Shown here: piece by piece, positions 1 to 64,000 of the stretch
How positions within the stretch are numbered: the stretch's first letter is position 1
Layout of the letters: each line of letters opens with the position of its first letter
Source: a virus
IMG/VR virus record: IMGVR_UViG_3300048591_000348
Span: 1-64,000 of that record
Reading direction: 5' to 3' (one strand)
DNA: 64,000 nt
Notes under the pieces: generated by a model
What the model was told of the DNA's origin: nothing
The model's database searches: none
Seen by the model: the letters and a program-made list of their open reading frames with translations, nothing else
Translations under genes and position numbers: made by a program

Positions 1-1815
1 GGCGGGACTCGGCTGCGGGGGGTGAGCCGCTGCCGATGACGGGGGCGGTGGATTGGTGTTGCCTGATGACGGGGGCGGGGCGCCATCGGCCGTGTCCCGG
101 CCGTGGTGACCACCCAATGGCCCCATAAGACCGCCGAACAGGGCGCCAGCGGCGCCCGCTTCGATCATCTTTGTACCAAGGTTTGGATCGAGCGGCTTGC
201 CGGTGCCATAGGACGCGGCGACGTCGCCGATCGCCTCTTGGATTGCCTCGGTGATGCCTTCGGTCGCCATGCCGGTTGCGACGCCCTTGGCGCCGGTCTT
301 CAGCATCGATTCTTTGACCGGCTTACTCAGTGCACGCTTGGCGACCTCTTCTGCGGTTTCTTTCCCGAACCGTCTTACGAGCGCCGATCCAACCTTACCG
401 GGGAGGATGGAATCGAGGGCAGCGATCGCCGCTCCGCCGACGAACGCCGACGATGGCGCGACGGCGTTCGGGTCTTTCTCTTTGATGTTGGATTGCGTCT
501 CGCCAGTCGACATGACGAACCCCGGCGCGAACGCACCGATGATGCCGCCAATTGGTCCGCCGACAAGTGTTCCAAGCGCGGCGCCGCCAAGCATAGGCGC
601 CATGATCGGAATCTGGCTTCCGATCATTTCCTTCGCCCACTGCGTGAAGTCGCCGACGCTGCCGATCTTCGTAAACTCGGCCGCATTGCCGTAAGCCTTG
701 GCTTCCTCGTCGTTGCGTTCCCGCCCGGCCTTGCCGAAGTCCGTAAGAGCCTTGCTGCCGGTAGCCTCGCCAGCGGCTTCTACGCCAGCGTAAAGCATGC
801 CCTGCATCTGATCGACGCCACGCCCGAAGGCATCGGAGAATGTGACCGGCTTCGGCTCGCCCTTCTGAGTCGGCTGGTCACCATCGATCGTGAACCCCGG
901 CGGGGGAGGCGGCGTGGCTTCCCGCGCAACGGGAGATGCCTGCATGGGGGTGGGTCCATCGAGCGTGAACCCCGGCGGGAGAGGCGGCAGGCTTTCCCCG
1001 GAAACGGGATCTGTCTGCACGAGGATGTCGTTATCGAGCGTGAACCCCGGCGGGAGAAGCGGCAGTGCGTCCGGCTTTGGCCCGCCCAAGGCCATTCTCG
1101 TGTCGCCGCCTCCGAACCTGGCGACCTTATTCTCCCACATCTTCACAAAGTCGCGGCTCGATATGTTGTTCACATCGCCGAATGTACGCCGCATGTCGGT
1201 CGGGACGTTGCCCCATATCGCCTTCTTGGCCCAGTTTGCGCCCTTCTGCCGTCCCTCTGCCGTCGAGAACATATTCTGCCAGGCCGGCGCGTCCGGGTTG
1301 CGCCAGTGCGCATCGGCGCCGCCAACGCCCTGCTGGTGGATCAGATAAAGCTCCGCCGCCGACGGCTCCCGCCCATACCTGCGCGCGAAATCAGCGCTCT
1401 CGGCCTTCAGTTTCAGAGCTGCGGCGCCGGCGTTGGCTGTGGGGTCATAGATGTCGCCCTGCCCGCCATGGCGCGCAAACTCACCATCCGAAAGCTGGAA
1501 CAGCCCCTTGTAGCTACCCGTCCTGGTGCGCGGGTTGCCACTGGATTCGATCGCGGCGAACGTCGACAGGATGTTCCGGTCGAGACCATATTTCGATGCG
1601 GCTTCATCGAGAACGTCGTCGATCTCGGGAGCGAACCGGCGACCACGCGGCGCCGTCACGGATGGGGTGGGCTGGATCTTGTCGGATCTTAGCCCCGACA
1701 AGTCCGGCACAACCGGAATCTGAGCGATGGCGGGCACGCCGAGGTCCGGCTCGTCCAGGGAATAGCCGGGCGGCAACGGCGGCAAGGTGCCGTCGAAGAG
1801 GTCATCGGTTGCCAT
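1..1815 (-). CDS. Large internal virion/ejection protein with N-terminal lytic transglycosylase (SLT-like) domain; runs off the window start
   Basis: Read manually (missing from the ORF track because no stop is in the window): ATG at 1815, MATDDLFDGTLPPLPPGYSLD...AASKYGLD...FAAIESSGNP...YKGLFQL...IYDPTANA (SLT motifs ES, GLFQ), then Gly/Ala-rich hydrophobic helices. Confidence 0.85.
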   Translation of the reverse strand, partial: MATDDLFDGTLPPLPPGYSLDEPDLGVPAIAQIPVVPDLSGLRSDKIQPTPSVTAPRGRRFAPEIDDVLDEAASKYGLDRNILSTFAAIESSGNPRTRTGSYKGLFQLSDGEFARHGGQGDIYDPTANAGAAALKLKAESADFARRYGREPSAAELYLIHQQGVGGADAHWRNPDAPAWQNMFSTAEGRQKGANWAKKAIWGNVPTDMRRTFGDVNNISSRDFVKMWENKVARFGGGDTRMALGGPKPDALPLLPPGFTLDNDILVQTDPVSGESLPPLPPGFTLDGPTPMQASPVAREATPPPPPGFTIDGDQPTQKGEPKPVTFSDAFGRGVDQMQGMLYAGVEAAGEATGSKALTDFGKAGRERNDEEAKAYGNAAEFTKIGSVGDFTQWAKEMIGSQIPIMAPMLGGAALGTLVGGPIGGIIGAFAPGFVMSTGETQSNIKEKDPNAVAPSSAFVGGAAIAALDSILPGKVGSALVRRFGKETAEEVAKRALSKPVKESMLKTGAKGVATGMATEGITEAIQEAIGDVAASYGTGKPLDPNLGTKMIEAGAAGALFGGLMGPLGGHHGRDTADGAPPPSSGNTNPPPPSSAAAHPPQPSPA

Positions 1816-1869
1816 TAGATTCTCGTGATCGAGTTGAAGACGGAGAAGGAAGGGGTGGCGCCGAAAATC

Positions 1870-3006
1870 TTATTGAAACGGCTCCCACCGACCGTTCTGG
1901 AAGATCATCTTTTGGCCGTTAGGGCCGGTTGCCGTTGGCGGCTTGGCGCTCGGAGCGGCTGGCGTCTGCCCCTGGCCGCTATAGTAGCGTTCAAGCTGCT
2001 TTACCTTTTTCTCGACCGCAGCTTCTATCTCGGCCGGCCCCATCATGCCGTTTTTGTTCAGTTTGTCGATGTGCTGGGTAACTTGGTCTTGGAGCTTGAT
2101 CTTGTTCTCGAGCGACAGGTGGCCGGCGCGGGATTGCATGATCTTGTCGATCGCCGCCCGGTTGTTAACCGCGGTCTCGCTCTCCTTGCGGGTCTGGTCG
2201 CGCGTTTTAAGCCCAAGCTCCTTCTCGGATCGAGCGTCCTTGCGAACCTCGATTCCCTGATCAAACTTGAGCTTCTGGCTCGCGAGATCGGCGGCAGCCT
2301 TCTCCTTATCGCGCTTGCGCACATCATCGACCGCACCGGTCCAACCAGCGCCGAATGCTCCGACGCCCTGGCCTCGAGGGTTGTTGACGTTCATCGCGGC
2401 CCCTCGCATGGCCCCGTGCAGGATGTCGGCGATGGCGTTGGCTGTCGGATCACTCTTCATCCCGGACAACAGTTCCATAAGGCCGGGTTGCTGGGCGGGC
2501 TGCATAGAGCCCCGGTATTCTGGCGCCGGTCGCATTGGTGGAATCACGCGAAGGTCGGACGGGGACGCGGAGGTTGGTTGCTGCGATCCCCCCTCGAACA
2601 TTGCCCTTGCCTTTGCCTGATCAGAAACAGGATCGGGCATTGATCCGATTGTCGTCCCCGGAATGCTTGATGGCTTTGCGGGCTGCACGCCGGTCTGGGA
2701 TGAAGGGCCGGATGATGCGGGTGCGGTTATCGGACCAATCGGATCGAGCGTAGATGGATCCTGCCGCGCTCTCGCAAAGGCTTCGCGGAGCATGTTGGTA
2801 AGGGGATTATCCATCGCCTTGCCAATCGGATCGAACCCACCACCAGCTTCTCCTTCCGGAACCAATTGCTTCCTTAGCACCTCTCGATTCTTCAATGCCT
2901 GAGCGACGCTTCCTTGTGAGGTCTTCGGCGGCTCTGGATTGGCGAATGCAATCTCCGGATCAGACGCAGGATTGAGGGTGCTAAGCACTATCTGCCACGG
3001 GTTCAT
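1870..3006 (-). CDS. Putative ejection/internal virion protein
   Basis: Pro/Gln/Ala-rich; C-terminal TATGPNGQKMIFQNGRW; lies between other ejection genes. Confidence 0.6.
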   Translation of the reverse strand: MNPWQIVLSTLNPASDPEIAFANPEPPKTSQGSVAQALKNREVLRKQLVPEGEAGGGFDPIGKAMDNPLTNMLREAFARARQDPSTLDPIGPITAPASSGPSSQTGVQPAKPSSIPGTTIGSMPDPVSDQAKARAMFEGGSQQPTSASPSDLRVIPPMRPAPEYRGSMQPAQQPGLMELLSGMKSDPTANAIADILHGAMRGAAMNVNNPRGQGVGAFGAGWTGAVDDVRKRDKEKAAADLASQKLKFDQGIEVRKDARSEKELGLKTRDQTRKESETAVNNRAAIDKIMQSRAGHLSLENKIKLQDQVTQHIDKLNKNGMMGPAEIEAAVEKKVKQLERYYSGQGQTPAAPSAKPPTATGPNGQKMIFQNGRWEPFQ

Positions 3007-3018
3007 GCATCAATCTCC

Positions 3019-3912
3019 TCAGATCTTGGTCGCGGCCGTACCGAGGGCAGATCCGAGGATGCTAAGCCACGGGCTGGTTCCGCCTTCTTGGGTGTTGGAT
3101 GTCGTCTTGTCCGTCGGCGTGCCCTGCAGCAAGCTCATCAGCCACGAGGTGCTGTTCTTGTCCCAGTCTCGGCCTTCAAGGAACGTGTTGTAGTCGAAGG
3201 TCTTTGCCGCGGTGTTTTGGGTGTCCTGATATTGGCCCGCGCTCAACAGCCGCTGGAGCCAGTCCTTCTGCTGGTTGTCGAGAGCCTGCGCCCCCGTCAT
3301 CTGACGGCCAAGAGCGCCCTCGGCAAGCTGCGCATTCGTCGTGCCGGCGCTAAGCGCGCGTGCCAGATCGGATTGCCGGCTCGCGACCGCATCCCGGAAT
3401 GCCTGCGACATATATTGTGCGGAGGTGTCGCCGATGGCGGTCGCTTCATTCCGGTTGATGCCATTCTCGACGATGCCGTGGCGCGCATCGCCGAATGAAC
3501 CGGACGCTGTGGCGCTGGACTTGGCCCGGTTTCGTGCCGCGTCGGCCGCCTCGCTGATCTTCCGAAGCGCCGGCGTCAAGGCGGCATCGGTGTACTTGTT
3601 CATATGCTTGTCGATGCCTTCGCCGTCGAAGATCCCCTCGGTCGAGACCGACTGGGCCGGCGCGGACATATAGCCTGTAATAGCGTCGGTCGATCCGCCC
3701 CCGCCGCCCGTGATCCAGTCGCGAAGCCCTTGGAACGCGGATCGAGAATCCTCCGACGTGCCGCCGTAAGGATTGGCGCCGGTATAGGCCGTGTACCCCT
3801 GAGACGCGATGTCGGACGCTTTCTCTGCCGTGCCCTTGGCAAGGTCCGTCAGCCAGGAAGGTAGTGACGTCGTGCTCTTCGTAGTGACCGGCTTGGCGCT
3901 GAACATGCTCAT
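3019..3912 (-). CDS. Putative DNA ejection (pilot) protein
   Basis: TTSLPSW start, GSFGDARHGI motif, hydrophobic C-terminus LSILGSALG; podovirus synteny. Confidence 0.65.
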   Translation of the reverse strand: MSMFSAKPVTTKSTTSLPSWLTDLAKGTAEKASDIASQGYTAYTGANPYGGTSEDSRSAFQGLRDWITGGGGGSTDAITGYMSAPAQSVSTEGIFDGEGIDKHMNKYTDAALTPALRKISEAADAARNRAKSSATASGSFGDARHGIVENGINRNEATAIGDTSAQYMSQAFRDAVASRQSDLARALSAGTTNAQLAEGALGRQMTGAQALDNQQKDWLQRLLSAGQYQDTQNTAAKTFDYNTFLEGRDWDKNSTSWLMSLLQGTPTDKTTSNTQEGGTSPWLSILGSALGTAATKI

Positions 3913-4388
3913 GATGTTTTGTTCCCGCTTAGAGACAGGGTGTACCCGATCGGCACGAACCCTGCTGTTTGCATGACGAGCGTCGTCGCCGTGCTCTTGG
4001 GGCGACGATCTGGATTGGTCATGGATACGAACAGTAACTTGTTGCGGGCTTGCGCCTCGGACTTGGCGGCCTTCAGGAGGGCAACGCCGACGTCCTTGGC
4101 CCGGTGGGCCGGATCGACCCAGAACCAGGCATCATTCAGGAACGTGGCGTCGGCGTACCAGAACGCAAGCTCGGTCAGTGCCAGCGTGCCGACAGGCTTT
4201 CCGCCGATGCGCGCAACCCAGCACATGTCCTCGCACATGGTGCTGAATGCCGCGTCGGCCGCCTTCTCGGGATTGAACGGCGCATACCCACCCGACGCAT
4301 GCAGTGCAATCAGCATGTCGAGGATTTCGCCGAATGCAGCCTCGTCGTTTTTTGCCCGTGAAACTGTTAGTCGCGCCCGCCTGCTCAT
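3909..4388 (-). CDS. GNAT-fold virion assembly protein
   Basis: WFWVDPAHRAKDVGVALL resembles the acetyl-CoA motif A; sits between nozzle and ejection genes. Confidence 0.7.
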   Translation of the reverse strand: MSRRARLTVSRAKNDEAAFGEILDMLIALHASGGYAPFNPEKAADAAFSTMCEDMCWVARIGGKPVGTLALTELAFWYADATFLNDAWFWVDPAHRAKDVGVALLKAAKSEAQARNKLLFVSMTNPDRRPKSTATTLVMQTAGFVPIGYTLSLSGNKTS

Positions 4389-4426
4389 GCCCCCACCCCT
4401 TGCCTATCCCCGCCCCGGTCAGATCC

Positions 4427-4918
4427 TCACCTCAATACGGTGAGGACAACGGCGCAGCGCGTGATCGTCGACGCAGAGTCGACTGAGAATCGCAGCGTGT
4501 CGCCTTCCGCAATCGCCGTGGTCCAGCCGGTGAGTGCGGAACTGTTGGATCTGTCGTCGCTTGATATCGTCGGCTTGTCTCCGGCGCAGATCGAGGATGC
4601 GGGCGGATAGTCCGCATAGGCCGCCTTCTTGATGTCGACGACAATGCTGCCGGTCTGGTCCGCGAGGAGCGTCACGGCGACAATCGTGCAGGCAAACGGC
4701 ACGAGAACGTCACCCTTGTCTCCCGTGCCGATCGCCGACCCGCCGCCGTCGATCGTCCAGGCGATCGTGCTCTTGCGCAAGCCGCCGTATCGCCGTTCGA
4801 TATCGGCGGGAGTATCGATATGGCTCGCGGTGCACAATTCGGTCACTCGCTTGATCAGCCATTCAAGCCGGCCGGGCGCGTCGAAAGGAGCGGCAGGGTT
4901 GGAAGCAACTGGCCTCAA
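4427..4918 (-). CDS. Virion structural protein (tail needle/fibre-like)
   Basis: Beta-rich C-terminal domain (IDGGGSAIGTGDKG...GSIVVDI); overlaps the nozzle stop. Confidence 0.45.
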   Translation of the reverse strand: MRPVASNPAAPFDAPGRLEWLIKRVTELCTASHIDTPADIERRYGGLRKSTIAWTIDGGGSAIGTGDKGDVLVPFACTIVAVTLLADQTGSIVVDIKKAAYADYPPASSICAGDKPTISSDDRSNSSALTGWTTAIAEGDTLRFSVDSASTITRCAVVLTVLR

Positions 4919-6690
4919 CGTCGTGCTCCGTTTCTGCCGATCTCGAGATTGACGATGCCCAGACGATAGTCGCCCCCGCGCACGTTCGAACGAACCGTCA
5001 TCCCGAAGTGGCGCCCCTCCACCCGGCAGTCGCCGATTTCGTCGGTCGGCGCCATGGTAACGATCTGCTCATCACGGATCGAGGGAGAGTTGGGGCGCTC
5101 TTTTGTGTAAATCTCGTAGGTAAGATCGCCGACCTGTCGCTGGCAATCCGGGACCAAGCCCATCACGTCCACGTTCGACTCGCTGCGCTCGATGGCGTAC
5201 AGGCCGAAGGTGATGTAGCTTTCCATGGCTTCGCCGTCGGCATCCACGCCGGTGCCATGTGAATAGACCACGCCGGCGTCATCCACGAGCAACATGGAAC
5301 TTTCCGCCGAGCGATACGGCGTTCCGCCCGTGCGCTCGAGCGTACCTACGGTCCAGCTATAGACGCCATCGAGCGTCACGTCGACGTAGCTGTCTGGCTC
5401 CGTGTGGCCAGTCGAGCAATAATGCCAGCGCACCTGGCCCTGGTTCTGGTCGTAAATGCAGAACGCCTTGGTAACTTGCGCCTTGTCCATGCGGCTCGTG
5501 ACGTAGTCCAGGACGTCGTCCGCGTTCGGGATGCTCTGGACGCCGGCCGCGTACATATGGAAGCCATCTCCCGACCACCAGAAGGCGACGCCGGAAACCC
5601 TTGCAAAGGCCAGCGGACCGATCAGCCCGCAGTGAGTGCCGACAAGCCGGGAATCGTAGATGAAGTCTGAGCCGGTGAACTGGAACAGGTAGACGCTGGT
5701 GTCGGACCAGACGAGATTGATCCCGTCCGACAGGGGCGTGCCGTTGACGAGTCTGGATCCAGACTGAAGCGTCCGTATGTTGGCAGTATTCGATGTGGAT
5801 GGCGTCCAGTCGGTCGGGTCGTCCTGATCCGGCCAGCGCACCGTCATCGGCGTCGTGCCGTCCGCCCCCGCCCCGAGAGCAAAAACAAACCGCTCGCCCG
5901 TGACGAACATCGCCCGGCAGTAGGCCGGGGCGCCGCTCAGAGTCTCGGCCCGATCGTCGGTCGCCTCTTCCCAGAAATAGATCGTCTTCCCGTATGGAGA
6001 CGCCATGAGATCGTTGCCGTACTCGACCACGGACCAGAATCTAATCTCGGTCGGAATGCCGTCGGCTCGCGGCGTGCTCCATGTGCTGGCGCCCCACTTG
6101 CCTGCTCCCCAACCAAGGCCGACGACTCCGCCTGTCGTTCCGACATTGATCTGGTACGCGGCCTCGACCACGGCCCCGCCGCCCGTGGCATCGGACGTTG
6201 CGGCGGTGGAGTGCTCGATGATGTAATGATCTGGATCGACCACGCTGACGATCTGGTATTCCCCATCGATGGTGATGCCGCCGACGGCTGTCGCATCATC
6301 GAAGGTGACATAGTCGCCGTTGTCCGCACCATGGGTCGTGTGCGTCACGATTACGGCATGTGATCCGTTTTCAGTCTCGAACGGGTCTGCGCCGAGCGTG
6401 ACCGTTGTCCGTATCGGAGTGATGTCAGTTAGCGCGTCGTCGCCGGCCAAGGCATAGAGCTTGAGATGTGTGCCGAATGCGGCATTGGTGTTGCCGTACT
6501 TGTTCGACCACGACACGGCGCCTCGACAGATGCCGAGTAGAGCTTCTGGCACAAAGCGCACCCATCCCGACCATTTCTCGGGCTTGCCCTTGTAAAACCG
6601 GACCTTGTCGCCGTCCGTAAAGCGCCCCTTCGCGGCATTCGGGCTGTCGGTGCGGACGATGCCTGGCGGGATTTCGAGCGGGATCAGCAT
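4915..6690 (-). CDS. Tail nozzle / packaged-DNA stabilisation protein
   Basis: 591 aa, IPPGIVR...VRF start, VRWPDQDDPTDW, beta-propeller-like composition, synteny. Confidence 0.75.
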   Translation of the reverse strand: MLIPLEIPPGIVRTDSPNAAKGRFTDGDKVRFYKGKPEKWSGWVRFVPEALLGICRGAVSWSNKYGNTNAAFGTHLKLYALAGDDALTDITPIRTTVTLGADPFETENGSHAVIVTHTTHGADNGDYVTFDDATAVGGITIDGEYQIVSVVDPDHYIIEHSTAATSDATGGGAVVEAAYQINVGTTGGVVGLGWGAGKWGASTWSTPRADGIPTEIRFWSVVEYGNDLMASPYGKTIYFWEEATDDRAETLSGAPAYCRAMFVTGERFVFALGAGADGTTPMTVRWPDQDDPTDWTPSTSNTANIRTLQSGSRLVNGTPLSDGINLVWSDTSVYLFQFTGSDFIYDSRLVGTHCGLIGPLAFARVSGVAFWWSGDGFHMYAAGVQSIPNADDVLDYVTSRMDKAQVTKAFCIYDQNQGQVRWHYCSTGHTEPDSYVDVTLDGVYSWTVGTLERTGGTPYRSAESSMLLVDDAGVVYSHGTGVDADGEAMESYITFGLYAIERSESNVDVMGLVPDCQRQVGDLTYEIYTKERPNSPSIRDEQIVTMAPTDEIGDCRVEGRHFGMTVRSNVRGGDYRLGIVNLEIGRNGARR

Positions 6691-6692
6691 GC

Positions 6693-7958
6693 CTATGCGC
6701 CCGCAAAGATGATGTAATTCAGGATGATCGTCGGCTGGACGTTGTTGTGAGAATTGCCCGATCCGGTGTTGCCCGTCGAGCCGGAAACCGAGTGGCTATG
6801 ATCTCCAGCATATCCCGTGGAGTACGATGACCCGCTCCCAGCGACGACATTGCCGACGGTGCCACCGGAATAGATCTGTCCAGTCGTATAATAGTAAGCA
6901 TGAGTGTGACCGCCACCATAGGAGATCGTCAGCGAACTACCTGTGTGCGAGTGGGATGGAAGCTCCGCCGTTGCGAGCTGATGCGTTTCGGCGCCACCAA
7001 CGGCGCCGAGTGTATCGCCATCGAGCCCACCGCTTTGCCCCGTGAGTCGGTTGGCGCTCGTCCCGCCCATGTCGTCCTGTCCGGCGACGACACGTCCGCG
7101 CATGTCCGGCAGGGTGAACGTCGTGGAGCCGTTGCCGATGCCGTAGGTTACCCCGATGGTATCGAAGAGCACTTCATAGGTCGACCGTGAGATGTCCTGG
7201 CCGTAGCAGAGCAGCCACCCCGACGGCGCGCTTGCCCCGGCGAACGGCACCACGGTCCCGATGGGCAGCGCGGGCGGCGGCGCACTCCCACGCTGGTAGA
7301 GGTAGACCATGGCATTGCCGCTTGAATCGGACGCGACGACGAACGTATCACCAGACTTCGCGGCGATGTTCTTGCCGCCGGGCAGAGCGAGCGTGGTGCC
7401 ATTGTGGACGATCTTGAAGTCGCCAGCTGCCCGGACATACCTGCGCCGGTTGACGCCCGTGCCGAAGCTCGTGATGGTTGTCGTTCCCGAGATCGCCACG
7501 AACTCTGATGCCGCCCCGAGGATATCGGTCGTGGCGGCGCTCGCGATGGTAATTTCGGCTGTCTCTGCCGGCGGAGGGTTTCCATACGTGATGTCAGTGC
7601 CATCGCAAAAGATCAGGCACGTGCTGCCCTGGGTGATGGCGACTCCGGGCTGGCCGGACACTTTTGCTGTAACGGAATAGTCGCCCGTGGTGGCGTTCTC
7701 GATGATCCACGAGCCACCCCGGCCCGAGAACGTGATGGTCGCATGGGAGGACAATGTCCCGGTAACCGAGATCGCGTTGACGATCTCTTGGCTGCCGGAG
7801 AGCGACGTGTTGCCGCCCGTTGTCGAGATGGACGTGACGCTGCCGAATTTGCTGTCGATTGTGGTCAGGTTGACGTTCTCGATCACGCCCCACGTATTGT
7901 TGTTCCCGCCCGGCGTCTGAATTGTGAGTTTCAGATGCGAGGATTGCGTGTCTGCCAT
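6693..7958 (-). CDS. Tail fibre with tail-collar domain
   Basis: PIGTVVPFAG..APSGWLLCYGQ..SRSTY..LF..IG..FTLPDMRGR collar motif; HNNVQPTIILNYII end. Confidence 0.9.
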   Translation of the reverse strand: MADTQSSHLKLTIQTPGGNNNTWGVIENVNLTTIDSKFGSVTSISTTGGNTSLSGSQEIVNAISVTGTLSSHATITFSGRGGSWIIENATTGDYSVTAKVSGQPGVAITQGSTCLIFCDGTDITYGNPPPAETAEITIASAATTDILGAASEFVAISGTTTITSFGTGVNRRRYVRAAGDFKIVHNGTTLALPGGKNIAAKSGDTFVVASDSSGNAMVYLYQRGSAPPPALPIGTVVPFAGASAPSGWLLCYGQDISRSTYEVLFDTIGVTYGIGNGSTTFTLPDMRGRVVAGQDDMGGTSANRLTGQSGGLDGDTLGAVGGAETHQLATAELPSHSHTGSSLTISYGGGHTHAYYYTTGQIYSGGTVGNVVAGSGSSYSTGYAGDHSHSVSGSTGNTGSGNSHNNVQPTIILNYIIFAGA

Positions 7959-7972
7959 CTTGGGCTCTCAAC

Positions 7973-7995
7973 AAAAAAGCCGCCCGGAGGCGGCT
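7973..7995 (-). terminator. Rho-independent terminator
   Basis: AGCCGCC-TCCG-GGCGGCT followed by a T-run on the minus strand. Confidence 0.75.
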
Positions 7996-8018
7996 CGTTG
8001 TGTGGGATGCACGTCCGG

Positions 8019-8624
8019 TTAGACGTACTGATTTGTGCGCCACATCTCATTCGTGGCGTTCGCGGTTTCGATCGATCGCATCATCAAGGCGAGATAAGAC
8101 GGCGCCGCATCCGACTTCGCATGCTCGAACCCCTTGGCCATGCAGGCGTAGCGAAGCAATGATGGGTATCGGCTCGTCAGCCAATTGGTTGTGTTGGCGC
8201 CGGATAGTGGCTCCGGCTGGCGGTAGAACATCAGCGTGCCGGAGTATGCTGCACTCGGCAGGACGTCGACGTAGGCGGTCTCGCCGATGATTGCCCAGCG
8301 CGATGGCGTCCCGGTTGGTAGCGTTCCGCTGCTGTCGCGGAACTCGCCGAGCAAGCCTTCGTGGACGAAAGGCAGATCGCTTCCCCATTGATCGGGACGA
8401 AAGCCGATTGGATCAAGGAATCGCGTCGGTAGGCTTGTCGTCTGCGATCCCGCTGCGAAGGTAAGAACTTCGCGCGCGGTCATTTCTCGGACGCGGAGAT
8501 ATTGATAGATGTCGGCTTGGGCTTCGGCCAGGATCTCAGCGACGGGCAGGTCGCCTCGGTTGATCCAGTTGCTGATCGAGCCTAGTATAGATTTGCTTCC
8601 GACGAGCGTCGTATAGTCTGCCAC
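8019..8624 (-). CDS. Head-tail adaptor protein
   Basis: YTTL...LRVREM...TNWLTSRYPSLLRYA motif of podovirus adaptors. Confidence 0.75.
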   Translation of the reverse strand: MADYTTLVGSKSILGSISNWINRGDLPVAEILAEAQADIYQYLRVREMTAREVLTFAAGSQTTSLPTRFLDPIGFRPDQWGSDLPFVHEGLLGEFRDSSGTLPTGTPSRWAIIGETAYVDVLPSAAYSGTLMFYRQPEPLSGANTTNWLTSRYPSLLRYACMAKGFEHAKSDAAPSYLALMMRSIETANATNEMWRTNQYV

Positions 8625-8714
8625 TGGCTTCCGCCTTTAGTTTAGTGATCAAAGCAGTCGCGTCGCGTGTCAAGCGCTAGCTTGATTTGTTGGCGCGACA
8701 ATTTGTCTCGCGCC

Positions 8715-9134
8715 CTAGTCCTGCTCGATCTTCGACGGGAAGACCGGAACAGGCACTGGTTCCGTACGAATGCCAACCGACACCTCGAGACGCTTCAGAG
8801 CGTCCTTCAGATCGGCCATGAACTGATCTCGCGCGAGACGAGAACGAAATTCCGGGCCGCGGTGCTCGGCCTTCTCCTCCGACGTGCGGGCCAGGCGCAG
8901 CAACTGCTCCGCCAGCCTGCGGGCATCGTCCGGCGCCGCGAACTCGAGCGTGATCGTTGCCGACCCGAGCGATGCGATGATGGATGGATTGTCCTGCCGC
9001 CCGTAGTCGCCGATCATTGCGGCGACTTCGAACTCGCCGGAAAGGCCGACGCCAGTCTCGAAAGCCTCGAGATCGTCGGATTGGAGTGTGATGCGTCCGT
9101 TCGCGAGCATATTATTCGGGCTCCCGTAGCACAT
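8715..9134 (-). CDS. Hypothetical protein
   Basis: ORF within the late operon. Confidence 0.45.
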   Translation of the reverse strand: MCYGSPNNMLANGRITLQSDDLEAFETGVGLSGEFEVAAMIGDYGRQDNPSIIASLGSATITLEFAAPDDARRLAEQLLRLARTSEEKAEHRGPEFRSRLARDQFMADLKDALKRLEVSVGIRTEPVPVPVFPSKIEQD

Positions 9135-9690
9135 CGCGACGCGCCTCGTTCGCGGTGATCTTGCCCTGCGCGATCAGGAACTCGACCGCGTCGTCGCGTT
9201 CTGAGACATTGCGCCCGAACTCGGCCTTGATGGCCTTGCGCACCTCGCCCCAAAGATATTCCTTCTGCCCTCGCGCCCAGGCGAGAAGATCCACACCATG
9301 GCTGGCTGCGGCAGGTGTGGGGTTTGGTCCGGCCGGCTTGCTGGTCCGTTTTGCGGCGCGGTCATTGAACTTGAACTGCGCTTCCTTCAGGGCCTCGATG
9401 ATCGCGGACTTCGTGCCGGGGCACGACTGCCCAAGGGTCCGCGTTGCGCTCGACCGAAACGCCGGCCAAGTCAATGTGTCGGCTTGCGCCAGAAGATCGG
9501 CGACCGTCATGGGCTCGACGTTAGGGTCGGCAGGCTCGCCTTCACTGGCCTCCGCTGGCGCGCCGATCAAATTCTCATGGGCATCATAGAAGCGCCCATC
9601 CTGCTCGAAGAAGGCCGGGACGTTGCTGCCGTCCGGGATGAATGGGTCGCCGGCGAGCTTTCCGTAAGGACGGGACTTGTTGAGTCGCAT
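9112..9690 (-). CDS. Hypothetical protein
   Basis: Likely start MRLNKSRPYG after a GGGGA RBS. Confidence 0.6.
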   Translation of the reverse strand: MRLNKSRPYGKLAGDPFIPDGSNVPAFFEQDGRFYDAHENLIGAPAEASEGEPADPNVEPMTVADLLAQADTLTWPAFRSSATRTLGQSCPGTKSAIIEALKEAQFKFNDRAAKRTSKPAGPNPTPAAASHGVDLLAWARGQKEYLWGEVRKAIKAEFGRNVSERDDAVEFLIAQGKITANEARRDVLREPE

Positions 9691-9752
9691 TATCCAGTAA
9701 TCCCCCATTGATGCTGCCGGCATCTTTGCCGGCAGCATGCGTCTTCTATGCC

Positions 9753-9950
9753 TTAGCGATCCCGGCTCTTCCGAGCGGGCTTGTCGCCGTCGCCCTGCTT
9801 CAACGAATGCGAAAGATCCTTCGGACCGCCCGCGAATGAACGGCCGTGCAGAGCCTCCTTGCCGCCCTTCTCGCCATCCGAGGACCGATCCGGGCCGGTC
9901 TCGCTCATGATCTTCTGGCCGCGCGCGGCGTTCTCGCTGTCTCGTGCCAT
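9753..9950 (-). CDS. Small hypothetical protein
   Basis: MARDSEN start after AAGGA RBS. Confidence 0.5.
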   Translation of the reverse strand: MARDSENAARGQKIMSETGPDRSSDGEKGGKEALHGRSFAGGPKDLSHSLKQGDGDKPARKSRDR

Positions 9951-9982
9951 AGTCTTGGTTTCCTTTCCGTGGGCCTGCGGCC

Positions 9983-10219
9983 TCAGTAGCTGTCGTCGAA
10001 GTCCATCATCCCGTCGTACTCTCGGAACACCTCCTCGATATTCCTTGCCCGATCGGGAGAGACGAACATCGGATAGTCCGGCACGCGTGGGCGCCGGGCA
10101 TGCACCGTGTAGCCGTCCCGACTGATATCGCCGGTCTCGGCAGGATAGAGATCTCGTGTCTCGTCCGGACGAGCAAACGGCGCCCGGCAATTCCGATTGG
10201 GATCGCGGTAGCCTGCCAT
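9983..10219 (-). CDS. Small hypothetical protein
   Basis: TGATG coupling to the upstream gene. Confidence 0.55.
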   Translation of the reverse strand: MAGYRDPNRNCRAPFARPDETRDLYPAETGDISRDGYTVHARRPRVPDYPMFVSPDRARNIEEVFREYDGMMDFDDSY

Positions 10220-10617
10220 CAGTCTTGCCAGTCGACGACGCAGAAGAATGTGCCGATGCCCGCCGCCGCGTCATCCACGATCGTCATCACGACGGCCGTA
10301 TCCTTCGGGATGTCCGGCTGCACCATCAGCGCATTGAAGCCGCTGCTGCCTTCGGCGTTGTCGATGCGGACCGACTTCGGCGTGTCGAGTGCCAGCGCAC
10401 CCATAGCAAGCTCCTCGCCGTAAGCATCAGGATCCGACCCCGTGCCGATTGCGAGCGTGCAATCCGCCGTGAACGCCTCGGTCACGCCCTCGACGCCGTA
10501 ATCCCAAAGGCGTCCATTCTTGCCTTTCGGGCCTCGGATGGTGAAAGTCTCGTTGCCGTTGTTGCCGGCATCGAAGTAAAAATCGTACTTGATGCGGTTC
10601 GGGTTGTCGTAAGACAT
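10219..10617 (-). CDS. Putative capsid decoration protein
   Basis: Directly downstream of the major capsid gene; beta-rich, IGTGSDPDAY motif. Confidence 0.55.
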   Translation of the reverse strand: MSYDNPNRIKYDFYFDAGNNGNETFTIRGPKGKNGRLWDYGVEGVTEAFTADCTLAIGTGSDPDAYGEELAMGALALDTPKSVRIDNAEGSSGFNALMVQPDIPKDTAVVMTIVDDAAAGIGTFFCVVDWQD

Positions 10618-10703
10618 CGCGGGTTTCCTTGTCAGGCGGAGGGGAGAGTATCCGCGATGCTCGGCTTCAAGGCATCGCGGATTCGCTGTTGTGTTGACGC
10701 GGC

Positions 10704-11702
10704 TTACGCGGCGCTATCCCACTTCACGATGCGCGCCTGGCTGGCATCCGAGTGGAAGAGGCCGAAGCCGCCGAGGAAGTACCAGGCGATGCCGTTCGAT
10801 CGGCCGTAGTCGCCCGGCAGCTTGCCTCGGATCTCCTCCGGAATAACGATGGCCTCGTTGACCGTGTCGCCGCCCATAACGAACATCCACGACGACTTAC
10901 CATTATTCCAGGTGTCGGCCGTGCGGGTGTAGGGGTCGAACGTTGTCGAGTCGTTGGCGCCGCCCTTCGGAATGAAGGTCTGCTCAACGAAGCGGCACCC
11001 CTCATAGCGACCGACCTCGCCATTGTAGATGTCGGCCATGCCCTCGCCGGTGTACTGCTTCAGCGTCTCCAGATCGTTCTTGAACGGGCGATACGTGGTC
11101 GGATGGCTGATGGCAACGTAGTCATCATCCCGCGCGCCGGGGATGTTGCGCTCACGCATGTCATCAACGATCGCCTTGATGTGACCAACGCCCATCGCGA
11201 CGTTGTTGGTCGCAGCCGCGGCGCCGTTTTCCGTGATCGTGACCGACGAGGTCGACGTTCCCGACGTCGGGACGGCACGGAGCGGTGTGGCGTCGAACTG
11301 GTCGAAGCATTCGATGTCGAACGCCTTGCGCGCATCGTTCTTGAGCTGCTTGTTGACGATGGCGAGCACGTCGTGCTTCGCCAGCATCGTCACCTTGCCC
11401 GTGATCGGCACGGAGTTGCCGAACTCCGTAACAGTGAGAGATGCCTGCCTGACGGTGCCCGACGTCTCCGGCATGGGCTGCAACTCATTCAGGCGACGGC
11501 CCTGCGTCGACACGTCAGAGTAGACGTTCCAGAAGTGCTTCTCGCCGCGATGCAGGCCCTTTTCCATGGCACTGGGATCGGGCTCACAGAGCTGGCGAAA
11601 CCGCGTCATGGGCTGGAGGCTCATGCGCAGCGTGTCCGAGAGCTCGTCGGCATACATGTAGCCGCCGTCCTCATTGGTCTCCCACTTGACTGAAGTCGAC
11701 AT
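10704..11702 (-). CDS. Major capsid protein (N4 gp56-like HK97 fold)
   Basis: TEFGNSV, GEVGRYEGCRFVE, DYGRSNGIAWY; start MSTSVKW after AAGGAG; follows the scaffold gene. Confidence 0.88.
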   Translation of the reverse strand: MSTSVKWETNEDGGYMYADELSDTLRMSLQPMTRFRQLCEPDPSAMEKGLHRGEKHFWNVYSDVSTQGRRLNELQPMPETSGTVRQASLTVTEFGNSVPITGKVTMLAKHDVLAIVNKQLKNDARKAFDIECFDQFDATPLRAVPTSGTSTSSVTITENGAAAATNNVAMGVGHIKAIVDDMRERNIPGARDDDYVAISHPTTYRPFKNDLETLKQYTGEGMADIYNGEVGRYEGCRFVEQTFIPKGGANDSTTFDPYTRTADTWNNGKSSWMFVMGGDTVNEAIVIPEEIRGKLPGDYGRSNGIAWYFLGGFGLFHSDASQARIVKWDSAA

Positions 11703-11773
11703 TATTTTCTTTCTCCTTGCGGGGGGGGGGTAGTGGGCTGCTGCCGGTGGGCACCGCAGCACCGATCACAGCT

Positions 11774-12925
11774 TCAGCTTGCAAACCCTCGTTGACGTCG
11801 CATGTCCGCGACGACTTCGGCTCGGGTCTTCGGCTTCGGCTGAGATTGCTGATTGCGCACGCTCGCAGGGCGAGGCTGTGCGCCGAGTTGTCGCTTGCGG
11901 TCGACGCGCTGCTGGATCGTCGCCTGCTGGTCCTGGATTCGAGGCTGGCCTTTCGCCTGCAAAAGGGGTCTGAACTTGGTCGCGATCTCCGAGCCGACCT
12001 TGTCGAAGATCGCGCCGTAGCCACGCATCTGCCTGCCAGTGATCCTGGCCTGCTGGTGCATCTCCATGAGCTGGTCTGGCGTTGCCCTGGCGAGATCTTT
12101 TTCGGGGACGCCAGCCTTAACAAGATCCTCTCGCAATTCGGCATTGAGCCGGCGGATCGACGTATCGAGGAGATCGGGGTCATCGACGACGCCAGAGAAC
12201 TTCTCGCGGAATGACGTGGCCGCGGACGACAGCTCGCCGACGATGCGATCCCGCGCGATGTGCGACTGCACCACCTGGGCGACGTCGTCCGACTTGAGAC
12301 CGGCGTTCTGCTTGTTTGCGCCAATAAGCTCGATCAATTCCGCGAGCGCTTCCCGCCCTTCGGCCCGATCGCCGATCTGGATTCTCTCGACGATTTCCTC
12401 GAGGCGAGCATGGTCAACGGCCGGTGCGGCTGGCGCCTCTTCTGGATCGTCCTGGCCGTCGTCCTCCGCCGCCTCATTCGCGGGACGAGCGGCGCCGGAT
12501 CGAATTGATTTCACTTCCTCGACCAGCGTCCTCGCGGCCTCGATCAGGGCATTGCTTGCCTCGATCGAAGGATCGGGCTTTGCGGCGGCTGGAGGCGCCA
12601 CAGAGCGTGCGGCAGGAGCTTCCGCCTTTTGGGCGACGGGCGCATCATCGACGGGCTCGTCGGCGCCACGGTCGAGATCGTCGCTATCGTCGTCATCGGA
12701 ATCGGCCTTGCCCAATTGCTTGTCGCGGGCTTTCCGATACTGGAGGACGGCCCGCTCGCGAGCGCTGAGCGACGGCTCGGCCTCGTCTGACTCTGCGTCG
12801 GAATAGTCTTCAGCGCCCGCATTGATGTCGGGCGCGCCGGCATCCGCCTGATTAAGGTCGTCCTCGACCTCTGGCATAGTATCCGTTGCGGCGGCTTCGT
12901 CTCTAGCTAAGGTCTTGGTAATCAC
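11774..12925 (-). CDS. Capsid scaffolding protein
   Basis: Acidic helical protein, basic C-terminus (MRRQRG), between portal and capsid. Confidence 0.7.
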   Translation of the reverse strand: MITKTLARDEAAATDTMPEVEDDLNQADAGAPDINAGAEDYSDAESDEAEPSLSARERAVLQYRKARDKQLGKADSDDDDSDDLDRGADEPVDDAPVAQKAEAPAARSVAPPAAAKPDPSIEASNALIEAARTLVEEVKSIRSGAARPANEAAEDDGQDDPEEAPAAPAVDHARLEEIVERIQIGDRAEGREALAELIELIGANKQNAGLKSDDVAQVVQSHIARDRIVGELSSAATSFREKFSGVVDDPDLLDTSIRRLNAELREDLVKAGVPEKDLARATPDQLMEMHQQARITGRQMRGYGAIFDKVGSEIATKFRPLLQAKGQPRIQDQQATIQQRVDRKRQLGAQPRPASVRNQQSQPKPKTRAEVVADMRRQRGFAS

Positions 12926-13253
12926 GCGATGCCTCTTGGATCATTTGATCTGCGACTTCCGAGCTTTCGATCGCGCCCATCGCCCATGCGCGAACATGGA
13001 GATAAGAACTGATGATGTTCTGCTCCCGAAGGATGGCGATCGGATCTGTCGGCTCGATCGCCATCAACCTGGTTAGCGCCCCTATGGCGAGGTTGCGTTG
13101 CGATTGCACGTAGCGGGCGAACGTCGTGTTCTCGGTCAGGTCTATTTCGACTTGCACCCCTTCGGCGCGCGTTCTCTCGTAGTCGGCGCGCTCTTCCATC
13201 CGAGTGATGGCGTCGCTGTAAAATTCCTCTTCCTCTTCAAGTCCTGCGGGCAC
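12903..13253 (-). CDS. Hypothetical head-morphogenesis protein
   Basis: Small helical ORF after the portal gene. Confidence 0.55.
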   Translation of the reverse strand: MPAGLEEEEEFYSDAITRMEERADYERTRAEGVQVEIDLTENTTFARYVQSQRNLAIGALTRLMAIEPTDPIAILREQNIISSYLHVRAWAMGAIESSEVADQMIQEASRDYQDLS

Positions 13254-13257
13254 TGGT

Positions 13258-15669
13258 TCATCCCATCGTCGGAACAGCGGCAGACGGCTGCACAGCGGCG
13301 GCGCCACCTGCCGTCGTCTCTAGAGCTGTGACTTTCTGCGTGAGAACGCCGATATGACTGATCAACTGCTCTATAAGCTGGGCGATTCCTGGTTCTGTTT
13401 CCAGATTCGAAACATTGTTACCTGTCACTCCCTGCTGTTGATGTTGCCCAAGCTGCAACATTCTGTAGTGCTCCGCAGCTTCGGCGGCCGCCCCACGCAT
13501 CGGATTCACGGGGCTGGTGCGCACGCCGGTCAATCCTTTCGACAGGTCGTGCTGCGCCACGCGCCCCGTCCACTCGATCTCCGAAGATGTGATGGCCGCA
13601 TCGTTGTCTGCCGCCGACTGCCGCTCACCCGAGCGGATCGCCTCGAGTTTGATCTCGGCTTCACGGGCAAAGCGCTCTTTATCCGCCTCTATCTTGGCCA
13701 TGCGAGCCTCGAAATCTTTCATGACCTTGATCATCTCGGGCGGAGGCTCGGGCTGATCTGGCTCGCCGAACTCGAAGAAGCGACGCCCGTCGCGGAATCC
13801 GGCGGCCCCCATCACTTCTTCGATGATGCTTTCGACATTGATCGAGATGCCGCGGGCCTTGGCCTCCGGCAGAATCGGGGCCAGCATCTCGAAGGCGTAT
13901 TTCAGCTTTTGGAGCTTTTGAATCGGATCGATTGAGCCGATGCCGGCGTTGACGCGGATCGTGAGATCGCACTGCTCGAAGTCGTCGATGCTCGGCATGT
14001 ACTCATAGCGCAGCCACACCCGCGACTTTTGACCCGCAATGGCGAGGATCTTCTCGTCGGACTCGTAGTACCTCACGAGATGCGCGAGCTGCCGGATGAC
14101 GGGCTCGACCCAGGTTTCGATCCAGACGCGGAGATCGAACTCTGACACGGACGTGGCGGCCCGTGACATCAAATTCATGCCGCCCACTGTCTCATTCATC
14201 TGGCGGGACTGCTGGACGCTGGACGTCGAGAAGACGCCGGCCAACTCGTCGAAGTTGCTGTTGGCGATCGCCGTTTCCTGGAACGCCTGCCCGCTTGGGC
14301 CTGGCGTCGGCACGAGATCGACGTCGTCCATATCCTGGACCATAAGAATGGTTTCAGGCTGGCCACGGCGCTGGAGTGCCTGCAAATCGACTTGCTTGCC
14401 GCGCTTCGCTTTGACCAGCGGCGAGATCGAGCGCTTCAGAACATCGAGTCGCAGGTTCGTGATGTCATTAATCTCGAGCTGCAACGGCTGCCAGCTTTCA
14501 ACCGGCGACTGCGGGAACACGCGGTGTGTATCGAGCTGGGCCATACCCATCTGATACGGCCTCCCGCCGCCTTGCTCGGGGTAGGCGTCGATCGTCTCTC
14601 GGATCTCAGATATGACGGCGTATTGACCGACCGACCAGAAATGCCAGTCGCGGCCTGCGATGCGGACAAAGTTCTCCTGAATCCAGATGACATCGAGATC
14701 GCCGCCTGCGCGGGACGCATCCTCGAATCGATCCCCCCCGCCTTCACGGACTCGTCGAGCGCTGCTGCGATCCTGATCCAGGCGCCCCTTGCGCAGTGTG
14801 GCGTCGCTGACGTTCTGCTTCCAGATCGTCTCGCCGCGCTTGCCGGCACTCTTGAGCATCGCGCGGACGTCGGACAATCCCATGGGGATGCGAGCGGAGA
14901 ACCATCTCCCGTGCTGGACCGGCGAATACCATGGAGCGGCCGGATCGATCATCACGTTCTCGATCGGGTAGAGATCGATCATGGGGCGGTCTTTGGTAAT
15001 CCGCATGATCGGCTCGAATCGCTGAGTCATCATGATCTGACCGAGATCGTCGATCATTTCCGCGCCCGTTCGCGGATCGATCAGAGGCTCCTCGATTGTC
15101 CGATCCTGACCAGTGTCAACCTCCTCGTACTCCCAGAACTGCTTCGTAACGCAGACGCCGGTGAGCTGACTATCGAGACAGGCGCCCATCGCAATCATGA
15201 ACCACGGCACGCCGGTGCTTAGATTGGAGTTTTGAAGCCGGTGTTCCAGATCAGCCTTGATGACCGAGGCCGTGGCCCGCTGTTGGGGATCGTCTTCATG
15301 CGTCGCGGATATAGACGTCACGTCTTCAGTGGAGAACAGGGAGCCAGCGGCCGCAGCGAGGTTCTTTCGGACGGCTGAGCGAGTCTTGGGGACGAACAGG
15401 CGGGAGCGCCCGCGGAATGCCGGCTGATGGTACTTCGACTCTGCCGCGTGCGTATTCTGCCAGGCGCGGTAGGACCGGGCGAGGCTGGGCTCGACGGACT
15501 TGGTTTGGTACTCTCGGCTGATCGTCTCCGATCTCGATATGATTGCGAGCAAGTCTTGTTCGGACGGGATTGTGTATTCCTCGTCCGTCATGTTCGGCTC
15601 GGTCGGCGTGGCGCCGCCGTCCACTCCCGAGCGATCGGGCGGCTGGGGGTCGAAGCGGTCGTACGCCAT
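13258..15669 (-). CDS. Portal protein
   Basis: 803 aa, RSRLFVPKTR, NETVGGMNLM, coiled-coil barrel C-terminus, synteny. Confidence 0.88.
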   Translation of the reverse strand: MAYDRFDPQPPDRSGVDGGATPTEPNMTDEEYTIPSEQDLLAIISRSETISREYQTKSVEPSLARSYRAWQNTHAAESKYHQPAFRGRSRLFVPKTRSAVRKNLAAAAGSLFSTEDVTSISATHEDDPQQRATASVIKADLEHRLQNSNLSTGVPWFMIAMGACLDSQLTGVCVTKQFWEYEEVDTGQDRTIEEPLIDPRTGAEMIDDLGQIMMTQRFEPIMRITKDRPMIDLYPIENVMIDPAAPWYSPVQHGRWFSARIPMGLSDVRAMLKSAGKRGETIWKQNVSDATLRKGRLDQDRSSARRVREGGGDRFEDASRAGGDLDVIWIQENFVRIAGRDWHFWSVGQYAVISEIRETIDAYPEQGGGRPYQMGMAQLDTHRVFPQSPVESWQPLQLEINDITNLRLDVLKRSISPLVKAKRGKQVDLQALQRRGQPETILMVQDMDDVDLVPTPGPSGQAFQETAIANSNFDELAGVFSTSSVQQSRQMNETVGGMNLMSRAATSVSEFDLRVWIETWVEPVIRQLAHLVRYYESDEKILAIAGQKSRVWLRYEYMPSIDDFEQCDLTIRVNAGIGSIDPIQKLQKLKYAFEMLAPILPEAKARGISINVESIIEEVMGAAGFRDGRRFFEFGEPDQPEPPPEMIKVMKDFEARMAKIEADKERFAREAEIKLEAIRSGERQSAADNDAAITSSEIEWTGRVAQHDLSKGLTGVRTSPVNPMRGAAAEAAEHYRMLQLGQHQQQGVTGNNVSNLETEPGIAQLIEQLISHIGVLTQKVTALETTAGGAAAVQPSAAVPTMG

Positions 15670-15683
15670 TGTCGGATCCTCGT

Positions 15684-16106
15684 TCAGCTAGGCATGATGA
15701 TGCGCGGCCGATTCATCGGATTGGCGGCGCGAGCATGAAGGAAGTGGTCGAGACGGAAACCGGAGCGGGGGACGTTGTGGCGCTCGAGTAGCTCGCCCCC
15801 TGCGCGCACGACGCTGCGCAGTCCAGGATCGCTCTTGAGGCGATCGATGTGGAGCACAAAGCGTTGATTGCGCCTCATGATGATCGGCAGGGAGATGAAG
15901 GCGACGCCCTGCGCGTGACTGACCTCTACCATCCAGGGATGGGACGGATAGTGCCGCTCCAGAATCTCGGCGATCTGTTTGGTCAGCGCGAGGTCGTAGG
16001 CGACGTGCGGATCGTGATTGCCGTCGGACCCGGTCGCGTCATACTCGACGGTTCGCCGTGTGAAGCCGTTGATCTTCCGGCTCTGGATAGTGTAGTTGGC
16101 GTGCAT
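15684..16106 (-). CDS. Hypothetical protein
   Basis: LERHYPSHPW..VVRAGGELLER; immediately upstream of the portal. Confidence 0.65.
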   Translation of the reverse strand: MHANYTIQSRKINGFTRRTVEYDATGSDGNHDPHVAYDLALTKQIAEILERHYPSHPWMVEVSHAQGVAFISLPIIMRRNQRFVLHIDRLKSDPGLRSVVRAGGELLERHNVPRSGFRLDHFLHARAANPMNRPRIIMPS

Positions 16107-16118
16107 TGACCTTTCCCC

Positions 16119-16154
16119 AAAAAGAAACGGCCCGAGAACGATGTGCTCGGGCCG
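16119..16154 (-). terminator. Rho-independent terminator
   Basis: CGGCCCGAG-loop-CTCGGGCCG followed by TTTCTTTTT. Confidence 0.65.
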
Positions 16155-16181
16155 ATCAACGTCAACGATGTCGAACGTGCG

Positions 16182-16742
16182 TTAGGAAGTTGCGGCCGGC
16201 GACGCGACGTTGCCGGTGTGAAGCAGATGGCCGCTGATGGCCCACTGCGTGTTGGAGATCGCCGTAAGACGGAAGAACCCGCCCGCCAGCCAGCCGTCCG
16301 TTACGGCGTTCATGTCAATCGCCACATGCGATGATCCGTTGAACGCTGCCGCGGTTGTCGTCAGTCCGGTATCGCCATCGTCCATCAGGATGCTGCCGAC
16401 GATGTAGTCGCCAGACACGCATTCAACGCGATGTCCGACCGACGTCGGCGTTCCCGCGATGATGAAGTCGAACGTCAGCCCTGCCTCAGCGGCGGGGAGC
16501 GTGAACTTTGCGCCGTCGGCCTTGTCGAAGACGCAAAGCGCCCCGCTCTGTGCCGCCGTGAGAACAACCGCGGCTCCGTCGGCGACGATGCTACGGCGCT
16601 GCTGCGCCTGACCACTGGCATTCGCGAGAACGGTCGAGTAGCCGCCATTGACGAGCTTGACTTCGCCTGCTCCCGGATCGTGCTCGATCCAGGAGGATCG
16701 ATCGGATGCGAGCCAGATTTTGTTAGGGCCTTTGAACGACAT
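16182..16742 (-). CDS. Virion structural protein (head fibre/decoration-like)
   Basis: LTAAQSG...FTLPAAEAGLTFDF beta motif. Confidence 0.55.
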   Translation of the reverse strand: MSFKGPNKIWLASDRSSWIEHDPGAGEVKLVNGGYSTVLANASGQAQQRRSIVADGAAVVLTAAQSGALCVFDKADGAKFTLPAAEAGLTFDFIIAGTPTSVGHRVECVSGDYIVGSILMDDGDTGLTTTAAAFNGSSHVAIDMNAVTDGWLAGGFFRLTAISNTQWAISGHLLHTGNVASPAATS

Positions 16743-16811
16743 AGGGGATTCCTTCAGTCCTGTTGCTTCTCATTTGTAGACCGACGCAGAACACCCCTTG
16801 AATACCCGAAT

Positions 16812-16829
16812 GTTGCGATTTTAGCAACG
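16812..16829. promoter_or_regulatory. Operator family A copy (TGTTKC-N7-GSAAC)
   Basis: TGTTGC GATTTTA GCAACG. Confidence 0.55.
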
Positions 16830-16832
16830 ACG

Positions 16833-17228
16833 CTACCGGGCGACGATCTTCCCGCCCTGATCGTAGACGTGCGTAACGAAACTCAGCCCCGCGGCCGACC
16901 GGCCCTCTCGCCAGCGGTCTATAACCGCGTCGATCTCTTTGTCGGAGAGATCGATCAGCCGCATGTCGAACGGCTTCCTGTGATCCGGGATCGGCCGGAT
17001 GACAGGATTTTTCCTGCTCCCGACGGCCTCACTCGCCTTGTGCGGCATCTGGCCGAATACAATGCCTTCGTAGCGTTCGCTCGTGGAATGCACGAGCATG
17101 AATTGAGTGCTTCGATCGCCAGAAATGATCAGTTGCAGCCCCGCCATTCGCCCGGAGACTCGATCCCACTGGGCGATCTTCCTCGCCCTGAATTGCGCGA
17201 TCTTGTCCGGATCGCCGTCGATCAACAT
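16833..17228 (-). CDS. Hypothetical protein
   Basis: ORF in the operon. Confidence 0.5.
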   Translation of the reverse strand: MLIDGDPDKIAQFRARKIAQWDRVSGRMAGLQLIISGDRSTQFMLVHSTSERYEGIVFGQMPHKASEAVGSRKNPVIRPIPDHRKPFDMRLIDLSDKEIDAVIDRWREGRSAAGLSFVTHVYDQGGKIVAR

Positions 17229-17241
17229 CTGAGCGTGCCGC

Positions 17242-17733
17242 CTACGGCCAGGCGATGGCCGGCAATTCGCCGATCAGATCGGCAATGCTCGGCTGTGTGC
17301 GCTGGCCATCCTGGACGGCCGCCAACTGCGCGTAGGCATACGTCCAGACGGCATCGCGCCAAGCACAGAATGCTGCGGCATCGGCTTGCCAAGCTGGAAT
17401 AGTTGAGCCAACATATGATGCGCAAGTGGCAGCGTCGTTATAGCTGCGGCTCTTCACTGTAGATTCGACGTGCGCTTGAATTGCAGCGCCGTAGTCGGCC
17501 TCAGTCAGCGGGGGAATCTCGGGGATCACCTCCACGCGGCTGCCGCCCTGCCAGCGAAAGCGCCCCGGAAACTCGCAGAATGCTGCGTGATGTTCTGGGG
17601 AGATTTCAATCGCCTGGGCGGGAATTGCCGGGTGCCTCCCCGCCTCGCCAGGTGGATAAATGACATCATTCCAGAACCCGGTCGGATTGCCGACATCGTC
17701 AAAGAGCGCATAGATTTGCATGTTAGTACCCAT
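17242..17733 (-). CDS. Tail fibre assembly chaperone
   Basis: SRSYND...SYVGS..WQADA.AF.AWRDAVW...ELPAIAWP; follows the fibre gene. Confidence 0.8.
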   Translation of the reverse strand: MGTNMQIYALFDDVGNPTGFWNDVIYPPGEAGRHPAIPAQAIEISPEHHAAFCEFPGRFRWQGGSRVEVIPEIPPLTEADYGAAIQAHVESTVKSRSYNDAATCASYVGSTIPAWQADAAAFCAWRDAVWTYAYAQLAAVQDGQRTQPSIADLIGELPAIAWP

Positions 17734-19372
17734 TTGCCACCCACATCACCCTGAAATTGTTGCTTATTATTGAGGTCTGGATAGTGAATCCGCTTGTGGT
17801 TTGCGAGTAAATATCCACGCGACTACTCACTGATGCGTCTCCATTGCAAACTACAGGGACACCTTTCGTCGGAAACGCGACGGGATACGAAACTGATGCG
17901 CGCCCGCTGCCGTCTGTCGTCACCAGGCTGTTGCCGAATTGAAGTATGTGGCCATTCGGGAACGAGGACCACTCAGTCGCTCCGGAGCCACTACGATTGC
18001 CCTTATAATAATAATCAAGCTCACCTTTTGACATATAGCATAGGAACCACGCCCCCCATGAACCGCTTTGGCGAATGCGACGCCACAGCTTAGTGTCTGA
18101 GGACGACGCCGTACTGAATTGGTGTAGCGTCTGCGTCACCCAGTCGGGATGTTGCGCCTCGACAGATCCAATCCACCAGCCCGCCCCAGGGCCATTGGTG
18201 GCATCCTCTGCTGTGTACCAGCCGGTCGATGTCGCGCTATTCCAATCCGTGATAGTAGGGTCGAACACACCCAAGTTCCTGCGCGCTAGAGCGATGTCAT
18301 CCACGTCCGATAGATTGTTCGCGCCCAGCATGTCGCCGGCTCCGGCCGGGGCGGCCCAAGTCCCGTCGGACTTAAGATACTTGTTCGCAGCTGCATCTCC
18401 AGCGGTCGGAGCGGGGACCAACCCTTTAGTGCCCCCCGAACCGGTATCGCCTACGAACGCACTGAGGAGTGCCGTTTGCGCGCCAGCATTGGCAGCACCG
18501 ACGATGCTCCTTCCCGCCGCCGTGAAATCTGCGGTCGAGAACGTGTCAGAACCTGTCGCATAGATGACCTTGTCCGCGGCCGTCGATACGCCAGCAAGAG
18601 CCGTCAGCGTGGCATCGATGGGCTGGAATGCAGCGTTGGCCGCAGCTATTGAATAGAAGTCGGTGCCTGCTTCGAGATCGAGCAGCGTCCGCATAGCAGC
18701 GTAGTTCGCCGCCGTGACTAGAGAGACACCATTTGCGGATGCGCCTGCCAGTGAGCTTAATGTCGAACTGTAAGCCTGGACTACGCTGCCGATCCCGGAT
18801 GCCATCACGGCGCCGGCAGCGGCGACGTTGGTAGCATCAGTGACGTCGGCACCGTCTTCAATGTTGAGGAGCCCCCGAATAGCTGCATAGTTGGCAGCAG
18901 CGACGAGAGACTTTCCGTTCTCGCTCGGATTGACTGCCGCCCATTCATCGAGATTGGCCGCGTAGGCTTGAACGTCCGCGCCGATCTCGATGCCGAGGTT
19001 GTCCCTTGCCTGTGACGCGTCCTGCACGTCGGATAAGTTGTTAATCGCGGCGAGGCCGCCAAGGGGGATCGCCAGCGGTCCCGATACGTAATTGCTCCCA
19101 TCAAAGTAGATGACGTCGTGCTGATGCGGCGTTTGGATTTGAGAGATGTCGCGAAGATAGGGATGCAATCTCCCTAGCGGCAGCGTGCCGGCCGAAAGAT
19201 CCGATGCCGATCCTGACGAGGCGACGCTTGCGAGCTGAGACGCGATGTAATCCCGGATCGCTTCCCGCGAGAATGCACTCGGCCGCACGTCGCTCGCATG
19301 CTTCCCGCCAACCAGCCACGCTCCAGCCGGGAACACATCCTGCTGGACTTCATCGCTTAGTTCGATGCCCAC
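17723..19372 (-). CDS. Tail fibre / receptor-binding protein
   Basis: NNLSDV..ARxNLG repeats, DATLTALAG, GLVPAP..YLKSDGTW, knob-like segment, FPNGHILQFG...YPVAFP C-terminal domain. Confidence 0.88.
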   Translation of the reverse strand: MGIELSDEVQQDVFPAGAWLVGGKHASDVRPSAFSREAIRDYIASQLASVASSGSASDLSAGTLPLGRLHPYLRDISQIQTPHQHDVIYFDGSNYVSGPLAIPLGGLAAINNLSDVQDASQARDNLGIEIGADVQAYAANLDEWAAVNPSENGKSLVAAANYAAIRGLLNIEDGADVTDATNVAAAGAVMASGIGSVVQAYSSTLSSLAGASANGVSLVTAANYAAMRTLLDLEAGTDFYSIAAANAAFQPIDATLTALAGVSTAADKVIYATGSDTFSTADFTAAGRSIVGAANAGAQTALLSAFVGDTGSGGTKGLVPAPTAGDAAANKYLKSDGTWAAPAGAGDMLGANNLSDVDDIALARRNLGVFDPTITDWNSATSTGWYTAEDATNGPGAGWWIGSVEAQHPDWVTQTLHQFSTASSSDTKLWRRIRQSGSWGAWFLCYMSKGELDYYYKGNRSGSGATEWSSFPNGHILQFGNSLVTTDGSGRASVSYPVAFPTKGVPVVCNGDASVSSRVDIYSQTTSGFTIQTSIISNNFRVMWVANGY

Positions 19373-19375
19373 CGA

Positions 19376-19651
19376 TCAGCCCTCGCTCCAGATGATAGGT
19401 TGCCCGTTCCAGTCGAGTGGGATGCCGTGCCACGTCAGCCCGTTCACATGGACCGTTTCCGGCGCATAGACTGATCGGCGCTTGTAATGCCCCTTGAACA
19501 CTCGCCGATGTCCCTCGTGCGTGCGATCGTCCTCGCCGCCGCTCGGCCCATCAAACTGATATTCGGTGACGTATTCCGACTCTATCGTGTGGCTCGGATT
19601 CGACCGCACCACGAGATCGATCCAGGAATATTCGCGGACTTGCGTTGCCAT
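19376..19651 (-). CDS. Hypothetical protein
   Basis: MATQVREY start; LTWHGIPLDWNG C-terminus. Confidence 0.55.
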   Translation of the reverse strand: MATQVREYSWIDLVVRSNPSHTIESEYVTEYQFDGPSGGEDDRTHEGHRRVFKGHYKRRSVYAPETVHVNGLTWHGIPLDWNGQPIIWSEG

Positions 19652-19658
19652 GGCTGGC

Positions 19659-19964
19659 CTACCCCTCTTGATCGATATCGATCGGCGGATTGCGGGACGA
19701 CAGAGCGGCGGAGACGGCATCCGGATCGACGGGCTCGGCATCAACCGAGCGCCGGATCAGGTTGGCGCTCTTGATCGTGGCCGGACGGACGATCGTTATT
19801 CCGTGGCGCGACGTGACTTCAAGCACTGGATTCTGCGGCCAGCCGAGATCGATCTCTGTCACGGGCGTCGCGCTCCAGTCGACGGCGTCGAGCGCCGCGC
19901 GATGGGCATCGACGAATTGAGCGGGGAGCTTGTATGTGACTGAGATTGAGGATCGTCGCATCAT
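19659..19964 (-). CDS. Hypothetical protein
   Basis: ATGA overlap with the upstream gene. Confidence 0.45.
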   Translation of the reverse strand: MMRRSSISVTYKLPAQFVDAHRAALDAVDWSATPVTEIDLGWPQNPVLEVTSRHGITIVRPATIKSANLIRRSVDAEPVDPDAVSAALSSRNPPIDIDQEG

Positions 19965-20296
19965 GCGCCTTTGAATTTTTGTGTCTTGCCGCAGTTTATG
20001 CAGTAGACGCGCCTGTTCGTGATGCAAAATACTTGGCACCGGCACTCGCATGTCCAGTGGTTCTCGTCGAAAAACGCGGGCGGCTCGGTGAGCGCCCCGC
20101 GCTGAGACCCGCACTTCGGGCACTCGAGTCCAGTCGTCCATGTCGGCGCCGAGCCGTGCCACTCGTGATCGCAGTTGAGGCAGCGCACCCGCCCCTGGAT
20201 GTGCTCGTCCGCGGGGACCGCGTCCGGCACCAGTGCCGCATCCAGCATGCGCTTCTGCCGGACGACGGGGAGCAGAATGACGTCACCCATAGGCAT
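19961..20296 (-). CDS. Zinc-ribbon protein
   Basis: CLNC, CPKC, CEC, CINC. Confidence 0.6.
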   Translation of the reverse strand: MPMGDVILLPVVRQKRMLDAALVPDAVPADEHIQGRVRCLNCDHEWHGSAPTWTTGLECPKCGSQRGALTEPPAFFDENHWTCECRCQVFCITNRRVYCINCGKTQKFKGA

Positions 20297-20331
20297 TCTC
20301 CTTGGCGACTACAGCCTCGATCTGGCGATAT

Positions 20332-22056
20332 TTAAGCATCGCTGTAGTCCTGCACTCGGTAGCTCTCGAAGACGGCCGCCGGCAGCGGATTCATGTCGTA
20401 CACTCGGGACATGGCATCGATCAGATCGTCGTGAGCGGAGAAGGGGAAGAACGCGAACTCGAGGAAGAACTCGCGCACGAGATCATACAGCTTGCCGTCC
20501 TCGTTCTTTCGACGGAGCGGCTGCATAAGGCGCCAATGCTCGCCGGCCTGCTGCACGCGACGCTCTTCCCTGTGCAGATTTGGATACGGCCTGTAATTGA
20601 TTTGCTCCGATCCCTCGTCGACGCTCCAGGCTGCGCTTTTCGCGCCGTCGGCTGCGGACGGATGCCAGACGCGCGCCGGAATGAAGAAGCCGCCTAGCCG
20701 GAAGTCAGGCTCCAGGCGCTCCACTCTGAATTTCTTGCTCTCTCGCCCCACCTGCCCAGTCCAATTCAGCTCGGTGATCGAGAAGTGATGCCCGTCGACT
20801 CGCATCTGCTCTGCAAAATACTCGTCGTCCGATTGCTGGCCGAAGCGCTCGTATCCGACAGAAACAGTCTGGACTCCCGGCATCGTCGACCATCTCTTGT
20901 GCAGCTCGGAGAGACGCTTCCATCTTTCGGAGAGCGGCATTCGATGGCAGTACCCGTCGAGCAAGTATTTATTGCTATTCGGATCTATGCCGATCACAAC
21001 GAGCGCTGTCCGATCGCTCGTCGCACTCCTGCCGCGCGATGGATCGCCCATGATATAGACGTTCATCATCGACGGGCGCACCCAGTACGGGCGCAGCCAT
21101 GACGTTCTGAACATATTCTCCCGGCCGGCGATCGGATTCTGTAGGAATTGCGCCGCGATCGTCGATCGCATCTCCTTCTTGGCCGTCTCCCAAGCCTCCG
21201 CCGAAAGAAAGACCGGGCTTCCCTCCAGCGTGCCATCATCCGTCGCTGGATGCAGTCTCGGCTTCGCGACACCGTTCTCGATCAACTGGCCGTAGCTATC
21301 GGCGTAGTGATACCGCGTGCCTACCATTCGCCGCCGCGTCTTCTCGCCAATCCCGATCGGGAACGAGAGTTCGGTCCGCTCCGTCGCCTTGGCGATTTGC
21401 TCGGGGTTTGTGACGTTTCGCTCAGTGATGATGTCGTCGTAAAACAGGAATGGAAAGTGTTTCCCGGTGGGCAGCGCGTCGATCAGGCCATGCGCCTCGA
21501 ACGTCGCCTCGCGGAAGTTGCCTTGTCTCCGTATGATCAGCCCGTTGTCGAGCGACCACATCGAAGACTCTACTCTAGGATTTTGATATAGAGCGTCTGC
21601 ATAAGTCTTCTTCAGCGCCTCGTTGCCCTCAAGCTCATCTTTGATTTGCTGCAAGAACGGCCGTGCCAGGCTCTTGTTGTTGGAAAATATACAAATGCGC
21701 GTCTCGGGATCGACAAGGGCTTCCTGGATCGCGCCGGCGAATGTGGCTAAACTACTCTTGTAATGATACCGACTCCACAAATCCAAGTGGCCGTCCGGTT
21801 CGATCTCGATCTCCCGCGCGCGATCATAGATCCACGGATGGATGCCATCGATGCGATTCAGGAGTCCCGTGAACAAAAAGAACCTGTCGTTGCAGCCCAA
21901 CAGCGCCAGCTCTGCGGGCTGTAGCCTCGGCACCGCCGCTGCGTAGAACTCCATCGCTTCCGAGAATGAAAGATACGGGAGTTTGTTCGTAATCAGAGAT
22001 ACGAGACTAGGACTCGCGCCTTTGGCGTAGCGCTCTGCGCGCAAAGGGCGGGACAC
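20332..22056 (-). CDS. terL: Terminase large subunit
   Basis: Variant Walker A SRYHYKSS, Walker B LFYDD, MVGTRYH, nuclease IMGDPS...DRTA and HDDLIDA. Confidence 0.92.
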   Translation of the reverse strand: MSRPLRAERYAKGASPSLVSLITNKLPYLSFSEAMEFYAAAVPRLQPAELALLGCNDRFFLFTGLLNRIDGIHPWIYDRAREIEIEPDGHLDLWSRYHYKSSLATFAGAIQEALVDPETRICIFSNNKSLARPFLQQIKDELEGNEALKKTYADALYQNPRVESSMWSLDNGLIIRRQGNFREATFEAHGLIDALPTGKHFPFLFYDDIITERNVTNPEQIAKATERTELSFPIGIGEKTRRRMVGTRYHYADSYGQLIENGVAKPRLHPATDDGTLEGSPVFLSAEAWETAKKEMRSTIAAQFLQNPIAGRENMFRTSWLRPYWVRPSMMNVYIMGDPSRGRSATSDRTALVVIGIDPNSNKYLLDGYCHRMPLSERWKRLSELHKRWSTMPGVQTVSVGYERFGQQSDDEYFAEQMRVDGHHFSITELNWTGQVGRESKKFRVERLEPDFRLGGFFIPARVWHPSAADGAKSAAWSVDEGSEQINYRPYPNLHREERRVQQAGEHWRLMQPLRRKNEDGKLYDLVREFFLEFAFFPFSAHDDLIDAMSRVYDMNPLPAAVFESYRVQDYSDA

Positions 22057-22062
22057 GGCGTG

Positions 22063-22311
22063 TCAGATCCCCTCTCTCGTCCGCCCGGACATATGGCTTG
22101 CCGCTGCCTCGCGTCCGATCTCTGTCGGAATGATGAGGCCGCGCTCGCCAGCAACAAGCCCGGCCGCGACGAGCCGGAGCCATGATACCGGATCGCCGGG
22201 GATCGGGCTGTTGATCGGCCCGATGCACACGCGTCCGGCGCCATCGATCGTGCCGTGTCCGGCCTCGGTCAGCCGGGCGAGCATGCTGCGCTGGATGTGC
22301 GTCGGAGTCAT
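22063..22311 (-). CDS. Hypothetical protein
   Basis: ATGA-coupled ORF. Confidence 0.5.
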   Translation of the reverse strand: MTPTHIQRSMLARLTEAGHGTIDGAGRVCIGPINSPIPGDPVSWLRLVAAGLVAGERGLIIPTEIGREAAASHMSGRTREGI

Positions 22312-22667
22312 TTGGACACCCGCGCCTTCTTTGCGGAGCGGGCTGCCTTGACGGACGCGGGCTCCTGGACGGCCGGCGCCCTCGCCTGTGCATCCGCCGC
22401 CATCTTCGCCGCCTGGATCAGCGCCATCGCTGCCGGCTCGATCTTCGGCAGCGCGAACAGCGCCTCTGGCGTCTCCTTGACTTGCGTATTCGCGTGAAAC
22501 AGGTGCTCCCGATCCGATCCATCCTCGCCGCGGGACTTCATCGACGTCACCCCGCCGATAAAAAGCATCGTGATCCCCTTCTCGTCCACGCGTTTCATCG
22601 ACAGAATGGCGGCGAGATTGATGAATGCCGGGCTTCCGTCCGGCGCCGTGGCCTTAATCCAGTGCAT
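22308..22667 (-). CDS. Hypothetical protein (FlbD-like small beta fold)
   Basis: WIK.T..DG....IN...I......T.L......VKETPE pattern. Confidence 0.45.
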   Translation of the reverse strand: MHWIKATAPDGSPAFINLAAILSMKRVDEKGITMLFIGGVTSMKSRGEDGSDREHLFHANTQVKETPEALFALPKIEPAAMALIQAAKMAADAQARAPAVQEPASVKAARSAKKARVSK

Positions 22668-22670
22668 TGT

Positions 22671-22910
22671 CTATTCCTTCCCCCGAAGAACGCCTGGCGC
22701 GCCCCGAATCGCGGCAAGCAGGCGAAGATAGGCGATTACGGCACCAGGCGGTCGGGCTCTTCCCGTCGTCCAGCTGCTGACCGTGCTCGGATGCACTCCG
22801 ACGCGACGCGCGAGATCCGCACTGGACAGGCCGCACGCGCCGAGCAAATTCGGGAAATCCGAATACTGGCTCGGGAAATCCTTTGCGTTTCGCAAAGTCG
22901 CGCGCGGCAT
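22671..22910 (-). CDS. XRE HTH protein
   Basis: GLSSADLARRVGVHPSTVSSW. Confidence 0.8.
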   Translation of the reverse strand: MPRATLRNAKDFPSQYSDFPNLLGACGLSSADLARRVGVHPSTVSSWTTGRARPPGAVIAYLRLLAAIRGAPGVLRGKE

Positions 22911-23124
22911 CAATCGTCGCTCCGCATCAGCCGGATCGCGTCCCGCAGAGCGTACCGACACGTCTCATTCGGCACGCGCTCGACCGCGGTGCGCCAAGCG
23001 TTGCGTTCGTCCGACCGGCCGTATGCGACGCCAACGACGTAGCCGCAGACGGACAGGACGACGCTGATCGCGACGACATCAATGACTGATTCCCGGCGCC
23101 TCATGGCTGGCCAGTATCGCGACT

Positions 23125-23143
23125 TGTTGCGTTTTTCGCAACA
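23125..23143. promoter_or_regulatory. Operator family A copy
   Basis: Perfect TGTTGC-N7-GCAACA. Confidence 0.6.
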
Positions 23144-23170
23144 ACTGCCTGCACGACAGTGCTCTCGCGC

Positions 23171-23869
23171 TCAGTGCATCTTGTTTGCAGGCTTGCCCTT
23201 GGCGGCGCTGCCTGCGAACCGCGCGGCGACTTCCGCCAGATGATCCTCGCCCGTCGCCTGCGGGATCTGGGCGGTTTCGATCGGACCGCCATCCTTCCCG
23301 GTGTGCTCCATTGCGACACGATCGCCATAGATTTTCGGGAGCGCCTTGGAAAGCAGCCACTTGCGCGTGTCGATGCGGATGCGCGTGCGCTCCAGCGACT
23401 CTTTCCGCGGGACCAGCCGCACGCTGCCATCCTTATCAACGGTCTCCATGTAGTCGTTCACAGAATTGTCCGCGATATCAACGAGCTGATCCGCCATCCG
23501 CAAATAGCCGACCTCCCGCGCGCGCACGTATTGATTGCTGAACGGATGGGCCGGATTTGACGCCCATCCCAGCACTGCGTCTTCTCGCGGCATGCCTGGC
23601 CGCTTGCAGATAGACGTCAACGTGTGCCCTCGAGAGAGCATCTTGCAGAGTGCTTTGCCGAGCGGGATTGAGTACAGCGTGCGGCGCTTCCTGCGCTTTG
23701 CTGTCGTCTTTTTTTTCGCCGCGATCTCCGCTGCCGGCACGATTGGCGGAGTGATCTCGGCCTTAGTCTCCTCGAGATCCTTGCCTTCCGATCGAGCTTC
23801 AGCGCGGGCTGCGGCCCGCTTGATTGCTTCGGCGGAGACTTTTGGTGCTTTTGCTCTGCGTGATGCCAT
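23171..23869 (-). CDS. terS: Terminase small subunit
   Basis: GHTLTSICKRPGMP...YVRARE...IDTRKWLLSKALPKIYGDRVAMEHTGKDGGPI. Confidence 0.88.
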   Translation of the reverse strand: MASRRAKAPKVSAEAIKRAAARAEARSEGKDLEETKAEITPPIVPAAEIAAKKKTTAKRRKRRTLYSIPLGKALCKMLSRGHTLTSICKRPGMPREDAVLGWASNPAHPFSNQYVRAREVGYLRMADQLVDIADNSVNDYMETVDKDGSVRLVPRKESLERTRIRIDTRKWLLSKALPKIYGDRVAMEHTGKDGGPIETAQIPQATGEDHLAEVAARFAGSAAKGKPANKMH

Positions 23870-23945
23870 GGATTGATAGCAGGGCGGCCCTACCGGGCGC
23901 CCTTTCGTGCTCTCCCCTGGTGATGATCTTGTGTTGATTTGTCTC

Positions 23946-24224
23946 TTATACGTTCTCTATCTCAAGAGCCCGACTAAGCGGGATGTTGAGGGCCTTTGCT
24001 TTGCTCTGGGCTCGGCGAATGGCTGACTGACGATCGCTGAGCGGGTCCGGCCTGGCCTGCGATCTTGCTCGCTGCGCCGGCTGGATGTACGCATCGTATC
24101 TTGCGTTGTTCCTGTTGCGAGCCGTATTGATTTGGCTCCTCCGGCACGGCCGGCAGACGCTGCCTGGCCGTCCGCTTGGCGCCGGGATCAAATCCCGCGT
24201 CGCGCCGCAATGCTTGCATGACAT
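23946..24224 (-). CDS. Small Zn-finger protein
   Basis: CKHC...CRPC. Confidence 0.5.
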   Translation of the reverse strand: MSCKHCGATRDLIPAPSGRPGSVCRPCRRSQINTARNRNNARYDAYIQPAQRARSQARPDPLSDRQSAIRRAQSKAKALNIPLSRALEIENV

Positions 24225-24232
24225 GGCGATGC

Positions 24233-24490
24233 CTATTTGCCCTTCGGACTATTGATCGGCCTGAGTTGGCCTGGCTGGGATGTGTGCGTGATTTGAGCGG
24301 GACTGATATAGACGGCGCCCATGCCGAGGCACGTAAGCCCGAACTTTGGTGCCGCCGGGCGCTCTCGATTGAGGATTCCCTCGATTAGATCGTCCATCTT
24401 GCTGGCGTGGAGGACGCGCCCCTCCTCCTCGGACTGATCGAAGATTGCTTCGCGGATTTTCTTGGCGAGATCGCTGTTGTTCATGATCAC
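24233..24490 (-). CDS. Hypothetical protein, probably the first late gene
   Basis: ORF with a G-rich RBS. Confidence 0.5.
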   Translation of the reverse strand: MIMNNSDLAKKIREAIFDQSEEEGRVLHASKMDDLIEGILNRERPAAPKFGLTCLGMGAVYISPAQITHTSQPGQLRPINSPKGK

Positions 24491-24570
24491 CCCCCCTTTT
24501 CAGTGAATGGTGGCCTCACGATCGCTTCTGGCCTGCGGTGCGCTGATTGCGGCTGTGATACTCGGTGAAC

Positions 24571-24605
24571 AAAAAAGGCCGCAGGCTGTGATTTGCCTGC
24601 GGCCT
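24571..24605 (-). terminator. Terminator in the leader of the late operon
   Basis: AGGCCGCAGGC-loop-GCCTGCGGCCT followed by TTTTTGTT. Confidence 0.75.
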
Positions 24606-24698
24606 GCGACGACACGCGCGTCGCGCTCATTCTATAAATCAATATACGTGCGGCGCGGGCAAAACGCTAGCTGATGCAATTGCGCATATTGTCGCACC

Positions 24699-24902
24699 CT
24701 ATCTTTGCCTCGCCGCGGCGGCGCACCGCGCCTCTATCGTCGGAGACGTCCCGCCCGGCGACCTTGCATACTCCGCCCGGACGCACTCCTGGTACGGAGA
24801 GAAGTAGATCCAGAGACCTACGCCAGCGAGAATCGCGCTGGCAAGGATAAGGCTCTCGGCAACACGACTATCCATTCGGACCGCCTTTCGGGAGATAGCC
24901 AA
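24699..24902 (-). CDS. Small single-TM protein
   Basis: Hydrophobic LILASAILAGVGLWIYF and two Cys. Confidence 0.5.
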   Translation of the reverse strand: MAISRKAVRMDSRVAESLILASAILAGVGLWIYFSPYQECVRAEYARSPGGTSPTIEARCAAAARQR

Positions 24903-25172
24903 TAGACTTAAGATGCGCGATCAGTATGCGATCCACATAAGATGCCACTGAGCGACCGTCCTCCTTAGCCGCCTTCTCGACGGCCGCTTTCGTGGCTTCT
25001 GTCACTCTGATTGAGATAGCGGACGATTTGGCCATGTGTGCACTTTATTGCAATTGACGTTCATTTGCGTCGAGCGCAATATAGTGACAGTTGCACACAA
25101 ATGCAACGGGCTGAAGAAAGTGAGATCAACACTTTCTCCAGCCCTAACCACAGCGGCCGATCGGAGATCGCC

Positions 25173-25547
25173 ATGGCTGATAGCAACCATACCATCGTTC
25201 AATCCATATCCGAATCTGTAATCAGGGCAGACGCCACGCTCGCGGCAATAAAACAACTGCCATTCGTCCGAGACGCGACGCGTGCCGAGCGCGCAGCCGG
25301 AATGCCGGGGCGCAAATTCTGGGCCGTCGCATCGACTGGGGACTACGCTGCCGATCGCCGTGCCGGTCAGCAGTTTGCTCGCGAGGCATTGGCATTCATG
25401 GTCGCTCACGACTTCCCGGCGCTGCTCGGATGGATCGTGCGGGACATGTGCGCCGAGGATGATGATCGTCACCTGGGCGCAGTCGAGTGCGGCTTCCTGT
25501 CCGCCATCGCCCGCCAGGCCATCGGCGGCGCGCACGCACTTGATTAA
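25173..25547 (+). CDS. Hypothetical protein; paralogue of the C-terminal domain of 50712-51488
   Basis: GGAG RBS; shared FW..TGD..D..G...W.VRD...VE.GF motif; upstream TTGACG-17-CAATAT. Confidence 0.7.
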   Translation: MADSNHTIVQSISESVIRADATLAAIKQLPFVRDATRAERAAGMPGRKFWAVASTGDYAADRRAGQQFAREALAFMVAHDFPALLGWIVRDMCAEDDDRHLGAVECGFLSAIARQAIGGAHALD

Positions 25548-25574
25548 TATTTTGCGCCTCAATATATGGAGCGC

Positions 25575-25787
25575 ATGGCGAACCAGAACGCGAACAACAA
25601 TCCTCGGGGGCCAGGCCGCCCGAGGATTGCGCCGGCAGATGAGTCGGCCCAAATCAACCTGAGACTCACAAAGACCCAGCTCGATTGGCTGTCAGACGAG
25701 TCTCGGCGGCAGGGGCAGTCGGGGCGGACGGCGGTCATTCGTCGCCTAATCGACGACGCGATGGCTACCTACGGCCGGAAGAGATAG
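25575..25787 (+). CDS. Ribbon-helix-helix DNA-binding protein, probably leaderless
   Basis: GPGRP..QINLRL....DWL......GRTAVIRRLID; TTGATT-17-TATATG ends 6 nt before the ATG. Confidence 0.8.
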   Translation: MANQNANNNPRGPGRPRIAPADESAQINLRLTKTQLDWLSDESRRQGQSGRTAVIRRLIDDAMATYGRKR

Positions 25788-25823
25788 ACAAAAAAGCGCA
25801 ATTATCACGATTTTGTGATCAAT

Positions 25824-25868
25824 GTTCTTTTGTTGTTCTGTTTTGGGGCTCATAAACTATGGTATAAT
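25824..25868 (+). promoter_or_regulatory. Alphaproteobacterial LexA (SOS) box beside an extended -10 promoter
   Basis: GTTC-TTTTGTT-GTTC at 25824-25838; TGGTATAAT at 25860-25868. Confidence 0.75.
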
Positions 25869-26025
25869 GATTCTCAAGACGCGACGATCGGGATGCCCAA
25901 GCGCTGGACGCAAGGACTTCTGACCGACGAGCGCAGGGAAACGGCTCGCATTGTTCCTGGGCACCTCCCTAATTGAGACCGATCCCTGTGACGTGGGGCT
26001 ACCTACGGCACAGGGAGTGAGAGAC

Positions 26026-26307
26026 ATGGCACGACGCAAAGCTGTGCAGTCTGGCAACGCGGTGACGACGCAATCGGCATCGTGGAAAAGCCTTCTCGGG
26101 GCCGTCGCTTTCGGGCGCGGGTTCAAGGAGGTGCACGCCGGCCTGCCCTTCAATTCTGACGCCATCGAGTCGCGATGGCATTGGCACTACGAGCGCGGGC
26201 GCCTCTTCGGTGTGGTCTACAAGGGCCAACTCAAGGAGGGGCGCACGGTTCTCCGGGCGGCAATCTACGCCGCTCAGATCGCCTACCGCGACAAGGTGTT
26301 CACCTAA
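26026..26307 (+). CDS. Small hypothetical protein (cassette 1)
   Basis: AGGGAG RBS, MARRKAVQ; YERGR motif. Confidence 0.7.
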   Translation: MARRKAVQSGNAVTTQSASWKSLLGAVAFGRGFKEVHAGLPFNSDAIESRWHWHYERGRLFGVVYKGQLKEGRTVLRAAIYAAQIAYRDKVFT

Positions 26308-26392
26308 TGCCGAGGCCCTTCGGGGCCTCACCTCACAGGGATCGGTTGACCATCGCCTTCTGCGTGAGGCTTCACGCTAGGAGGACTGGGAA

Positions 26393-26710
26393 ATGAACGT
26401 CATCGACGTAACGATCAATGATCGTGAAATTCCGGCCGGCAAGGTCTTGATCGCCAAGAGCAAGCCCGAGGGCGAGCCTTTCGCCAGAGAGCACGAGCTG
26501 GACAGCAAGATCGGCTGGAAGAACTCGGATCTGGGGCGCCCTCGGCAAGTTCGGCTGGTAGGCCGGGTTGCTGGGTGGAACCTCGCCGGGTCGATGCTGC
26601 GGTGGGACAATGGCGCTTACGGCGTCATCTGGGACATCGACGGATCGAGGCACGGTCGCTGGTACAAGAAGTTCGAGGAAGCGGTCGAGCACTTCAATCG
26701 CATCCCTTGA
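26393..26710 (+). CDS. Small hypothetical protein (cassette 2)
   Basis: AGGAGG RBS. Confidence 0.7.
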   Translation: MNVIDVTINDREIPAGKVLIAKSKPEGEPFAREHELDSKIGWKNSDLGRPRQVRLVGRVAGWNLAGSMLRWDNGAYGVIWDIDGSRHGRWYKKFEEAVEHFNRIP

Positions 26711-26799
26711 ACCTCCGAGGCCCATACGGGCCTCACCCCGAAGGCGATGAATATCCCATCATTCCATGAGGGCATCCTGCCCTTCGGAGGGAATGACAA

Positions 26800-27147
26800 A
26801 TGCAAACATTGTCTTTGAGGCTGACGCATTCCTACGTCGGGACATGGCAGCACCTGGACAAGTGGGAGGGTCTGGGCTCGATCGATGAGATCGGCTCAAG
26901 AGAACTCCCGCTGAACGAGGAACAGGAGAACGATCACTGCGAGCCGAAAGGCCGCGAAGTGTTCTGCCTCGTCACTTCGGAAGCCGAGGATGCGAAGATC
27001 ATCTGCGCGCTTCACGACACCTACACCCAATGGGGTTGCTCGCACGAATACGACTGCTGCGGCTGCCGGAGCTACACGGCTCAGGACGTCAAGCGGGTGA
27101 CGGGCAATCTCTGGCGGGTCGAGGTCTGGTCCTCTCGGAACTACTAA
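26800..27147 (+). CDS. Small Cys-rich hypothetical protein (cassette 3)
   Basis: GGAGG RBS; CSHEYDCCGC putative metal site. Confidence 0.75.
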   Translation: MQTLSLRLTHSYVGTWQHLDKWEGLGSIDEIGSRELPLNEEQENDHCEPKGREVFCLVTSEAEDAKIICALHDTYTQWGCSHEYDCCGCRSYTAQDVKRVTGNLWRVEVWSSRNY

Positions 27148-27235
27148 CCTCCAAGGCACCCGGCAACGGGTGTCCTCATGGGATGATGGGAAATTCCCCG
27201 AGACCTTCGCTGGCAGTGAGCCGACGCGGAGGAAG

Positions 27236-27445
27236 ATGATGACCAGGGACAAGGAATTGAACCTGATCTGGAAACACACGCACCCGGACTTTCGCGGGAA
27301 GATCGACGGCAAGCGATACGTCCTATGCTGGATTGAAGGCAGCGGGACATGCAGCGTGCCACTCGAAAGCCTTCCCGAGAAAGAGCACCAATCAAAGTTG
27401 GGCTACGCTCAACGACGGGAGGCGCGGGGCGAGCGCGGATACTGA
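27236..27445 (+). CDS. Small hypothetical protein (cassette 4)
   Basis: GGAGG RBS; IWKHTHPDFRG. Confidence 0.7.
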   Translation: MMTRDKELNLIWKHTHPDFRGKIDGKRYVLCWIEGSGTCSVPLESLPEKEHQSKLGYAQRREARGERGY

Positions 27446-27535
27446 TTATGGGTTGCCCGGGAGACCGGGCTGCCTGCCAAGGTCTCGGGAAACTGTGCCT
27501 CCTGATGGGCGATCCTGCCCTACCGGGAGAGCGAC

Positions 27536-27649
27536 ATGGCCAAGTTTCACTTCATCGCCGTTCCGCTGATCAAGATCGAGCGCGGCCCCTACTGGGGACG
27601 CGGCAGCCCGGACGTTGTTGCCGTCCCTGCGAACAAACTGCAACCCTGA
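27536..27649 (+). CDS. 37-aa peptide (cassette 5)
   Basis: GGGAG RBS; MAKFHFIAVPLIKIERGPYWGRGSPDVVAVPANKLQP, read manually. Confidence 0.45.
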   Translation: MAKFHFIAVPLIKIERGPYWGRGSPDVVAVPANKLQP

Positions 27650-27759
27650 GCCTACTGGCCCGCCCCGAGAAATCGGCAAGCGGGGCTGAGGTGGTAGAGA
27701 CAGAGGCGCGGCGGCTAAACGTCACCCGCAATGACGACTAGCACAGGGAGACAGATGAT

Positions 27760-28068
27760 ATGGCCGGCAAGCCCTCAATCCCCGCGGGCGTGCATCGTCG
27801 CATCCGGCAACTCCACTCTCGCGGCATGACGCAGAGCGCCATTGCCGAGGCCGTCGGATGCTCAAGATATACCGTGTGCAAGGCGATCAATCCGGATTTC
27901 GCGGAGCAAGAGCGGCAACGTCACCGCCGCATGGGCCGCGATCGCTATGTCGCCCGGAAAGACGATCCCGACTATATCTCTTATCAGAGTGCCTGGAACA
28001 CCACGCCAGAGCGGCTGCGCAAAGTGCGCGAGGGCATGCGGCGACTCCGGAAATCCAGACAGGCATGA
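27760..28068 (+). CDS. HTH protein (cassette 6)
   Basis: GMTQSAIAEAVGCSRYTV; AGGGAG RBS. Confidence 0.75.
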   Translation: MAGKPSIPAGVHRRIRQLHSRGMTQSAIAEAVGCSRYTVCKAINPDFAEQERQRHRRMGRDRYVARKDDPDYISYQSAWNTTPERLRKVREGMRRLRKSRQA

Positions 28069-28209
28069 GCACGCCCATCAGGGCAATCCTCGCCTCCCAG
28101 CCGAAAGGCCGCGGGAGGCGAAGCGCGTAGAAGACCATGAAACTAACAGAGGCCGGTTGCTGGCTAGAGCGACCGGCCTCCTTGTGCGCGTCGAGACGGA
28201 GCACTCAGG

Positions 28210-28380
28210 ATGCACCCATATCTCTACACGCTGGAAGTATTCCGTAACGGAGAGTGGATCGTTGTCAAGAGCGGGCTTTCCGCAACTCTCGCTGCCTTTG
28301 GATCAGCACTAGCGATGCTCAAAGAGCCGGGAGAACTGTGGAGAGCTGTTAGAGAGGACGGCGACGTTTTCTACCCGTGA
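28210..28380 (+). CDS. 56-aa hypothetical protein (cassette 7)
   Basis: GGAG RBS; MHPYLYTLEVFRNGEW..., read manually. Confidence 0.55.
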   Translation: MHPYLYTLEVFRNGEWIVVKSGLSATLAAFGSALAMLKEPGELWRAVREDGDVFYP

Positions 28381-28459
28381 CCAATGCGTGAGCTTGTAAG
28401 GAATGCTTACAGGTTCGTCCCGCGCGCCCTGCCAGCGACAACAGCAGGAGAAAGCGCCC

Positions 28460-28594
28460 ATGCCCGACATCACGATCAAACGGTATGACGGATGGTGGTA
28501 TTGCCTCGTGAATGGCCAACGCGAACGCTTTGGCTATTCGACGGTCGCAGGCGCCATAGATCGGTACTACGCGATCGTAGAAGGCTGGATCTGA
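28460..28594 (+). CDS. 44-aa hypothetical protein (cassette 8)
   Basis: AGGAG RBS; MPDITIKRYDGWWY. Confidence 0.6.
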   Translation: MPDITIKRYDGWWYCLVNGQRERFGYSTVAGAIDRYYAIVEGWI

Positions 28595-28793
28595 CCGGCT
28601 GGGCGAGGCTTTCGGGCCTCACCTCGCTCGCAGGGCGCGCGGGATTTTTTGCAAAGGCCGAAACCATTGCCATCCGGCTGTGGTCGCGGAGTAATTCTCC
28701 GCCTGAAGATGGCCACTTTAGATCGACACCGGCCCACCTCGGGCCTCGGTGCGGCAAACACCGAGAGGTGGGCCAGAGTCAAGACTGATCACA

Positions 28794-29867
28794 ATGCACA
28801 CATCTAGCACACGATGGCGAATCTCGCCACTGGGGTGGATCGCGCTATCCCTCGGGATCGCGGCCGAATCCGCCTCAAACGCGCTCCGAGCCTACGGGCT
28901 TGGTGCGTTCCTCGATCGCTTCGCGGTACACATCCAGGGGCACACGGTCTCGCTTGCGGGGTCCGTCCTAGTGCTGGCCGCCATCGCGATCTCACTCGCC
29001 CAGGCCAGAGCGGCCTGGGTCGCGCTCTCCCCAGGGCGCCCCATCAGTCAGCGTATCGTAGCGGGCTTCGCAGCCGCACTACTCGTCTCGATCTCGATCA
29101 CGGCCCTTGCTTCTCATGTTCTCGATGCGCAACGAGCCAAGGGCGGTAGAGAGACAGCGGCCAGTCAATCGTACAGTAGAGCGAAGGCTGCGCACGACAA
29201 AGTCGTCGCCGAAATGCAATCGCTTGGCGAGACGCGTCCAGTATCCGTGATCCAGGCCGAGATTGCCTCGGCCCAGATCGACATGGTTGTGTGGCGTCGA
29301 TCGGCCCAATGCAGTGACATCAGTCGCGAGGACACAAAAAAACTCTGCGGGCCAATCCTCACGCTTTACAAGGAGCGTGGCGCCGCCGCACGCAAGCTCG
29401 AGCTTGAACCCGAAGTCGCGCATCTGCGGGAACAACTCTCAAGCATGACGCCGCCCGTCGAAGCCAAGACGGCTTCGGAGGAAGCGATGTCCATGTGGTG
29501 GGCGTGGATCATGGGACTCGGCGTGGTGTATCTCGCCACATTCGGATCCGTGATTTACGCCAACGAAGTAACAGTCACAGAGCGGGAGCTTCCAAACCTT
29601 CCGCCACCGCCCTCAGCAAAGATCGTGGAAGACGACAGCCCGCCATCCGGCGGCGAATGCCGTCCGAAGACGAGAGAGGAAGCACTCGCCGACCTGCGGC
29701 AGCTTCTGAAGGCGGGACACAGCCCGCCGTCTCAGGAGTGGCTTAGGGCGCGCTGGCAGGTGGGCTCAAAAGGCACGGTCTCAAAATGGCTTCGCCTTTG
29801 GGAGGACACTGCTCAGATGCCGGGGAGCCGGATGGTCGAAGGGCGCTGCAAGACCGTAGTCGCGTAA
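28794..29867 (+). CDS. Multi-TM coiled-coil protein with C-terminal HTH-like domain
   Basis: Three N-terminal TMs, coiled coil, fourth TM, PSQEWLRARWQVGSKGTVSKW. Confidence 0.7.
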   Translation: MHTSSTRWRISPLGWIALSLGIAAESASNALRAYGLGAFLDRFAVHIQGHTVSLAGSVLVLAAIAISLAQARAAWVALSPGRPISQRIVAGFAAALLVSISITALASHVLDAQRAKGGRETAASQSYSRAKAAHDKVVAEMQSLGETRPVSVIQAEIASAQIDMVVWRRSAQCSDISREDTKKLCGPILTLYKERGAAARKLELEPEVAHLREQLSSMTPPVEAKTASEEAMSMWWAWIMGLGVVYLATFGSVIYANEVTVTERELPNLPPPPSAKIVEDDSPPSGGECRPKTREEALADLRQLLKAGHSPPSQEWLRARWQVGSKGTVSKWLRLWEDTAQMPGSRMVEGRCKTVVA

Positions 29868-29874
29868 GCATTAG

Positions 29875-29908
29875 GGCCGCCACGGGAAACCGTGAGCGGC
29901 CTTTTTTT
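29875..29908 (+). terminator. Rho-independent terminator
   Basis: GGCCGC-CACGG-GAAA-CCGTG-A-GCGGCC followed by T7, at a convergent junction. Confidence 0.85.
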
Positions 29909-29929
29909 GTTTCTGCCAGCGCGACATGC

Positions 29930-30481
29930 CTACGCCGCCCTAACAGCCGCTCCCACCGACCCATCGAGGTCGCGGTCGATCGTTGCCAGCGCCCGCCGGA
30001 TCCTCACAATAGACGCCAAACTCGCGTTCGGCTTTGTCGCCACTCTGATCCGCTCGTCGGACCATCCCTTGGCATAGACGTACCGGCCCGTTTTGATTTG
30101 CCCATGACGCATCAGCAGCAGCGTCGCCTTCGCACAGTCGACGTTCGTGAGGCGAGCGGATCTCGATCCCCTGGTAGTCGGCGGTTGCTCCGCAAGATCC
30201 GGGAACAAATCAATCGTCTCGGATGATTGCAGCATGGATTCCGCCTCGGCCTTGTCCGCCCCGATCTTGCGAAGCGCCCGCCGCACGCGACCAACAACCC
30301 CAGCGACGTCATGCTTCGACGCAGAGCGACTGAAATAAACACGCTCGACAGCCTCGCCCAGCGCAAGAACCGCTTCGCCTGCGCGATCCGACGTGCGCCA
30401 TGATAGCGTCACGCCGAGAGGAATGTACCGAGATATCTCACTCGTTATCGCGTCGCGGATCTTGCGTTCGGCAGCGAGCAT
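29930..30481 (-). CDS. Hypothetical protein
   Basis: TAATG-coupled to the MTase beta ORF. Confidence 0.55.
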   Translation of the reverse strand: MLAAERKIRDAITSEISRYIPLGVTLSWRTSDRAGEAVLALGEAVERVYFSRSASKHDVAGVVGRVRRALRKIGADKAEAESMLQSSETIDLFPDLAEQPPTTRGSRSARLTNVDCAKATLLLMRHGQIKTGRYVYAKGWSDERIRVATKPNASLASIVRIRRALATIDRDLDGSVGAAVRAA

Positions 30482-31689
30482 TATAGTAGCTCCATCTGGC
30501 GCATCTCAGGGGTTGCCTCTGGCGCGGGCTCGTAATTCCAGCTCAGCTCGGAGAGCGCGGTACGCTGCCGCTGCAGCCAGCGGGACCACGCCATTGCCGG
30601 TGGCTCGCAGCCGGTCGGCTCGAGCTGCAGCGATCCAGGCGTCGGGATCGTCCAACACCGCGGCCAGCCCATCAGCCACTCGACGAACTCGGGGGAGAGC
30701 CGGAGCGAGGAGGGGCTCGTTATCGATGATTTTGGCCCATCGCTCGCGCTCTCCGGGTCCGGGCGGATAGAGGGGCAGTCGAAAGCCTCCGCCTGGCCCT
30801 CTATCGTCAACCGCTTGGCTTTCGTTCCCGGATCGCGGGTATATCCGCCGCGAACGGTTCGTGGCGCCTTCCAGAGGTGCTCGACGAAGTTCGGCAGTTG
30901 TTGACCGCGCTCCGAACCCGCGTTTCTCCGGTCCTGACTGTCCTGGCTGTTCGGCGCCCGCCAATCCCTCGATGCCGGTGTCGGCCAATCTCTTTTCGCG
31001 GTCGCTTCCAAAGCCCATTCCGCATCCGCAACCTTCGCCGCAATCGTCAACGGCATCCCTGCACCATTGCCGTTGATGCCCATCGCCTTCAGCGCGACCT
31101 GGCGCGCCCTGAAGGTTTCCGGCGACTCGTCGTCGTTCGTCAGTGCCGCCGACGGCGTGGGCCAAGATAAAGATCCGCTCGCGCTCGTGGCTCGCGCCCG
31201 TTTCTGCCGCGCTCTGTAATCGCGCCGCAATCTCGAAACCAAGGCGCGATAGCTCTCTGTGGACGACGTCGAAGCCGAGGCTGAGATGTCCGCCGACGTT
31301 CTCGAGGAATACCCACTGCGGCCGGACCTGGACGATGATCCGCCGGACGTGCGGCCAGAGGTGGCGCTCGTCGCGCGCGCCAAGCCGCTTGCCTGCGGTC
31401 GAGAACGGCTGGCACGGGAAGCCCGCAGTGAGGATATCCACGCATCCACGCCAGCGTCGGCCATCGAAGGTTTTGATGTCGTCCCAGATAGGAGCTTGAC
31501 CCAGGGCCTGATCCGCCATCCTGGCCACGAGAGTGGCCGCAGCGAAGGCTTCCCGCTCGACGTAACACACAGTGCGATAGCGAGGCTCGGCGATGTGCAG
31601 CCCGAGGTCGAGACCTCCGACGCCCGAGCATAGGGAGAGCCCAAGGAGGTCTCCGGCTTGAGATGCGGAGGAATGTGGAGCCACGCCAT
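30481..31689 (-). CDS. Putative beta subunit (motif IX/TRD) of a split C5 DNA methyltransferase, in an alternate frame
   Basis: WPTP repeats and RLSPEFVEWLMGWP (motif IX-like). Confidence 0.65.
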   Translation of the reverse strand: MAWLHIPPHLKPETSLGSPYARASEVSTSGCTSPSLAIALCVTSSGKPSLRPLSWPGWRIRPWVKLLSGTTSKPSMADAGVDAWISSLRASRASRSRPQASGLARATSATSGRTSGGSSSRSGRSGYSSRTSADISASASTSSTESYRALVSRLRRDYRARQKRARATSASGSLSWPTPSAALTNDDESPETFRARQVALKAMGINGNGAGMPLTIAAKVADAEWALEATAKRDWPTPASRDWRAPNSQDSQDRRNAGSERGQQLPNFVEHLWKAPRTVRGGYTRDPGTKAKRLTIEGQAEAFDCPSIRPDPESASDGPKSSITSPSSLRLSPEFVEWLMGWPRCWTIPTPGSLQLEPTGCEPPAMAWSRWLQRQRTALSELSWNYEPAPEATPEMRQMELL

Positions 31690-31699
31690 CGACCGTCAC
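30506..31699 (-). CDS. C5-cytosine DNA methyltransferase (alpha subunit)
   Basis: SLCSGVGG (I), GFPCQPFS (IV), ENV (VI), HERERIF (VIII), GNGVVP (X). Confidence 0.92.
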   Translation of the reverse strand: MTVDGVAPHSSASQAGDLLGLSLCSGVGGLDLGLHIAEPRYRTVCYVEREAFAAATLVARMADQALGQAPIWDDIKTFDGRRWRGCVDILTAGFPCQPFSTAGKRLGARDERHLWPHVRRIIVQVRPQWVFLENVGGHLSLGFDVVHRELSRLGFEIAARLQSAAETGASHERERIFILAHAVGGTDERRRVAGNLQGAPGRAEGDGHQRQWCRDAVDDCGEGCGCGMGFGSDREKRLADTGIEGLAGAEQPGQSGPEKRGFGARSTTAELRRAPLEGATNRSRRIYPRSGNESQAVDDRGPGGGFRLPLYPPGPGERERWAKIIDNEPLLAPALPRVRRVADGLAAVLDDPDAWIAAARADRLRATGNGVVPLAAAAAYRALRAELELRARARGNP

Positions 31700-31980
31700 C
31701 CCGCCCCCCCCTGCTCCGAAAGAGCTGCTTCTAATCCGATTAGAACCTCTTCCAGCGCCTGCCGCGAAACGCCCACTTCGCATCCGTCCATATCCAACTG
31801 GCGCTGGTTATGCTTGAGATTGTCGATTGCGCCTTTGTAAATACCATCGATGTAAGCGAGGCGAGCCTCCAGGCGTTCGATGGCCATGCCGCGGCGATCC
31901 ATCTCAGCCACGATCTCGTCGATGCTGGATTGGCGGGAAATGTTGATAATGCTCATGTTATTCGGCTCCTGTTGGTCCAT
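31696..31980 (-). CDS. Hypothetical protein
   Basis: RQLDMDGCEVGVSRQAL; start uncertain. Confidence 0.5.
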   Translation of the reverse strand: MDQQEPNNMSIINISRQSSIDEIVAEMDRRGMAIERLEARLAYIDGIYKGAIDNLKHNQRQLDMDGCEVGVSRQALEEVLIGLEAALSEQGGAG

Positions 31981-32263
31981 CGAATCCGTCCGGCCGCAAG
32001 TCCGAGGGAACGGGTTTTTTTGGTGGATCGGGGATCGGCATCCAGCCGTATGGCTCGTGATTCGGATGCACCGGGCCGTTGGCCCACGTCCACCGCTGCT
32101 GCCCCGTGTCCTCATCGATCAGCATAATCGCTTCGCCAACGACATTTTTAGATGTCGCGAGGAGGACGAATGTGTCTTCCGGAGCGGTATCTATTGATCT
32201 CCAAAATCCAAGCATATCTCCGTTAACCTCCCGTATTTTCCCGGCTTTCCAGATTTGCATCAA
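31958..32263 (-). CDS. DUF551-like protein
   Basis: WRSIDTAP...PYGWMPIP. Confidence 0.65.
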   Translation of the reverse strand: MMQIWKAGKIREVNGDMLGFWRSIDTAPEDTFVLLATSKNVVGEAIMLIDEDTGQQRWTWANGPVHPNHEPYGWMPIPDPPKKPVPSDLRPDGFDGPTGAE

Positions 32264-32639
32264 TCTTGCCGATCCCGCCGACCATCCAGCACGGCGGTCT
32301 CGGAATATCGGATCTTGTCGGTCGCCACAAATGCAAGCAATTCGGGTGGTCGTTGATGTGGTCCCGCGACGGGACGTGCAACTGCATTACGGTCGCGTCA
32401 GGACCGAAGAATAGATTTTTGATTGCCGACATTTCCGGCCAGTTCGGGCACCGGTTCTTCCTGGATACGCTTACGTGCTCCCATCCTGCGCCAACGGACG
32501 CAATTATCCTCAGTTTGCCTCCATCGATCGGCGACGGAATCTCGAACGCTCCGCACGTGTCGTCGCCGACCCACCCGTAGTGGCGAACAATTTCTGGGCC
32601 GCGCATACGATAAGCATCTAGTTTATTAAGATCTCTCAA
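32223..32639 (-). CDS. Conserved phage hypothetical protein
   Basis: GWEHVSVS...PNWPEM...HPNCLHLWRP; TTG start after GGGAG. Confidence 0.7.
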   Translation of the reverse strand: MRDLNKLDAYRMRGPEIVRHYGWVGDDTCGAFEIPSPIDGGKLRIIASVGAGWEHVSVSRKNRCPNWPEMSAIKNLFFGPDATVMQLHVPSRDHINDHPNCLHLWRPTRSDIPRPPCWMVGGIGKIDANLESRENTGG

Positions 32640-32967
32640 TCTCCCCTCCCCTTGCCTTGGCGAGAGCGGTCTCTGCATTTTTCCAGACGTCTCGTAATTC
32701 GTCAGGAACTTCGCCGCCCTTCGCAAGCTGCCAATTCCTATATGCTAGGCATCCGCGAAGCGCTTCTAGAAGCTCAGGCGCGGCAGCCACGAGAGACGCA
32801 TTTGCCTCGCCTTCCGGATACGCTTCGCATTCAATCTCGACGACGACTTGGGCAAGGCCGTAATGCCTGCGAGGGCCATCTGGCGATGAGATGCCGATGT
32901 AACCGGGGGCGGATTCGCAACCCGAATCCAGGCGCCATGGCCCTGGCGTATATGCTGCCTTCTTCAT
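32626..32967 (-). CDS. Conserved phage hypothetical protein
   Basis: TPGPW...ANASLVAAAPELLEAL; its start codon lies inside the IS target TTCAT. Confidence 0.8.
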   Translation of the reverse strand: MKKAAYTPGPWRLDSGCESAPGYIGISSPDGPRRHYGLAQVVVEIECEAYPEGEANASLVAAAPELLEALRGCLAYRNWQLAKGGEVPDELRDVWKNAETALAKARGGEIERS

Positions 32968-33431
32968 CAAGAGTTCTCCTGCCGGATACCCCGGCGTTTA
33001 GGCCGGGGAGGAGGCAGGCCCCCGCCCGTGCCGCTTGCTCTCTGCTGTTCCACGTACTGGCGGATGATCGAGATCGGGGCGCCGCCGCACGATGCCGCGA
33101 AGTAGCTGGCGCTCCAAAGGACGCCCTTGACGTACCTCCCACTAATCTCCGGCCGCATGCGGCGCAGACGATAACTCGACGCACCTTTGAGGCTGTTGAC
33201 CAGTTTGGAGATGGAGACCTTGGGCGGATACTCGACCAGGAGGTGCACGTGGTCGTCCTCGCCGTCGCACTCGATTAACTTGGCCTCAAAGTCCCGGCAG
33301 ACCTTCGCGAAGATTTCCCGAAGGTCTCGGATGGCCAGATCGCTCAGCACGTCGCGGCGGTATTTCGTGACGAAGACCAGATGCACATGAAGCGCAAAAA
33401 CACAATGTCTGCCGGTTCGATATGGTTGCAT
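32967..33431 (-). CDS. tnpA: Y1 HUH transposase
   Basis: HLVFVTKYRR, DHVH (HUH), LVNSLKGASS, LWSASYF, YVEQQ. Confidence 0.95.
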   Translation of the reverse strand: MQPYRTGRHCVFALHVHLVFVTKYRRDVLSDLAIRDLREIFAKVCRDFEAKLIECDGEDDHVHLLVEYPPKVSISKLVNSLKGASSYRLRRMRPEISGRYVKGVLWSASYFAASCGGAPISIIRQYVEQQRASGTGGGLPPPRPKRRGIRQENS

Positions 33432-34552
33432 GATGCCCTCAGACCAGATAGAATTGAGGCCATGATGCTCACCTACAAATACCGGGTCAAGGACGCATCG
33501 ACGAAGCGTTGGCTTCGTCGATATGCGTGGGCATCCAACCAAGTCTGGAACTACTGCAACCAGATCCAGCGCGAGGCTGAAACGAGATGGAAGGCCGGGC
33601 GCGCTTCTCGATGGCCGAGCGCATTCGACCTGATCAAACTTTGCACCGGAAGCGGCGCTGATCTCGGTCTGCATTCCGACACCGTCCAGACCATCTGCCG
33701 GGAGTACGCTGCGAAGCGTGATGCCAACCGAGGGCATCTGCGCTGGCGCGCAAGCGGCGGCCCGAAGCGGTCGCTCGGATGGGTTCCGTTTATCCCGCGC
33801 GCCATAAAAGTCGACGGGGATTGCGTCCGTTATCTTAAGCGCAACTTCCGTTTCTGGAAATCCCGCGAAATCGGCGGCGTGATCAAAGCCGGGGCGTTCG
33901 TCGAGGATGCGCGCGGGCGCTGGTATGTCTGTTTTCAGTGCGACGTCGCGGATGATTTGCCGACCGGCACGGGCGAGATCGGCATTGACCTCGGACTCAA
34001 AACGCTTGCCGTCTGCACCGATGGAACCGACGTCCCCGCGCTTCGCCACTATCGCCGTTATGAGGCCCAACTTGCCGTTGCTCAGCGCGCCAAGAACAAA
34101 CGCCGTGTCCGCTCGATCCACGCCAAGATCGCCAATGCTCGGCGCCATCACCTTCACGAAGCGAGCACGAAGATCGCTCGCGAAAACGCACTCATCGTCG
34201 TCGGCAATGTGAACGCGGCCAAACTCGCAAAGACTCGGATGGCTAAATCCGTGCTCGACGCGAGTTGGTCGATGTTCCGGAACATGCTCGAATACAAGGC
34301 CAGAAGGCACCGAGCACGTTTTATCGAAGCCGACGAACGATGGACGTCCCGAACGTGCTCGAACTGCGGGACCATTCCCGACAGTAGTCCGAAAGGTATG
34401 GGCGCGCTCGGAGTAAGACACTGGGTTTGCTCTGGCTGCGGTTGCTCGCATGATCGCGACGTGAATGCTGCTCGGAACATTCTTAGGGTCGGGGCGGAAC
34501 GTCGCCCTCCAGCCGTGGAAATCCCCGTCCTTTAGGGCGGGGAAGACGTTAA
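32968..34552 (+). mobile_element. Complete IS200/IS605-family element (divergent tnpA/tnpB), inserted 3' of TTCAT
   Basis: Left hairpin CCCCGGCGTTTAGGCCGGGG; right hairpin CCCCGTCCTTTAGGGCGGGG then AAGACGTTAA; no target duplication. Confidence 0.92.
33462..34535 (+). CDS. tnpB: RNA-guided endonuclease TnpB
   Basis: TYKYR, GIDLG (RuvC-I), TSRTCSNC...CSGC Zn finger, DRDVNAARNI (RuvC-III). Confidence 0.95.
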   Translation: MMLTYKYRVKDASTKRWLRRYAWASNQVWNYCNQIQREAETRWKAGRASRWPSAFDLIKLCTGSGADLGLHSDTVQTICREYAAKRDANRGHLRWRASGGPKRSLGWVPFIPRAIKVDGDCVRYLKRNFRFWKSREIGGVIKAGAFVEDARGRWYVCFQCDVADDLPTGTGEIGIDLGLKTLAVCTDGTDVPALRHYRRYEAQLAVAQRAKNKRRVRSIHAKIANARRHHLHEASTKIARENALIVVGNVNAAKLAKTRMAKSVLDASWSMFRNMLEYKARRHRARFIEADERWTSRTCSNCGTIPDSSPKGMGALGVRHWVCSGCGCSHDRDVNAARNILRVGAERRPPAVEIPVL

Positions 34553-34605
34553 TGCTTTGCCCTTGGCGTCATCTTGAGTGATAGATTGCCGTTGTCCGTA
34601 TGCCT

Positions 34606-34803
34606 CTAGCCTGAATGCCTTTTCTCCAGGTTCGCGAGAACGGCCGCGGTTGAGCTTTCCTGCCAAGTTTTGCCGCCGCGTCTGGATGTATGTTCCCGCA
34701 TTCCCTCGGAAAACCCCTCTATATACGCGCGCCGCACAAGATCCCGCAGATGCCGGACCTCGTCGGCTGTTAATTCGCAACAAACATCGTGTTTCTGCCT
34801 CAC
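34606..34803 (-). CDS. Hypothetical protein
   Basis: GTGA-coupled ORF. Confidence 0.5.
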   Translation of the reverse strand: MRQKHDVCCELTADEVRHLRDLVRRAYIEGFSEGMREHTSRRGGKTWQESSTAAVLANLEKRHSG

Positions 34804-35081
34804 GGTATGCTCCGCCTTTGCTTCTCGAGATCTCGCTCCGATCGTTTAATCAGCAGATACCTGATGCGATCCAGTGCGTGCTCAATGCACTTTGACCTGG
34901 CCGCTTCCCGTGTGAACTTGTTGCCGCGAACGACGTTGCCAATGCCTACAACTCCCTCGCTGTTCTTCAGCACGACTACAACAGCGTCTCCGATCACAAT
35001 CTCTGTTGCCTCGGCGATGTGATATTTCGCGAGGAGGCGATCTTCGGATAGGATCGATTCGACCGAATGCGGAGTCAGCAT
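34800..35081 (-). CDS. Hypothetical protein
   Basis: ORF in the operon. Confidence 0.55.
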   Translation of the reverse strand: MLTPHSVESILSEDRLLAKYHIAEATEIVIGDAVVVVLKNSEGVVGIGNVVRGNKFTREAARSKCIEHALDRIRYLLIKRSERDLEKQRRSIP

Positions 35082-35362
35082 GCGCCCCCCCTCCCCTCAC
35101 TGAGCGGCCGCAAGCTCTTTGTCTCATCGTCGAACATGAAATACTCGAATAGAGGCTTAATTCGCCTGGTGACGACAATGCTCCTGCTCCTCGCCGGTAC
35201 GAATGTGAGGTAGTCCTGCTCTTGGAGCGCCGCCAGAATCGTGCTAATTCCGCTTTTGCTGGCCAGACCCAGGAACTTCTGGATCTCACCGTAGGACACT
35301 TGATGGCCTGCGGACTGCCGCTCCTGAACAAAGATCAATACTTTTCGCTGAACCCTCGTCAC
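35075..35362 (-). CDS. LexA DNA-binding-domain-only protein
   Basis: TRVQRKVLIFV...SYGEI...LASKSGISTILAALQEQDYL...PARSRSI matches the alpha LexA wHTH; no peptidase domain. Confidence 0.8.
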   Translation of the reverse strand: MTRVQRKVLIFVQERQSAGHQVSYGEIQKFLGLASKSGISTILAALQEQDYLTFVPARSRSIVVTRRIKPLFEYFMFDDETKSLRPLSEGRGGAC

Positions 35363-35880
35363 CTTCTCAGCCTCCTCTGGGCATGGCGCATAATGCGCTG
35401 GTTTCTCATCTCGCTTGAGAATGCCTCGACCACTTCACCACCAGCGCGAAGATCGCGAATGGCCTCGTTCAGCATCTCCCCCCACACTTCCCGCCACTCG
35501 GGAAGATCGACCCATGTATTGTTCAGTAGGCGCAATTCTGGATCGCTGCCGACGAGCCTGGCGTAAAGGGCACTCTTGAGACGCGACGCATGTGCATCCG
35601 ACATCGTCCAGACGTGCTCCAAGAGCGTCACGAACGGTTGGTCTTTGGATCCCTCCCAATGCTCAGAAACAGTTTTTGATGGAGCGCGCGCAGGGTCCGT
35701 AGCGGTGCGCAAGCGAACCGGCCAATGAAGTGTATTGGCCTTCTGAAACCGCACGGGCTGTGCTGGGCCGATCAAACAAACTGCGACGTACCCCAGGTCC
35801 CTCTCGGCCTCGCGGAACCCTCGGTCGCGCTTTGGCTGCCCATCAAAGTAGGACACGATGCGATCAAGATCGCGGCGCAT
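35359..35880 (-). CDS. Hypothetical protein
   Basis: ORF in the operon. Confidence 0.6.
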   Translation of the reverse strand: MRRDLDRIVSYFDGQPKRDRGFREAERDLGYVAVCLIGPAQPVRFQKANTLHWPVRLRTATDPARAPSKTVSEHWEGSKDQPFVTLLEHVWTMSDAHASRLKSALYARLVGSDPELRLLNNTWVDLPEWREVWGEMLNEAIRDLRAGGEVVEAFSSEMRNQRIMRHAQRRLRR

Positions 35881-35884
35881 GCGC

Positions 35885-37030
35885 TCACACCCCCCTTAGC
35901 TTTGCCAGCTTGTTTCTGTTCCGTACTTCGACGATACGCTCTTCAGCCCGAAGCCGCGGTCGATTGCCGGCAGCAACCAAACTGCAAATCGTCTCTCTGT
36001 AGATCTGTTGTGCCCGCTGCCATGACCGATTGATCTCGTTGCCGATAGCCAGCCACGTGCGAGGCGGCGACAGCATCCTGGCGCGCAGCACAACCATTTC
36101 CCGGTCTCGGGGCGCCACTTCCGAGAACCATCCCATGACCACATCAAAATCCGCCCAGTCATGCGGCGTCGGGACGAGTGGCGGCACCCAGTCATCCCCC
36201 CGTGACTGCTCGCCGTAGACATCAACCCATGTCAGCTTGAGGTCGGCGAGAACCGCCGCATTGCTCCGCTGCCTTCGGATGTCCGTCGGTAGGCTGCGCT
36301 CAAGAATGAGGTGCCGCATGATGCGCGCCTCGCCGTGCTCGCGGGATACGGCACCCATCGGCTCGTAAACAACCCGCGTCACGTCGCGCCACCATTGGAC
36401 GATGGCACCCCGTGCCCCTCCCGTTCCATGCGTGGGCACCCCGTGCCCAACCCCGTGTTTATGCGTGGGCACCCCGTGCCCAACAGTGGGCACCCCGTGC
36501 CCAACGGTGGGCACCCCGTGCCCAACGGTGGGCACCCCGTGCCCAACGGTGGGCACCCCGTGCCCAACGGTGGGCACCCCGTGCCCAACGGTGGGCACCC
36601 CGTGCCCAACGGTGGGCACCCCGTGCCCCGTGTGGGCACTTGGTGTCATGTCATCCCACGCGTCGTCCCATGCCCCGTCATCACGCGAATAGTCGGCACG
36701 GGCTGCCTCACGCCATTCTTCCATCTCGGCGGCCGCGTTGGCCGCATCGAACGACATGCCGCCGATGCTTCCAATTCTCGGCCGGACTTCGACGCGGATG
36801 GGCTCGGGCTCGATGCCATTCTGCCATCGCCACTGCGTCGCATCGCAAGGCTGCCACGCCTCGACCCTGGCGCGCAGCGGCTTCAATTCGCGGCCGCGGA
36901 TCTCATGCCAATGCCGGCGCCCCTTCTTGTCGACGTCGCCGACGGCATCGACGACGTATCCCGGCCAGCGCACGCGAACGCGCACACGGCCGGCAGGAAG
37001 ATCCTCGATCCTGTACCAATGATGGTTCAC
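35885..37030 (-). CDS. Putative transcriptional regulator with C-terminal sigma4-like HTH and internal (GHGVPTV)n repeat
   Basis: VVLRAR...TWLAIGNEINRSWQRAQQIY; GTG start after GAGG. Confidence 0.6.
   Translation of the reverse strand: MNHHWYRIEDLPAGRVRVRVRWPGYVVDAVGDVDKKGRRHWHEIRGRELKPLRARVEAWQPCDATQWRWQNGIEPEPIRVEVRPRIGSIGGMSFDAANAAAEMEEWREAARADYSRDDGAWDDAWDDMTPSAHTGHGVPTVGHGVPTVGHGVPTVGHGVPTVGHGVPTVGHGVPTVGHGVPTVGHGVPTHKHGVGHGVPTHGTGGARGAIVQWWRDVTRVVYEPMGAVSREHGEARIMRHLILERSLPTDIRRQRSNAAVLADLKLTWVDVYGEQSRGDDWVPPLVPTPHDWADFDVVMGWFSEVAPRDREMVVLRARMLSPPRTWLAIGNEINRSWQRAQQIYRETICSLVAAGNRPRLRAEERIVEVRNRNKLAKLRGV
36432..36627. repeat. 21-bp palindromic tandem repeat (8 tandem cores plus one offset copy)
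   Basis: GTGGGCACCCCGTGCCCAACG with period 21 from 36465 to 36627; extra copy at 36432. Confidence 0.97.
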
Positions 37031-37038
37031 AGCGAGCC

Positions 37039-37320
37039 TCAACTGCTTGCGCAGATTAGAGGACGCTTTCCGGCAGGACGACGAGGCATGCCTTTCCTGC
37101 GCCAGACCGCCCGTACTGCCGCGGCAGAGATCCCGAGTTCGGTCGCGATAACCGCCGACGACTTCTCCGGCGTCGTGGCCGCGATGATGCGAGCATACCC
37201 GACCACTTCTCGCGATATTTTCTTCGGTGCTGGGGCTCCGCCACGACCAAGCGCCGCATCCTGCTTCTTGCGCGCCCGCCATGATTTCTTGCTGCGGTCG
37301 GAACGCTTCCTCGGCGACAT
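37039..37320 (-). CDS. Basic HTH protein
   Basis: SSAVIATELGISAAAVRAVW. Confidence 0.6.
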   Translation of the reverse strand: MSPRKRSDRSKKSWRARKKQDAALGRGGAPAPKKISREVVGYARIIAATTPEKSSAVIATELGISAAAVRAVWRRKGMPRRPAGKRPLICASS

Positions 37321-37422
37321 GCGGAAGCGTCTTTTTGCAGGTGTGGCATGCTCCTCGACATGAAGGTCGGGGCTTCCAAGTGGTTTAGGCATATGTTCCT
37401 GATCCCATCGAGATGTCGGCCC

Positions 37423-37517
37423 CTGTTTCACGGATGGCAGGGACCGCACGACTTGCCTGGCCCATGTTTCACGCCCGTGTTTCATGCTCTGTTTCACGGA
37501 TGGCAGGGACCGCACGA
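37423..37517. repeat. 29-bp direct repeat (x2) with four TGTTTCAYG boxes
   Basis: CTGTTTCACGGATGGCAGGGACCGCACGA at 37423 and 37489. Confidence 0.9.
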
Positions 37518-37533
37518 TACGACTCTCTCATGT

Positions 37534-37552
37534 TGTTTCGATTTTGGCAACA
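37534..37552. promoter_or_regulatory. Operator family A copy
   Basis: TGTTTC GATTTTG GCAACA. Confidence 0.65.
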
Positions 37553-37772
37553 TCAATAGGTGCCAGGCAAAATATGTTTCGGTTTTCTGGCGGCGGACGT
37601 GCGAAAGCGCACCGGGAGACGCCCCCGGTGTTCCTGGATCTCTCTGCATTTTTGCGAGACCGTCTCTCCGGCTGTCACGCCTGCGCCCTAGAGTGGAAGG
37701 CGGCGTTCCCTTGGCGGATCTTGCTGAACGTCGTTTCCGCCCGATCTCCTAAGTCCCCAACAAGGGGAGACG

Positions 37773-38060
37773 CTAGGCGAGCGCTCCCTCTCCCTCGGCC
37801 CAGACTTTGCCGAGCGGCGTGTCGTCGCCCATGCGGAGCGCGTGGAGATAGGTGGCGAGAACCGCCTCCTCTTCATCGCGCTCGGTCTTTGACTTGCGAC
37901 GCAATCCGAGAACCTTTCGGATGATCTTGGGATCGAACCCTTCCGCCTTCGCCTCAAGCAGCTTGTCCCGAAAATCGGCGCTGAGGGCTTGTCGCTCCTC
38001 TTCGATCCGCTCCAGCTGCTCGATGAATTGGCGAAGTTGTGCTTGGGTTGAGGCTTGCAT
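37773..38060 (-). CDS. gapR: GapR-like nucleoid protein (DUF2312)
   Basis: QLRQFIEQLERIEEER...EAKAEGFDPKIIRKVL.LR...EEEAVLATYLHAL. Confidence 0.92.
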   Translation of the reverse strand: MQASTQAQLRQFIEQLERIEEERQALSADFRDKLLEAKAEGFDPKIIRKVLGLRRKSKTERDEEEAVLATYLHALRMGDDTPLGKVWAEGEGALA

Positions 38061-38128
38061 TGATATCCCCCGGCCTATCGGCCGCTACCGTCTCGTTAGT
38101 TTGCTTGGTGCTCCGCGGAATGCCGACG

Positions 38129-38329
38129 CTACGCCGTGTCTCGCGGTTTGGCATCCTGCGGCAGCCAGTAAGCCATGGGGCGCCCGTCCCCCGTGTCGAT
38201 GTAGCCATCCGGCGCCCTTGGCTCATTGTCATTGGCGCCCCCGGCCGCACGCTCCTTTGCTCGCTTCTCTGCGGCTTCCCGCTTCAAGCGAGCATCCCAT
38301 CGCGCGATGATTTCGGCAGGGGTTGCCAC
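38129..38329 (-). CDS. Hypothetical protein
   Basis: ANDN motif. Confidence 0.4.
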   Translation of the reverse strand: MATPAEIIARWDARLKREAAEKRAKERAAGGANDNEPRAPDGYIDTGDGRPMAYWLPQDAKPRDTA

Positions 38330-38332
38330 GGA

Positions 38333-38851
38333 TTAAGCGACGGCCTCCTCGGCTTCGCCTTCCTCGTCGTCGTCCGTCTCTTCTTCATCGACGGCGAGAT
38401 GTTCGATCACATCGTCGGGCAACAGCAAGCTGGCCAGAAGCTGTTTACCGTTGATCTCGAGGACGACATCGTCATCGTAAAGTGGGACGCCCGATATCGC
38501 GCATCGCGCGGCATCTCCGTCCCCATTGTCGACGATCGCGCCGCCTGGAGCCTCGTCATAAGCGCGGCATGCGATCTCGCTTGCCATGATCAGCTTACCG
38601 AGTCGCGGGTCTTCGACAAGAATCTTTTCCCGCTCGCCGTCGTACCATTTTCTGGTTTCATCCTGGCGACGCCTGTATTCTTCGCTTAGAGCCTCCATCT
38701 CACTGCGCTGATCATTCGTCAGATCTTTGCTTGAGATCTGTACCTTCCAGTATTCTTCGCGCGCCGCTTCTGCGATTACGAACAATCGCGCGGCTTCCTC
38801 TCGCTCGTCTCTGTCGGGCACTAAGGCCGCGTAGTCGGATTGATCTCTCAC
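38333..38851 (-). CDS. Acidic hypothetical protein
   Basis: Likely GTG start; RCAISGVPL. Confidence 0.55.
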   Translation of the reverse strand: MRDQSDYAALVPDRDEREEAARLFVIAEAAREEYWKVQISSKDLTNDQRSEMEALSEEYRRRQDETRKWYDGEREKILVEDPRLGKLIMASEIACRAYDEAPGGAIVDNGDGDAARCAISGVPLYDDDVVLEINGKQLLASLLLPDDVIEHLAVDEEETDDDEEGEAEEAVA

Positions 38852-38987
38852 CCCTTTTTCCCTCGCCTTACGACGCGCACGCGTTTTGAATTGCGTTGCC
38901 TGATCTTCTCGGAAACGGACTGCTTCCGCTTGCCGCGAACAATCTTTCCGTCTTTGCCTATGCAAAACGATTTGCCGAGGCGAGCGC

Positions 38988-39608
38988 TCATGCTGAAGCC
39001 TCATCGAACATACCTGCCTGATCCCCGAACGACTCCCATGTGGGCCGTGTTTCGCGCGAGAACACATCGGCAGCCCGTCCGAACGGAATGAGTTGGCGTG
39101 CCATCTCATAGGCTTCATCGGGCTTCCGAGAGTGCTCTCTTGCCCTCGCCAGGATTGCTGATCGCACGGATTTCGACTGCGTTCGGATCCGGCCAATCTT
39201 TCCGATCAGAAACAGCTCGTGGGCCCCTCGCAGCACATAGCCAGTACCGAAGCCGACTTTCCCATTCTTCGTCGTCTTCACCCATGCGCCACTCGTGACG
39301 AATTTGAAGCCCCAATCCTCCAGTATTCTGATCTGCTGCTGGATCCCCGGTGCGGTGCACCACATCCACAAAAGCATGCCGTCCTTGTGGGCGAGATCTT
39401 TCACCGGCAATGCCGCGATCTCGTCCATCGTCATGGTTCGATACTTGGCTTGCGGTGACTTCCCACATCCTTTCTCAGAGAATGTTCGAAAGCGCCATGC
39501 GGGATCGATCATCGCGAGCGAATATGCACCAGGCTCAAGGTCACCGAACGGCCAGTTCGGAAAGCGACAGTCTTCACTGAAGAGATCTTCCTGGCGCAGA
39601 TCGATCAC
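38988..39608 (-). CDS. MT-A70 family adenine methyltransferase
   Basis: IDPAW, LWMWCT, WGF, WVK, GTGYVLRGAHE, REHSRKP, FSR, FGDQ. Confidence 0.93.
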   Translation of the reverse strand: MIDLRQEDLFSEDCRFPNWPFGDLEPGAYSLAMIDPAWRFRTFSEKGCGKSPQAKYRTMTMDEIAALPVKDLAHKDGMLLWMWCTAPGIQQQIRILEDWGFKFVTSGAWVKTTKNGKVGFGTGYVLRGAHELFLIGKIGRIRTQSKSVRSAILARAREHSRKPDEAYEMARQLIPFGRAADVFSRETRPTWESFGDQAGMFDEASA

Positions 39609-40672
39609 TCTGCATGCTCCATCACGTCCAGCAGACCACCGCGATCCCTGCCAAGCCGTCGCTCGGCCATAGCTGCGTATTCAGGGTTCAGCTCGATAAG
39701 GATCGCATTCCTCTGCAGCCGATCAGCTACAAGGGCCGTCGTTCCTGACCCGCCAAAGGGATCGAGAACCATCCCTCCCTTCGGACAACCGGCCTTGATA
39801 CAGATTTCTGGTAGCTCCGGTGGAAACGTTGCGAAGTGGGCTTCAGCAAATGGGGCTGTGGCAATCGTCCAAACTGAGCGCCGGTTGCGCCCATTTGCCA
39901 TTTGCTCTGCCCTTCCCATGGAATCCCATCGCTCGTTGAACCCTTGATGTTTCCTCTCGTGGCCTCGCCGGCGCTCGGGCAATTTTATGGTCTCATTCTT
40001 ACCGACGCGCTTGTTGCCTATTTGGGTGCGTGGCCCAGGTGTGCCACCGACATAGGATCCGCCACGAAAACCCATGGCGTCTTCGTTGCCTGAGCGCATC
40101 TCACGGACAGCATCGGCGTCGTAGAAGTAGCGCTCCGACTTTGTCATCAGGAACACGTACTCGTGTGATTTCGTGGGTCGATCGCGAATGCTTTCCGGCA
40201 TTGGATTCGGCTTTGACCAGATGATGTCAGACCGCAACCACCAGCCGTCATCCTGAAGCGCGAACGCGAGACGCCATGGCAGGCCCATCAGGTCTTTCGG
40301 TTTCAAACCCGGTGTCCGCTTAAGACTTCCCGTGTTAATTCCCCTTGGCGCCGCGTAAACTTGTCTACCACTGAGCTTCGATGCTGGACCGGGCGTTTCT
40401 CCGCGCGATTGCGCGCCCCATGATCCTGCGTAGGCATCGCCGTAATTGAGCCAGAGTGTGCCATCCGCGCGCAGAACACGGCGGATCTCGCCAAACACCG
40501 CAACAAGCCGATCGATATGCTCAAGCAGAGTTGGTTCACTGCCAATCTGGCCTTCAACGCCATAATCGCGCAGACCCCAGTACGGCGGGCTCGTCACGAC
40601 GCAATGCACCGACTCGCTGGGCAACTGGCGCAGACCGTCCATAACGTCGGCTTGAATAATTCTTACGGTCAT
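39605..40672 (-). CDS. Beta-class N4/N6 DNA methyltransferase
   Basis: TSPPY, IIWSKPNPMPES, HFATFP, LDPFGGSGTT. Confidence 0.95.
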   Translation of the reverse strand: MTVRIIQADVMDGLRQLPSESVHCVVTSPPYWGLRDYGVEGQIGSEPTLLEHIDRLVAVFGEIRRVLRADGTLWLNYGDAYAGSWGAQSRGETPGPASKLSGRQVYAAPRGINTGSLKRTPGLKPKDLMGLPWRLAFALQDDGWWLRSDIIWSKPNPMPESIRDRPTKSHEYVFLMTKSERYFYDADAVREMRSGNEDAMGFRGGSYVGGTPGPRTQIGNKRVGKNETIKLPERRRGHERKHQGFNERWDSMGRAEQMANGRNRRSVWTIATAPFAEAHFATFPPELPEICIKAGCPKGGMVLDPFGGSGTTALVADRLQRNAILIELNPEYAAMAERRLGRDRGGLLDVMEHAE

Positions 40673-41172
40673 AACTCTTCCCTCGCGAACTCACCGAAAG
40701 CAACACGGGCCGCCTGGGCGTAAGCTTTGGCCGCGGCGTCTCTCGTTTTGAACTGCCCGACGTGCTTCGTTCGACCAGAGACCGTGATTTTGGCTATCCA
40801 CCGTTGTTCTCTCTGACTGAAGTGCACGCCCCGCACGCCAGATCTACTCGACTTGCGCGGTGGCTGATTGGCGTGGTTCTGCGTGATGGTTGCTTCTCTC
40901 AAATTGTCGATTCGGTTATCCGACCGGTTCCCATTCTTGTGATCGATGGTGTACTCGGGCCAAACACCATAGGTGATCAACCACGCGAGCCTGTGACCGC
41001 GATAGCGGCGGTGAAGGACGAAAATGTCCCAGTAGCCGTTACTAGCCAGACTGCCAGCAATCTGGCCTGCCGACACTCGGCCACGGCTTTTGCGCCAACG
41101 GAGCTCGCCAGTAAGAGGATCGTAAGCAAGCAGGTGGCGCGCTTCATCGGCGTTGATGATGCGGACGGTCAC
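40669..41172 (-). CDS. HNH homing endonuclease with AP2 domain
   Basis: HRLAW, IDHKNGNRSDNRIDNLR, SGVRGV...W.A.I....HVGQF...AA.AY. Confidence 0.93.
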   Translation of the reverse strand: MTVRIINADEARHLLAYDPLTGELRWRKSRGRVSAGQIAGSLASNGYWDIFVLHRRYRGHRLAWLITYGVWPEYTIDHKNGNRSDNRIDNLREATITQNHANQPPRKSSRSGVRGVHFSQREQRWIAKITVSGRTKHVGQFKTRDAAAKAYAQAARVAFGEFAREEL

Positions 41173-41540
41173 ACACCACCCCCGAACCGCTGTCGATAAT
41201 GATCCAGCCTCTGCTCGAATGCCCTGCCATCGTCATCTTCCATTGCCCCGGGCGGAGGAACGCCAACGAATTGCCGAGGCACTGGCGGTGGTGTGGCACG
41301 GGGTGCCCCGTGGTCTATCTGGTGGCCAGATTGATTGTCAGATTGGCGGTCATGGGCTGCCACGGGCTGAGGCACCAGATGTCTGAATGCGGAGAGAAAT
41401 GCCGCGTCAGCATCGGCCTTTCTGGACAGTGCGTTGATAATTTCAACGAGCGCATCGCCGGATGCCTCATGGACACGCCGCGCCTCCTGGTAAAGATCGG
41501 CCAGCTTGGAATAGATGATCGATGGATCATGCTCCGGCAT
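41169..41540 (-). CDS. Hypothetical protein
   Basis: MPEHDP start after GGAG. Confidence 0.55.
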   Translation of the reverse strand: MPEHDPSIIYSKLADLYQEARRVHEASGDALVEIINALSRKADADAAFLSAFRHLVPQPVAAHDRQSDNQSGHQIDHGAPRATPPPVPRQFVGVPPPGAMEDDDGRAFEQRLDHYRQRFGGGV

Positions 41541-41829
41541 TCGTAATCTCCATAGCGGATTTATTGGCGGCATCCCGGCGGTCCGCCTTATGCGATGCTT
41601 TCCATGCGCGCGACCTGGCCCTGATCCTCTCCCTGTAACGAGGATCCGACGCCCACAATTCGTGGTGCCGCCGCCGGTATCTCTCTAACTCTCGATCTCG
41701 CTGGGTAAACCACCTTTGCCGGACCACCCTGACATACGACGGGTGACAGTCGACGACGGTCGCGATGTCTCGGTTTGAAAGTGTTCCATCCCTAATCAAC
41801 TCTTGTATTTGCTTTGATTTGGAGAGCAT
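41527..41829 (-). CDS. HTH protein
   Basis: LSNRDIATVVDCHPSYVRVVRQR. Confidence 0.7.
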   Translation of the reverse strand: MLSKSKQIQELIRDGTLSNRDIATVVDCHPSYVRVVRQRWFTQRDRELERYRRRHHELWASDPRYRERIRARSRAWKASHKADRRDAANKSAMEITNAGA

Positions 41830-41979
41830 ACCACCACCGTTGCAATTCGCCCCTCTGAATTGAGATCTCGGCGTGAGATCTCAAGTCGGAACGGCCTATT
41901 GCCAATGTGGCCGCCTCGGGAGCGTGATCCCGAGGCGGCCGAGTGCCGAGAAAAACTGGAGAGAGTTAAACTCGTCGAC

Positions 41980-42078
41980 TTACCATCCGCCTGGAAGCAG
42001 CATCGCCACCCCGACAAGGCCAACGATGGAGGCAACCAGAATGACGATGTCGGCTTTGGAGATTTCGTTGCTGTCCAT
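41980..42078 (-). CDS. 32-aa single-TM peptide
   Basis: MDSNEISKADIVILVASIVGLVGVAMLLPGGW, read manually, 1 nt after the porin stop. Confidence 0.5.
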   Translation of the reverse strand: MDSNEISKADIVILVASIVGLVGVAMLLPGGW

Positions 42079-42079
42079 C

Positions 42080-43246
42080 TCAGAACTTAATCCTTACGCC
42101 AGCCATTCCAACGGATGCGTCCAGGCCGCCGCCGATGTCGTATGACCGATACGAAACGAACGCATCGAGAGCCGCAGCGTCGATGCTCTGCACGATGCCG
42201 AGCCCCCAGAAGTCAGAGTCGACGTTCGCCGTCTTCAACTGATGGTCCGCGTACTCGGCATAGACCGCCGTGTTTCCCATGCCGAAGAAGTTGCGAGACA
42301 GGCCGCCACGGAGATGCCACATCTGAATATCGCCCCAGAGAGGGTGATCATCCTGGTGGCCGCCGGCGACATTGAGGAACACGCCAGTTGCGACATGCAG
42401 CATCGAGATGGACCCGGTCAGAGTCTTCATGTCGCTCATGCCGAACCCGTCGAGATTCTCGACGCGGTAGCCAAGCCCAGCAGCGAGCCGCACGCCACCG
42501 AACTCGCCAGCGTAGCGCAACGCAACGTCATAGAGATCGTCCCCTGACGCTGTCTGACCGCCGCCCCAAGACGCCGACCCCTTGAAGCCGGCAAGCTCTG
42601 GCGTGTCGTACCGAAGGACTTCCGCTCGTCCGCCGTCGAAGCCAACGGGATTGACGATTCCGAGCCCAATTCCGGGGAGGCCGGAATAGGTCCACATCGG
42701 CTCGGCCGAGAGCGGCAGGGACGCGATGTTGGTGTTAGAGAGATCAATCTCAGCGATCCCGTCCGTCGCCGTCGATGTCCGGCCAATGCTGACGCGGCCG
42801 ACGGAAGAATCCAACCACGCCACCGAGTGGCGTACGGTCATGTCGTTAACCATGCTGCCGGCGCCGAGCAGGCCGCCCGCAGTTTCGTCGATGCCCAGCT
42901 CGATCATGAACCCGGCCTTCATTGTCGGACTGATCGTCGCCTCCCCTGAGAAGCGAAGCTTGGTGCCGCTGTTGGGGTTGTCGATGATGCGCCCCTTGCC
43001 GTCACCGGGCAAACCGCTTAGATCGTTCCACAAAATTGCTTTGCTGACCTCGCCGGAGATCGTCAGCCTGACCTTGCGATTGCCCTTCCTGGCGACGGTC
43101 GCCTCGAGCTCTGCCACGCGCTCTTCGAGGTCCGCGCAGCAATCCCCCCCGAGGTCGGCGGCCTTCGCCGCGGGCATGTAGGCGTATCCGCCAATCGCGG
43201 CGGCGGCGGCGATACCACCGCCGATCAGCCAATTCTTCATAGCCAT
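42080..43246 (-). CDS. Outer-membrane porin (Hyphomicrobiales type)
   Basis: Signal peptide AKA-A, ADLGGDCCADLEERVAELEATVARKGNRKV, RYDTP, amphipathic strands, terminal Phe. Confidence 0.92.
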   Translation of the reverse strand: MAMKNWLIGGGIAAAAAIGGYAYMPAAKAADLGGDCCADLEERVAELEATVARKGNRKVRLTISGEVSKAILWNDLSGLPGDGKGRIIDNPNSGTKLRFSGEATISPTMKAGFMIELGIDETAGGLLGAGSMVNDMTVRHSVAWLDSSVGRVSIGRTSTATDGIAEIDLSNTNIASLPLSAEPMWTYSGLPGIGLGIVNPVGFDGGRAEVLRYDTPELAGFKGSASWGGGQTASGDDLYDVALRYAGEFGGVRLAAGLGYRVENLDGFGMSDMKTLTGSISMLHVATGVFLNVAGGHQDDHPLWGDIQMWHLRGGLSRNFFGMGNTAVYAEYADHQLKTANVDSDFWGLGIVQSIDAAALDAFVSYRSYDIGGGLDASVGMAGVRIKF

Positions 43247-43346
43247 GTTGGTTTGGTCCCTGATGGGCAGCATTACGCTTGCACGCGAACGCACCACTGG
43301 CCGCTGTGGCCATTAATCGAAACGATTCGTAGCGCTAGATATGTAT

Positions 43347-43365
43347 TGTTTCGATTTTGGGAACA
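43347..43365. promoter_or_regulatory. Operator family A copy upstream of the porin
   Basis: TGTTTC GATTTTG GGAACA. Confidence 0.65.
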
Positions 43366-43454
43366 AGAGAGGTAAGCTTAATTATGAGATCCCGCAAGGC
43401 CGCGTTGCCGTTCGGCACCAGCATTGCGGGCAGGCCAGAGCCCTGGTCGCGTCG

Positions 43455-43964
43455 CTAACGCGACGTCAGCCGCAGATCCTTGATGAACGTCCACCACGGA
43501 TCTCTATTCGGCATCTTCGGTTGCGTGGCGACGGCGGTTGATTGCGGCGCGAGCTTCCGGCACGCGGCCCAAGCCGCCCGCAAATCACGAACGGAGACAG
43601 ACCTGAGAACGATCCTGGGATCAGAACCCTCGTCGATCAGTTGCGCGTTGCGCAGTGATTCATCGAGCACGTATCGCCAGAACTCTACCTCCGACAATCT
43701 CTCGATCGCGTCCGTGCTGTTCTGTTTCTTGATCCACTCGACGTGGGCCTTGATTGCGGCCTCGATCTGCTGCTGACGTGTCATGCGCTTGAAAGTGGCC
43801 TCGTCCTGGTTCGAGCGGACACGGGATGCGGCGTTGAACGCAGGTGTGCCCCCATCGGAGCTTGCCCCCGGAGCATCCTCCGTCCGTGGGCGGGCGACCC
43901 GCCCTCCGGATTTGCTGACAACAGGCACGGTCCTGGATGAAGGCTGACGTCGAATGGATCGCAT
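43455..43964 (-). CDS. Hypothetical protein
   Basis: ORF in the operon; start uncertain. Confidence 0.5.
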   Translation of the reverse strand: MRSIRRQPSSRTVPVVSKSGGRVARPRTEDAPGASSDGGTPAFNAASRVRSNQDEATFKRMTRQQQIEAAIKAHVEWIKKQNSTDAIERLSEVEFWRYVLDESLRNAQLIDEGSDPRIVLRSVSVRDLRAAWAACRKLAPQSTAVATQPKMPNRDPWWTFIKDLRLTSR

Positions 43965-43977
43965 GTTGCGCTCGGCC

Positions 43978-44469
43978 TCAAGGATTGATGATGATTTCGC
44001 CGGACGCGTTGATCGAGCCGTGGATTGATTTGGGCGCCGACTTCGATGCGCGAGCTGTAGATGGAGACGGAGATGGAGACGGAGATGGAGGCGGAGGCGG
44101 AGCGGGCACCCTGTCTCCCCCCACGCCAGCGAGGATTGCTGTGGCGACCTCTTCCATACGAGCCATGTACGTCCCGCGAACGCCGCCCTGCTGAATCAAT
44201 TTCTCTGCGGCTCTGAGACCCGACGTCACCGTCGAATGATCTCGTCCGCCCAGCGCGCGCCCGATCCGAACATGCCCCAGCCCCTCGCGCTTCGCGATCC
44301 TCATCACTACGAACCTGGCGGAAACGACGTCTTGCGACTTGCCTTCCCCGAGCAGGATTGATTTTTCGATATGGCTGGCCTTCGCCACGGCGCCGATGAT
44401 CTGCTGCATGAGCAACGCGCGGATCTGTCCCGGCTTTGTGTGAGGCTGTGCAATGCGATCGTTTTCCAT
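43978..44469 (-). CDS. DnaA domain IV (C-terminal HTH) protein
   Basis: VVSARFVVM.......IGRALGGRDHSTV. Confidence 0.88.
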   Translation of the reverse strand: MENDRIAQPHTKPGQIRALLMQQIIGAVAKASHIEKSILLGEGKSQDVVSARFVVMRIAKREGLGHVRIGRALGGRDHSTVTSGLRAAEKLIQQGGVRGTYMARMEEVATAILAGVGGDRVPAPPPPPSPSPSPSPSTARASKSAPKSIHGSINASGEIIINP

Positions 44470-44472
44470 TTC

Positions 44473-45333
44473 CTAAGTCCCCGTTGCTTCGTGAATGGCA
44501 TGAATGGCCACGGCGGATTTCCACGCATCGAACACGTCGCTATCCCCGTTTGCGACCCACACATCGACCTCTCGCTTTCGCGTGGATAGCGGAGCCCGGT
44601 TTTGCGTTGTTTGCAGATGGTATCCGTCACGAGACTCCCAGGGGCGGCCATTGACGATGTAGCTCTGTCGCCATTTCTCGTCCCGAACGACGAGGGACGC
44701 GCCGTATTTCATGCCAGGCAGAATGAACCCAATGCGGACATCACTGATCAGGAGTGCCCCACAACTTCTGTCCCGCGCGACATAGACGTGCTGCCCCCAA
44801 AGCGCGGTCTCATTGCCTATGATCTCAGCGCCGGGGAACCTGCGCATCACCTCAGCACGAACAATGGCGATAGCCTTCGCCTTCATCCGCACCATGCGTT
44901 TGCGCTCAGCCGTCTCGCGATCGTGGCATGCCTTGTTGCAGAAGATTGAACCGGGATTCGGCTCATACGGATCGCAGATCGGCAGCGTCAGATCAGGCCC
45001 ATATTCCCGATCGAGCCCGTAATCTAGATAAGTATAGTGACCGGTATAAGGATCGCTCGTTCCAATAGCGCCATGGTCGATCTTGACGCCACAGCCATGA
45101 CACTCGACCCACCAGCCTTCATCGATGAGTTCAAGTCCGGGAACCGGGCCTGGTGCATGCTTGTCCCATCGCGCCCTTCGCATCGCTCTGATGCCGGCGA
45201 TGAACCGGTCTCCGTCACCGTGCTCATTGGCCCATAGGCGCTTCGCTTCGATCGACGATTTTGCGAAGATGATCTCGGAGTCTTCCGGATCGCCATTGCC
45301 GTCGACAAAGTAGCATCTCAACGAGGCTATCAT
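44473..45333 (-). CDS. Hypothetical protein (Cys motifs)
   Basis: GWWVECHGCG, FCNKAC. Confidence 0.65.
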   Translation of the reverse strand: MIASLRCYFVDGNGDPEDSEIIFAKSSIEAKRLWANEHGDGDRFIAGIRAMRRARWDKHAPGPVPGLELIDEGWWVECHGCGVKIDHGAIGTSDPYTGHYTYLDYGLDREYGPDLTLPICDPYEPNPGSIFCNKACHDRETAERKRMVRMKAKAIAIVRAEVMRRFPGAEIIGNETALWGQHVYVARDRSCGALLISDVRIGFILPGMKYGASLVVRDEKWRQSYIVNGRPWESRDGYHLQTTQNRAPLSTRKREVDVWVANGDSDVFDAWKSAVAIHAIHEATGT

Positions 45334-45950
45334 TCCGTTCGCTCCAATTCCCTCTCAGAAGGCCGCTGAGCGCCTTCCTCATCTTTGGCTACATCGGGTC
45401 GTAATTTTTCATTCTGCCCGTCCTGCGCAAACCTCGGGCGATCTACGGGCATTCCAGGGCGGTCCATCGGGGCGCGGGAGATTTTTGCGCAATCCTCGCA
45501 GTACGAGAGGCCAATAACCCGCGCCTCGCCGCAAAACCGAAACGTCTCCGTCCCCGGCATCCCGACCGGCCATCGGCAGTGGCGGTCTTCCAGCTGATCG
45601 AACGTGACCAGCTTCGCCGGATCGAAGTCCCTCCCGGAGCGATCGACATACGGCTCGACCGGGATCGGAGCGGACCGCGGCGCCGCCCGGTACGACGGCG
45701 AAGACGGCGAAGACGGCGACGGCGTGGCTGCCTGGCTGTAGCGCCTCGTCGGGATCGACGTCTTCGCCCGCCTTGGTACGCGCCCCTCGGAATTGATCCT
45801 CATCCGGTGCAGCCTGGAGATCACCGCGTTTCGCGTCAGCGCGATCCCGAATTTCAAGTTCGCGATGTTCGCGACCTGGCTGGCCGACTTGCCGGACTTC
45901 CATTCCGAGATCAGAAGTTCGACCAGGCCGGGGGTTTCCCAAACGGACAT
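45330..45950 (-). CDS. gcrA: GcrA cell-cycle regulator homologue
   Basis: W..G.SASQVA...TRNAVISRLHRM N-domain; CRWPVG...FCG...SYCEDC C-domain. Confidence 0.92.
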   Translation of the reverse strand: MSVWETPGLVELLISEWKSGKSASQVANIANLKFGIALTRNAVISRLHRMRINSEGRVPRRAKTSIPTRRYSQAATPSPSSPSSPSYRAAPRSAPIPVEPYVDRSGRDFDPAKLVTFDQLEDRHCRWPVGMPGTETFRFCGEARVIGLSYCEDCAKISRAPMDRPGMPVDRPRFAQDGQNEKLRPDVAKDEEGAQRPSERELERTE

Positions 45951-46723
45951 CAGCCGACCTCCCGCTTGGCTTCGGCGGCAAGGCGGTCCCGATCGCTCTG
46001 CCGTCCCTTGATGCGCCGATCGATCTCGTGGTCGACCCGCATCCCGGCGAGGAGATCTATTCGACCAGAAACATGATCCGCCAACACCTCGCGATGGACC
46101 GCGATCTTCTCGCCAATCTGAGCCATCGACCGGGCGAACGCCCAGCCTCCGCGCAGGCAGTGGGCATAGGCCCGATCAGCTTCCTGCGCCTGCACCCGGC
46201 AGTGATCGACCTCGGTCCGCGTGACCGTGGGCCACGCCAAGTCGCCGTCGATGGTCCGCTCGATCGTCTTGAGCGACGCCTTTGCCGTCTCGCTCGGCAT
46301 CCGCCCGTGCTCGACGATCCAGCCGTAGAGGGCGGTAACCCAACCCTCGGCGGCCGCCCGCCTCCCCATCGGGCCGCGGATCAGTTCCAGCGCCAGCCGC
46401 TTCCGGTGCCACGATCCCGGCTGTGTCGAGTTATCGCCGTCGAGCGGAAGCTCGCGGCGCTTGTCCTCAGCCGCGATGTCGTCGCAGATTTTCCGAATTG
46501 TCCCCGGCAGGGGGAACCTGCGGTCCGTCCCAGTCCATGTGTTGAGGATCTTGTCCGCAGCCCGCTTGACGACGTCGTCGCCGAACGGCCGGATCGTCTG
46601 CCCGATGGACGCGACCCAGGCTTCCTCCTTCGCCGCCCGGTTAGGGTCGCCCAGCGCGATCGGAACGTTGAAATGCACCCGCAGGGTCGTAATGAAATTC
46701 GCGATTGCGTCGATTGTCGCCAT
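45950..46723 (-). CDS. Replication accessory protein (possible helicase loader)
   Basis: Directly downstream of the initiator; RFPLPGTIRKIC. Confidence 0.5.
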   Translation of the reverse strand: MATIDAIANFITTLRVHFNVPIALGDPNRAAKEEAWVASIGQTIRPFGDDVVKRAADKILNTWTGTDRRFPLPGTIRKICDDIAAEDKRRELPLDGDNSTQPGSWHRKRLALELIRGPMGRRAAAEGWVTALYGWIVEHGRMPSETAKASLKTIERTIDGDLAWPTVTRTEVDHCRVQAQEADRAYAHCLRGGWAFARSMAQIGEKIAVHREVLADHVSGRIDLLAGMRVDHEIDRRIKGRQSDRDRLAAEAKREVG

Positions 46724-46726
46724 GGC

Positions 46727-47965
46727 TCACGCCCCCCCGCTCAGCTTCGCGGCAAGGATCCGCTTGGTGCGTTCGATTTCTTCCTCCGGCTTGCCGTTGA
46801 TGGCCGCCGCGCCCGCGCTGAGACGCGACGCGACCGACTGCCGATCCCGCGCTTCTCTGGCCGCCTGTGCCCGACGTTGGTTGACGTCGCCCATGATCGA
46901 CCGGGCGAGAAAGTTGGCGATCTTGGATGGCAGGACTTTTTCCGGGCGCTGCCCGTTCTCGATCTCAAGACCCCATTGCATTGCGTGCGCAACGCAGAAA
47001 TCGCGAACCTCGGTCGCCGTGAGCCCAGAGTTGATCGTCTGCATTCGGATGCCCGAGACGTAGATCGCAAACGCCGCATGTCGGATCGTCTCGCCGTTGG
47101 CATAGACGCCGTGCCCGATGTGGGCCTCCCCAGCGAGAGGGGGCGGGTAATTGGCAGGCGCTGGCCCGCCTTCGCTCGCGTCCGCGCTAGTATCAGTTCT
47201 CACAGTAGTTTCTTTACTAGTTACTGTGCCAACTGGGGATCTGACATCAGAAGTGACGTCACTTGGGGATGTGACGTCAGATGGAGATCTGACATCAGAA
47301 CCCAAATTTGTGTCTTCACTATCGTTCGGCCTACTAGATATAGTTTTGATGTCAGGCTGGCATCTGACGTCAGATCCCCATCTGACGTCAGATGGGTGCA
47401 TGACGTCAGATGGGTGGGTGATGTCAGATAGGTGCATGACATCAGGATGGTGGATGATGTCAGATGGAGAGGTGACATTAAGCACGCGATTTCTGCGCGC
47501 CTGCGCAATGGGATGAGGTCTCAGCGGAGTAGTGCGCTGGGACATTATCCACTGCGTGACGATATCCTGTAGCTCGGCTTGTCTTTGCTTTCGCAGGGCG
47601 TAATGCGCGAGCGCCCTCCCTCCCCCTTCCGGGGCGCGCCTCGCTACGACGAGGTACCCCAACGCAACAAGTTCGGAGAGCGTGTTCCTGATGCCTTGGT
47701 CCGTGTACCCCTGGTCCGGGTAGCCGTCTATGTTGTAGCGCCGGAGGGCGGCGGCGATGGTTTTGTGCCCAGGATAAGCGGTGCCGGTTGACGAGTTTAT
47801 GTGACCAATAACTTCGGCGAGAACACGCAAATGGCGCCGATCCAATCGCGGGTCACGCACCGCCTCCATGATTACCTCCTTCATTGTCAGGAGAAGGTTC
47901 TCTTTGCTCTCGTTCACAAAGTCGTCGAAGGTCGGCCCGCCATTGTGCCCAATCTGGTCGGTCAT
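46727..47965 (-). CDS. Replication initiator (wHTH, lambda O-like organisation)
   Basis: GTAYPG..TIA...IRNTLSELVALGYL wHTH; internal iterons. Confidence 0.85.
   Translation of the reverse strand: MTDQIGHNGGPTFDDFVNESKENLLLTMKEVIMEAVRDPRLDRRHLRVLAEVIGHINSSTGTAYPGHKTIAAALRRYNIDGYPDQGYTDQGIRNTLSELVALGYLVVARRAPEGGGRALAHYALRKQRQAELQDIVTQWIMSQRTTPLRPHPIAQARRNRVLNVTSPSDIIHHPDVMHLSDITHPSDVMHPSDVRWGSDVRCQPDIKTISSRPNDSEDTNLGSDVRSPSDVTSPSDVTSDVRSPVGTVTSKETTVRTDTSADASEGGPAPANYPPPLAGEAHIGHGVYANGETIRHAAFAIYVSGIRMQTINSGLTATEVRDFCVAHAMQWGLEIENGQRPEKVLPSKIANFLARSIMGDVNQRRAQAAREARDRQSVASRLSAGAAAINGKPEEEIERTKRILAAKLSGGA
47188..47480. repeat. Probable replication origin: about 12 TGAYRTCA iterons at 18-bp spacing plus an AT-richer flank
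   Basis: Cores at 47242, 47254, 47272, 47290, 47347, 47365, 47383, 47401, 47419, 47437, 47455 and 47473 (degenerate). Confidence 0.8.
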
Positions 47966-48123
47966 AGCTCGCCTCCAATATTCCCGAGGAAACCGGGTAT
48001 TGCGGGCAAGGCGCGCTTGTTCTCGGGTGGAAAATCACATAGATACATATCTGTCTCCTGCTTCTTCATGGGTGGGGAAGCTGGTCCCGCTGGGCGGCGG
48101 GCTACTGATCTCTGCTTAGAAAG

Positions 48124-48153
48124 GCCCCGGCTCGTCTCGCCGGGGCTTTTTTT
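48124..48153 (+). terminator. Terminator antisense to the replication operon (possibly bidirectional)
   Basis: GCCCCGGC-loop-GCCGGGGC followed by T7. Confidence 0.7.
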
Positions 48154-48337
48154 GCCCAACGCAGCGGCTACTGAACGCTCCCGAGTTACGGAGCGCTGTC
48201 GATCGACGGTTTTCTCAAGTTTCCCATGGGAAACATCGTGTTACTTGATCGGAAACGATGCGGGCGCATCGCCTCGAAGACGCGCAGCAAGAACCGTTTC
48301 GCACCCCAACAGGCTCGATCGTCGATGATGGGGCACG

Positions 48338-49060
48338 TTACGCAACCTTGCGGCTCGGCAGCTCTGGCCATGGGATATCGTTCGCCTCGGTTTCCGCGTC
48401 GAGAACCGTCCACCGCCAGGATCGCTTGCGAGACGCCCCCTTTTTTCCGCGGTATCGTCGATCGCTGCGCGTCTTGGTAATGTCGTTTGAAAGCCTCTCG
48501 AGGGCTGGCCGGAAGACGCTAGGAGAGATCGGCCCCAGCTCTTCCGCCTCGAAAAATTCGCTACACAACTCGCCGAACTCCTCGTGGGAATAGGTGCCGC
48601 ACCGATCCGCCATCCTGACCCACTCGACAAAGCGCTCCGCCACCGCATCGACGTCGATCTTCGACCTGACTCGCTCGCCGTTCGACCGGGTCGACGACGA
48701 TGGTTTTGGCGACTGGCGTGGCGCAGGAACGGGCGCAACGGTTGTTTCGATTTCGGAGATCCGTTCATCTTCCAGCGCATCGGACTGCGACCAGCCGTTC
48801 AACTCGATCATGGACAGGCGTATCTCTGCCAGCCAGTCCGGATCGCTGATCGGCTCACTGATCCATGCCTCGAACGCTTCCATGCTCTTGTTTTCCGGGC
48901 GCAAGCCCGGGTTCTTGAGGCAGGCCCGTTGATATGACGTGCCGGCGCCAGACCGAAGCTGCGCGCAAGATGCTGCGGCGTTTTCAGTCGGCGCCGGCGC
49001 GCGCCCCCCCATAGAGCGCAGCCCAACGCGGCGGCCGAATAGCCGGTCCGCTAGGCCCAT
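48338..49060 (-). CDS. Hypothetical protein with possible C-terminal wHTH
   Basis: MGLADRLFG start after AAGGGA. Confidence 0.6.
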   Translation of the reverse strand: MGLADRLFGRRVGLRSMGGRAPAPTENAAASCAQLRSGAGTSYQRACLKNPGLRPENKSMEAFEAWISEPISDPDWLAEIRLSMIELNGWSQSDALEDERISEIETTVAPVPAPRQSPKPSSSTRSNGERVRSKIDVDAVAERFVEWVRMADRCGTYSHEEFGELCSEFFEAEELGPISPSVFRPALERLSNDITKTRSDRRYRGKKGASRKRSWRWTVLDAETEANDIPWPELPSRKVA

Positions 49061-49177
49061 ATCCACGGTCCCTTTTGATTTTCCTGACGCGCCTGGAAAT
49101 GGGGGCGCATGCAACTGCGCGCGCCCCAAGTCCAGGGAGGAAGCTCCGACTCCCGGCATTCGGAAGTCTCATCATCT

Positions 49178-49205
49178 TGTTGCCAAAATCGAAACGTGAT
49201 GTCAA
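49178..49205 (-). promoter_or_regulatory. Operator family A copy beside a TTGACA -35 for the replication operon
   Basis: Minus strand reads TTGACA TCAC GTTTCGATTTTGGCAACA; partial second copy at 49258-49270. Confidence 0.65.
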
Positions 49206-49318
49206 TGCAGATAGGCAGCGTTGTGTATTTGGCAAGCCTACGTGGCGCTCAAGGTACGAAAATCGAAACATGCGCACCGCGCGCGTTGGTGCTAGACCGA
49301 GACAGTAAGCAGTAAAGC

Positions 49319-49888
49319 GTGGAGACGAGAACGATGGACAAGCCGGATAGAGACGTGATCGCCCTGTGGATGGAGGATGCTCTGCGGAGAAAGCCGCATC
49401 TGTCGCAATCGGGGCTGGCAGACCGGCTTGGGAGTCATCGATCCAAAGTCACCAAGATGCTGAACGGCAGCCGGAAAGTGAGCGGTCTAGAGCTTCCGAT
49501 CATCGAGACTTACCTCGAGGAGGTCAGCCCTTTATCCGGGATAGATGTCGTGGGGATCATATCATCCGCGTGGTATGAGACCGGCACCGAACCGAGGGTC
49601 GCGGAGCGCATCCCGAGGTCGCATTACGCCAAGCCATTGCATCAATGCGCGTTTCTGGTGCAGTCGGACATGCCCATGATTAGGGCCGGCGATGGCGATA
49701 TCGCGATCGGCGTCGCCGTGAATGCCGACAATCAGCCGATCCGGGGCGATCTGGTTGTTTGTCGGCAAAGCAGGGGCGGGCTGCACAACCTGTCCGTTGG
49801 GCGATACGTGAGCCAGAAAGAGATAGAAGGCATTCGTGGGGCGGCCGACATCGTGGCCGTCCTCGTCGAGATCAGACGACGGCCTTGA
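49319..49888 (+). CDS. CI-like repressor 1 (XRE HTH plus degenerate S24 domain)
   Basis: LSQSGLADRLGSHRSKVTKMLNGSR; GDLVV; the catalytic-Lys position reads SVGRY. Confidence 0.8.
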   Translation: METRTMDKPDRDVIALWMEDALRRKPHLSQSGLADRLGSHRSKVTKMLNGSRKVSGLELPIIETYLEEVSPLSGIDVVGIISSAWYETGTEPRVAERIPRSHYAKPLHQCAFLVQSDMPMIRAGDGDIAIGVAVNADNQPIRGDLVVCRQSRGGLHNLSVGRYVSQKEIEGIRGAADIVAVLVEIRRRP

Positions 49889-50120
49889 CCGACCCAGAGC
49901 GGGGCGGTCGGCCCGGCCGCATCCGCGGCGACGGCCGATCGAGCACGTCCGTGGGCGTGACCCTTCCCCCGCTCAGCTCGTAGATTTTCGCGATCCTCTC
50001 CGGATTCGGAGGCATGGAGCCGTTGATCCAGCGGCGCACCGTGCTTTCGGTGACGCGCATCTGTTCCGCCAGCCAGGCCGGCGATGCTCCTATAGAGTCT
50101 AGCCATTCTCGAATGCGCAT
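49872..50120 (-). CDS. Cro-like HTH protein, probably leaderless
   Basis: LAEQMRVTESTVRRWING..P...LSGGRVTPTD. Confidence 0.85.
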   Translation of the reverse strand: MRIREWLDSIGASPAWLAEQMRVTESTVRRWINGSMPPNPERIAKIYELSGGRVTPTDVLDRPSPRMRPGRPPRSGSVKAVV

Positions 50121-50127
50121 GGCCCAA

Positions 50128-50156
50128 AATATACGTGCGACGCACACGCCAGTCAA
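50128..50156 (-). promoter_or_regulatory. Sigma70 promoter of the cro-like gene
   Basis: TTGACT-N17-TATATT, 7 nt before the ATG. Confidence 0.75.
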
Positions 50157-50188
50157 CAGAATTAACGTGACGCGCAGCTATACATTGA

Positions 50189-50207
50189 TTGAACGATATA
50201 CGTTCAA
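50189..50207. promoter_or_regulatory. Operator family B (TGAACG-N5-CGTTCA)
   Basis: TTGAACG ATATA CGTTCAA between cro and cI. Confidence 0.7.
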
Positions 50208-50282
50208 GATCCGCCTTCCTACTATCGCACTCCCGCGCTAGATGCGCGGTGTGTAGCAACTGGTGGAATTTCGGGCTGCATC

Positions 50283-50855
50283 ATGAATCGAATATTGGAG
50301 CTTCGGCGGGCGGCCGGATTGAGCAGAAAGCAGCTCGGCGACGCGGTTGGCGTCGAGCAAAACACCATTCGTCGGTACGAGACAGGAGAGATCAGCATAT
50401 CTCTTGATATGCTCCAAGCGATTGCGACCGCACTGCGGTGCGACGTTGCGGATCTTATAGCGAGCGACGGCGGCCTTGAAGACGACGTTGCACTGGAGAT
50501 CCCGGCGTTTGGCATGCTGGCGATCACATCGGCGATAGGCAGGCGGGGGCTGAAGATTTATCGGGTACTTACCGATGTCCTTGCAGACGCTGACATAAGG
50601 CGGAGTCATCGGCTGCTCGTCGACGAGAGTAACGAAGCGTGCTCGGCCCGCAAGGCCGGTGACGCGCTGGTTTTGCGCATATCGACGGGGCCACTCCTGT
50701 TGCGGCAATACCTACCGCCTCACCTTCTCGTCACGAACAGGTTTGGCGTCGACAACTCCACCCTCAAGCTGAACGATCGGACGCTGCGCGTCGACGTCGT
50801 TGGCATTGTTATTGAGCCCATAATCGACGGCGGCATCTCCGATACCGCCCACTGA
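50283..50855 (+). CDS. CI-like repressor 2 (XRE HTH plus degenerate S24 domain)
   Basis: RILELRRAAGLSRKQLGDAVGVEQNTIRRYETG; VLTDVL and LLRQ replace GDSM and KR. Confidence 0.85.
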   Translation: MNRILELRRAAGLSRKQLGDAVGVEQNTIRRYETGEISISLDMLQAIATALRCDVADLIASDGGLEDDVALEIPAFGMLAITSAIGRRGLKIYRVLTDVLADADIRRSHRLLVDESNEACSARKAGDALVLRISTGPLLLRQYLPPHLLVTNRFGVDNSTLKLNDRTLRVDVVGIVIEPIIDGGISDTAH

Positions 50856-51488
50856 CGGGGGTGTTGGGGCGCGGGGTGGTGATAGCGACAGACGTCCGAT
50901 AACCCCAAAGAACCCGCTTTCAACTCCCGACCACCGCCCGTCCTCGACGATGTCGCGCACGACCCACGGTAAGATCGGTCCAGACCCCACATTGCGCCAT
51001 CTGGCGACGTACTGCCTGCCGATTTCCGCCCCTGTAGCCGTGTCTCGCGTCCAATCCCCTGTTGGCTGTGGCGCGACCCAGAATCGTTTGTGTTGATCGT
51101 TTGCGGCTCGCTTGATGTTCGGCGCCGCTGCGGGTGAGCGATGAGCGCGCACCATCTGGCCGCCTCTAGAGTTTAGGCTGGCCAGAATGACCGAGCCCGC
51201 AACGATGGTTAGATAGCGAACCAGATCCTCGATCGGCGGGGGCGCAATCCCCCATCGGGGCGGTGCGAGCACGATTGCGTGCGCCACTACAGATAGAGCG
51301 GCGCACGCCAACCCGGACAAGATCCCGAACCGAACCGAGCAAATCGCGACAACGAGCATGTACGCGGTCGCGATCCACTCGTTCAAAGCGCCACCACCAA
51401 CAAACAGCGCGCCCGCAGCCGTCACGAGGAGGGTGAGGCTGGCCGGCAAGAGAACATCTTGTTTTACATCGACAGGAATCGGAAACAT
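50712..51488 (-). CDS. KdpD-type 4TM (DUF4118-like) membrane protein fused to an unnamed domain
   Basis: YMLVVAICSVRFGILSGLACAALSV..LAPPRW; C-domain paralogous to 25173-25547. Confidence 0.7.
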   Translation of the reverse strand: MFPIPVDVKQDVLLPASLTLLVTAAGALFVGGGALNEWIATAYMLVVAICSVRFGILSGLACAALSVVAHAIVLAPPRWGIAPPPIEDLVRYLTIVAGSVILASLNSRGGQMVRAHRSPAAAPNIKRAANDQHKRFWVAPQPTGDWTRDTATGAEIGRQYVARWRNVGSGPILPWVVRDIVEDGRWSGVESGFFGVIGRLSLSPPRAPTPPSVGGIGDAAVDYGLNNNANDVDAQRPIVQLEGGVVDAKPVRDEKVRR

Positions 51489-51603
51489 CCCCCCCCACGC
51501 ACAAATCCGAACGCCAAACATCCGCCAAGCTTACGCTACGCGGTCGCATCGCGACTATTGCCCGTGGCAATGTGGCGCACTTAAGGCCGCAACACGTTCA
51601 TTA

Positions 51604-51630
51604 TTGACAAATGAACGCGTCACGTTCATT
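51604..51630 (+). promoter_or_regulatory. Early rightward promoter with operator family B
   Basis: TTGACA at 51604, then AATGAACG CGTCA CGTTCATT. Confidence 0.75.
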
Positions 51631-51665
51631 GATGGTCCATCGGACGCGACTCGGGGAGGGGAATA

Positions 51666-51959
51666 ATGCAATTTGACTTCCGATACCGATCGGCTGCGGG
51701 GGATCGTGCGTTCATAGACGCCGCAGCCAGTGCTGAGGTGTCTCTCGCGTTCCATGACGAGACGGGGGCAATCGATTTCGACATCGGTCGCATCGCGCTC
51801 AATGGCATCGAGATCGACGAGTGGTCGGGGCTCTATCACGACATCCACGACTACGTCTGCTCGGCATGTTCCGCTGAAATACTCGCTGCCTTGGATCCTA
51901 TCGCCAAAAGAGCGGTGAATGTCCATCGGGCGATCGGGCGCAGCAGACCGTCTGTCTAA
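51666..51959 (+). CDS. Hypothetical protein
   Basis: GGAGG RBS. Confidence 0.65.
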   Translation: MQFDFRYRSAAGDRAFIDAAASAEVSLAFHDETGAIDFDIGRIALNGIEIDEWSGLYHDIHDYVCSACSAEILAALDPIAKRAVNVHRAIGRSRPSV

Positions 51960-51993
51960 TCAGAAAGCTGATATCTAGATCGGGATAATAGTC

Positions 51994-53040
51994 ATGGCTG
52001 ATGGTAATCAGGAATGGGCTTACTACCGCGCTGCACTTCGCGGTGAATTAGGGCCGATCAAAGAGTCCGACCCACAGACGGGATACTACCGCCACTACAC
52101 CGACAATGAGGTCGCCATTTGGCGCGAAGGCGGCTCGGTCCTGATGTTGGTTGGGACGGAAAATGTTGAAGATCCAATCGACCAAGGTCGCATCTGGATC
52201 TCCTGCGCCAAGAAGCCCGTCAGCTACGATCGGTATGTTGCGAAGCAAGAGACAGGATCTTGGTCGCCTCTTCCCGAAGCGACCGACGAGGCACAGCCCG
52301 GGGCCGGCCACAACAGTGGCAACGTCGATGCCTACATCAAGATGCGTGAGGAACTGCTTGGCGAGGTCAGCGAGTCGTCAGCCTTTTACGCCAAGAACCC
52401 AGTCACCACGAAAGATGACGCTGACCGGGCGCAAGACTGGGGTGACCGTCTAGCGAAGTCGGCCAAGGCCGCGGACAAAATGCGGCTCGAAGAAACGGAG
52501 CCGCTGCGGGCGAAGATCGACGAGATCAACGCCAAGTGGAGCGGCATCATCAAGCCCGCCGAGCGGCAGGCGGCGGATCTTCGAGGGCTGGCACAAACCT
52601 GGGGCAAGGCAGAGGCGGCACGCCTTCGGAAGGAGGCGGAGGAAAAGTCTCGGCGAGAATGGGAGGCGCAGCAGCAGAAGGTGCGCGAAGAGCGCGAGGC
52701 TGCCCGCAAAAAGGCAGAGGAAGAGGCTGCCGCCAAGGGCGAAGATGCGCCGCAGGATGATCTTGGCTTCGACCTGCCGCTCGCGCCGCCCCCGCGGCCG
52801 ACCGTCAAGGCTCCAGACATCAAGCTCGGAACCGGCACCGTTGGCAATCGGCGCAGCGTGAAGACGGCGCCCGTCATGCAGGCTGTCATCGTCAATCTCA
52901 AAGAAGCTGCGCTCTACCTCGTTGAGCAGAACCACCCCGAGCTCGTGGCGCTTGTCCAGAGGCTCGCCGACAAGGGCGCCAAGTCGAAGATGCCGATGCC
53001 CGGCACGCAGCTTGTCGAGAAAGAAGAGACGGCGGCTTAG
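51994..53040 (+). CDS. Coiled-coil hypothetical protein (recombination module)
   Basis: PQTGYYR N-terminus, GHNSG, long coiled coil. Confidence 0.7.
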   Translation: MADGNQEWAYYRAALRGELGPIKESDPQTGYYRHYTDNEVAIWREGGSVLMLVGTENVEDPIDQGRIWISCAKKPVSYDRYVAKQETGSWSPLPEATDEAQPGAGHNSGNVDAYIKMREELLGEVSESSAFYAKNPVTTKDDADRAQDWGDRLAKSAKAADKMRLEETEPLRAKIDEINAKWSGIIKPAERQAADLRGLAQTWGKAEAARLRKEAEEKSRREWEAQQQKVREEREAARKKAEEEAAAKGEDAPQDDLGFDLPLAPPPRPTVKAPDIKLGTGTVGNRRSVKTAPVMQAVIVNLKEAALYLVEQNHPELVALVQRLADKGAKSKMPMPGTQLVEKEETAA

Positions 53041-53053
53041 GGGAGGAAGGCAC

Positions 53054-53347
53054 ATGCGACGCACTTTTGCATACGGAGTCGAGCTTGCCGGCATCGGAGA
53101 AATTTTCGGGAGTTACATCGCCGACTGCGGCGACATCGACCTCATCGAGCTTCCAGACGGCGAGGAAGTGACGATGGATTTGCGCGGCAATGCGAGCCAT
53201 CGCAGTCCGCTCTGCCGGGCACTCGCCGAGGCGGTTTACCGCGAGCTTATGTCATCGCCTGCCGCGGCCATCGAGCAAATCGCGGCAACACAGCCGCACG
53301 AGGACTGGTCGAGCTACGCGCCAGCTACGATTTGGGGGAATCCATGA
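53054..53347 (+). CDS. Hypothetical protein
   Basis: GGAGG RBS. Confidence 0.6.
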   Translation: MRRTFAYGVELAGIGEIFGSYIADCGDIDLIELPDGEEVTMDLRGNASHRSPLCRALAEAVYRELMSSPAAAIEQIAATQPHEDWSSYAPATIWGNP

Positions 53348-54216
53348 GCGCCGTTATCATTGATGCTTCGGGATACATTTACCGCGCTTTCTACGCGCTA
53401 CCACCTATCCAGCGTGGCGATGGGATGCCCACGGGGGCCGTGCTTGGATATTGCAACATGCTGTGGCGTCTGAAGCGTGACTTTGTGACAGCGAGCCATT
53501 TTGCTGTTGTCTTCGACAAGGGGAAGTCGGCAAAGAGAACTGCGATCTATCCGGACTACAAGGCCCAACGGAAACCTCAACCAGAAGAGTTGTTGCAGCA
53601 GTTGGATCTTGTTCGTGATGCCACACGCGCCTTCGGCTTCACAGTCGTGGAGTCTGACGGGGTCGAGGCCGACGATCTCCTGGCGAGTTATGCCGAGGTC
53701 TTCCGCGACAATTTGGACGACGTGACTATCGTCTCTCCGGATAAGGACTTGATCCAGCTCATCCGGGATGGGGTTTCGGTTTTTTGTCCGCTGAAGGGGC
53801 GACTTGTTGGCGTCTCTGACTCTCTCGACAAGTTCGGCGTCCCGCCGCGCCTCTCGGTTGATGCGCAGGCGCTGATTGGAGACCCGACCGACAACATCCC
53901 TGGTGTTCCGTCGATTGGCCCTAAGACGGCCGGGAAGCTGCTAAGTCAGTTCGGCTCCCTGGACAATCTCCTGGCCAATGCCGATGAGGTTCAGCCCGAG
54001 CGATATCGTAGAGCTATTCAAAACAACATCGATCTCGCCTTGTTGAGCAGGACGCTCGCGACTCTCGATCGGGACGTCCCGCTGCCGCTTGCGCTCTCTG
54101 CACTCGAGGCAAAGGACGTCGATGTGGAAACGCTCATGGCTTTTGCGCGTGAGATGGAGTTTGCGAGTTTCGAGGCCGACGTCGCGAAATTCTATCGCAT
54201 CGGAGATGCCGCATGA
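53344..54216 (+). CDS. Stand-alone 5'-3' exonuclease/flap endonuclease (PolI N-terminal domain)
   Basis: IDAS.YIYRAFYALP, YKAQR, EADD, DKDL.QL, GDPTDNIPGVPSIGPKTA. Confidence 0.95.
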   Translation: MSAVIIDASGYIYRAFYALPPIQRGDGMPTGAVLGYCNMLWRLKRDFVTASHFAVVFDKGKSAKRTAIYPDYKAQRKPQPEELLQQLDLVRDATRAFGFTVVESDGVEADDLLASYAEVFRDNLDDVTIVSPDKDLIQLIRDGVSVFCPLKGRLVGVSDSLDKFGVPPRLSVDAQALIGDPTDNIPGVPSIGPKTAGKLLSQFGSLDNLLANADEVQPERYRRAIQNNIDLALLSRTLATLDRDVPLPLALSALEAKDVDVETLMAFAREMEFASFEADVAKFYRIGDAA

Positions 54217-55121
54217 GCGATACCGATATTGAAATTCTCGCTCCGGTCGAGAGCAAAGACGAAAGCATGGCGATCTCCCTCGCAAGGGCAGAGATCGATC
54301 AGCAGATTTCCACCGCCAAAGCATATCCGCGGTCTATCGAGAAGGCCGTCAAGGGCATCACGGCGCTTGCTCTGCTCGATGTGGAAACCGCTCAATCCTG
54401 CACTTATGCGCTCCCGAGAGGTGGCAAGCCGATCACCGGCCCGTCTGCACGGTTTGCCGAGATCGTCTTTTCCCAGTGGGGCAACGCTCGGGTGTCTGCC
54501 CGCGTGGTGCATGTGGACAAGACCGATAAGTATATCGAGGCGGAGGGCATCTTCCACGATCTCGAGACGAACACGGCCAGGCGCGCTCTTGTTCGTCGCC
54601 GCATCTCAGACAAGCACGGCCGCGTGCTTAGCGACGACATGATCACCGTCACGGGAAACGCGGCGGCATCTATTGCGTCGCGCAATGCGATCCTTGCCGG
54701 CATCCCTAAAGCGGCCTGGGGGAAGGCATACGACAAGTGTCTTGCTGCTTTGCGTGGGGACGTGAAAACACTCAGTGTCACGCGCGATGAAGCGATGAAG
54801 AATTTCGCCGCATTCGGCGTGACCCCGGAGCAGGTTTTCGCAGCGCTCGACGTTGCCGGGATCGCCGACGTCACGACTGATCACATCGTAACGCTGCGGG
54901 CCATGTTCGCTACGCTCAAGAACGGCGAAGCGACCGTTGAGGAGATGTTTCCGCCGGCGAAAACGGCAAAGCCGTCGATCGCCAAGGGTACGAAGGCGCC
55001 GCCACCGCCTCCCGAGAACGGATCGACCGTTGCCCAGCAGGAGGACGAAGCCCCGACGCGGGCCGCCGCGAAGGTGGCCGTCGTTCGCCGCGTTCCGCCG
55101 CCGCCGCCACCGGCTGAATAG
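54213..55121 (+). CDS. Conserved phage protein, candidate ssDNA-annealing partner
   Basis: EIDQQISTAKAYPRS, YALPRGGKPITGPSARFAE; next to the exonuclease; function inferred from position only. Confidence 0.5.
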   Translation: MSDTDIEILAPVESKDESMAISLARAEIDQQISTAKAYPRSIEKAVKGITALALLDVETAQSCTYALPRGGKPITGPSARFAEIVFSQWGNARVSARVVHVDKTDKYIEAEGIFHDLETNTARRALVRRRISDKHGRVLSDDMITVTGNAAASIASRNAILAGIPKAAWGKAYDKCLAALRGDVKTLSVTRDEAMKNFAAFGVTPEQVFAALDVAGIADVTTDHIVTLRAMFATLKNGEATVEEMFPPAKTAKPSIAKGTKAPPPPPENGSTVAQQEDEAPTRAAAKVAVVRRVPPPPPPAE

Positions 55122-55268
55122 GGGGGGGTGGGATGCGCATGCTCTCAATCAACACCTTCGACACGCACATTGGATTTTGGCAGGAGAATGCCAACGATCC
55201 CTCCTTTCAGCGCGATATCTACTTGAACGTTCATGCTGTCGAGCTTCTCTCACATCACGGATTGCTAG

Positions 55269-56273
55269 ATGGCTGACAAAACCAGCATAGAGTGGACGCG
55301 CGACCTCGACGGAAACCCTGGTGCGACATGGAACCCGATCACGGGATGCTCGATCGTCTCGCCAGGATGCACAAACTGCTACGCTATGCAGCTCGCCGGC
55401 ACGAGACTGCGTCACCATGAGAGCCGCGCCGGCTTGACGCGCGAGGTCAACGGCAACCACGTCTGGACGGGCGACGTTCGGCTCAACGAGCAGTGGCTGA
55501 CTCAGCCGCTGAAATGGACGCGCCCGCGCCAGATCTTCGTCTGCGCGCACGGCGACCTGTTTCACGAGCACGTGCCCGACGAATGGATCGACCGCGTTTT
55601 CGCGGTGATGGCGCTCTGCCCGCAGCACACGTTTCAGGTGCTCACGAAGCGGTCAGCGCGGATGCGGGAGTACGTTTCCGAGGTTCGCGCAACTTGGGCC
55701 AAGCCAGGCGTCGCGTCGCCGGGCAGCGAGCGCATCCGCTTGCAGATGTGCACCATCAAGGGCGTTGACGAGGACGATTATCAGACTGGTCTCGCTGAGT
55801 GGCCCCTCCCTAACGTCTGGATCGGCGTCAGCGCTGAGGATCAGCGCCGCGCCGACGAGCGCATTCCGGATCTGATCGAAACACCAGCAGCCGTGCGGTT
55901 CGTCAGCGCTGAGCCGCTGCTCGGGCCAATCGAGTTCCGCGATATCTGGGACGGCATCGACGTGTTGCGCCGACGATCTGGAGCAACCCTAGACTGGGTC
56001 ATCGTCGGCGGTGAGAGCGGCCGCAACGCGCGCCCAATGAAGAGAGAGTGGGCCGATAGCATTGTCAGCCAGTGCAAAGACGCTTGCACTCCCGTTTTCG
56101 TGAAGCAGCTAGGCGCCGCCTTCTCGGACGAAACGGACGGGATTGCCGGTGCGTCGTTGCGCGTATCGAGCGAAGCCACAGGCCTCATATCGCGTCGACT
56201 CAATGATCGCAAAGGTGGCGATATGGCCGAATGGCCCGAGGCTCTCCGCGTGAGGGAGATGCCCCATGCGTAA
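55269..56273 (+). CDS. DUF5131 (phage Gp37/Gp68) radical-SAM-like protein
   Basis: TSIEWT, WNPITGCSIVSPGCTNCYA, SAEPLLG, WVIVGGESG, FVKQLG. Confidence 0.93.
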   Translation: MADKTSIEWTRDLDGNPGATWNPITGCSIVSPGCTNCYAMQLAGTRLRHHESRAGLTREVNGNHVWTGDVRLNEQWLTQPLKWTRPRQIFVCAHGDLFHEHVPDEWIDRVFAVMALCPQHTFQVLTKRSARMREYVSEVRATWAKPGVASPGSERIRLQMCTIKGVDEDDYQTGLAEWPLPNVWIGVSAEDQRRADERIPDLIETPAAVRFVSAEPLLGPIEFRDIWDGIDVLRRRSGATLDWVIVGGESGRNARPMKREWADSIVSQCKDACTPVFVKQLGAAFSDETDGIAGASLRVSSEATGLISRRLNDRKGGDMAEWPEALRVREMPHA

Positions 56274-56736
56274 CGTCGACGTTATCATTCTGAAGCTCTT
56301 GGGCCTGGGGCGGCTCCAAGTCGATTTCGGCACCGGACTGGTGTACGCGCCTCGATCAAACACGCCATCGAAGCCCATTGGAACGCTGACAAAGAAGGGG
56401 TACCTACGCGCCTGCATCAACTTCAAAGGTCACCAAGTCCACGCGATGGTGCATCGAGTGGTGTGGGTCGCAGCGAATGGTGCTGTGCCCGACGGAATGC
56501 AGATCGATCACCGCAACACGATTAAGACGGACAACCACCCCGACAATCTTGAGGCAGTGCCTCAACCCACGAATATGGCCCGAGCCGCCGCCGCGGGCCT
56601 ATGTCGAGGAAACGGGCGAAAAGACGGAATCCGGGACGCCAAAGGCCGGTTCGGCAAGAAGCACGCCGGCCGCCTTCTCGACGGCCGGGAGTGGAGCGAG
56701 ATGCCAGGTAGGCCCAGCGCCGAGGTGACGGCATGA
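56266..56736 (+). CDS. HNH endonuclease carrying a DUF5131-type C-terminus
   Basis: VHRVVW, IDHRN..KTDNHPDNLE; GKKHAGRLLDGREWSEMP tail. Confidence 0.9.
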   Translation: MRNVDVIILKLLGLGRLQVDFGTGLVYAPRSNTPSKPIGTLTKKGYLRACINFKGHQVHAMVHRVVWVAANGAVPDGMQIDHRNTIKTDNHPDNLEAVPQPTNMARAAAAGLCRGNGRKDGIRDAKGRFGKKHAGRLLDGREWSEMPGRPSAEVTA

Positions 56737-57119
56737 CATCCATTTCCCGCCGCGCCATGGGCGTCCGCGATATGCCGGAGGGCGAGCGTCCAATCTCGGA
56801 GCAATTCCGGATCGTTGCTCTGCAATTTGTTGATGCTGACGGTGCCGCAAGTCTCCTCGAAGAACTGAAGACGACGACGCTTGAGAAGATGAAAACGACG
56901 CTCATCGATAGCGAAGGCCAGATGGCCGACAACAAGGCTGAGCGCCTGATCAAGAGCGGAGAGGATTGGTCCGCCTACATCAAAGAAATGGTCTCATCAC
57001 GAACCAAAGCCAACAAACTCAAGCTGCAACTTGAGTATCTGCGAATGCGAGAGCGAGAAGAAGACCGGCTGTCGTGGCTCCAGAGAACCGAGAGCCGAAT
57101 GGGCAGATCCGTCACGTAA
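56733..57119 (+). CDS. Helical hypothetical protein
   Basis: ATGA-coupled ORF. Confidence 0.65.
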   Translation: MTSISRRAMGVRDMPEGERPISEQFRIVALQFVDADGAASLLEELKTTTLEKMKTTLIDSEGQMADNKAERLIKSGEDWSAYIKEMVSSRTKANKLKLQLEYLRMREREEDRLSWLQRTESRMGRSVT

Positions 57120-57254
57120 CTCTTTGGTCAATCCAACAACGCGCCGGGCTCTCCGCTTCCCGAGCCGGCTGTCAAGGCACCGGCGCGTACTGCCGGCGAG
57201 TGGGATCAGAATCTAAGCGCATCCCACTCGCCGGAGCAATCAGGAGCGACGGAC

Positions 57255-57692
57255 GTGGATAAGAGAAAGGTGCCGACATTGCGCCAGATCGCGGCTGCCG
57301 CGGTGGCTCAATTGTTCAAGATACCGCGAGAGCACGCAAAACTCATGACGCCGGATCAGATGCTTTCTCTTGTCCATGTCGATCACGATCCTGTCCCATT
57401 CGCGTTGGCCCGCGATCTCGGTTGGTCACCGGAACAATACAATCATCCAAGCAATCTAACGCTGCGACTGATCAGGGACCACCGGACCAAGACCGCAAGC
57501 AAGGACATCCCGGATCTGGCGAAGACAGATCGTATCAGAACCGAGCACGCCGAGTTCCAGCGCCGGATTCTCGCTAAGGCAGGCGCCGACACGCCAGTTG
57601 GCGCCACTCGAAAGCTGAAACGCAAAATCACGTCACGGCCGTTTAGATCCAAGAGCGCATCAAGTTCGAGGGGGAATAAGTGGAATCGGTGA
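57255..57692 (+). CDS. HNH-like protein
   Basis: VDHDP...NHPSNL....DHRTKT..DI. Confidence 0.6.
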   Translation: MDKRKVPTLRQIAAAAVAQLFKIPREHAKLMTPDQMLSLVHVDHDPVPFALARDLGWSPEQYNHPSNLTLRLIRDHRTKTASKDIPDLAKTDRIRTEHAEFQRRILAKAGADTPVGATRKLKRKITSRPFRSKSASSSRGNKWNR

Positions 57693-57733
57693 GCGTTGGC
57701 CGCGGTAGATCGCGCGGCAATGGAATAAGCGCC

Positions 57734-57916
57734 ATGCAGAACTACACGCTGGAAGTCCTGTTTCTTGCTTTCTTCTGCATCACCGTCGTGCAGTTGTCTC
57801 TCGTGCTGGTGGTCATGTGGGCTGGCGAGAGATTCGGAGTGTGGCAATCCGCTCCTTATGTCTTGGCCGGGTATGTCGCTGCTTACTGCGCGGTCATCTA
57901 TCTCGTGATGGGGTAA
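57734..57916 (+). CDS. Small 2-TM membrane protein
   Basis: Two hydrophobic segments. Confidence 0.5.
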   Translation: MQNYTLEVLFLAFFCITVVQLSLVLVVMWAGERFGVWQSAPYVLAGYVAAYCAVIYLVMG

Positions 57917-58021
57917 TCGCCATGGAGCGGCACGAAGTGCTTCTCGGAGAATTTGAGCTTATCCTGGGCCCCCGCGGCAAAGGTGTCGCTGCCCACAACA
58001 TGTTCGCGGAGGACTGCGTCA

Positions 58022-58357
58022 ATGGCTGACTCTCCGTATATGCTGGTGAAGGATGCGCTATCCACCATTCCCGCGAAAATCTGCGAGAGGCGGTTCCGGA
58101 CCATCGCCAGGAAGATCGGTCGTCATCGTCTGGGCGGAGCTCAGATGATGGTAACATCGGACGATGTCGACGCAATCTTGGAGGCTATGACGTGCTCAAA
58201 CTCAAAAAGAGAAAAGGCAGCCCCTTCTGGCAGATCACGGGAACGGTCGTCACGCCAAGTGCCGCTCAACCCGTCCGCCAAAGCACTGGCACTACTGACT
58301 ACGCACAAGCGTGCGAAGCAGCGTCAGCACTCGAAGCGCGCATCCGCAGAGAGCTGA
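58022..58357 (+). CDS. Excisionase-like protein overlapping int
   Basis: Small basic ORF directly upstream of, and overlapping, the integrase. Confidence 0.55.
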   Translation: MADSPYMLVKDALSTIPAKICERRFRTIARKIGRHRLGGAQMMVTSDDVDAILEAMTCSNSKREKAAPSGRSRERSSRQVPLNPSAKALALLTTHKRAKQRQHSKRASAES

Positions 58358-59334
58358 CATACGGCAAGGAGAACGAAACATTATTCGCGGAAGCGGCTCA
58401 CGATTACATCGAGGATAAGCAGAACGAAGGGGATGAAGTCTGTTCGCCACGCCTAGCTGATCTTATTAAGGAGGTTGGGACGCGTAAGCTCGCCAGTTTC
58501 TCCAGCGGCGAGGTTCAGGACATCGCCAAGAAGATTTTGCCGAACGGCACTGCATCCACAAGAAACCGGCACGGCATCGCCCCATTCATGGCTGTGTACA
58601 ATTACGCGGTGCTCCGCAACAAGGCGCCACCTATGAAAGTTGAGCGCTTCGAGGAGAAGCCCGCGAAAACCGTATCCGTCGATCGGGCGTGGATTGATGC
58701 GTTTCGGGCAAAGTGCGCCGATCCATACGTAAAAGCCATGTGTCGCCTGATGTTCGAGACTGGCATGCGACTCGGAACAGCGACTGGGCTGACGCGGGCC
58801 ATGATCAACGCGAGCGAGTGCTCGATCGATGTGCCGGCTACGCTCCTGAAGAACGATGAAGATCATTCATTCCCAGTTACGGAATCGATGCTGCACGAGT
58901 TGCAGAACCTTCCCGATATCAAGACATTCAACAAGGAGAGCGGGAAGAGGGACGGCCGCGGTCGCAAGCGCAATCCGGATCTGTTGTTCGGCTTCTCGTA
59001 CAACAGCGGCGTCTACCGACATTGGGACCAGGCATGCACCGATGCGAAGATCACTTACGTTCCGCCACACCAGGCCGGCCGCCACTCGTTTGCAACGGTG
59101 ATGCTGGTTGACAACGAGGTTGACCCCATCACTGTCGCGGAGATAGCAGGCTGGAAAGATCCCAACTTTATGTTGAAAAAATACCCACACGCGAGAAAGG
59201 CGAAGCTACGCGCGGTGGTTGAGAGGGTATCGGGGCAGCCTGTTCCAAAAAGGAAGAAACGCACAAATCTTGCACACAAAGACGGCGTCGCCGAGGGCGA
59301 CAATGTAATAAAACTAAGGAAAAGAGTAGGTTAG
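58192..59334 (+). CDS. int: Tyrosine integrase
   Basis: TGMR (R), LKN (K), HQAGRHSFAT (H..RH), AGW, KKY (Y). Confidence 0.93.
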   Translation: MLKLKKRKGSPFWQITGTVVTPSAAQPVRQSTGTTDYAQACEAASALEARIRRELTYGKENETLFAEAAHDYIEDKQNEGDEVCSPRLADLIKEVGTRKLASFSSGEVQDIAKKILPNGTASTRNRHGIAPFMAVYNYAVLRNKAPPMKVERFEEKPAKTVSVDRAWIDAFRAKCADPYVKAMCRLMFETGMRLGTATGLTRAMINASECSIDVPATLLKNDEDHSFPVTESMLHELQNLPDIKTFNKESGKRDGRGRKRNPDLLFGFSYNSGVYRHWDQACTDAKITYVPPHQAGRHSFATVMLVDNEVDPITVAEIAGWKDPNFMLKKYPHARKAKLRAVVERVSGQPVPKRKKRTNLAHKDGVAEGDNVIKLRKRVG

Positions 59335-59335
59335 A

Positions 59336-59383
59336 TGGCGCACCCGACAGGATTCGAACCTGTGACCTCTGCCTTCGGAGGGC
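59336..59383 (-). other. attP core: 3' half of tRNA-Arg(CCG) including CCA
   Basis: Reverse complement GCCCTCCGAAGGCAGAGGTCACAGGTTCGAATCCTGTCGGGTGCGCCA; no D-arm or 5' acceptor strand. Confidence 0.92.
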
Positions 59384-59486
59384 CGTCGGAATTGACGGTC
59401 CAATCGGCGAAAAGACAAACAAAAACAGCACACTTGATCGATTTTCTGTGATCTTAGCAGGTCGAGAACCTGCGCATAACAGACGT

Positions 59487-59501
59487 GAACTTGCGTAGAA
59501 C
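59487..59501 (+). promoter_or_regulatory. Second alpha LexA box
   Basis: GAAC-TTGCGTA-GAAC in intergenic DNA. Confidence 0.55.
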
Positions 59502-59618
59502 ATGGCGGCTTAAGTTGCACACAGATTGCACACACCTTTTACGGGTATTTTATTTTCAACGCGACCCATGCGGGCAATTGGTCCGCTCGGATTCGAAATC
59601 GAATGGAAGGGAATAGTA

Positions 59619-60131
59619 GTGGCTCCAGACAACATGACGAAGGAAGAGAGCGACGCGTATCACGGGATACGGGCGGCGATGCAACTGGCGCACTCCACTG
59701 CCGCAAACGCGGGTTGGTACAAAGACCCGGAAACGGGCAAGGACATCGAGCGCAACTTCGGTGAGGTCATTGCGCTGATGCACTCCGAGCTCTCCGAAGC
59801 GCTGGAGTCCGACCGCAAGAGCTTGATGGATGACAAACTGACGGACCGGCCAGGGCAGGAGGTCGAGATTGCGGATACGTTCATCAGGGTAGGTGACACA
59901 TCCATAGCCCGTGGCGAAGACGTGCCGGCGGCTTTCATTGAGGTTGCTCGCCTCCTGCGGCGGCACTCCCTAGCGGAGATCCGGTTCGCTCTCCTTTATT
60001 TCCGCATGGCGGAGACGTGCGCCTATCTCGGATACGACTTGCCCGGCGCCATAGTATCGAAGAACCGCTTCAACAAAAAACGAGCCGACCACCAACTGGC
60101 CAACCGAGCTGCTGGCGGCAAGAAGTATTGA
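59619..60131 (+). CDS. MazG-like nucleotide pyrophosphohydrolase
   Basis: ALMHSELSEALE...EVEIADTFIR...K.RFN..R.DH......GGKKY; start uncertain. Confidence 0.85.
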   Translation: MAPDNMTKEESDAYHGIRAAMQLAHSTAANAGWYKDPETGKDIERNFGEVIALMHSELSEALESDRKSLMDDKLTDRPGQEVEIADTFIRVGDTSIARGEDVPAAFIEVARLLRRHSLAEIRFALLYFRMAETCAYLGYDLPGAIVSKNRFNKKRADHQLANRAAGGKKY

Positions 60132-60193
60132 GTCGAACCCACTGGCGCCTTGCCCCATCTGGGGTTGCCGAGCCACATTGAGCATGCACTGGG

Positions 60194-60550
60194 ATGTCGT
60201 CCGCAAGCCTTCTCACCGATGCAGCAAGACTTCTGAAGGCTCAGGCAACCGTCGTCGTGGGCCACCTGGCCCTCGATGCCAAAGGACGCCCGTGCGCTCC
60301 CCATACGTCTCGAGCGAAGACGTTCGATGCGCTGGGTGCGCTCTATAGAGTTTGCGGAGTGAAGGTGGAGAAGACAGCCGATAACAGGAATCTTCTAGCA
60401 GCTCTAGCCCATCTCGACTGGGCCGCTGCGCTCCTGCATCACCGGACGATTGTCGGCGTCAATGATGAACTCGGCTTGGATGAGGTGCTTGAATGCTATC
60501 GATCTGCCTATCGAGCGGCGATCGATAGCCCGACGCAAGAGGCTGCGTGA
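60194..60550 (+). CDS. Hypothetical protein (DUF6197-like)
   Basis: ALDAKG......A..FDALGAL...ND......VL. Confidence 0.55.
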   Translation: MSSASLLTDAARLLKAQATVVVGHLALDAKGRPCAPHTSRAKTFDALGALYRVCGVKVEKTADNRNLLAALAHLDWAAALLHHRTIVGVNDELGLDEVLECYRSAYRAAIDSPTQEAA

Positions 60551-60560
60551 CAAGCCTCCC

Positions 60561-60830
60561 CTACCTCTTCAGCCCGAATCTAGCTGCGTCTCTGATCGGC
60601 GCCATCATATTCCGCACCAGATCCCCAAGAGCCATCCATTTGTCTGGTGCCTCCTGAGTGATGCCGTACTCGTAAATCGCTTGCGTCGCATCACTCTCGA
60701 TCTTCTTGAGTGCGGCTTGCGCCTGCACAAGCCGGCGAGCCGTCTCAACTGGTGTTGCGGCCAACTGCGACACGAGTATTTCTTGGGCGTGATATTGCTG
60801 CGACAGATCGCGGTTGGCCGGCGTCTTCAT
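60561..60830 (-). CDS. Hypothetical protein
   Basis: ATGA-coupled to the NYN gene. Confidence 0.55.
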   Translation of the reverse strand: MKTPANRDLSQQYHAQEILVSQLAATPVETARRLVQAQAALKKIESDATQAIYEYGITQEAPDKWMALGDLVRNMMAPIRDAARFGLKR

Positions 60831-61381
60831 TCGGCTGCCTCCTTGGCGGGGATGGGCCTCGATATTCCATCGGCGATGTCAGCGACATCGATGAAGACGT
60901 CGGCCTGTCGGCGCATCTCGTCGGAAACCGATGCCGGCTGTGTCTTGATCGTAGAGACAACGGTTACGCGGACACCCTTGGCCTGGATGGCATTTACGAG
61001 GGGCCGAAACTCGCCGCTGCCGGAGAATAGAACGATATGCTCGACCGTATCGGAGATCCGCATCGCGCAGACGGCCAGGTCGACGTCGATGCTCATCCTC
61101 GTGCGGCGAGGGCCGCTCGCGTCCGTGTATTCCCTCACAACCTTGGTGACGGTTGTAAAGCCATTGTAGGCCAGCCAATCGACCAGTGGCTGGAGGGATG
61201 AATACCCCGACTCATCCTCCGTGATCGCCGTGAAGTAATAAGCTCGCACGACGCGGGCCTTGTCTTGGAAGAAGGCGAGCAGCTTCTTGTAGTCCGGGTT
61301 GAGGCCCAGCGCCCGCGTTGTAGAGTGGAAGTTGGCGCCGTCGATTAGGATGGCTACCCGCTCAGTCGGATAGAACGACAT
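60827..61381 (-). CDS. NYN/LabA (DUF88) domain protein with a degenerate active site
   Basis: IDGAN, LVDWLAYNGF, SGSGEF (usually SGDGDF), RRQADVFID. Confidence 0.9.
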   Translation of the reverse strand: MSFYPTERVAILIDGANFHSTTRALGLNPDYKKLLAFFQDKARVVRAYYFTAITEDESGYSSLQPLVDWLAYNGFTTVTKVVREYTDASGPRRTRMSIDVDLAVCAMRISDTVEHIVLFSGSGEFRPLVNAIQAKGVRVTVVSTIKTQPASVSDEMRRQADVFIDVADIADGISRPIPAKEAAE

Positions 61382-61414
61382 CGGTGAGTCCCCCAAAATA
61401 TCGTCACATAGATA

Positions 61415-61433
61415 TGTTGCGATTTCGGGAACA
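61415..61433. promoter_or_regulatory. Operator family A copy upstream of the NYN gene
   Basis: TGTTGC GATTTCG GGAACA. Confidence 0.6.
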
Positions 61434-61625
61434 TGCCACCAATCCCGGAGAAGTCAAGATACGGAGGCGGAACGGCTCACGACATCGCGGCGCGCGCATC
61501 GGCCTTCGGGCCGTGAGCCCGTGGGGCTTTCGCTTACAGCTTGATGATCGTCCACCAGCCTATGGACGCGCAAGCGAAGGCCAGAACGGCCCAGCCGAAC
61601 CAGCAAGCAATAGATAGGAAGCGGT

Positions 61626-61871
61626 CTACCCTTTGAAAATCCCCCGGAGTAAAGCCGCGGCTATATCTCCGATCCGCTCGGCTTTGACGTTTGTCAGGAG
61701 CCCAGCCCCGAGCAAAGTCGCCACTAGGCCGATTCGGATAAACCAAGCCTTGATCTGCTGCACTTGGTCGTGAAGATCCTCGTGGGAATCTTCCAAATCG
61801 GCGATCATCCTGTCGTGGTGGGACAGGCGTTCGATTGCCCGCCCGAACTCGATCCCGGTCTCCAAGTCCAT
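61626..61871 (-). CDS. Coiled-coil plus TM protein (holin/antiholin-like)
   Basis: Coiled coil then one TM, at the end of the lysis cassette. Confidence 0.5.
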   Translation of the reverse strand: MDLETGIEFGRAIERLSHHDRMIADLEDSHEDLHDQVQQIKAWFIRIGLVATLLGAGLLTNVKAERIGDIAAALLRGIFKG

Positions 61872-61911
61872 AGGCAGGATACCTCGCTGGCATCGGCGTC
61901 CCTCGCGACGT

Positions 61912-62175
61912 CTAGGGTTTGTCGTTTGCGCGTTTCACTCCACACTTCTTCGCAACGGCCGCTTCGAGGCGACGGTTGTGCTCTATGGTCTCGGCACTAT
62001 CGACTGTGTCCCAAGTCGAAATCCCGTCGGGCGGATAAAGGCGCCGCATGACGGAGCAGAATGAGTCAGCCTTGATCGATACCGGCTGAATAGGCGTCTT
62101 CGGCGCCGGAGAGGCGCAGCCCGCAAGGATGTAACCCATGGCGGACACACCCAGAATGTAACCCATGGACCTCAT
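61912..62175 (-). CDS. Lipoprotein, putative o-spanin
   Basis: Lipobox ILAGC; TGATG coupling. Confidence 0.7.
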   Translation of the reverse strand: MRSMGYILGVSAMGYILAGCASPAPKTPIQPVSIKADSFCSVMRRLYPPDGISTWDTVDSAETIEHNRRLEAAVAKKCGVKRANDKP

Positions 62176-62480
62176 CACCGCGTCCTCCGCGACCGGCACC
62201 CAAGCGACGCATCGCAGAGCTTTTGCAGTGCAACCATCTCGCCAGGCGTCGGGCCGATGGTATCGGCCGCCGCAATGGCCTCGTCGACCGAGGCATCGAT
62301 CGCCTCGTCGTGGGCACGGGTGATTTCCGCCACGCGGGCATTGCATGCCACGATGCCCGCGTTCCTTTCATTCGCGACGGCGCCGGCAACCATCACTTTC
62401 TCGCGCCCCCACATGATGCCGCCGGCAATCAATGGGCCAATCACGGCCCAAGCAATCAGCGCAAGGCGGGCTGTAATCAC
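62175..62480 (-). CDS. Putative i-spanin
   Basis: N-terminal TM plus helical domain; GTGA coupling. Confidence 0.6.
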   Translation of the reverse strand: MITARLALIAWAVIGPLIAGGIMWGREKVMVAGAVANERNAGIVACNARVAEITRAHDEAIDASVDEAIAAADTIGPTPGEMVALQKLCDASLGCRSRRTR

Positions 62481-62977
62481 CACGGCACCCAATCGGTTTT
62501 CTGGGCCGTGCTGGCGGCCTGCGTTGTTTTTCGCGCACTGGGAACGGGCCGGCGAGAAACGGCCGCCCCTGGCACCAATTTGGCAGTTGCCCTGGACTTC
62601 AAACGAACGGCCTCGGCCTCGGCTGCCTCCGCCTTGGTTTTCCACGCGCTTGCGGCGCTCTCGGCGTCTTTCGCTCGGCGCTGGGCGACGGCAACGGCTG
62701 CCGACGCCCCCTGCACATCACCCTTGAGTGTAGCGACCTCGGAGCGCAGAGCACGCTTGCCGACAGCGCCCTTGATATGACCCAGCCAGAACCCACCAAC
62801 AAAGGTGAGGCCAACGGCCAGCCAAACCGCAGGAGAAGAAACCACGGCAACGAATGAGCCTTTGATCCTCGTGAAGACCTTTCCAAGCCAGTCCTTCGCA
62901 AATGCCATGATTGAGGCCATGACGACAAAGACGCTCGTCGCGATCGTTCCAATAAGGCCGACGTCACTCTTGTTCAT
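62477..62977 (-). CDS. Two-TM coiled-coil lysis-associated protein
   Basis: MNKSDVGL start, 2 TMs, coiled coil. Confidence 0.55.
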   Translation of the reverse strand: MNKSDVGLIGTIATSVFVVMASIMAFAKDWLGKVFTRIKGSFVAVVSSPAVWLAVGLTFVGGFWLGHIKGAVGKRALRSEVATLKGDVQGASAAVAVAQRRAKDAESAASAWKTKAEAAEAEAVRLKSRATAKLVPGAAVSRRPVPSARKTTQAASTAQKTDWVPW

Positions 62978-63983
62978 CTTCCGGTCCCTCCGGGAGTTGC
63001 TGCTTGACCTCTGCCAGCTCGACACGCTGGTTGATGTGACGCACGAGAACCACGACGAGCACGGCGATCGTGCCCCAAATCGCCACCTTGCCCAGATTGA
63101 TCTGAAGTGTTCTGGTGAGGCTCATCAGCGGGGCGATCGTGGTTTCAGCCTCTTCCTGGGCCGGCTTCAGGACATGGATGACCTGATCAAGGCCATTGGA
63201 AATCGACTGCCCGATTCCGAATACCAGGTCACACACCCATCCAACGATGACTGCGAGCAGGCTCTTGCCTGACCCGGACTTGGCCAATTCTTGGGTGGGC
63301 GTCGGCTGCGGCGCTGGAACTGGCTCCGCGATCGGCTTCGAGGTTCGCAACGCGACCGGAACGTCGTCCGGGGTCGGCTCGAAGACCGCCTTGCGGATCT
63401 CTTCCATGGGGAAAAGTGGATTCGTGTCGATCTTCCGTCCGGGAGATATCATCCAGTGCGTAACGATCTCGTTGCAGTCAGGGTACTCCTCAACAACCTC
63501 ACGGCAGATTGCGGCAACAGACGCAATCTGTTCCTTTGTGTAGGGGAGCCAATACCCTTCGCCGTGCTCTTTCGTTGCCCGATAGGTGCAGTCGATCAGC
63601 GGAAATTTCTCGATCACCGTCTTGCCGTCGTAGCTCAGCTCGGCATATTCGCCGTTCTTCTTGAGCTTTCCAGGATTGACGATCTCGATCCCGATCGAGC
63701 ACGAGTTGAGGCCCGAGACGCCATTCCATTTCGAGACACCAGCATGGTAGGCGCGCCGGTTGGTCTGCACCATCTGAGTGATGGTGCCGTCTCTCTCGAC
63801 CACGAAATGCGCCGAGACTTTGCACGTCGGTGAGGCGAAGTAGTTGACCGTGGAGAACTTCTTGGTGGATCCCGCCGTGTCGTGGGTAACGATCCATCGG
63901 GGCGCCGCCATCGCGCCGCCGAACGACGTCGCCTTCTTCCACTTCGCGCCGCCGCCTTTCAAGACGCCGTTCTCGATGTCCAT
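62964..63983 (-). CDS. Endolysin, N-acetylmuramoyl-L-alanine amidase with C-terminal hydrophobic segments
   Basis: IVTHDTA, SAHFVV, AYHAG.S.W, SIGIEIVN, THW.ISPGRKIDTNP. Confidence 0.93.
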   Translation of the reverse strand: MDIENGVLKGGGAKWKKATSFGGAMAAPRWIVTHDTAGSTKKFSTVNYFASPTCKVSAHFVVERDGTITQMVQTNRRAYHAGVSKWNGVSGLNSCSIGIEIVNPGKLKKNGEYAELSYDGKTVIEKFPLIDCTYRATKEHGEGYWLPYTKEQIASVAAICREVVEEYPDCNEIVTHWMISPGRKIDTNPLFPMEEIRKAVFEPTPDDVPVALRTSKPIAEPVPAPQPTPTQELAKSGSGKSLLAVIVGWVCDLVFGIGQSISNGLDQVIHVLKPAQEEAETTIAPLMSLTRTLQINLGKVAIWGTIAVLVVVLVRHINQRVELAEVKQQLPEGPEDEQE

Positions 63984-64000
63984 GTGTTGTGTTCCTAGAT

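Follow-up and report, generated by a model that had tools for sequence, protein, structure and literature searches.

Long-range inverted repeats around small genes in a temperate phage array, and a possible cassette layout at the RNA level

Results and Discussion

The array and its genes

In the phage of virus record IMGVR_UViG_3300048591_000348, of which a stretch of 64,000 nucleotides (the window) was analysed, genes are tightly packed with usual gaps of -4 to +14 nt, whereas one block of eight small genes is set apart by long gaps (85, 89, 88, 90, 110, 141 and 79 nt, in order) which are specific to this block in the 79.9-kb genome. The phage is temperate, with an integrase gene and also a tRNA fragment that is attP-like, and its host group is that of Hyphomicrobium-like alphaproteobacteria.

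The eight ORFs (37-115 aa), here called g1 to g8, all lie on the + strand downstream of the element TGGTATAAT and a perfect GTTC-N7-GTTC box, and each of them has an RBS-like sequence and a high-GC3 coding signal. The neighbours of the array are RHH/Arc-like and HTH genes and genes without assigned function. All the motifs quoted in the first-pass annotation of this DNA were recovered at their positions, and its reading of the locus, as one regulated promoter region serving several small accessory genes in a polycistronic array, is supported. The genes are the following:

26026..26307, +, g1, 93 aa, no family match
26393..26710, +, g2, 105 aa, conserved family of unknown function
26800..27147, +, g3, 115 aa, phrog_20892 (function unknown)
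27236..27445, +, g4, 69 aa
27536..27649, +, g5, 37 aa
27760..28068, +, g6, 102 aa, small HTH protein
28210..28380, +, g7, 56 aa
28460..28594, +, g8, 44 aa
28794..29867, +, g9, membrane protein conserved in relatives, last gene of the transcription unit

In the family searches of the array ORFs, g6 (HTH_23 and HTH_7, both above cut-off) and g3 were the sole matches. The g2 family has 17 homologues and its AlphaFold2 model is confident (pLDDT 87), but structural comparison of this model gave no clear match to a known fold. The suggestion that the array encodes antirepressor or anti-defence peptides was therefore not borne out, since no array ORF matches such a family and g2 has no fold match. 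Homologues of g3 occur in 40 viral contigs, without the other array genes and without the inverted repeats described below. Moreover, the related contig L083 has the N-terminus of g4 (96% identical), and L084 has homologues of g7 (65% identical) and of g8 (40% identical, the latter not enclosed by an inverted repeat). Viral contigs as well as Hyphomicrobium/Hyphomicrobiaceae prophages have homologues of g9.

Promoter region

Three elements were identified upstream of g1:

25804..25819, no strand, 16-bp palindrome ATCAC-N6-GTGAT, likely repressor operator upstream of the array promoter
25824..25838, +, perfect GTTC-N7-GTTC direct repeat, candidate LexA box
25860..25868, +, extended -10 element TGGTATAAT, inside an 81-nt region of 32% GC

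The palindrome has one copy in the window, and the same palindrome is located upstream of the promoter of the g9 homologue in L047 and L075. No good -35 element was found at the array promoter; a consensus scan of 24700-30000 gave no full sigma-70/promoter-like site, the extended -10 at 25860 being visible by eye only.

The GTTC-N7-GTTC box ends 24 nt upstream of the -10 element. Three such boxes occur in the window against 2.2 expected, a count not above chance, but the placement of one in this 81-nt AT-rich region is unusual (P ~0.001). A second, tandem candidate LexA site is present in the phage, and three Hyphomicrobium lexA genes have the same motif upstream, as GAAC-N7-GAAC. The box is absent from the promoter regions of the relatives L084, L047, L046 and L075. 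Hence the proposed SOS gating keeps its perfect box at the promoter but not its conservation in related arrays. From the candidate box, SOS control of the array is plausible, and we would give even chances to control of this promoter by LexA or by the LexA-like protein of the phage. The leader of about 150 nt, which had been described as structured, does hold the left arm of the g1 inverted repeat, but its fold is weak (z = -1.9).

Hairpins after the stop codons

The structures found in the gaps, and the terminator that follows g9, are listed below, all on the + strand:

26312..26329, +, hairpin GAGGCCC-TTCG-GGGCCTC after the g1 stop
26717..26734, +, hairpin GAGGCCC-ATAC-GGGCCTC after the g2 stop
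27155..27175, +, hairpin GGCACCCG-GCAA-CGGGTGTC after the g3 stop
27455..27492, +, hairpin GCCCGG-GAGA-CCGGGC after the g4 stop, then the g4 3' arm
27659..27685, +, hairpin with CCGA-GAAA-TCGG after the g5 stop
28089..28180, +, very stable local structures in the g6-g7 gap, including the 13-bp hairpin GAGGCCGGTTGCT/AGCGACCGGCCTC (28149-28180)
28390..28416, +, hairpin with an 11-bp stem after the g7 stop
28605..28650, +, hairpin GAGGCT-TTCG-GGCCTC after the g8 stop, then the g8 3' arm, then a T6 run
29873..29907, +, canonical intrinsic terminator 3' of g9, GC stem then TTTTTT

A stable hairpin without a U-tail opens seven of the eight gaps, so that the earlier statement of a hairpin just after every stop holds for most gaps but not for g6, where the 28149 hairpin lies 80 nt past the stop. 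When the 40 nt following each stop were folded, seven of the eight array genes fell among the top 15 of 96 (Mann-Whitney p = 1.2e-4), and the gaps gave fold z-scores of -2.3 to -6.2, with the exception of the fifth (-0.6). The lowest value belongs to the g6-g7 gap (-75.3 kcal/mol, z = -6.2). The GAGGCY..GGCCTC hairpin has three copies, each of them in the array and on the + strand, against 0.25 in shuffled sequences, and no further copy was found in the 79.9-kb genome.

The post-stop hairpins of g1 to g7 do not have the form of intrinsic terminators, which is found only at 28627-28643 with its T6 and at the site after g9; among the post-stop folds of the genome, that of the g9 site is the most stable (-24.9 kcal/mol). 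The claim that a U-run occurs in the last gap only, and that the other hairpins are not canonical terminators, was thus correct.

Long-range inverted repeats

The strongest signal of the array, absent from the first-pass annotation, is a set of long-range inverted repeats. Genes g1, g2, g3, g4 and g8 each lie inside their own repeat of 20-29 nt, whose arms give 18-25 Watson-Crick pairs per stem and span 185-390 nt; no such bracket exists at g5, g6 and g7. In the window, the distance from the left arm to the start codon is 19-26 nt, and that from the stop to the right arm 17-29 nt:

g1, +, 5' arm 25978..25999 (in the leader), 3' arm 26325..26346, 20/22 Watson-Crick
g2, +, 5' arm 26351..26370, 3' arm 26730..26749, 18/20 Watson-Crick
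g3, +, 5' arm 26749..26777, 3' arm 27168..27196, 25/29 Watson-Crick and 3 G-U
g4, +, 5' arm 27194..27216, 3' arm 27470..27492, 20/23 paired
g8, +, 5' arm 28418..28438, 3' arm 28624-28644, 20/21 paired

The arms of successive cassettes abut, and the g2 5' arm includes an anti-Shine-Dalgarno CCTTC.

The 3' arm of g1 overlaps the 3' half of the g1 post-stop hairpin.

The pairing of the flanks is far above chance. When flank complementarity was scored for the 96 called genes, the five bracketed genes took the top five places (g3 48.5, g1 38.5, g8 37.5, g4 31.5 and g2 31.5), the next best gene reaching 24.5 and the median being 17. In a gap-by-gap matrix, numbering the leader as gap 0, pairing was found only in the successive gaps 0-1, 1-2, 2-3, 3-4 and 7-8; the shuffled null of this matrix had a mean of 16.7, a standard deviation of 3.0 and a maximum of 30.5. 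Local folds gave base-pair probabilities of 0.92 for the g3 stem, 0.93 for g8 and 0.5-0.7 for g1 and g4, and the minimum-free-energy fold of the whole block recovered the g3 stem alone.

Conservation and exchange in relatives

Two metagenomic arrays related to this one, L083/L084 and L085, share this layout. Flank complementarity is 31.5-38.5 for the first four genes of L084, and 37 and 32.5 for two genes of L085. In this phage, L084 and L085 taken together, 11 brackets have arms of 20-34 nt, with a distance of 11-30 nt from the left arm to the start codon and of 13-29 nt from the stop to the right arm. No brackets were found at the distant g2 and g3 homologues, which lie in tightly packed operons.

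Covariation could be followed in one stem (g2) and three sequences, the other stems being without informative homologues. Comparing this phage, L084 and L085, 7 of the 20 pairs of this stem are changed on both sides, and 91.7% of its cells are paired against 35-45% with slid partners, a result which none of 500 shuffles reached. This alignment indicates that the pairing is kept by compensatory changes. The homologues of the g2 post-stop hairpin also stay complementary (GAGGCGC/GCGCCTC in L084 and GGAGCCGC/GCGGCTCC in L085). The flank pairing is very likely to be under selection, and it probably works at the RNA level, even if the arm mismatches (7 G-T versus 5 A-C) do not favour a + strand RNA.

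Gene content, predicted earlier to vary, does so: one slot holds g4 in L083 and an unrelated 60-aa ORF in L084, with the same arms (about 95% conserved in L084), RBS and post-stop hairpin, which fits cassette exchange. In L084, moreover, the replacement of the g3 unit runs from one arm to the other. The hairpins had been suggested as exchange points, and exchange is indeed seen, but the units run from arm to arm and not from hairpin to hairpin; as judged from these relatives, the exchange unit is the arm-to-arm segment or the ORF alone. Most prophage relatives have their g9 homologue directly behind the divergent promoter, and for this reason the array is regarded as an insertion site. The distant array L047 has a different module, with CTGCAA-loop hairpins and some U-tailed terminators.

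Proposed explanation and alternatives

On balance, we favour the explanation that the array is a hot-spot for accessory-gene cassettes within a regulated operon, whose mRNA folds the bracketed cistrons into their own loops. The promoter region (25804-25868) would drive g1 to g8 together with g9, transcription ending at the terminator at 29873-29907. Each cassette would consist, in order, of a 5' arm, a Shine-Dalgarno sequence, a small ORF, a GC-rich tetraloop hairpin after the stop and a 3' arm. Around g1 to g4 and g8 the arms would form a private long-range helix of 20-29 bp, and as they pair privately each of these cistrons would be placed in its own loop. Acting in the mRNA, these helices would most likely be double-stranded RNA targets of host RNase III (the phage has no RNase III gene), similar to the leader-trailer stalks of rRNA. 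Monocistronic messages would be set free by the cuts, and the post-stop hairpin would protect their 3' ends. The helices may also be folding insulators which make a swapped-in gene independent of its neighbours. Processing of the RNase III type, insulation or stabilisation is thus the likely role of the loops; cutting of the helices by RNase III specifically is possible, at somewhat less than even chances.

RNase III processing had been proposed before for the local intergenic hairpins themselves, in an SOS-induced array of antirepressor or anti-defence peptides. In favour of it, these hairpins do exist, are enriched and have no U-tails, a perfect LexA-type box adjoins the promoter and the lexA genes of the host clade share its motif. 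The phage is temperate and its CI-like HTH protein has no peptidase domain, so that an SOS-controlled antirepressor would make sense. Nevertheless, bacterial RNase III usually needs roughly two helical turns, for which tetraloop stems of 6-8 bp are too short, and the stems of 20-29 bp around g1 to g4 and g8 are better substrates. Together with a box count at chance, the lack of the box in related promoters and the absence of antirepressor or anti-defence families among the ORFs, this makes the explanation unlikely. About equally improbable is that the spacers mainly tune expression, by attenuation, block of 3' exonucleases, anti-Rho folding or gating and coupling of the Shine-Dalgarno sequences, with no endonuclease cut. 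Folding predicts that the Shine-Dalgarno sequences are for the most part paired (P(unpaired) 0.0-0.3), CCTCC just past the g2 and g3 stops can pair with the next Shine-Dalgarno, a T6 follows the g8 3' arm and blocking the g2 5' arm frees its Shine-Dalgarno (P(unpaired) from 0.01 to 0.65). However, this opening is seen for g2 only, those of g1, g3, g4 and g8 staying paired; local hairpins alone would suffice for attenuation or protection, and helices of 20-29 bp over 185-390 nt with their compensatory maintenance would be left unexplained.

The inverted repeats could instead act in DNA, as terminal repeats of cassettes and as substrates for ssDNA folding or recombination like attC or PeSL mini-circles, the RNA pairing being a by-product. 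Exchange from arm to arm, or of the ORF alone between conserved arms, would agree with this, as would the abutting arms of neighbouring cassettes and the mismatches, among which G-U is not favoured over A-C. There is also a precedent, as in T4-type phages ORFs are shuffled and mini-circles formed through PeSL-type modules (PMC2839356). Yet the arm pairs are all private and the junctions share no core motif, which leaves no common site for a site-specific recombinase, and no recombinase gene, integron-type or other, adjoins the array, the sole integrase of the phage being 30 kb away beside the attP-like tRNA fragment. Homologous exchange requires direct and not inverted repeats, ordinary homologous recombination in conserved neighbours accounts for the swaps with the arms needless, and compensatory change within the arms of one gene is expected of a folded strand. 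We regard action in DNA as the least probable of these alternatives.

Comparison with known systems

We found no paper describing such a gene-in-a-loop layout for phage messages. We tentatively suggest, while holding it to be rather less than probable, that this is an undescribed type of phage cassette in which a private mRNA helix encloses a cistron, its RBS and its 3' hairpin, serving as processing or insulation device and as boundary of the exchange unit. If true, the expression of these genes would be independent of context, and the layout an RNA-level counterpart of integron cassettes.

In bacterial rrn operons, leader and trailer pair into covarying stalks around 16S and 23S rRNA that are cut by RNase III. 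As in those stalks, the flanks in the array pair over hundreds of nt, giving a helix of some two turns, and loop out a unit, each with its own helix; five stems have an enclosing helix of at least about 20 bp, and the g2 stem has compensatory substitutions. Unlike the rRNA stalks, the array encloses exchangeable cistrons for small proteins (37-115 aa), RBS included, and RNase III cleavage is putative. The early genes of phage T7 have RNase III sites (R0.3 to R1.3) between them, and both transcripts have structured intercistronic elements and a stabilising 3' hairpin per product, the latter presumed here. The T7 sites are, however, local hairpins within one gap, while the array helices join successive gaps across an ORF. 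In the hok mRNA of type I toxin-antitoxin systems, fold-back (fbi) pairing between the 5' end and the 3' end makes the RNA more stable and gates its translation. A message of about 300-450 nt whose ends pair together is common to both, but hok stands as a single gene, encodes a hydrophobic toxin and has an antisense RNA, and the array shows none of these features.

As with integron cassettes, the small ORFs are promoterless, in one orientation behind one promoter, with imperfect palindromes of 60-140 nt and variable content. The array has no integron integrase (IntI) and no attI, though, and in contrast with attC its gaps have no common R'/R'' core, the paired arms flanking the ORF in different gaps. 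The promoter-early stem-loops (PeSL) of T4-type phages are composite modules of about 50-100 nt between small ORFans (PMC2839356, PMC4122927), and are similar in that a variable region of small ORFs has GC stem-loop spacers at which ORFs are inserted, deleted or replaced in relatives. PeSLs are direct repeats, in each of which a strong sigma-70 promoter is combined with a functional terminator (PMC2839356, PMC4122927), whereas the array gaps gave no promoter-like sites in the consensus scan, their hairpins have no U-tails and the array is defined by private inverted repeats across each ORF. The gap modules are weakly similar to each other (42% mean column identity, with two pairs of 25-30 nt at 76-80%), and the replacement boundaries in relatives coincide with the array gaps and arms.

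Organisation of the small-gene array

The eight small ORFs of the array (g1 to g8, plus strand, 26026-28594) encode proteins of 37-115 aa, possess Shine-Dalgarno sequences and share the codon bias of the genome. They are separated by spacers of 85, 89, 88, 90, 110, 141 and 79 nt; elsewhere in the genome, a 4-nt overlap or a distance of at most 14 nt is typical of neighbouring genes. The motifs that the first-pass annotation quoted for this array of stem-loop-separated genes were all found where it had placed them. The GAGGCY..GGCCTC hairpin occurs in three copies, all on the plus strand inside the array, and is found nowhere else in the genome (0.25 in shuffles). When the 40 nt after each stop codon were folded, seven of the eight array genes fell among the top 15 of 96, the array exceeding the other genes in stability (p = 1.2e-4). 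In IMG/VR the array hairpin motif was present in 24 unrelated contigs, one copy apiece, and no Rfam family matched across 24500-30200 at E <= 1.

Among the array gaps a U-run is confined to the last one, and the end of the unit, after the membrane protein gene g9 (28794-29867), is a textbook terminator with T6. This agrees with the earlier proposal that, the last gap excepted, the hairpins are not intrinsic terminators: this host-phage pair does use U-tailed terminators, so the hairpins lacking a U-tail are of another kind. A 15-bp near-perfect inverted repeat (25108-25144) also lies where gA, one of the genes preceding the array promoter, diverges from an Arc-like gene (24868-25035, minus strand); it may serve as an operator or as a bidirectional terminator.

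Long-range inverted repeats around single genes

A repeat search of 24800-30000 returned as best matches five long inverted repeats, each enclosing exactly one ORF, with a 5' arm before the start codon and a 3' arm after the stop codon. The first-pass annotation, whose local hairpins were confirmed, had overlooked these brackets.

Inverted repeats enclosing single array genes (window coordinates, 5' arm and 3' arm)
g1 bracket: 25978-25999 and 26325-26346
g2 bracket: 26351-26370 and 26730-26749
g3 bracket: 26749-26777 and 27168-27196
g4 bracket: 27194-27216 and 27470-27492
g8 bracket: 28418-28438 and 28624-28644

Because whole-gap RNAduplex and a global MFE fold of the 2.8 kb were swamped by non-specific long-range pairs, a local-alignment test with empirical and shuffled nulls was adopted. 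When the 110 nt upstream were scored for complementarity to the 110 nt downstream of each of the 96 called genes, the five bracketed genes took ranks 1-5 (31.5-48.5), the sixth gene reaching 24.5 and the median being 17. A gap-by-gap matrix revealed pairing between successive gaps only, and the shuffled null for this pairing (300 trials) had a mean of 16.7, a standard deviation of 3.0 and a maximum of 30.5. The arm sequence differs for each bracketed gene, and the placement follows one plan: a distance of 19-26 nt, with the Shine-Dalgarno sequence inside it, separates the end of the 5' arm from the start codon, and 17-29 nt separate the stop codon from the 3' arm, which overlaps the post-stop hairpin or follows it closely; the arms of neighbouring cassettes abut. 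In local thermodynamic folds the g3 and g8 stems form with probability 0.92-0.93, those of g1 and g4 form partially and that of g2 weakly. Genes g5, g6 and g7 have no bracket.

Covariation and gene exchange in relatives

The g2 family comprises 17 homologues; homologues of 71-79% identity exist in Logan contigs, and a metagenome scan gave three contigs with close g2 copies. In IMG/VR neither a single-sequence scan with g2 nor a search with the arms of the g4 position (slot 4) gave a match, and the g2 profile matched none of the 401 genomes of the host's order that were searched. In the related arrays L083 and L084, g2 is 93% identical and the gaps measure 50-117 nt. The first four genes of the L084-type array are all bracketed (scores 31.5-38.5), three of them being unrelated to the genes of this window. 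In a third array, L085, g2 is 72% identical and two genes are bracketed. Distant g2 homologues sit in tight operons without brackets.

Across the three g2 cassettes both sides of the stem have changed in 7 of the 20 pairs, yet 91.7% of cells are paired; when the partner was slid by 1-3 columns, only 35-45% of cells paired and double changes were nearly absent. The arm pairing is non-random, position-specific, recurrent and kept by compensatory change. The post-stop hairpin of g2 changes in step, from GAGGCCC/GGGCCTC in this phage to GAGGCGC/GCGCCTC in L084 and GGAGCCGC/GCGGCTCC in L085.

Gene content, which the same annotation had thought might differ among relatives, proved variable. L083 and L084 do not differ before the start codon of slot 4; beyond it L083 has g4, and L084 an unrelated ORF of 60 aa, and the match to this window sets in again at the post-stop hairpin and 3' arm. 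In L084 the g3 unit, too, has been replaced, here from one arm to the other. These exchanges, together with the covarying stem and hairpin, indicate that the folded scaffold is the conserved part and gene content the variable part between relatives. The g3 family is present in 40 viral contigs, none of which has another array gene or brackets.

In distant relatives this genomic position can be recognised by the g9 homologue. Most prophages have g9 directly behind the divergent promoter, and the relative L047 carries an insertion of four other small genes at this point; the array is thus a variable insertion site. The conserved slots point to the places at which relatives exchange host-interaction genes. 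In L047 (9026-9940; also in L048 and L049) the g9 homologue is preceded by four successive gaps, each with a hairpin whose loop, CTGCAA, is conserved and whose stem sequence differs, placed 20-35 nt upstream of GGAGG. These hairpins, absent from the array of this window, look like binding sites for an RNA- or DNA-binding factor.

Possible function of the brackets

The arm helices probably act in the transcript. Being about two turns long and each enclosing one unit of a polycistronic RNA, they are built like the RNase III stalks of 16S and 23S rRNA, and if each helix were cut, monocistronic mRNAs would be set free, ending in a GC tetraloop hairpin, a classic 3' protector. Of the known systems, these stalks, the early RNase III sites of T7 and the PeSL cassettes of T4-type phages come closest. 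The geometry is that of the rRNA leader-trailer stalks, only the cargo being different, and the purpose would be that of the early RNase III sites of T7, which are local hairpins. No phage-encoded RNase III was found in this phage. Also compatible with the data is insulation: through its closing helix each cassette would fold as a domain of its own, and a newly acquired ORF could then not upset the ribosome-binding sites of its neighbours. A Shine-Dalgarno switch allowing translation only after full transcription was seen in silico for g2 only.

The inverted repeats might instead act at the DNA level, in recombination. Mismatch types in the stems (seven G-U against five A-C) do not separate RNA-level from DNA-level pairing, but the latter role is less likely because the arms are private, have neither a common core nor a recombinase nearby, and inverted repeats do not promote excision. 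The PeSL cassettes of T4-type phages have the same evolutionary role as this array, but consist of direct repeats that carry promoters and terminators (PMC2839356, PMC4122927).

In full-text literature searches, mRNA cistrons each enclosed by a private long-range helix were nowhere described. If the helices are functional, they would place accessory-gene mRNAs among the few substrates whose long-range processing stalks resemble those of rRNA, and would show how one phage operon can take in arbitrary foreign small genes with each still reliably expressed. Synthetic biology answers the same expression problem with ribozyme or nuclease insulators. The arms can also serve annotation, as a signal of real small genes and of cassette boundaries in phage dark matter.

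Phage genome and host

The source IMG/VR virus record, of which the window is the first 64 kb, has 79,919 bp and a 127-bp terminal repeat.

Main features of the phage genome (window coordinates unless stated)
1-1815, minus strand, and genome 67085-79918, minus strand: giant polyvalent virion protein ORF spanning the record ends (pieces of 605 aa and 4,277 aa)
13258-15669, minus strand: SU10-type portal
20332-22056, minus strand: large terminase
23171-23869, minus strand: small terminase
25173-29907, plus strand: small array-bearing block, flanked by packaging genes and a minus-strand block
50283-50855: CI-like HTH protein
58192-59334: integrase, followed by a tRNA 3' fragment resembling attP

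Judged by its genes the phage is temperate, since it carries an integrase with an attP-like tRNA 3' fragment and a CI-like HTH protein. The host is most likely a Hyphomicrobium-like alphaproteobacterium, because g9 homologues are present in prophages of Hyphomicrobium and Hyphomicrobiaceae genomes and the phage encodes GapR, a protein typical of alphaproteobacteria. No GenBank phage showed DNA similarity to it, and a single-sequence scan of IMG/VR with TerS gave one match.

The giant ORF (about 4,840 aa joined) raised the possibility of an N4-like virion RNA polymerase reading hairpin promoters. This was ruled out by its domains, which are those of a polyvalent virion protein: SLT (transglycosylase), InPase (inorganic pyrophosphatase), methylase-like, Sbno/SNF2-type helicase and LPD38. 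It also has DarB-like antirestriction matches. An IS200/IS605-type element (Y1 transposase and TnpB-like gene; 32967-34535) and a Gram-negative porin gene (42080-43297) lie inside the phage genome.

The array promoter and the SOS response

The 81 nt between gB, an RHH-protein gene preceding the promoter, and the untranslated leader of g1 have 32% GC, against about 60% for the genome.

Elements of the array promoter region
25804-25819: palindrome ATCAC-N6-GTGAT
25824-25838: GTTC-N7-GTTC box
25860-25868: TGGTATAAT

The array had been described as SOS-gated through this box, an alphaproteobacterial LexA site. In favour of this, the motif lies upstream of three Hyphomicrobium lexA genes, and its occurrence within this 81-nt region has P of about 0.001; against it, the box is absent from the equivalent promoter of all four relatives compared (L084, L047, L046 and L075), and the window count is at chance level (3 against 2.2 expected). 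The location of the perfect boxes also speaks for it: of three in the genome, two lie in intergenic DNA, which makes up 12% of the genome, and the second of these (59487) is accompanied by a box with one mismatch 21 nt upstream, at 59466, the pair forming tandem GAAC-N7-GAAC boxes upstream of an unknown 187-aa gene. Unlike the box, the palindrome is kept at the L047 and L075 promoters. We consider the chances of SOS or LexA-like control to be roughly even, and a RHH/Arc-type repressor acting at the palindrome to be at least as likely.

Also in favour of a role for the box, the phage itself encodes a LexA DNA-binding-domain protein of 95 aa (35075-35362, minus strand; PF01726 above cut-off). 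It shares 37% identity with the N-terminus of Hyphomicrobium LexA, is devoid of the protease domain and might bind SOS boxes without being cleavable. No peptidase domain is visible in the CI-like repressor either. Box, LexA-like domain and such a repressor together offer a testable case of how a damage signal reaches a temperate alphaproteobacterial phage. Clustered with the LexA-like gene are those for GapR (37773-38060), MT-A70 (38988-39608), an N6/N4 methylase (39605-40672) and a DnaA domain IV protein (43978-44469). Within 59335-59510, directly after the integrase gene, the tRNA 3' fragment (likely attP) is followed by GATCGATTTTCTGTGATC, similar to the array operator, and by the tandem boxes.

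Encoded proteins

Gene g6 encodes a small HTH protein and g3 a member of a phage family without assigned function, for which the ESM Atlas gave a low-confidence model and no usable lead. The structure of the g2 product was predicted with confidence as a beta-sheet with a C-terminal helix; compared with the PDB it gave no meaningful match (Foldseek E >= 0.5; VIA Z <= 5.0, 56-66 residues aligned, rmsd 3.0-3.2). No result speaks for or against antirepressor or anti-defence roles. Outside the array, positions 9399-9608 of the prophage locus L079 match both gA (124 aa, no family; 25173-25547) and the C-terminal part of a DUF4118 membrane protein (50712-51521), which suggests that these two proteins have an uncharacterised domain in common.
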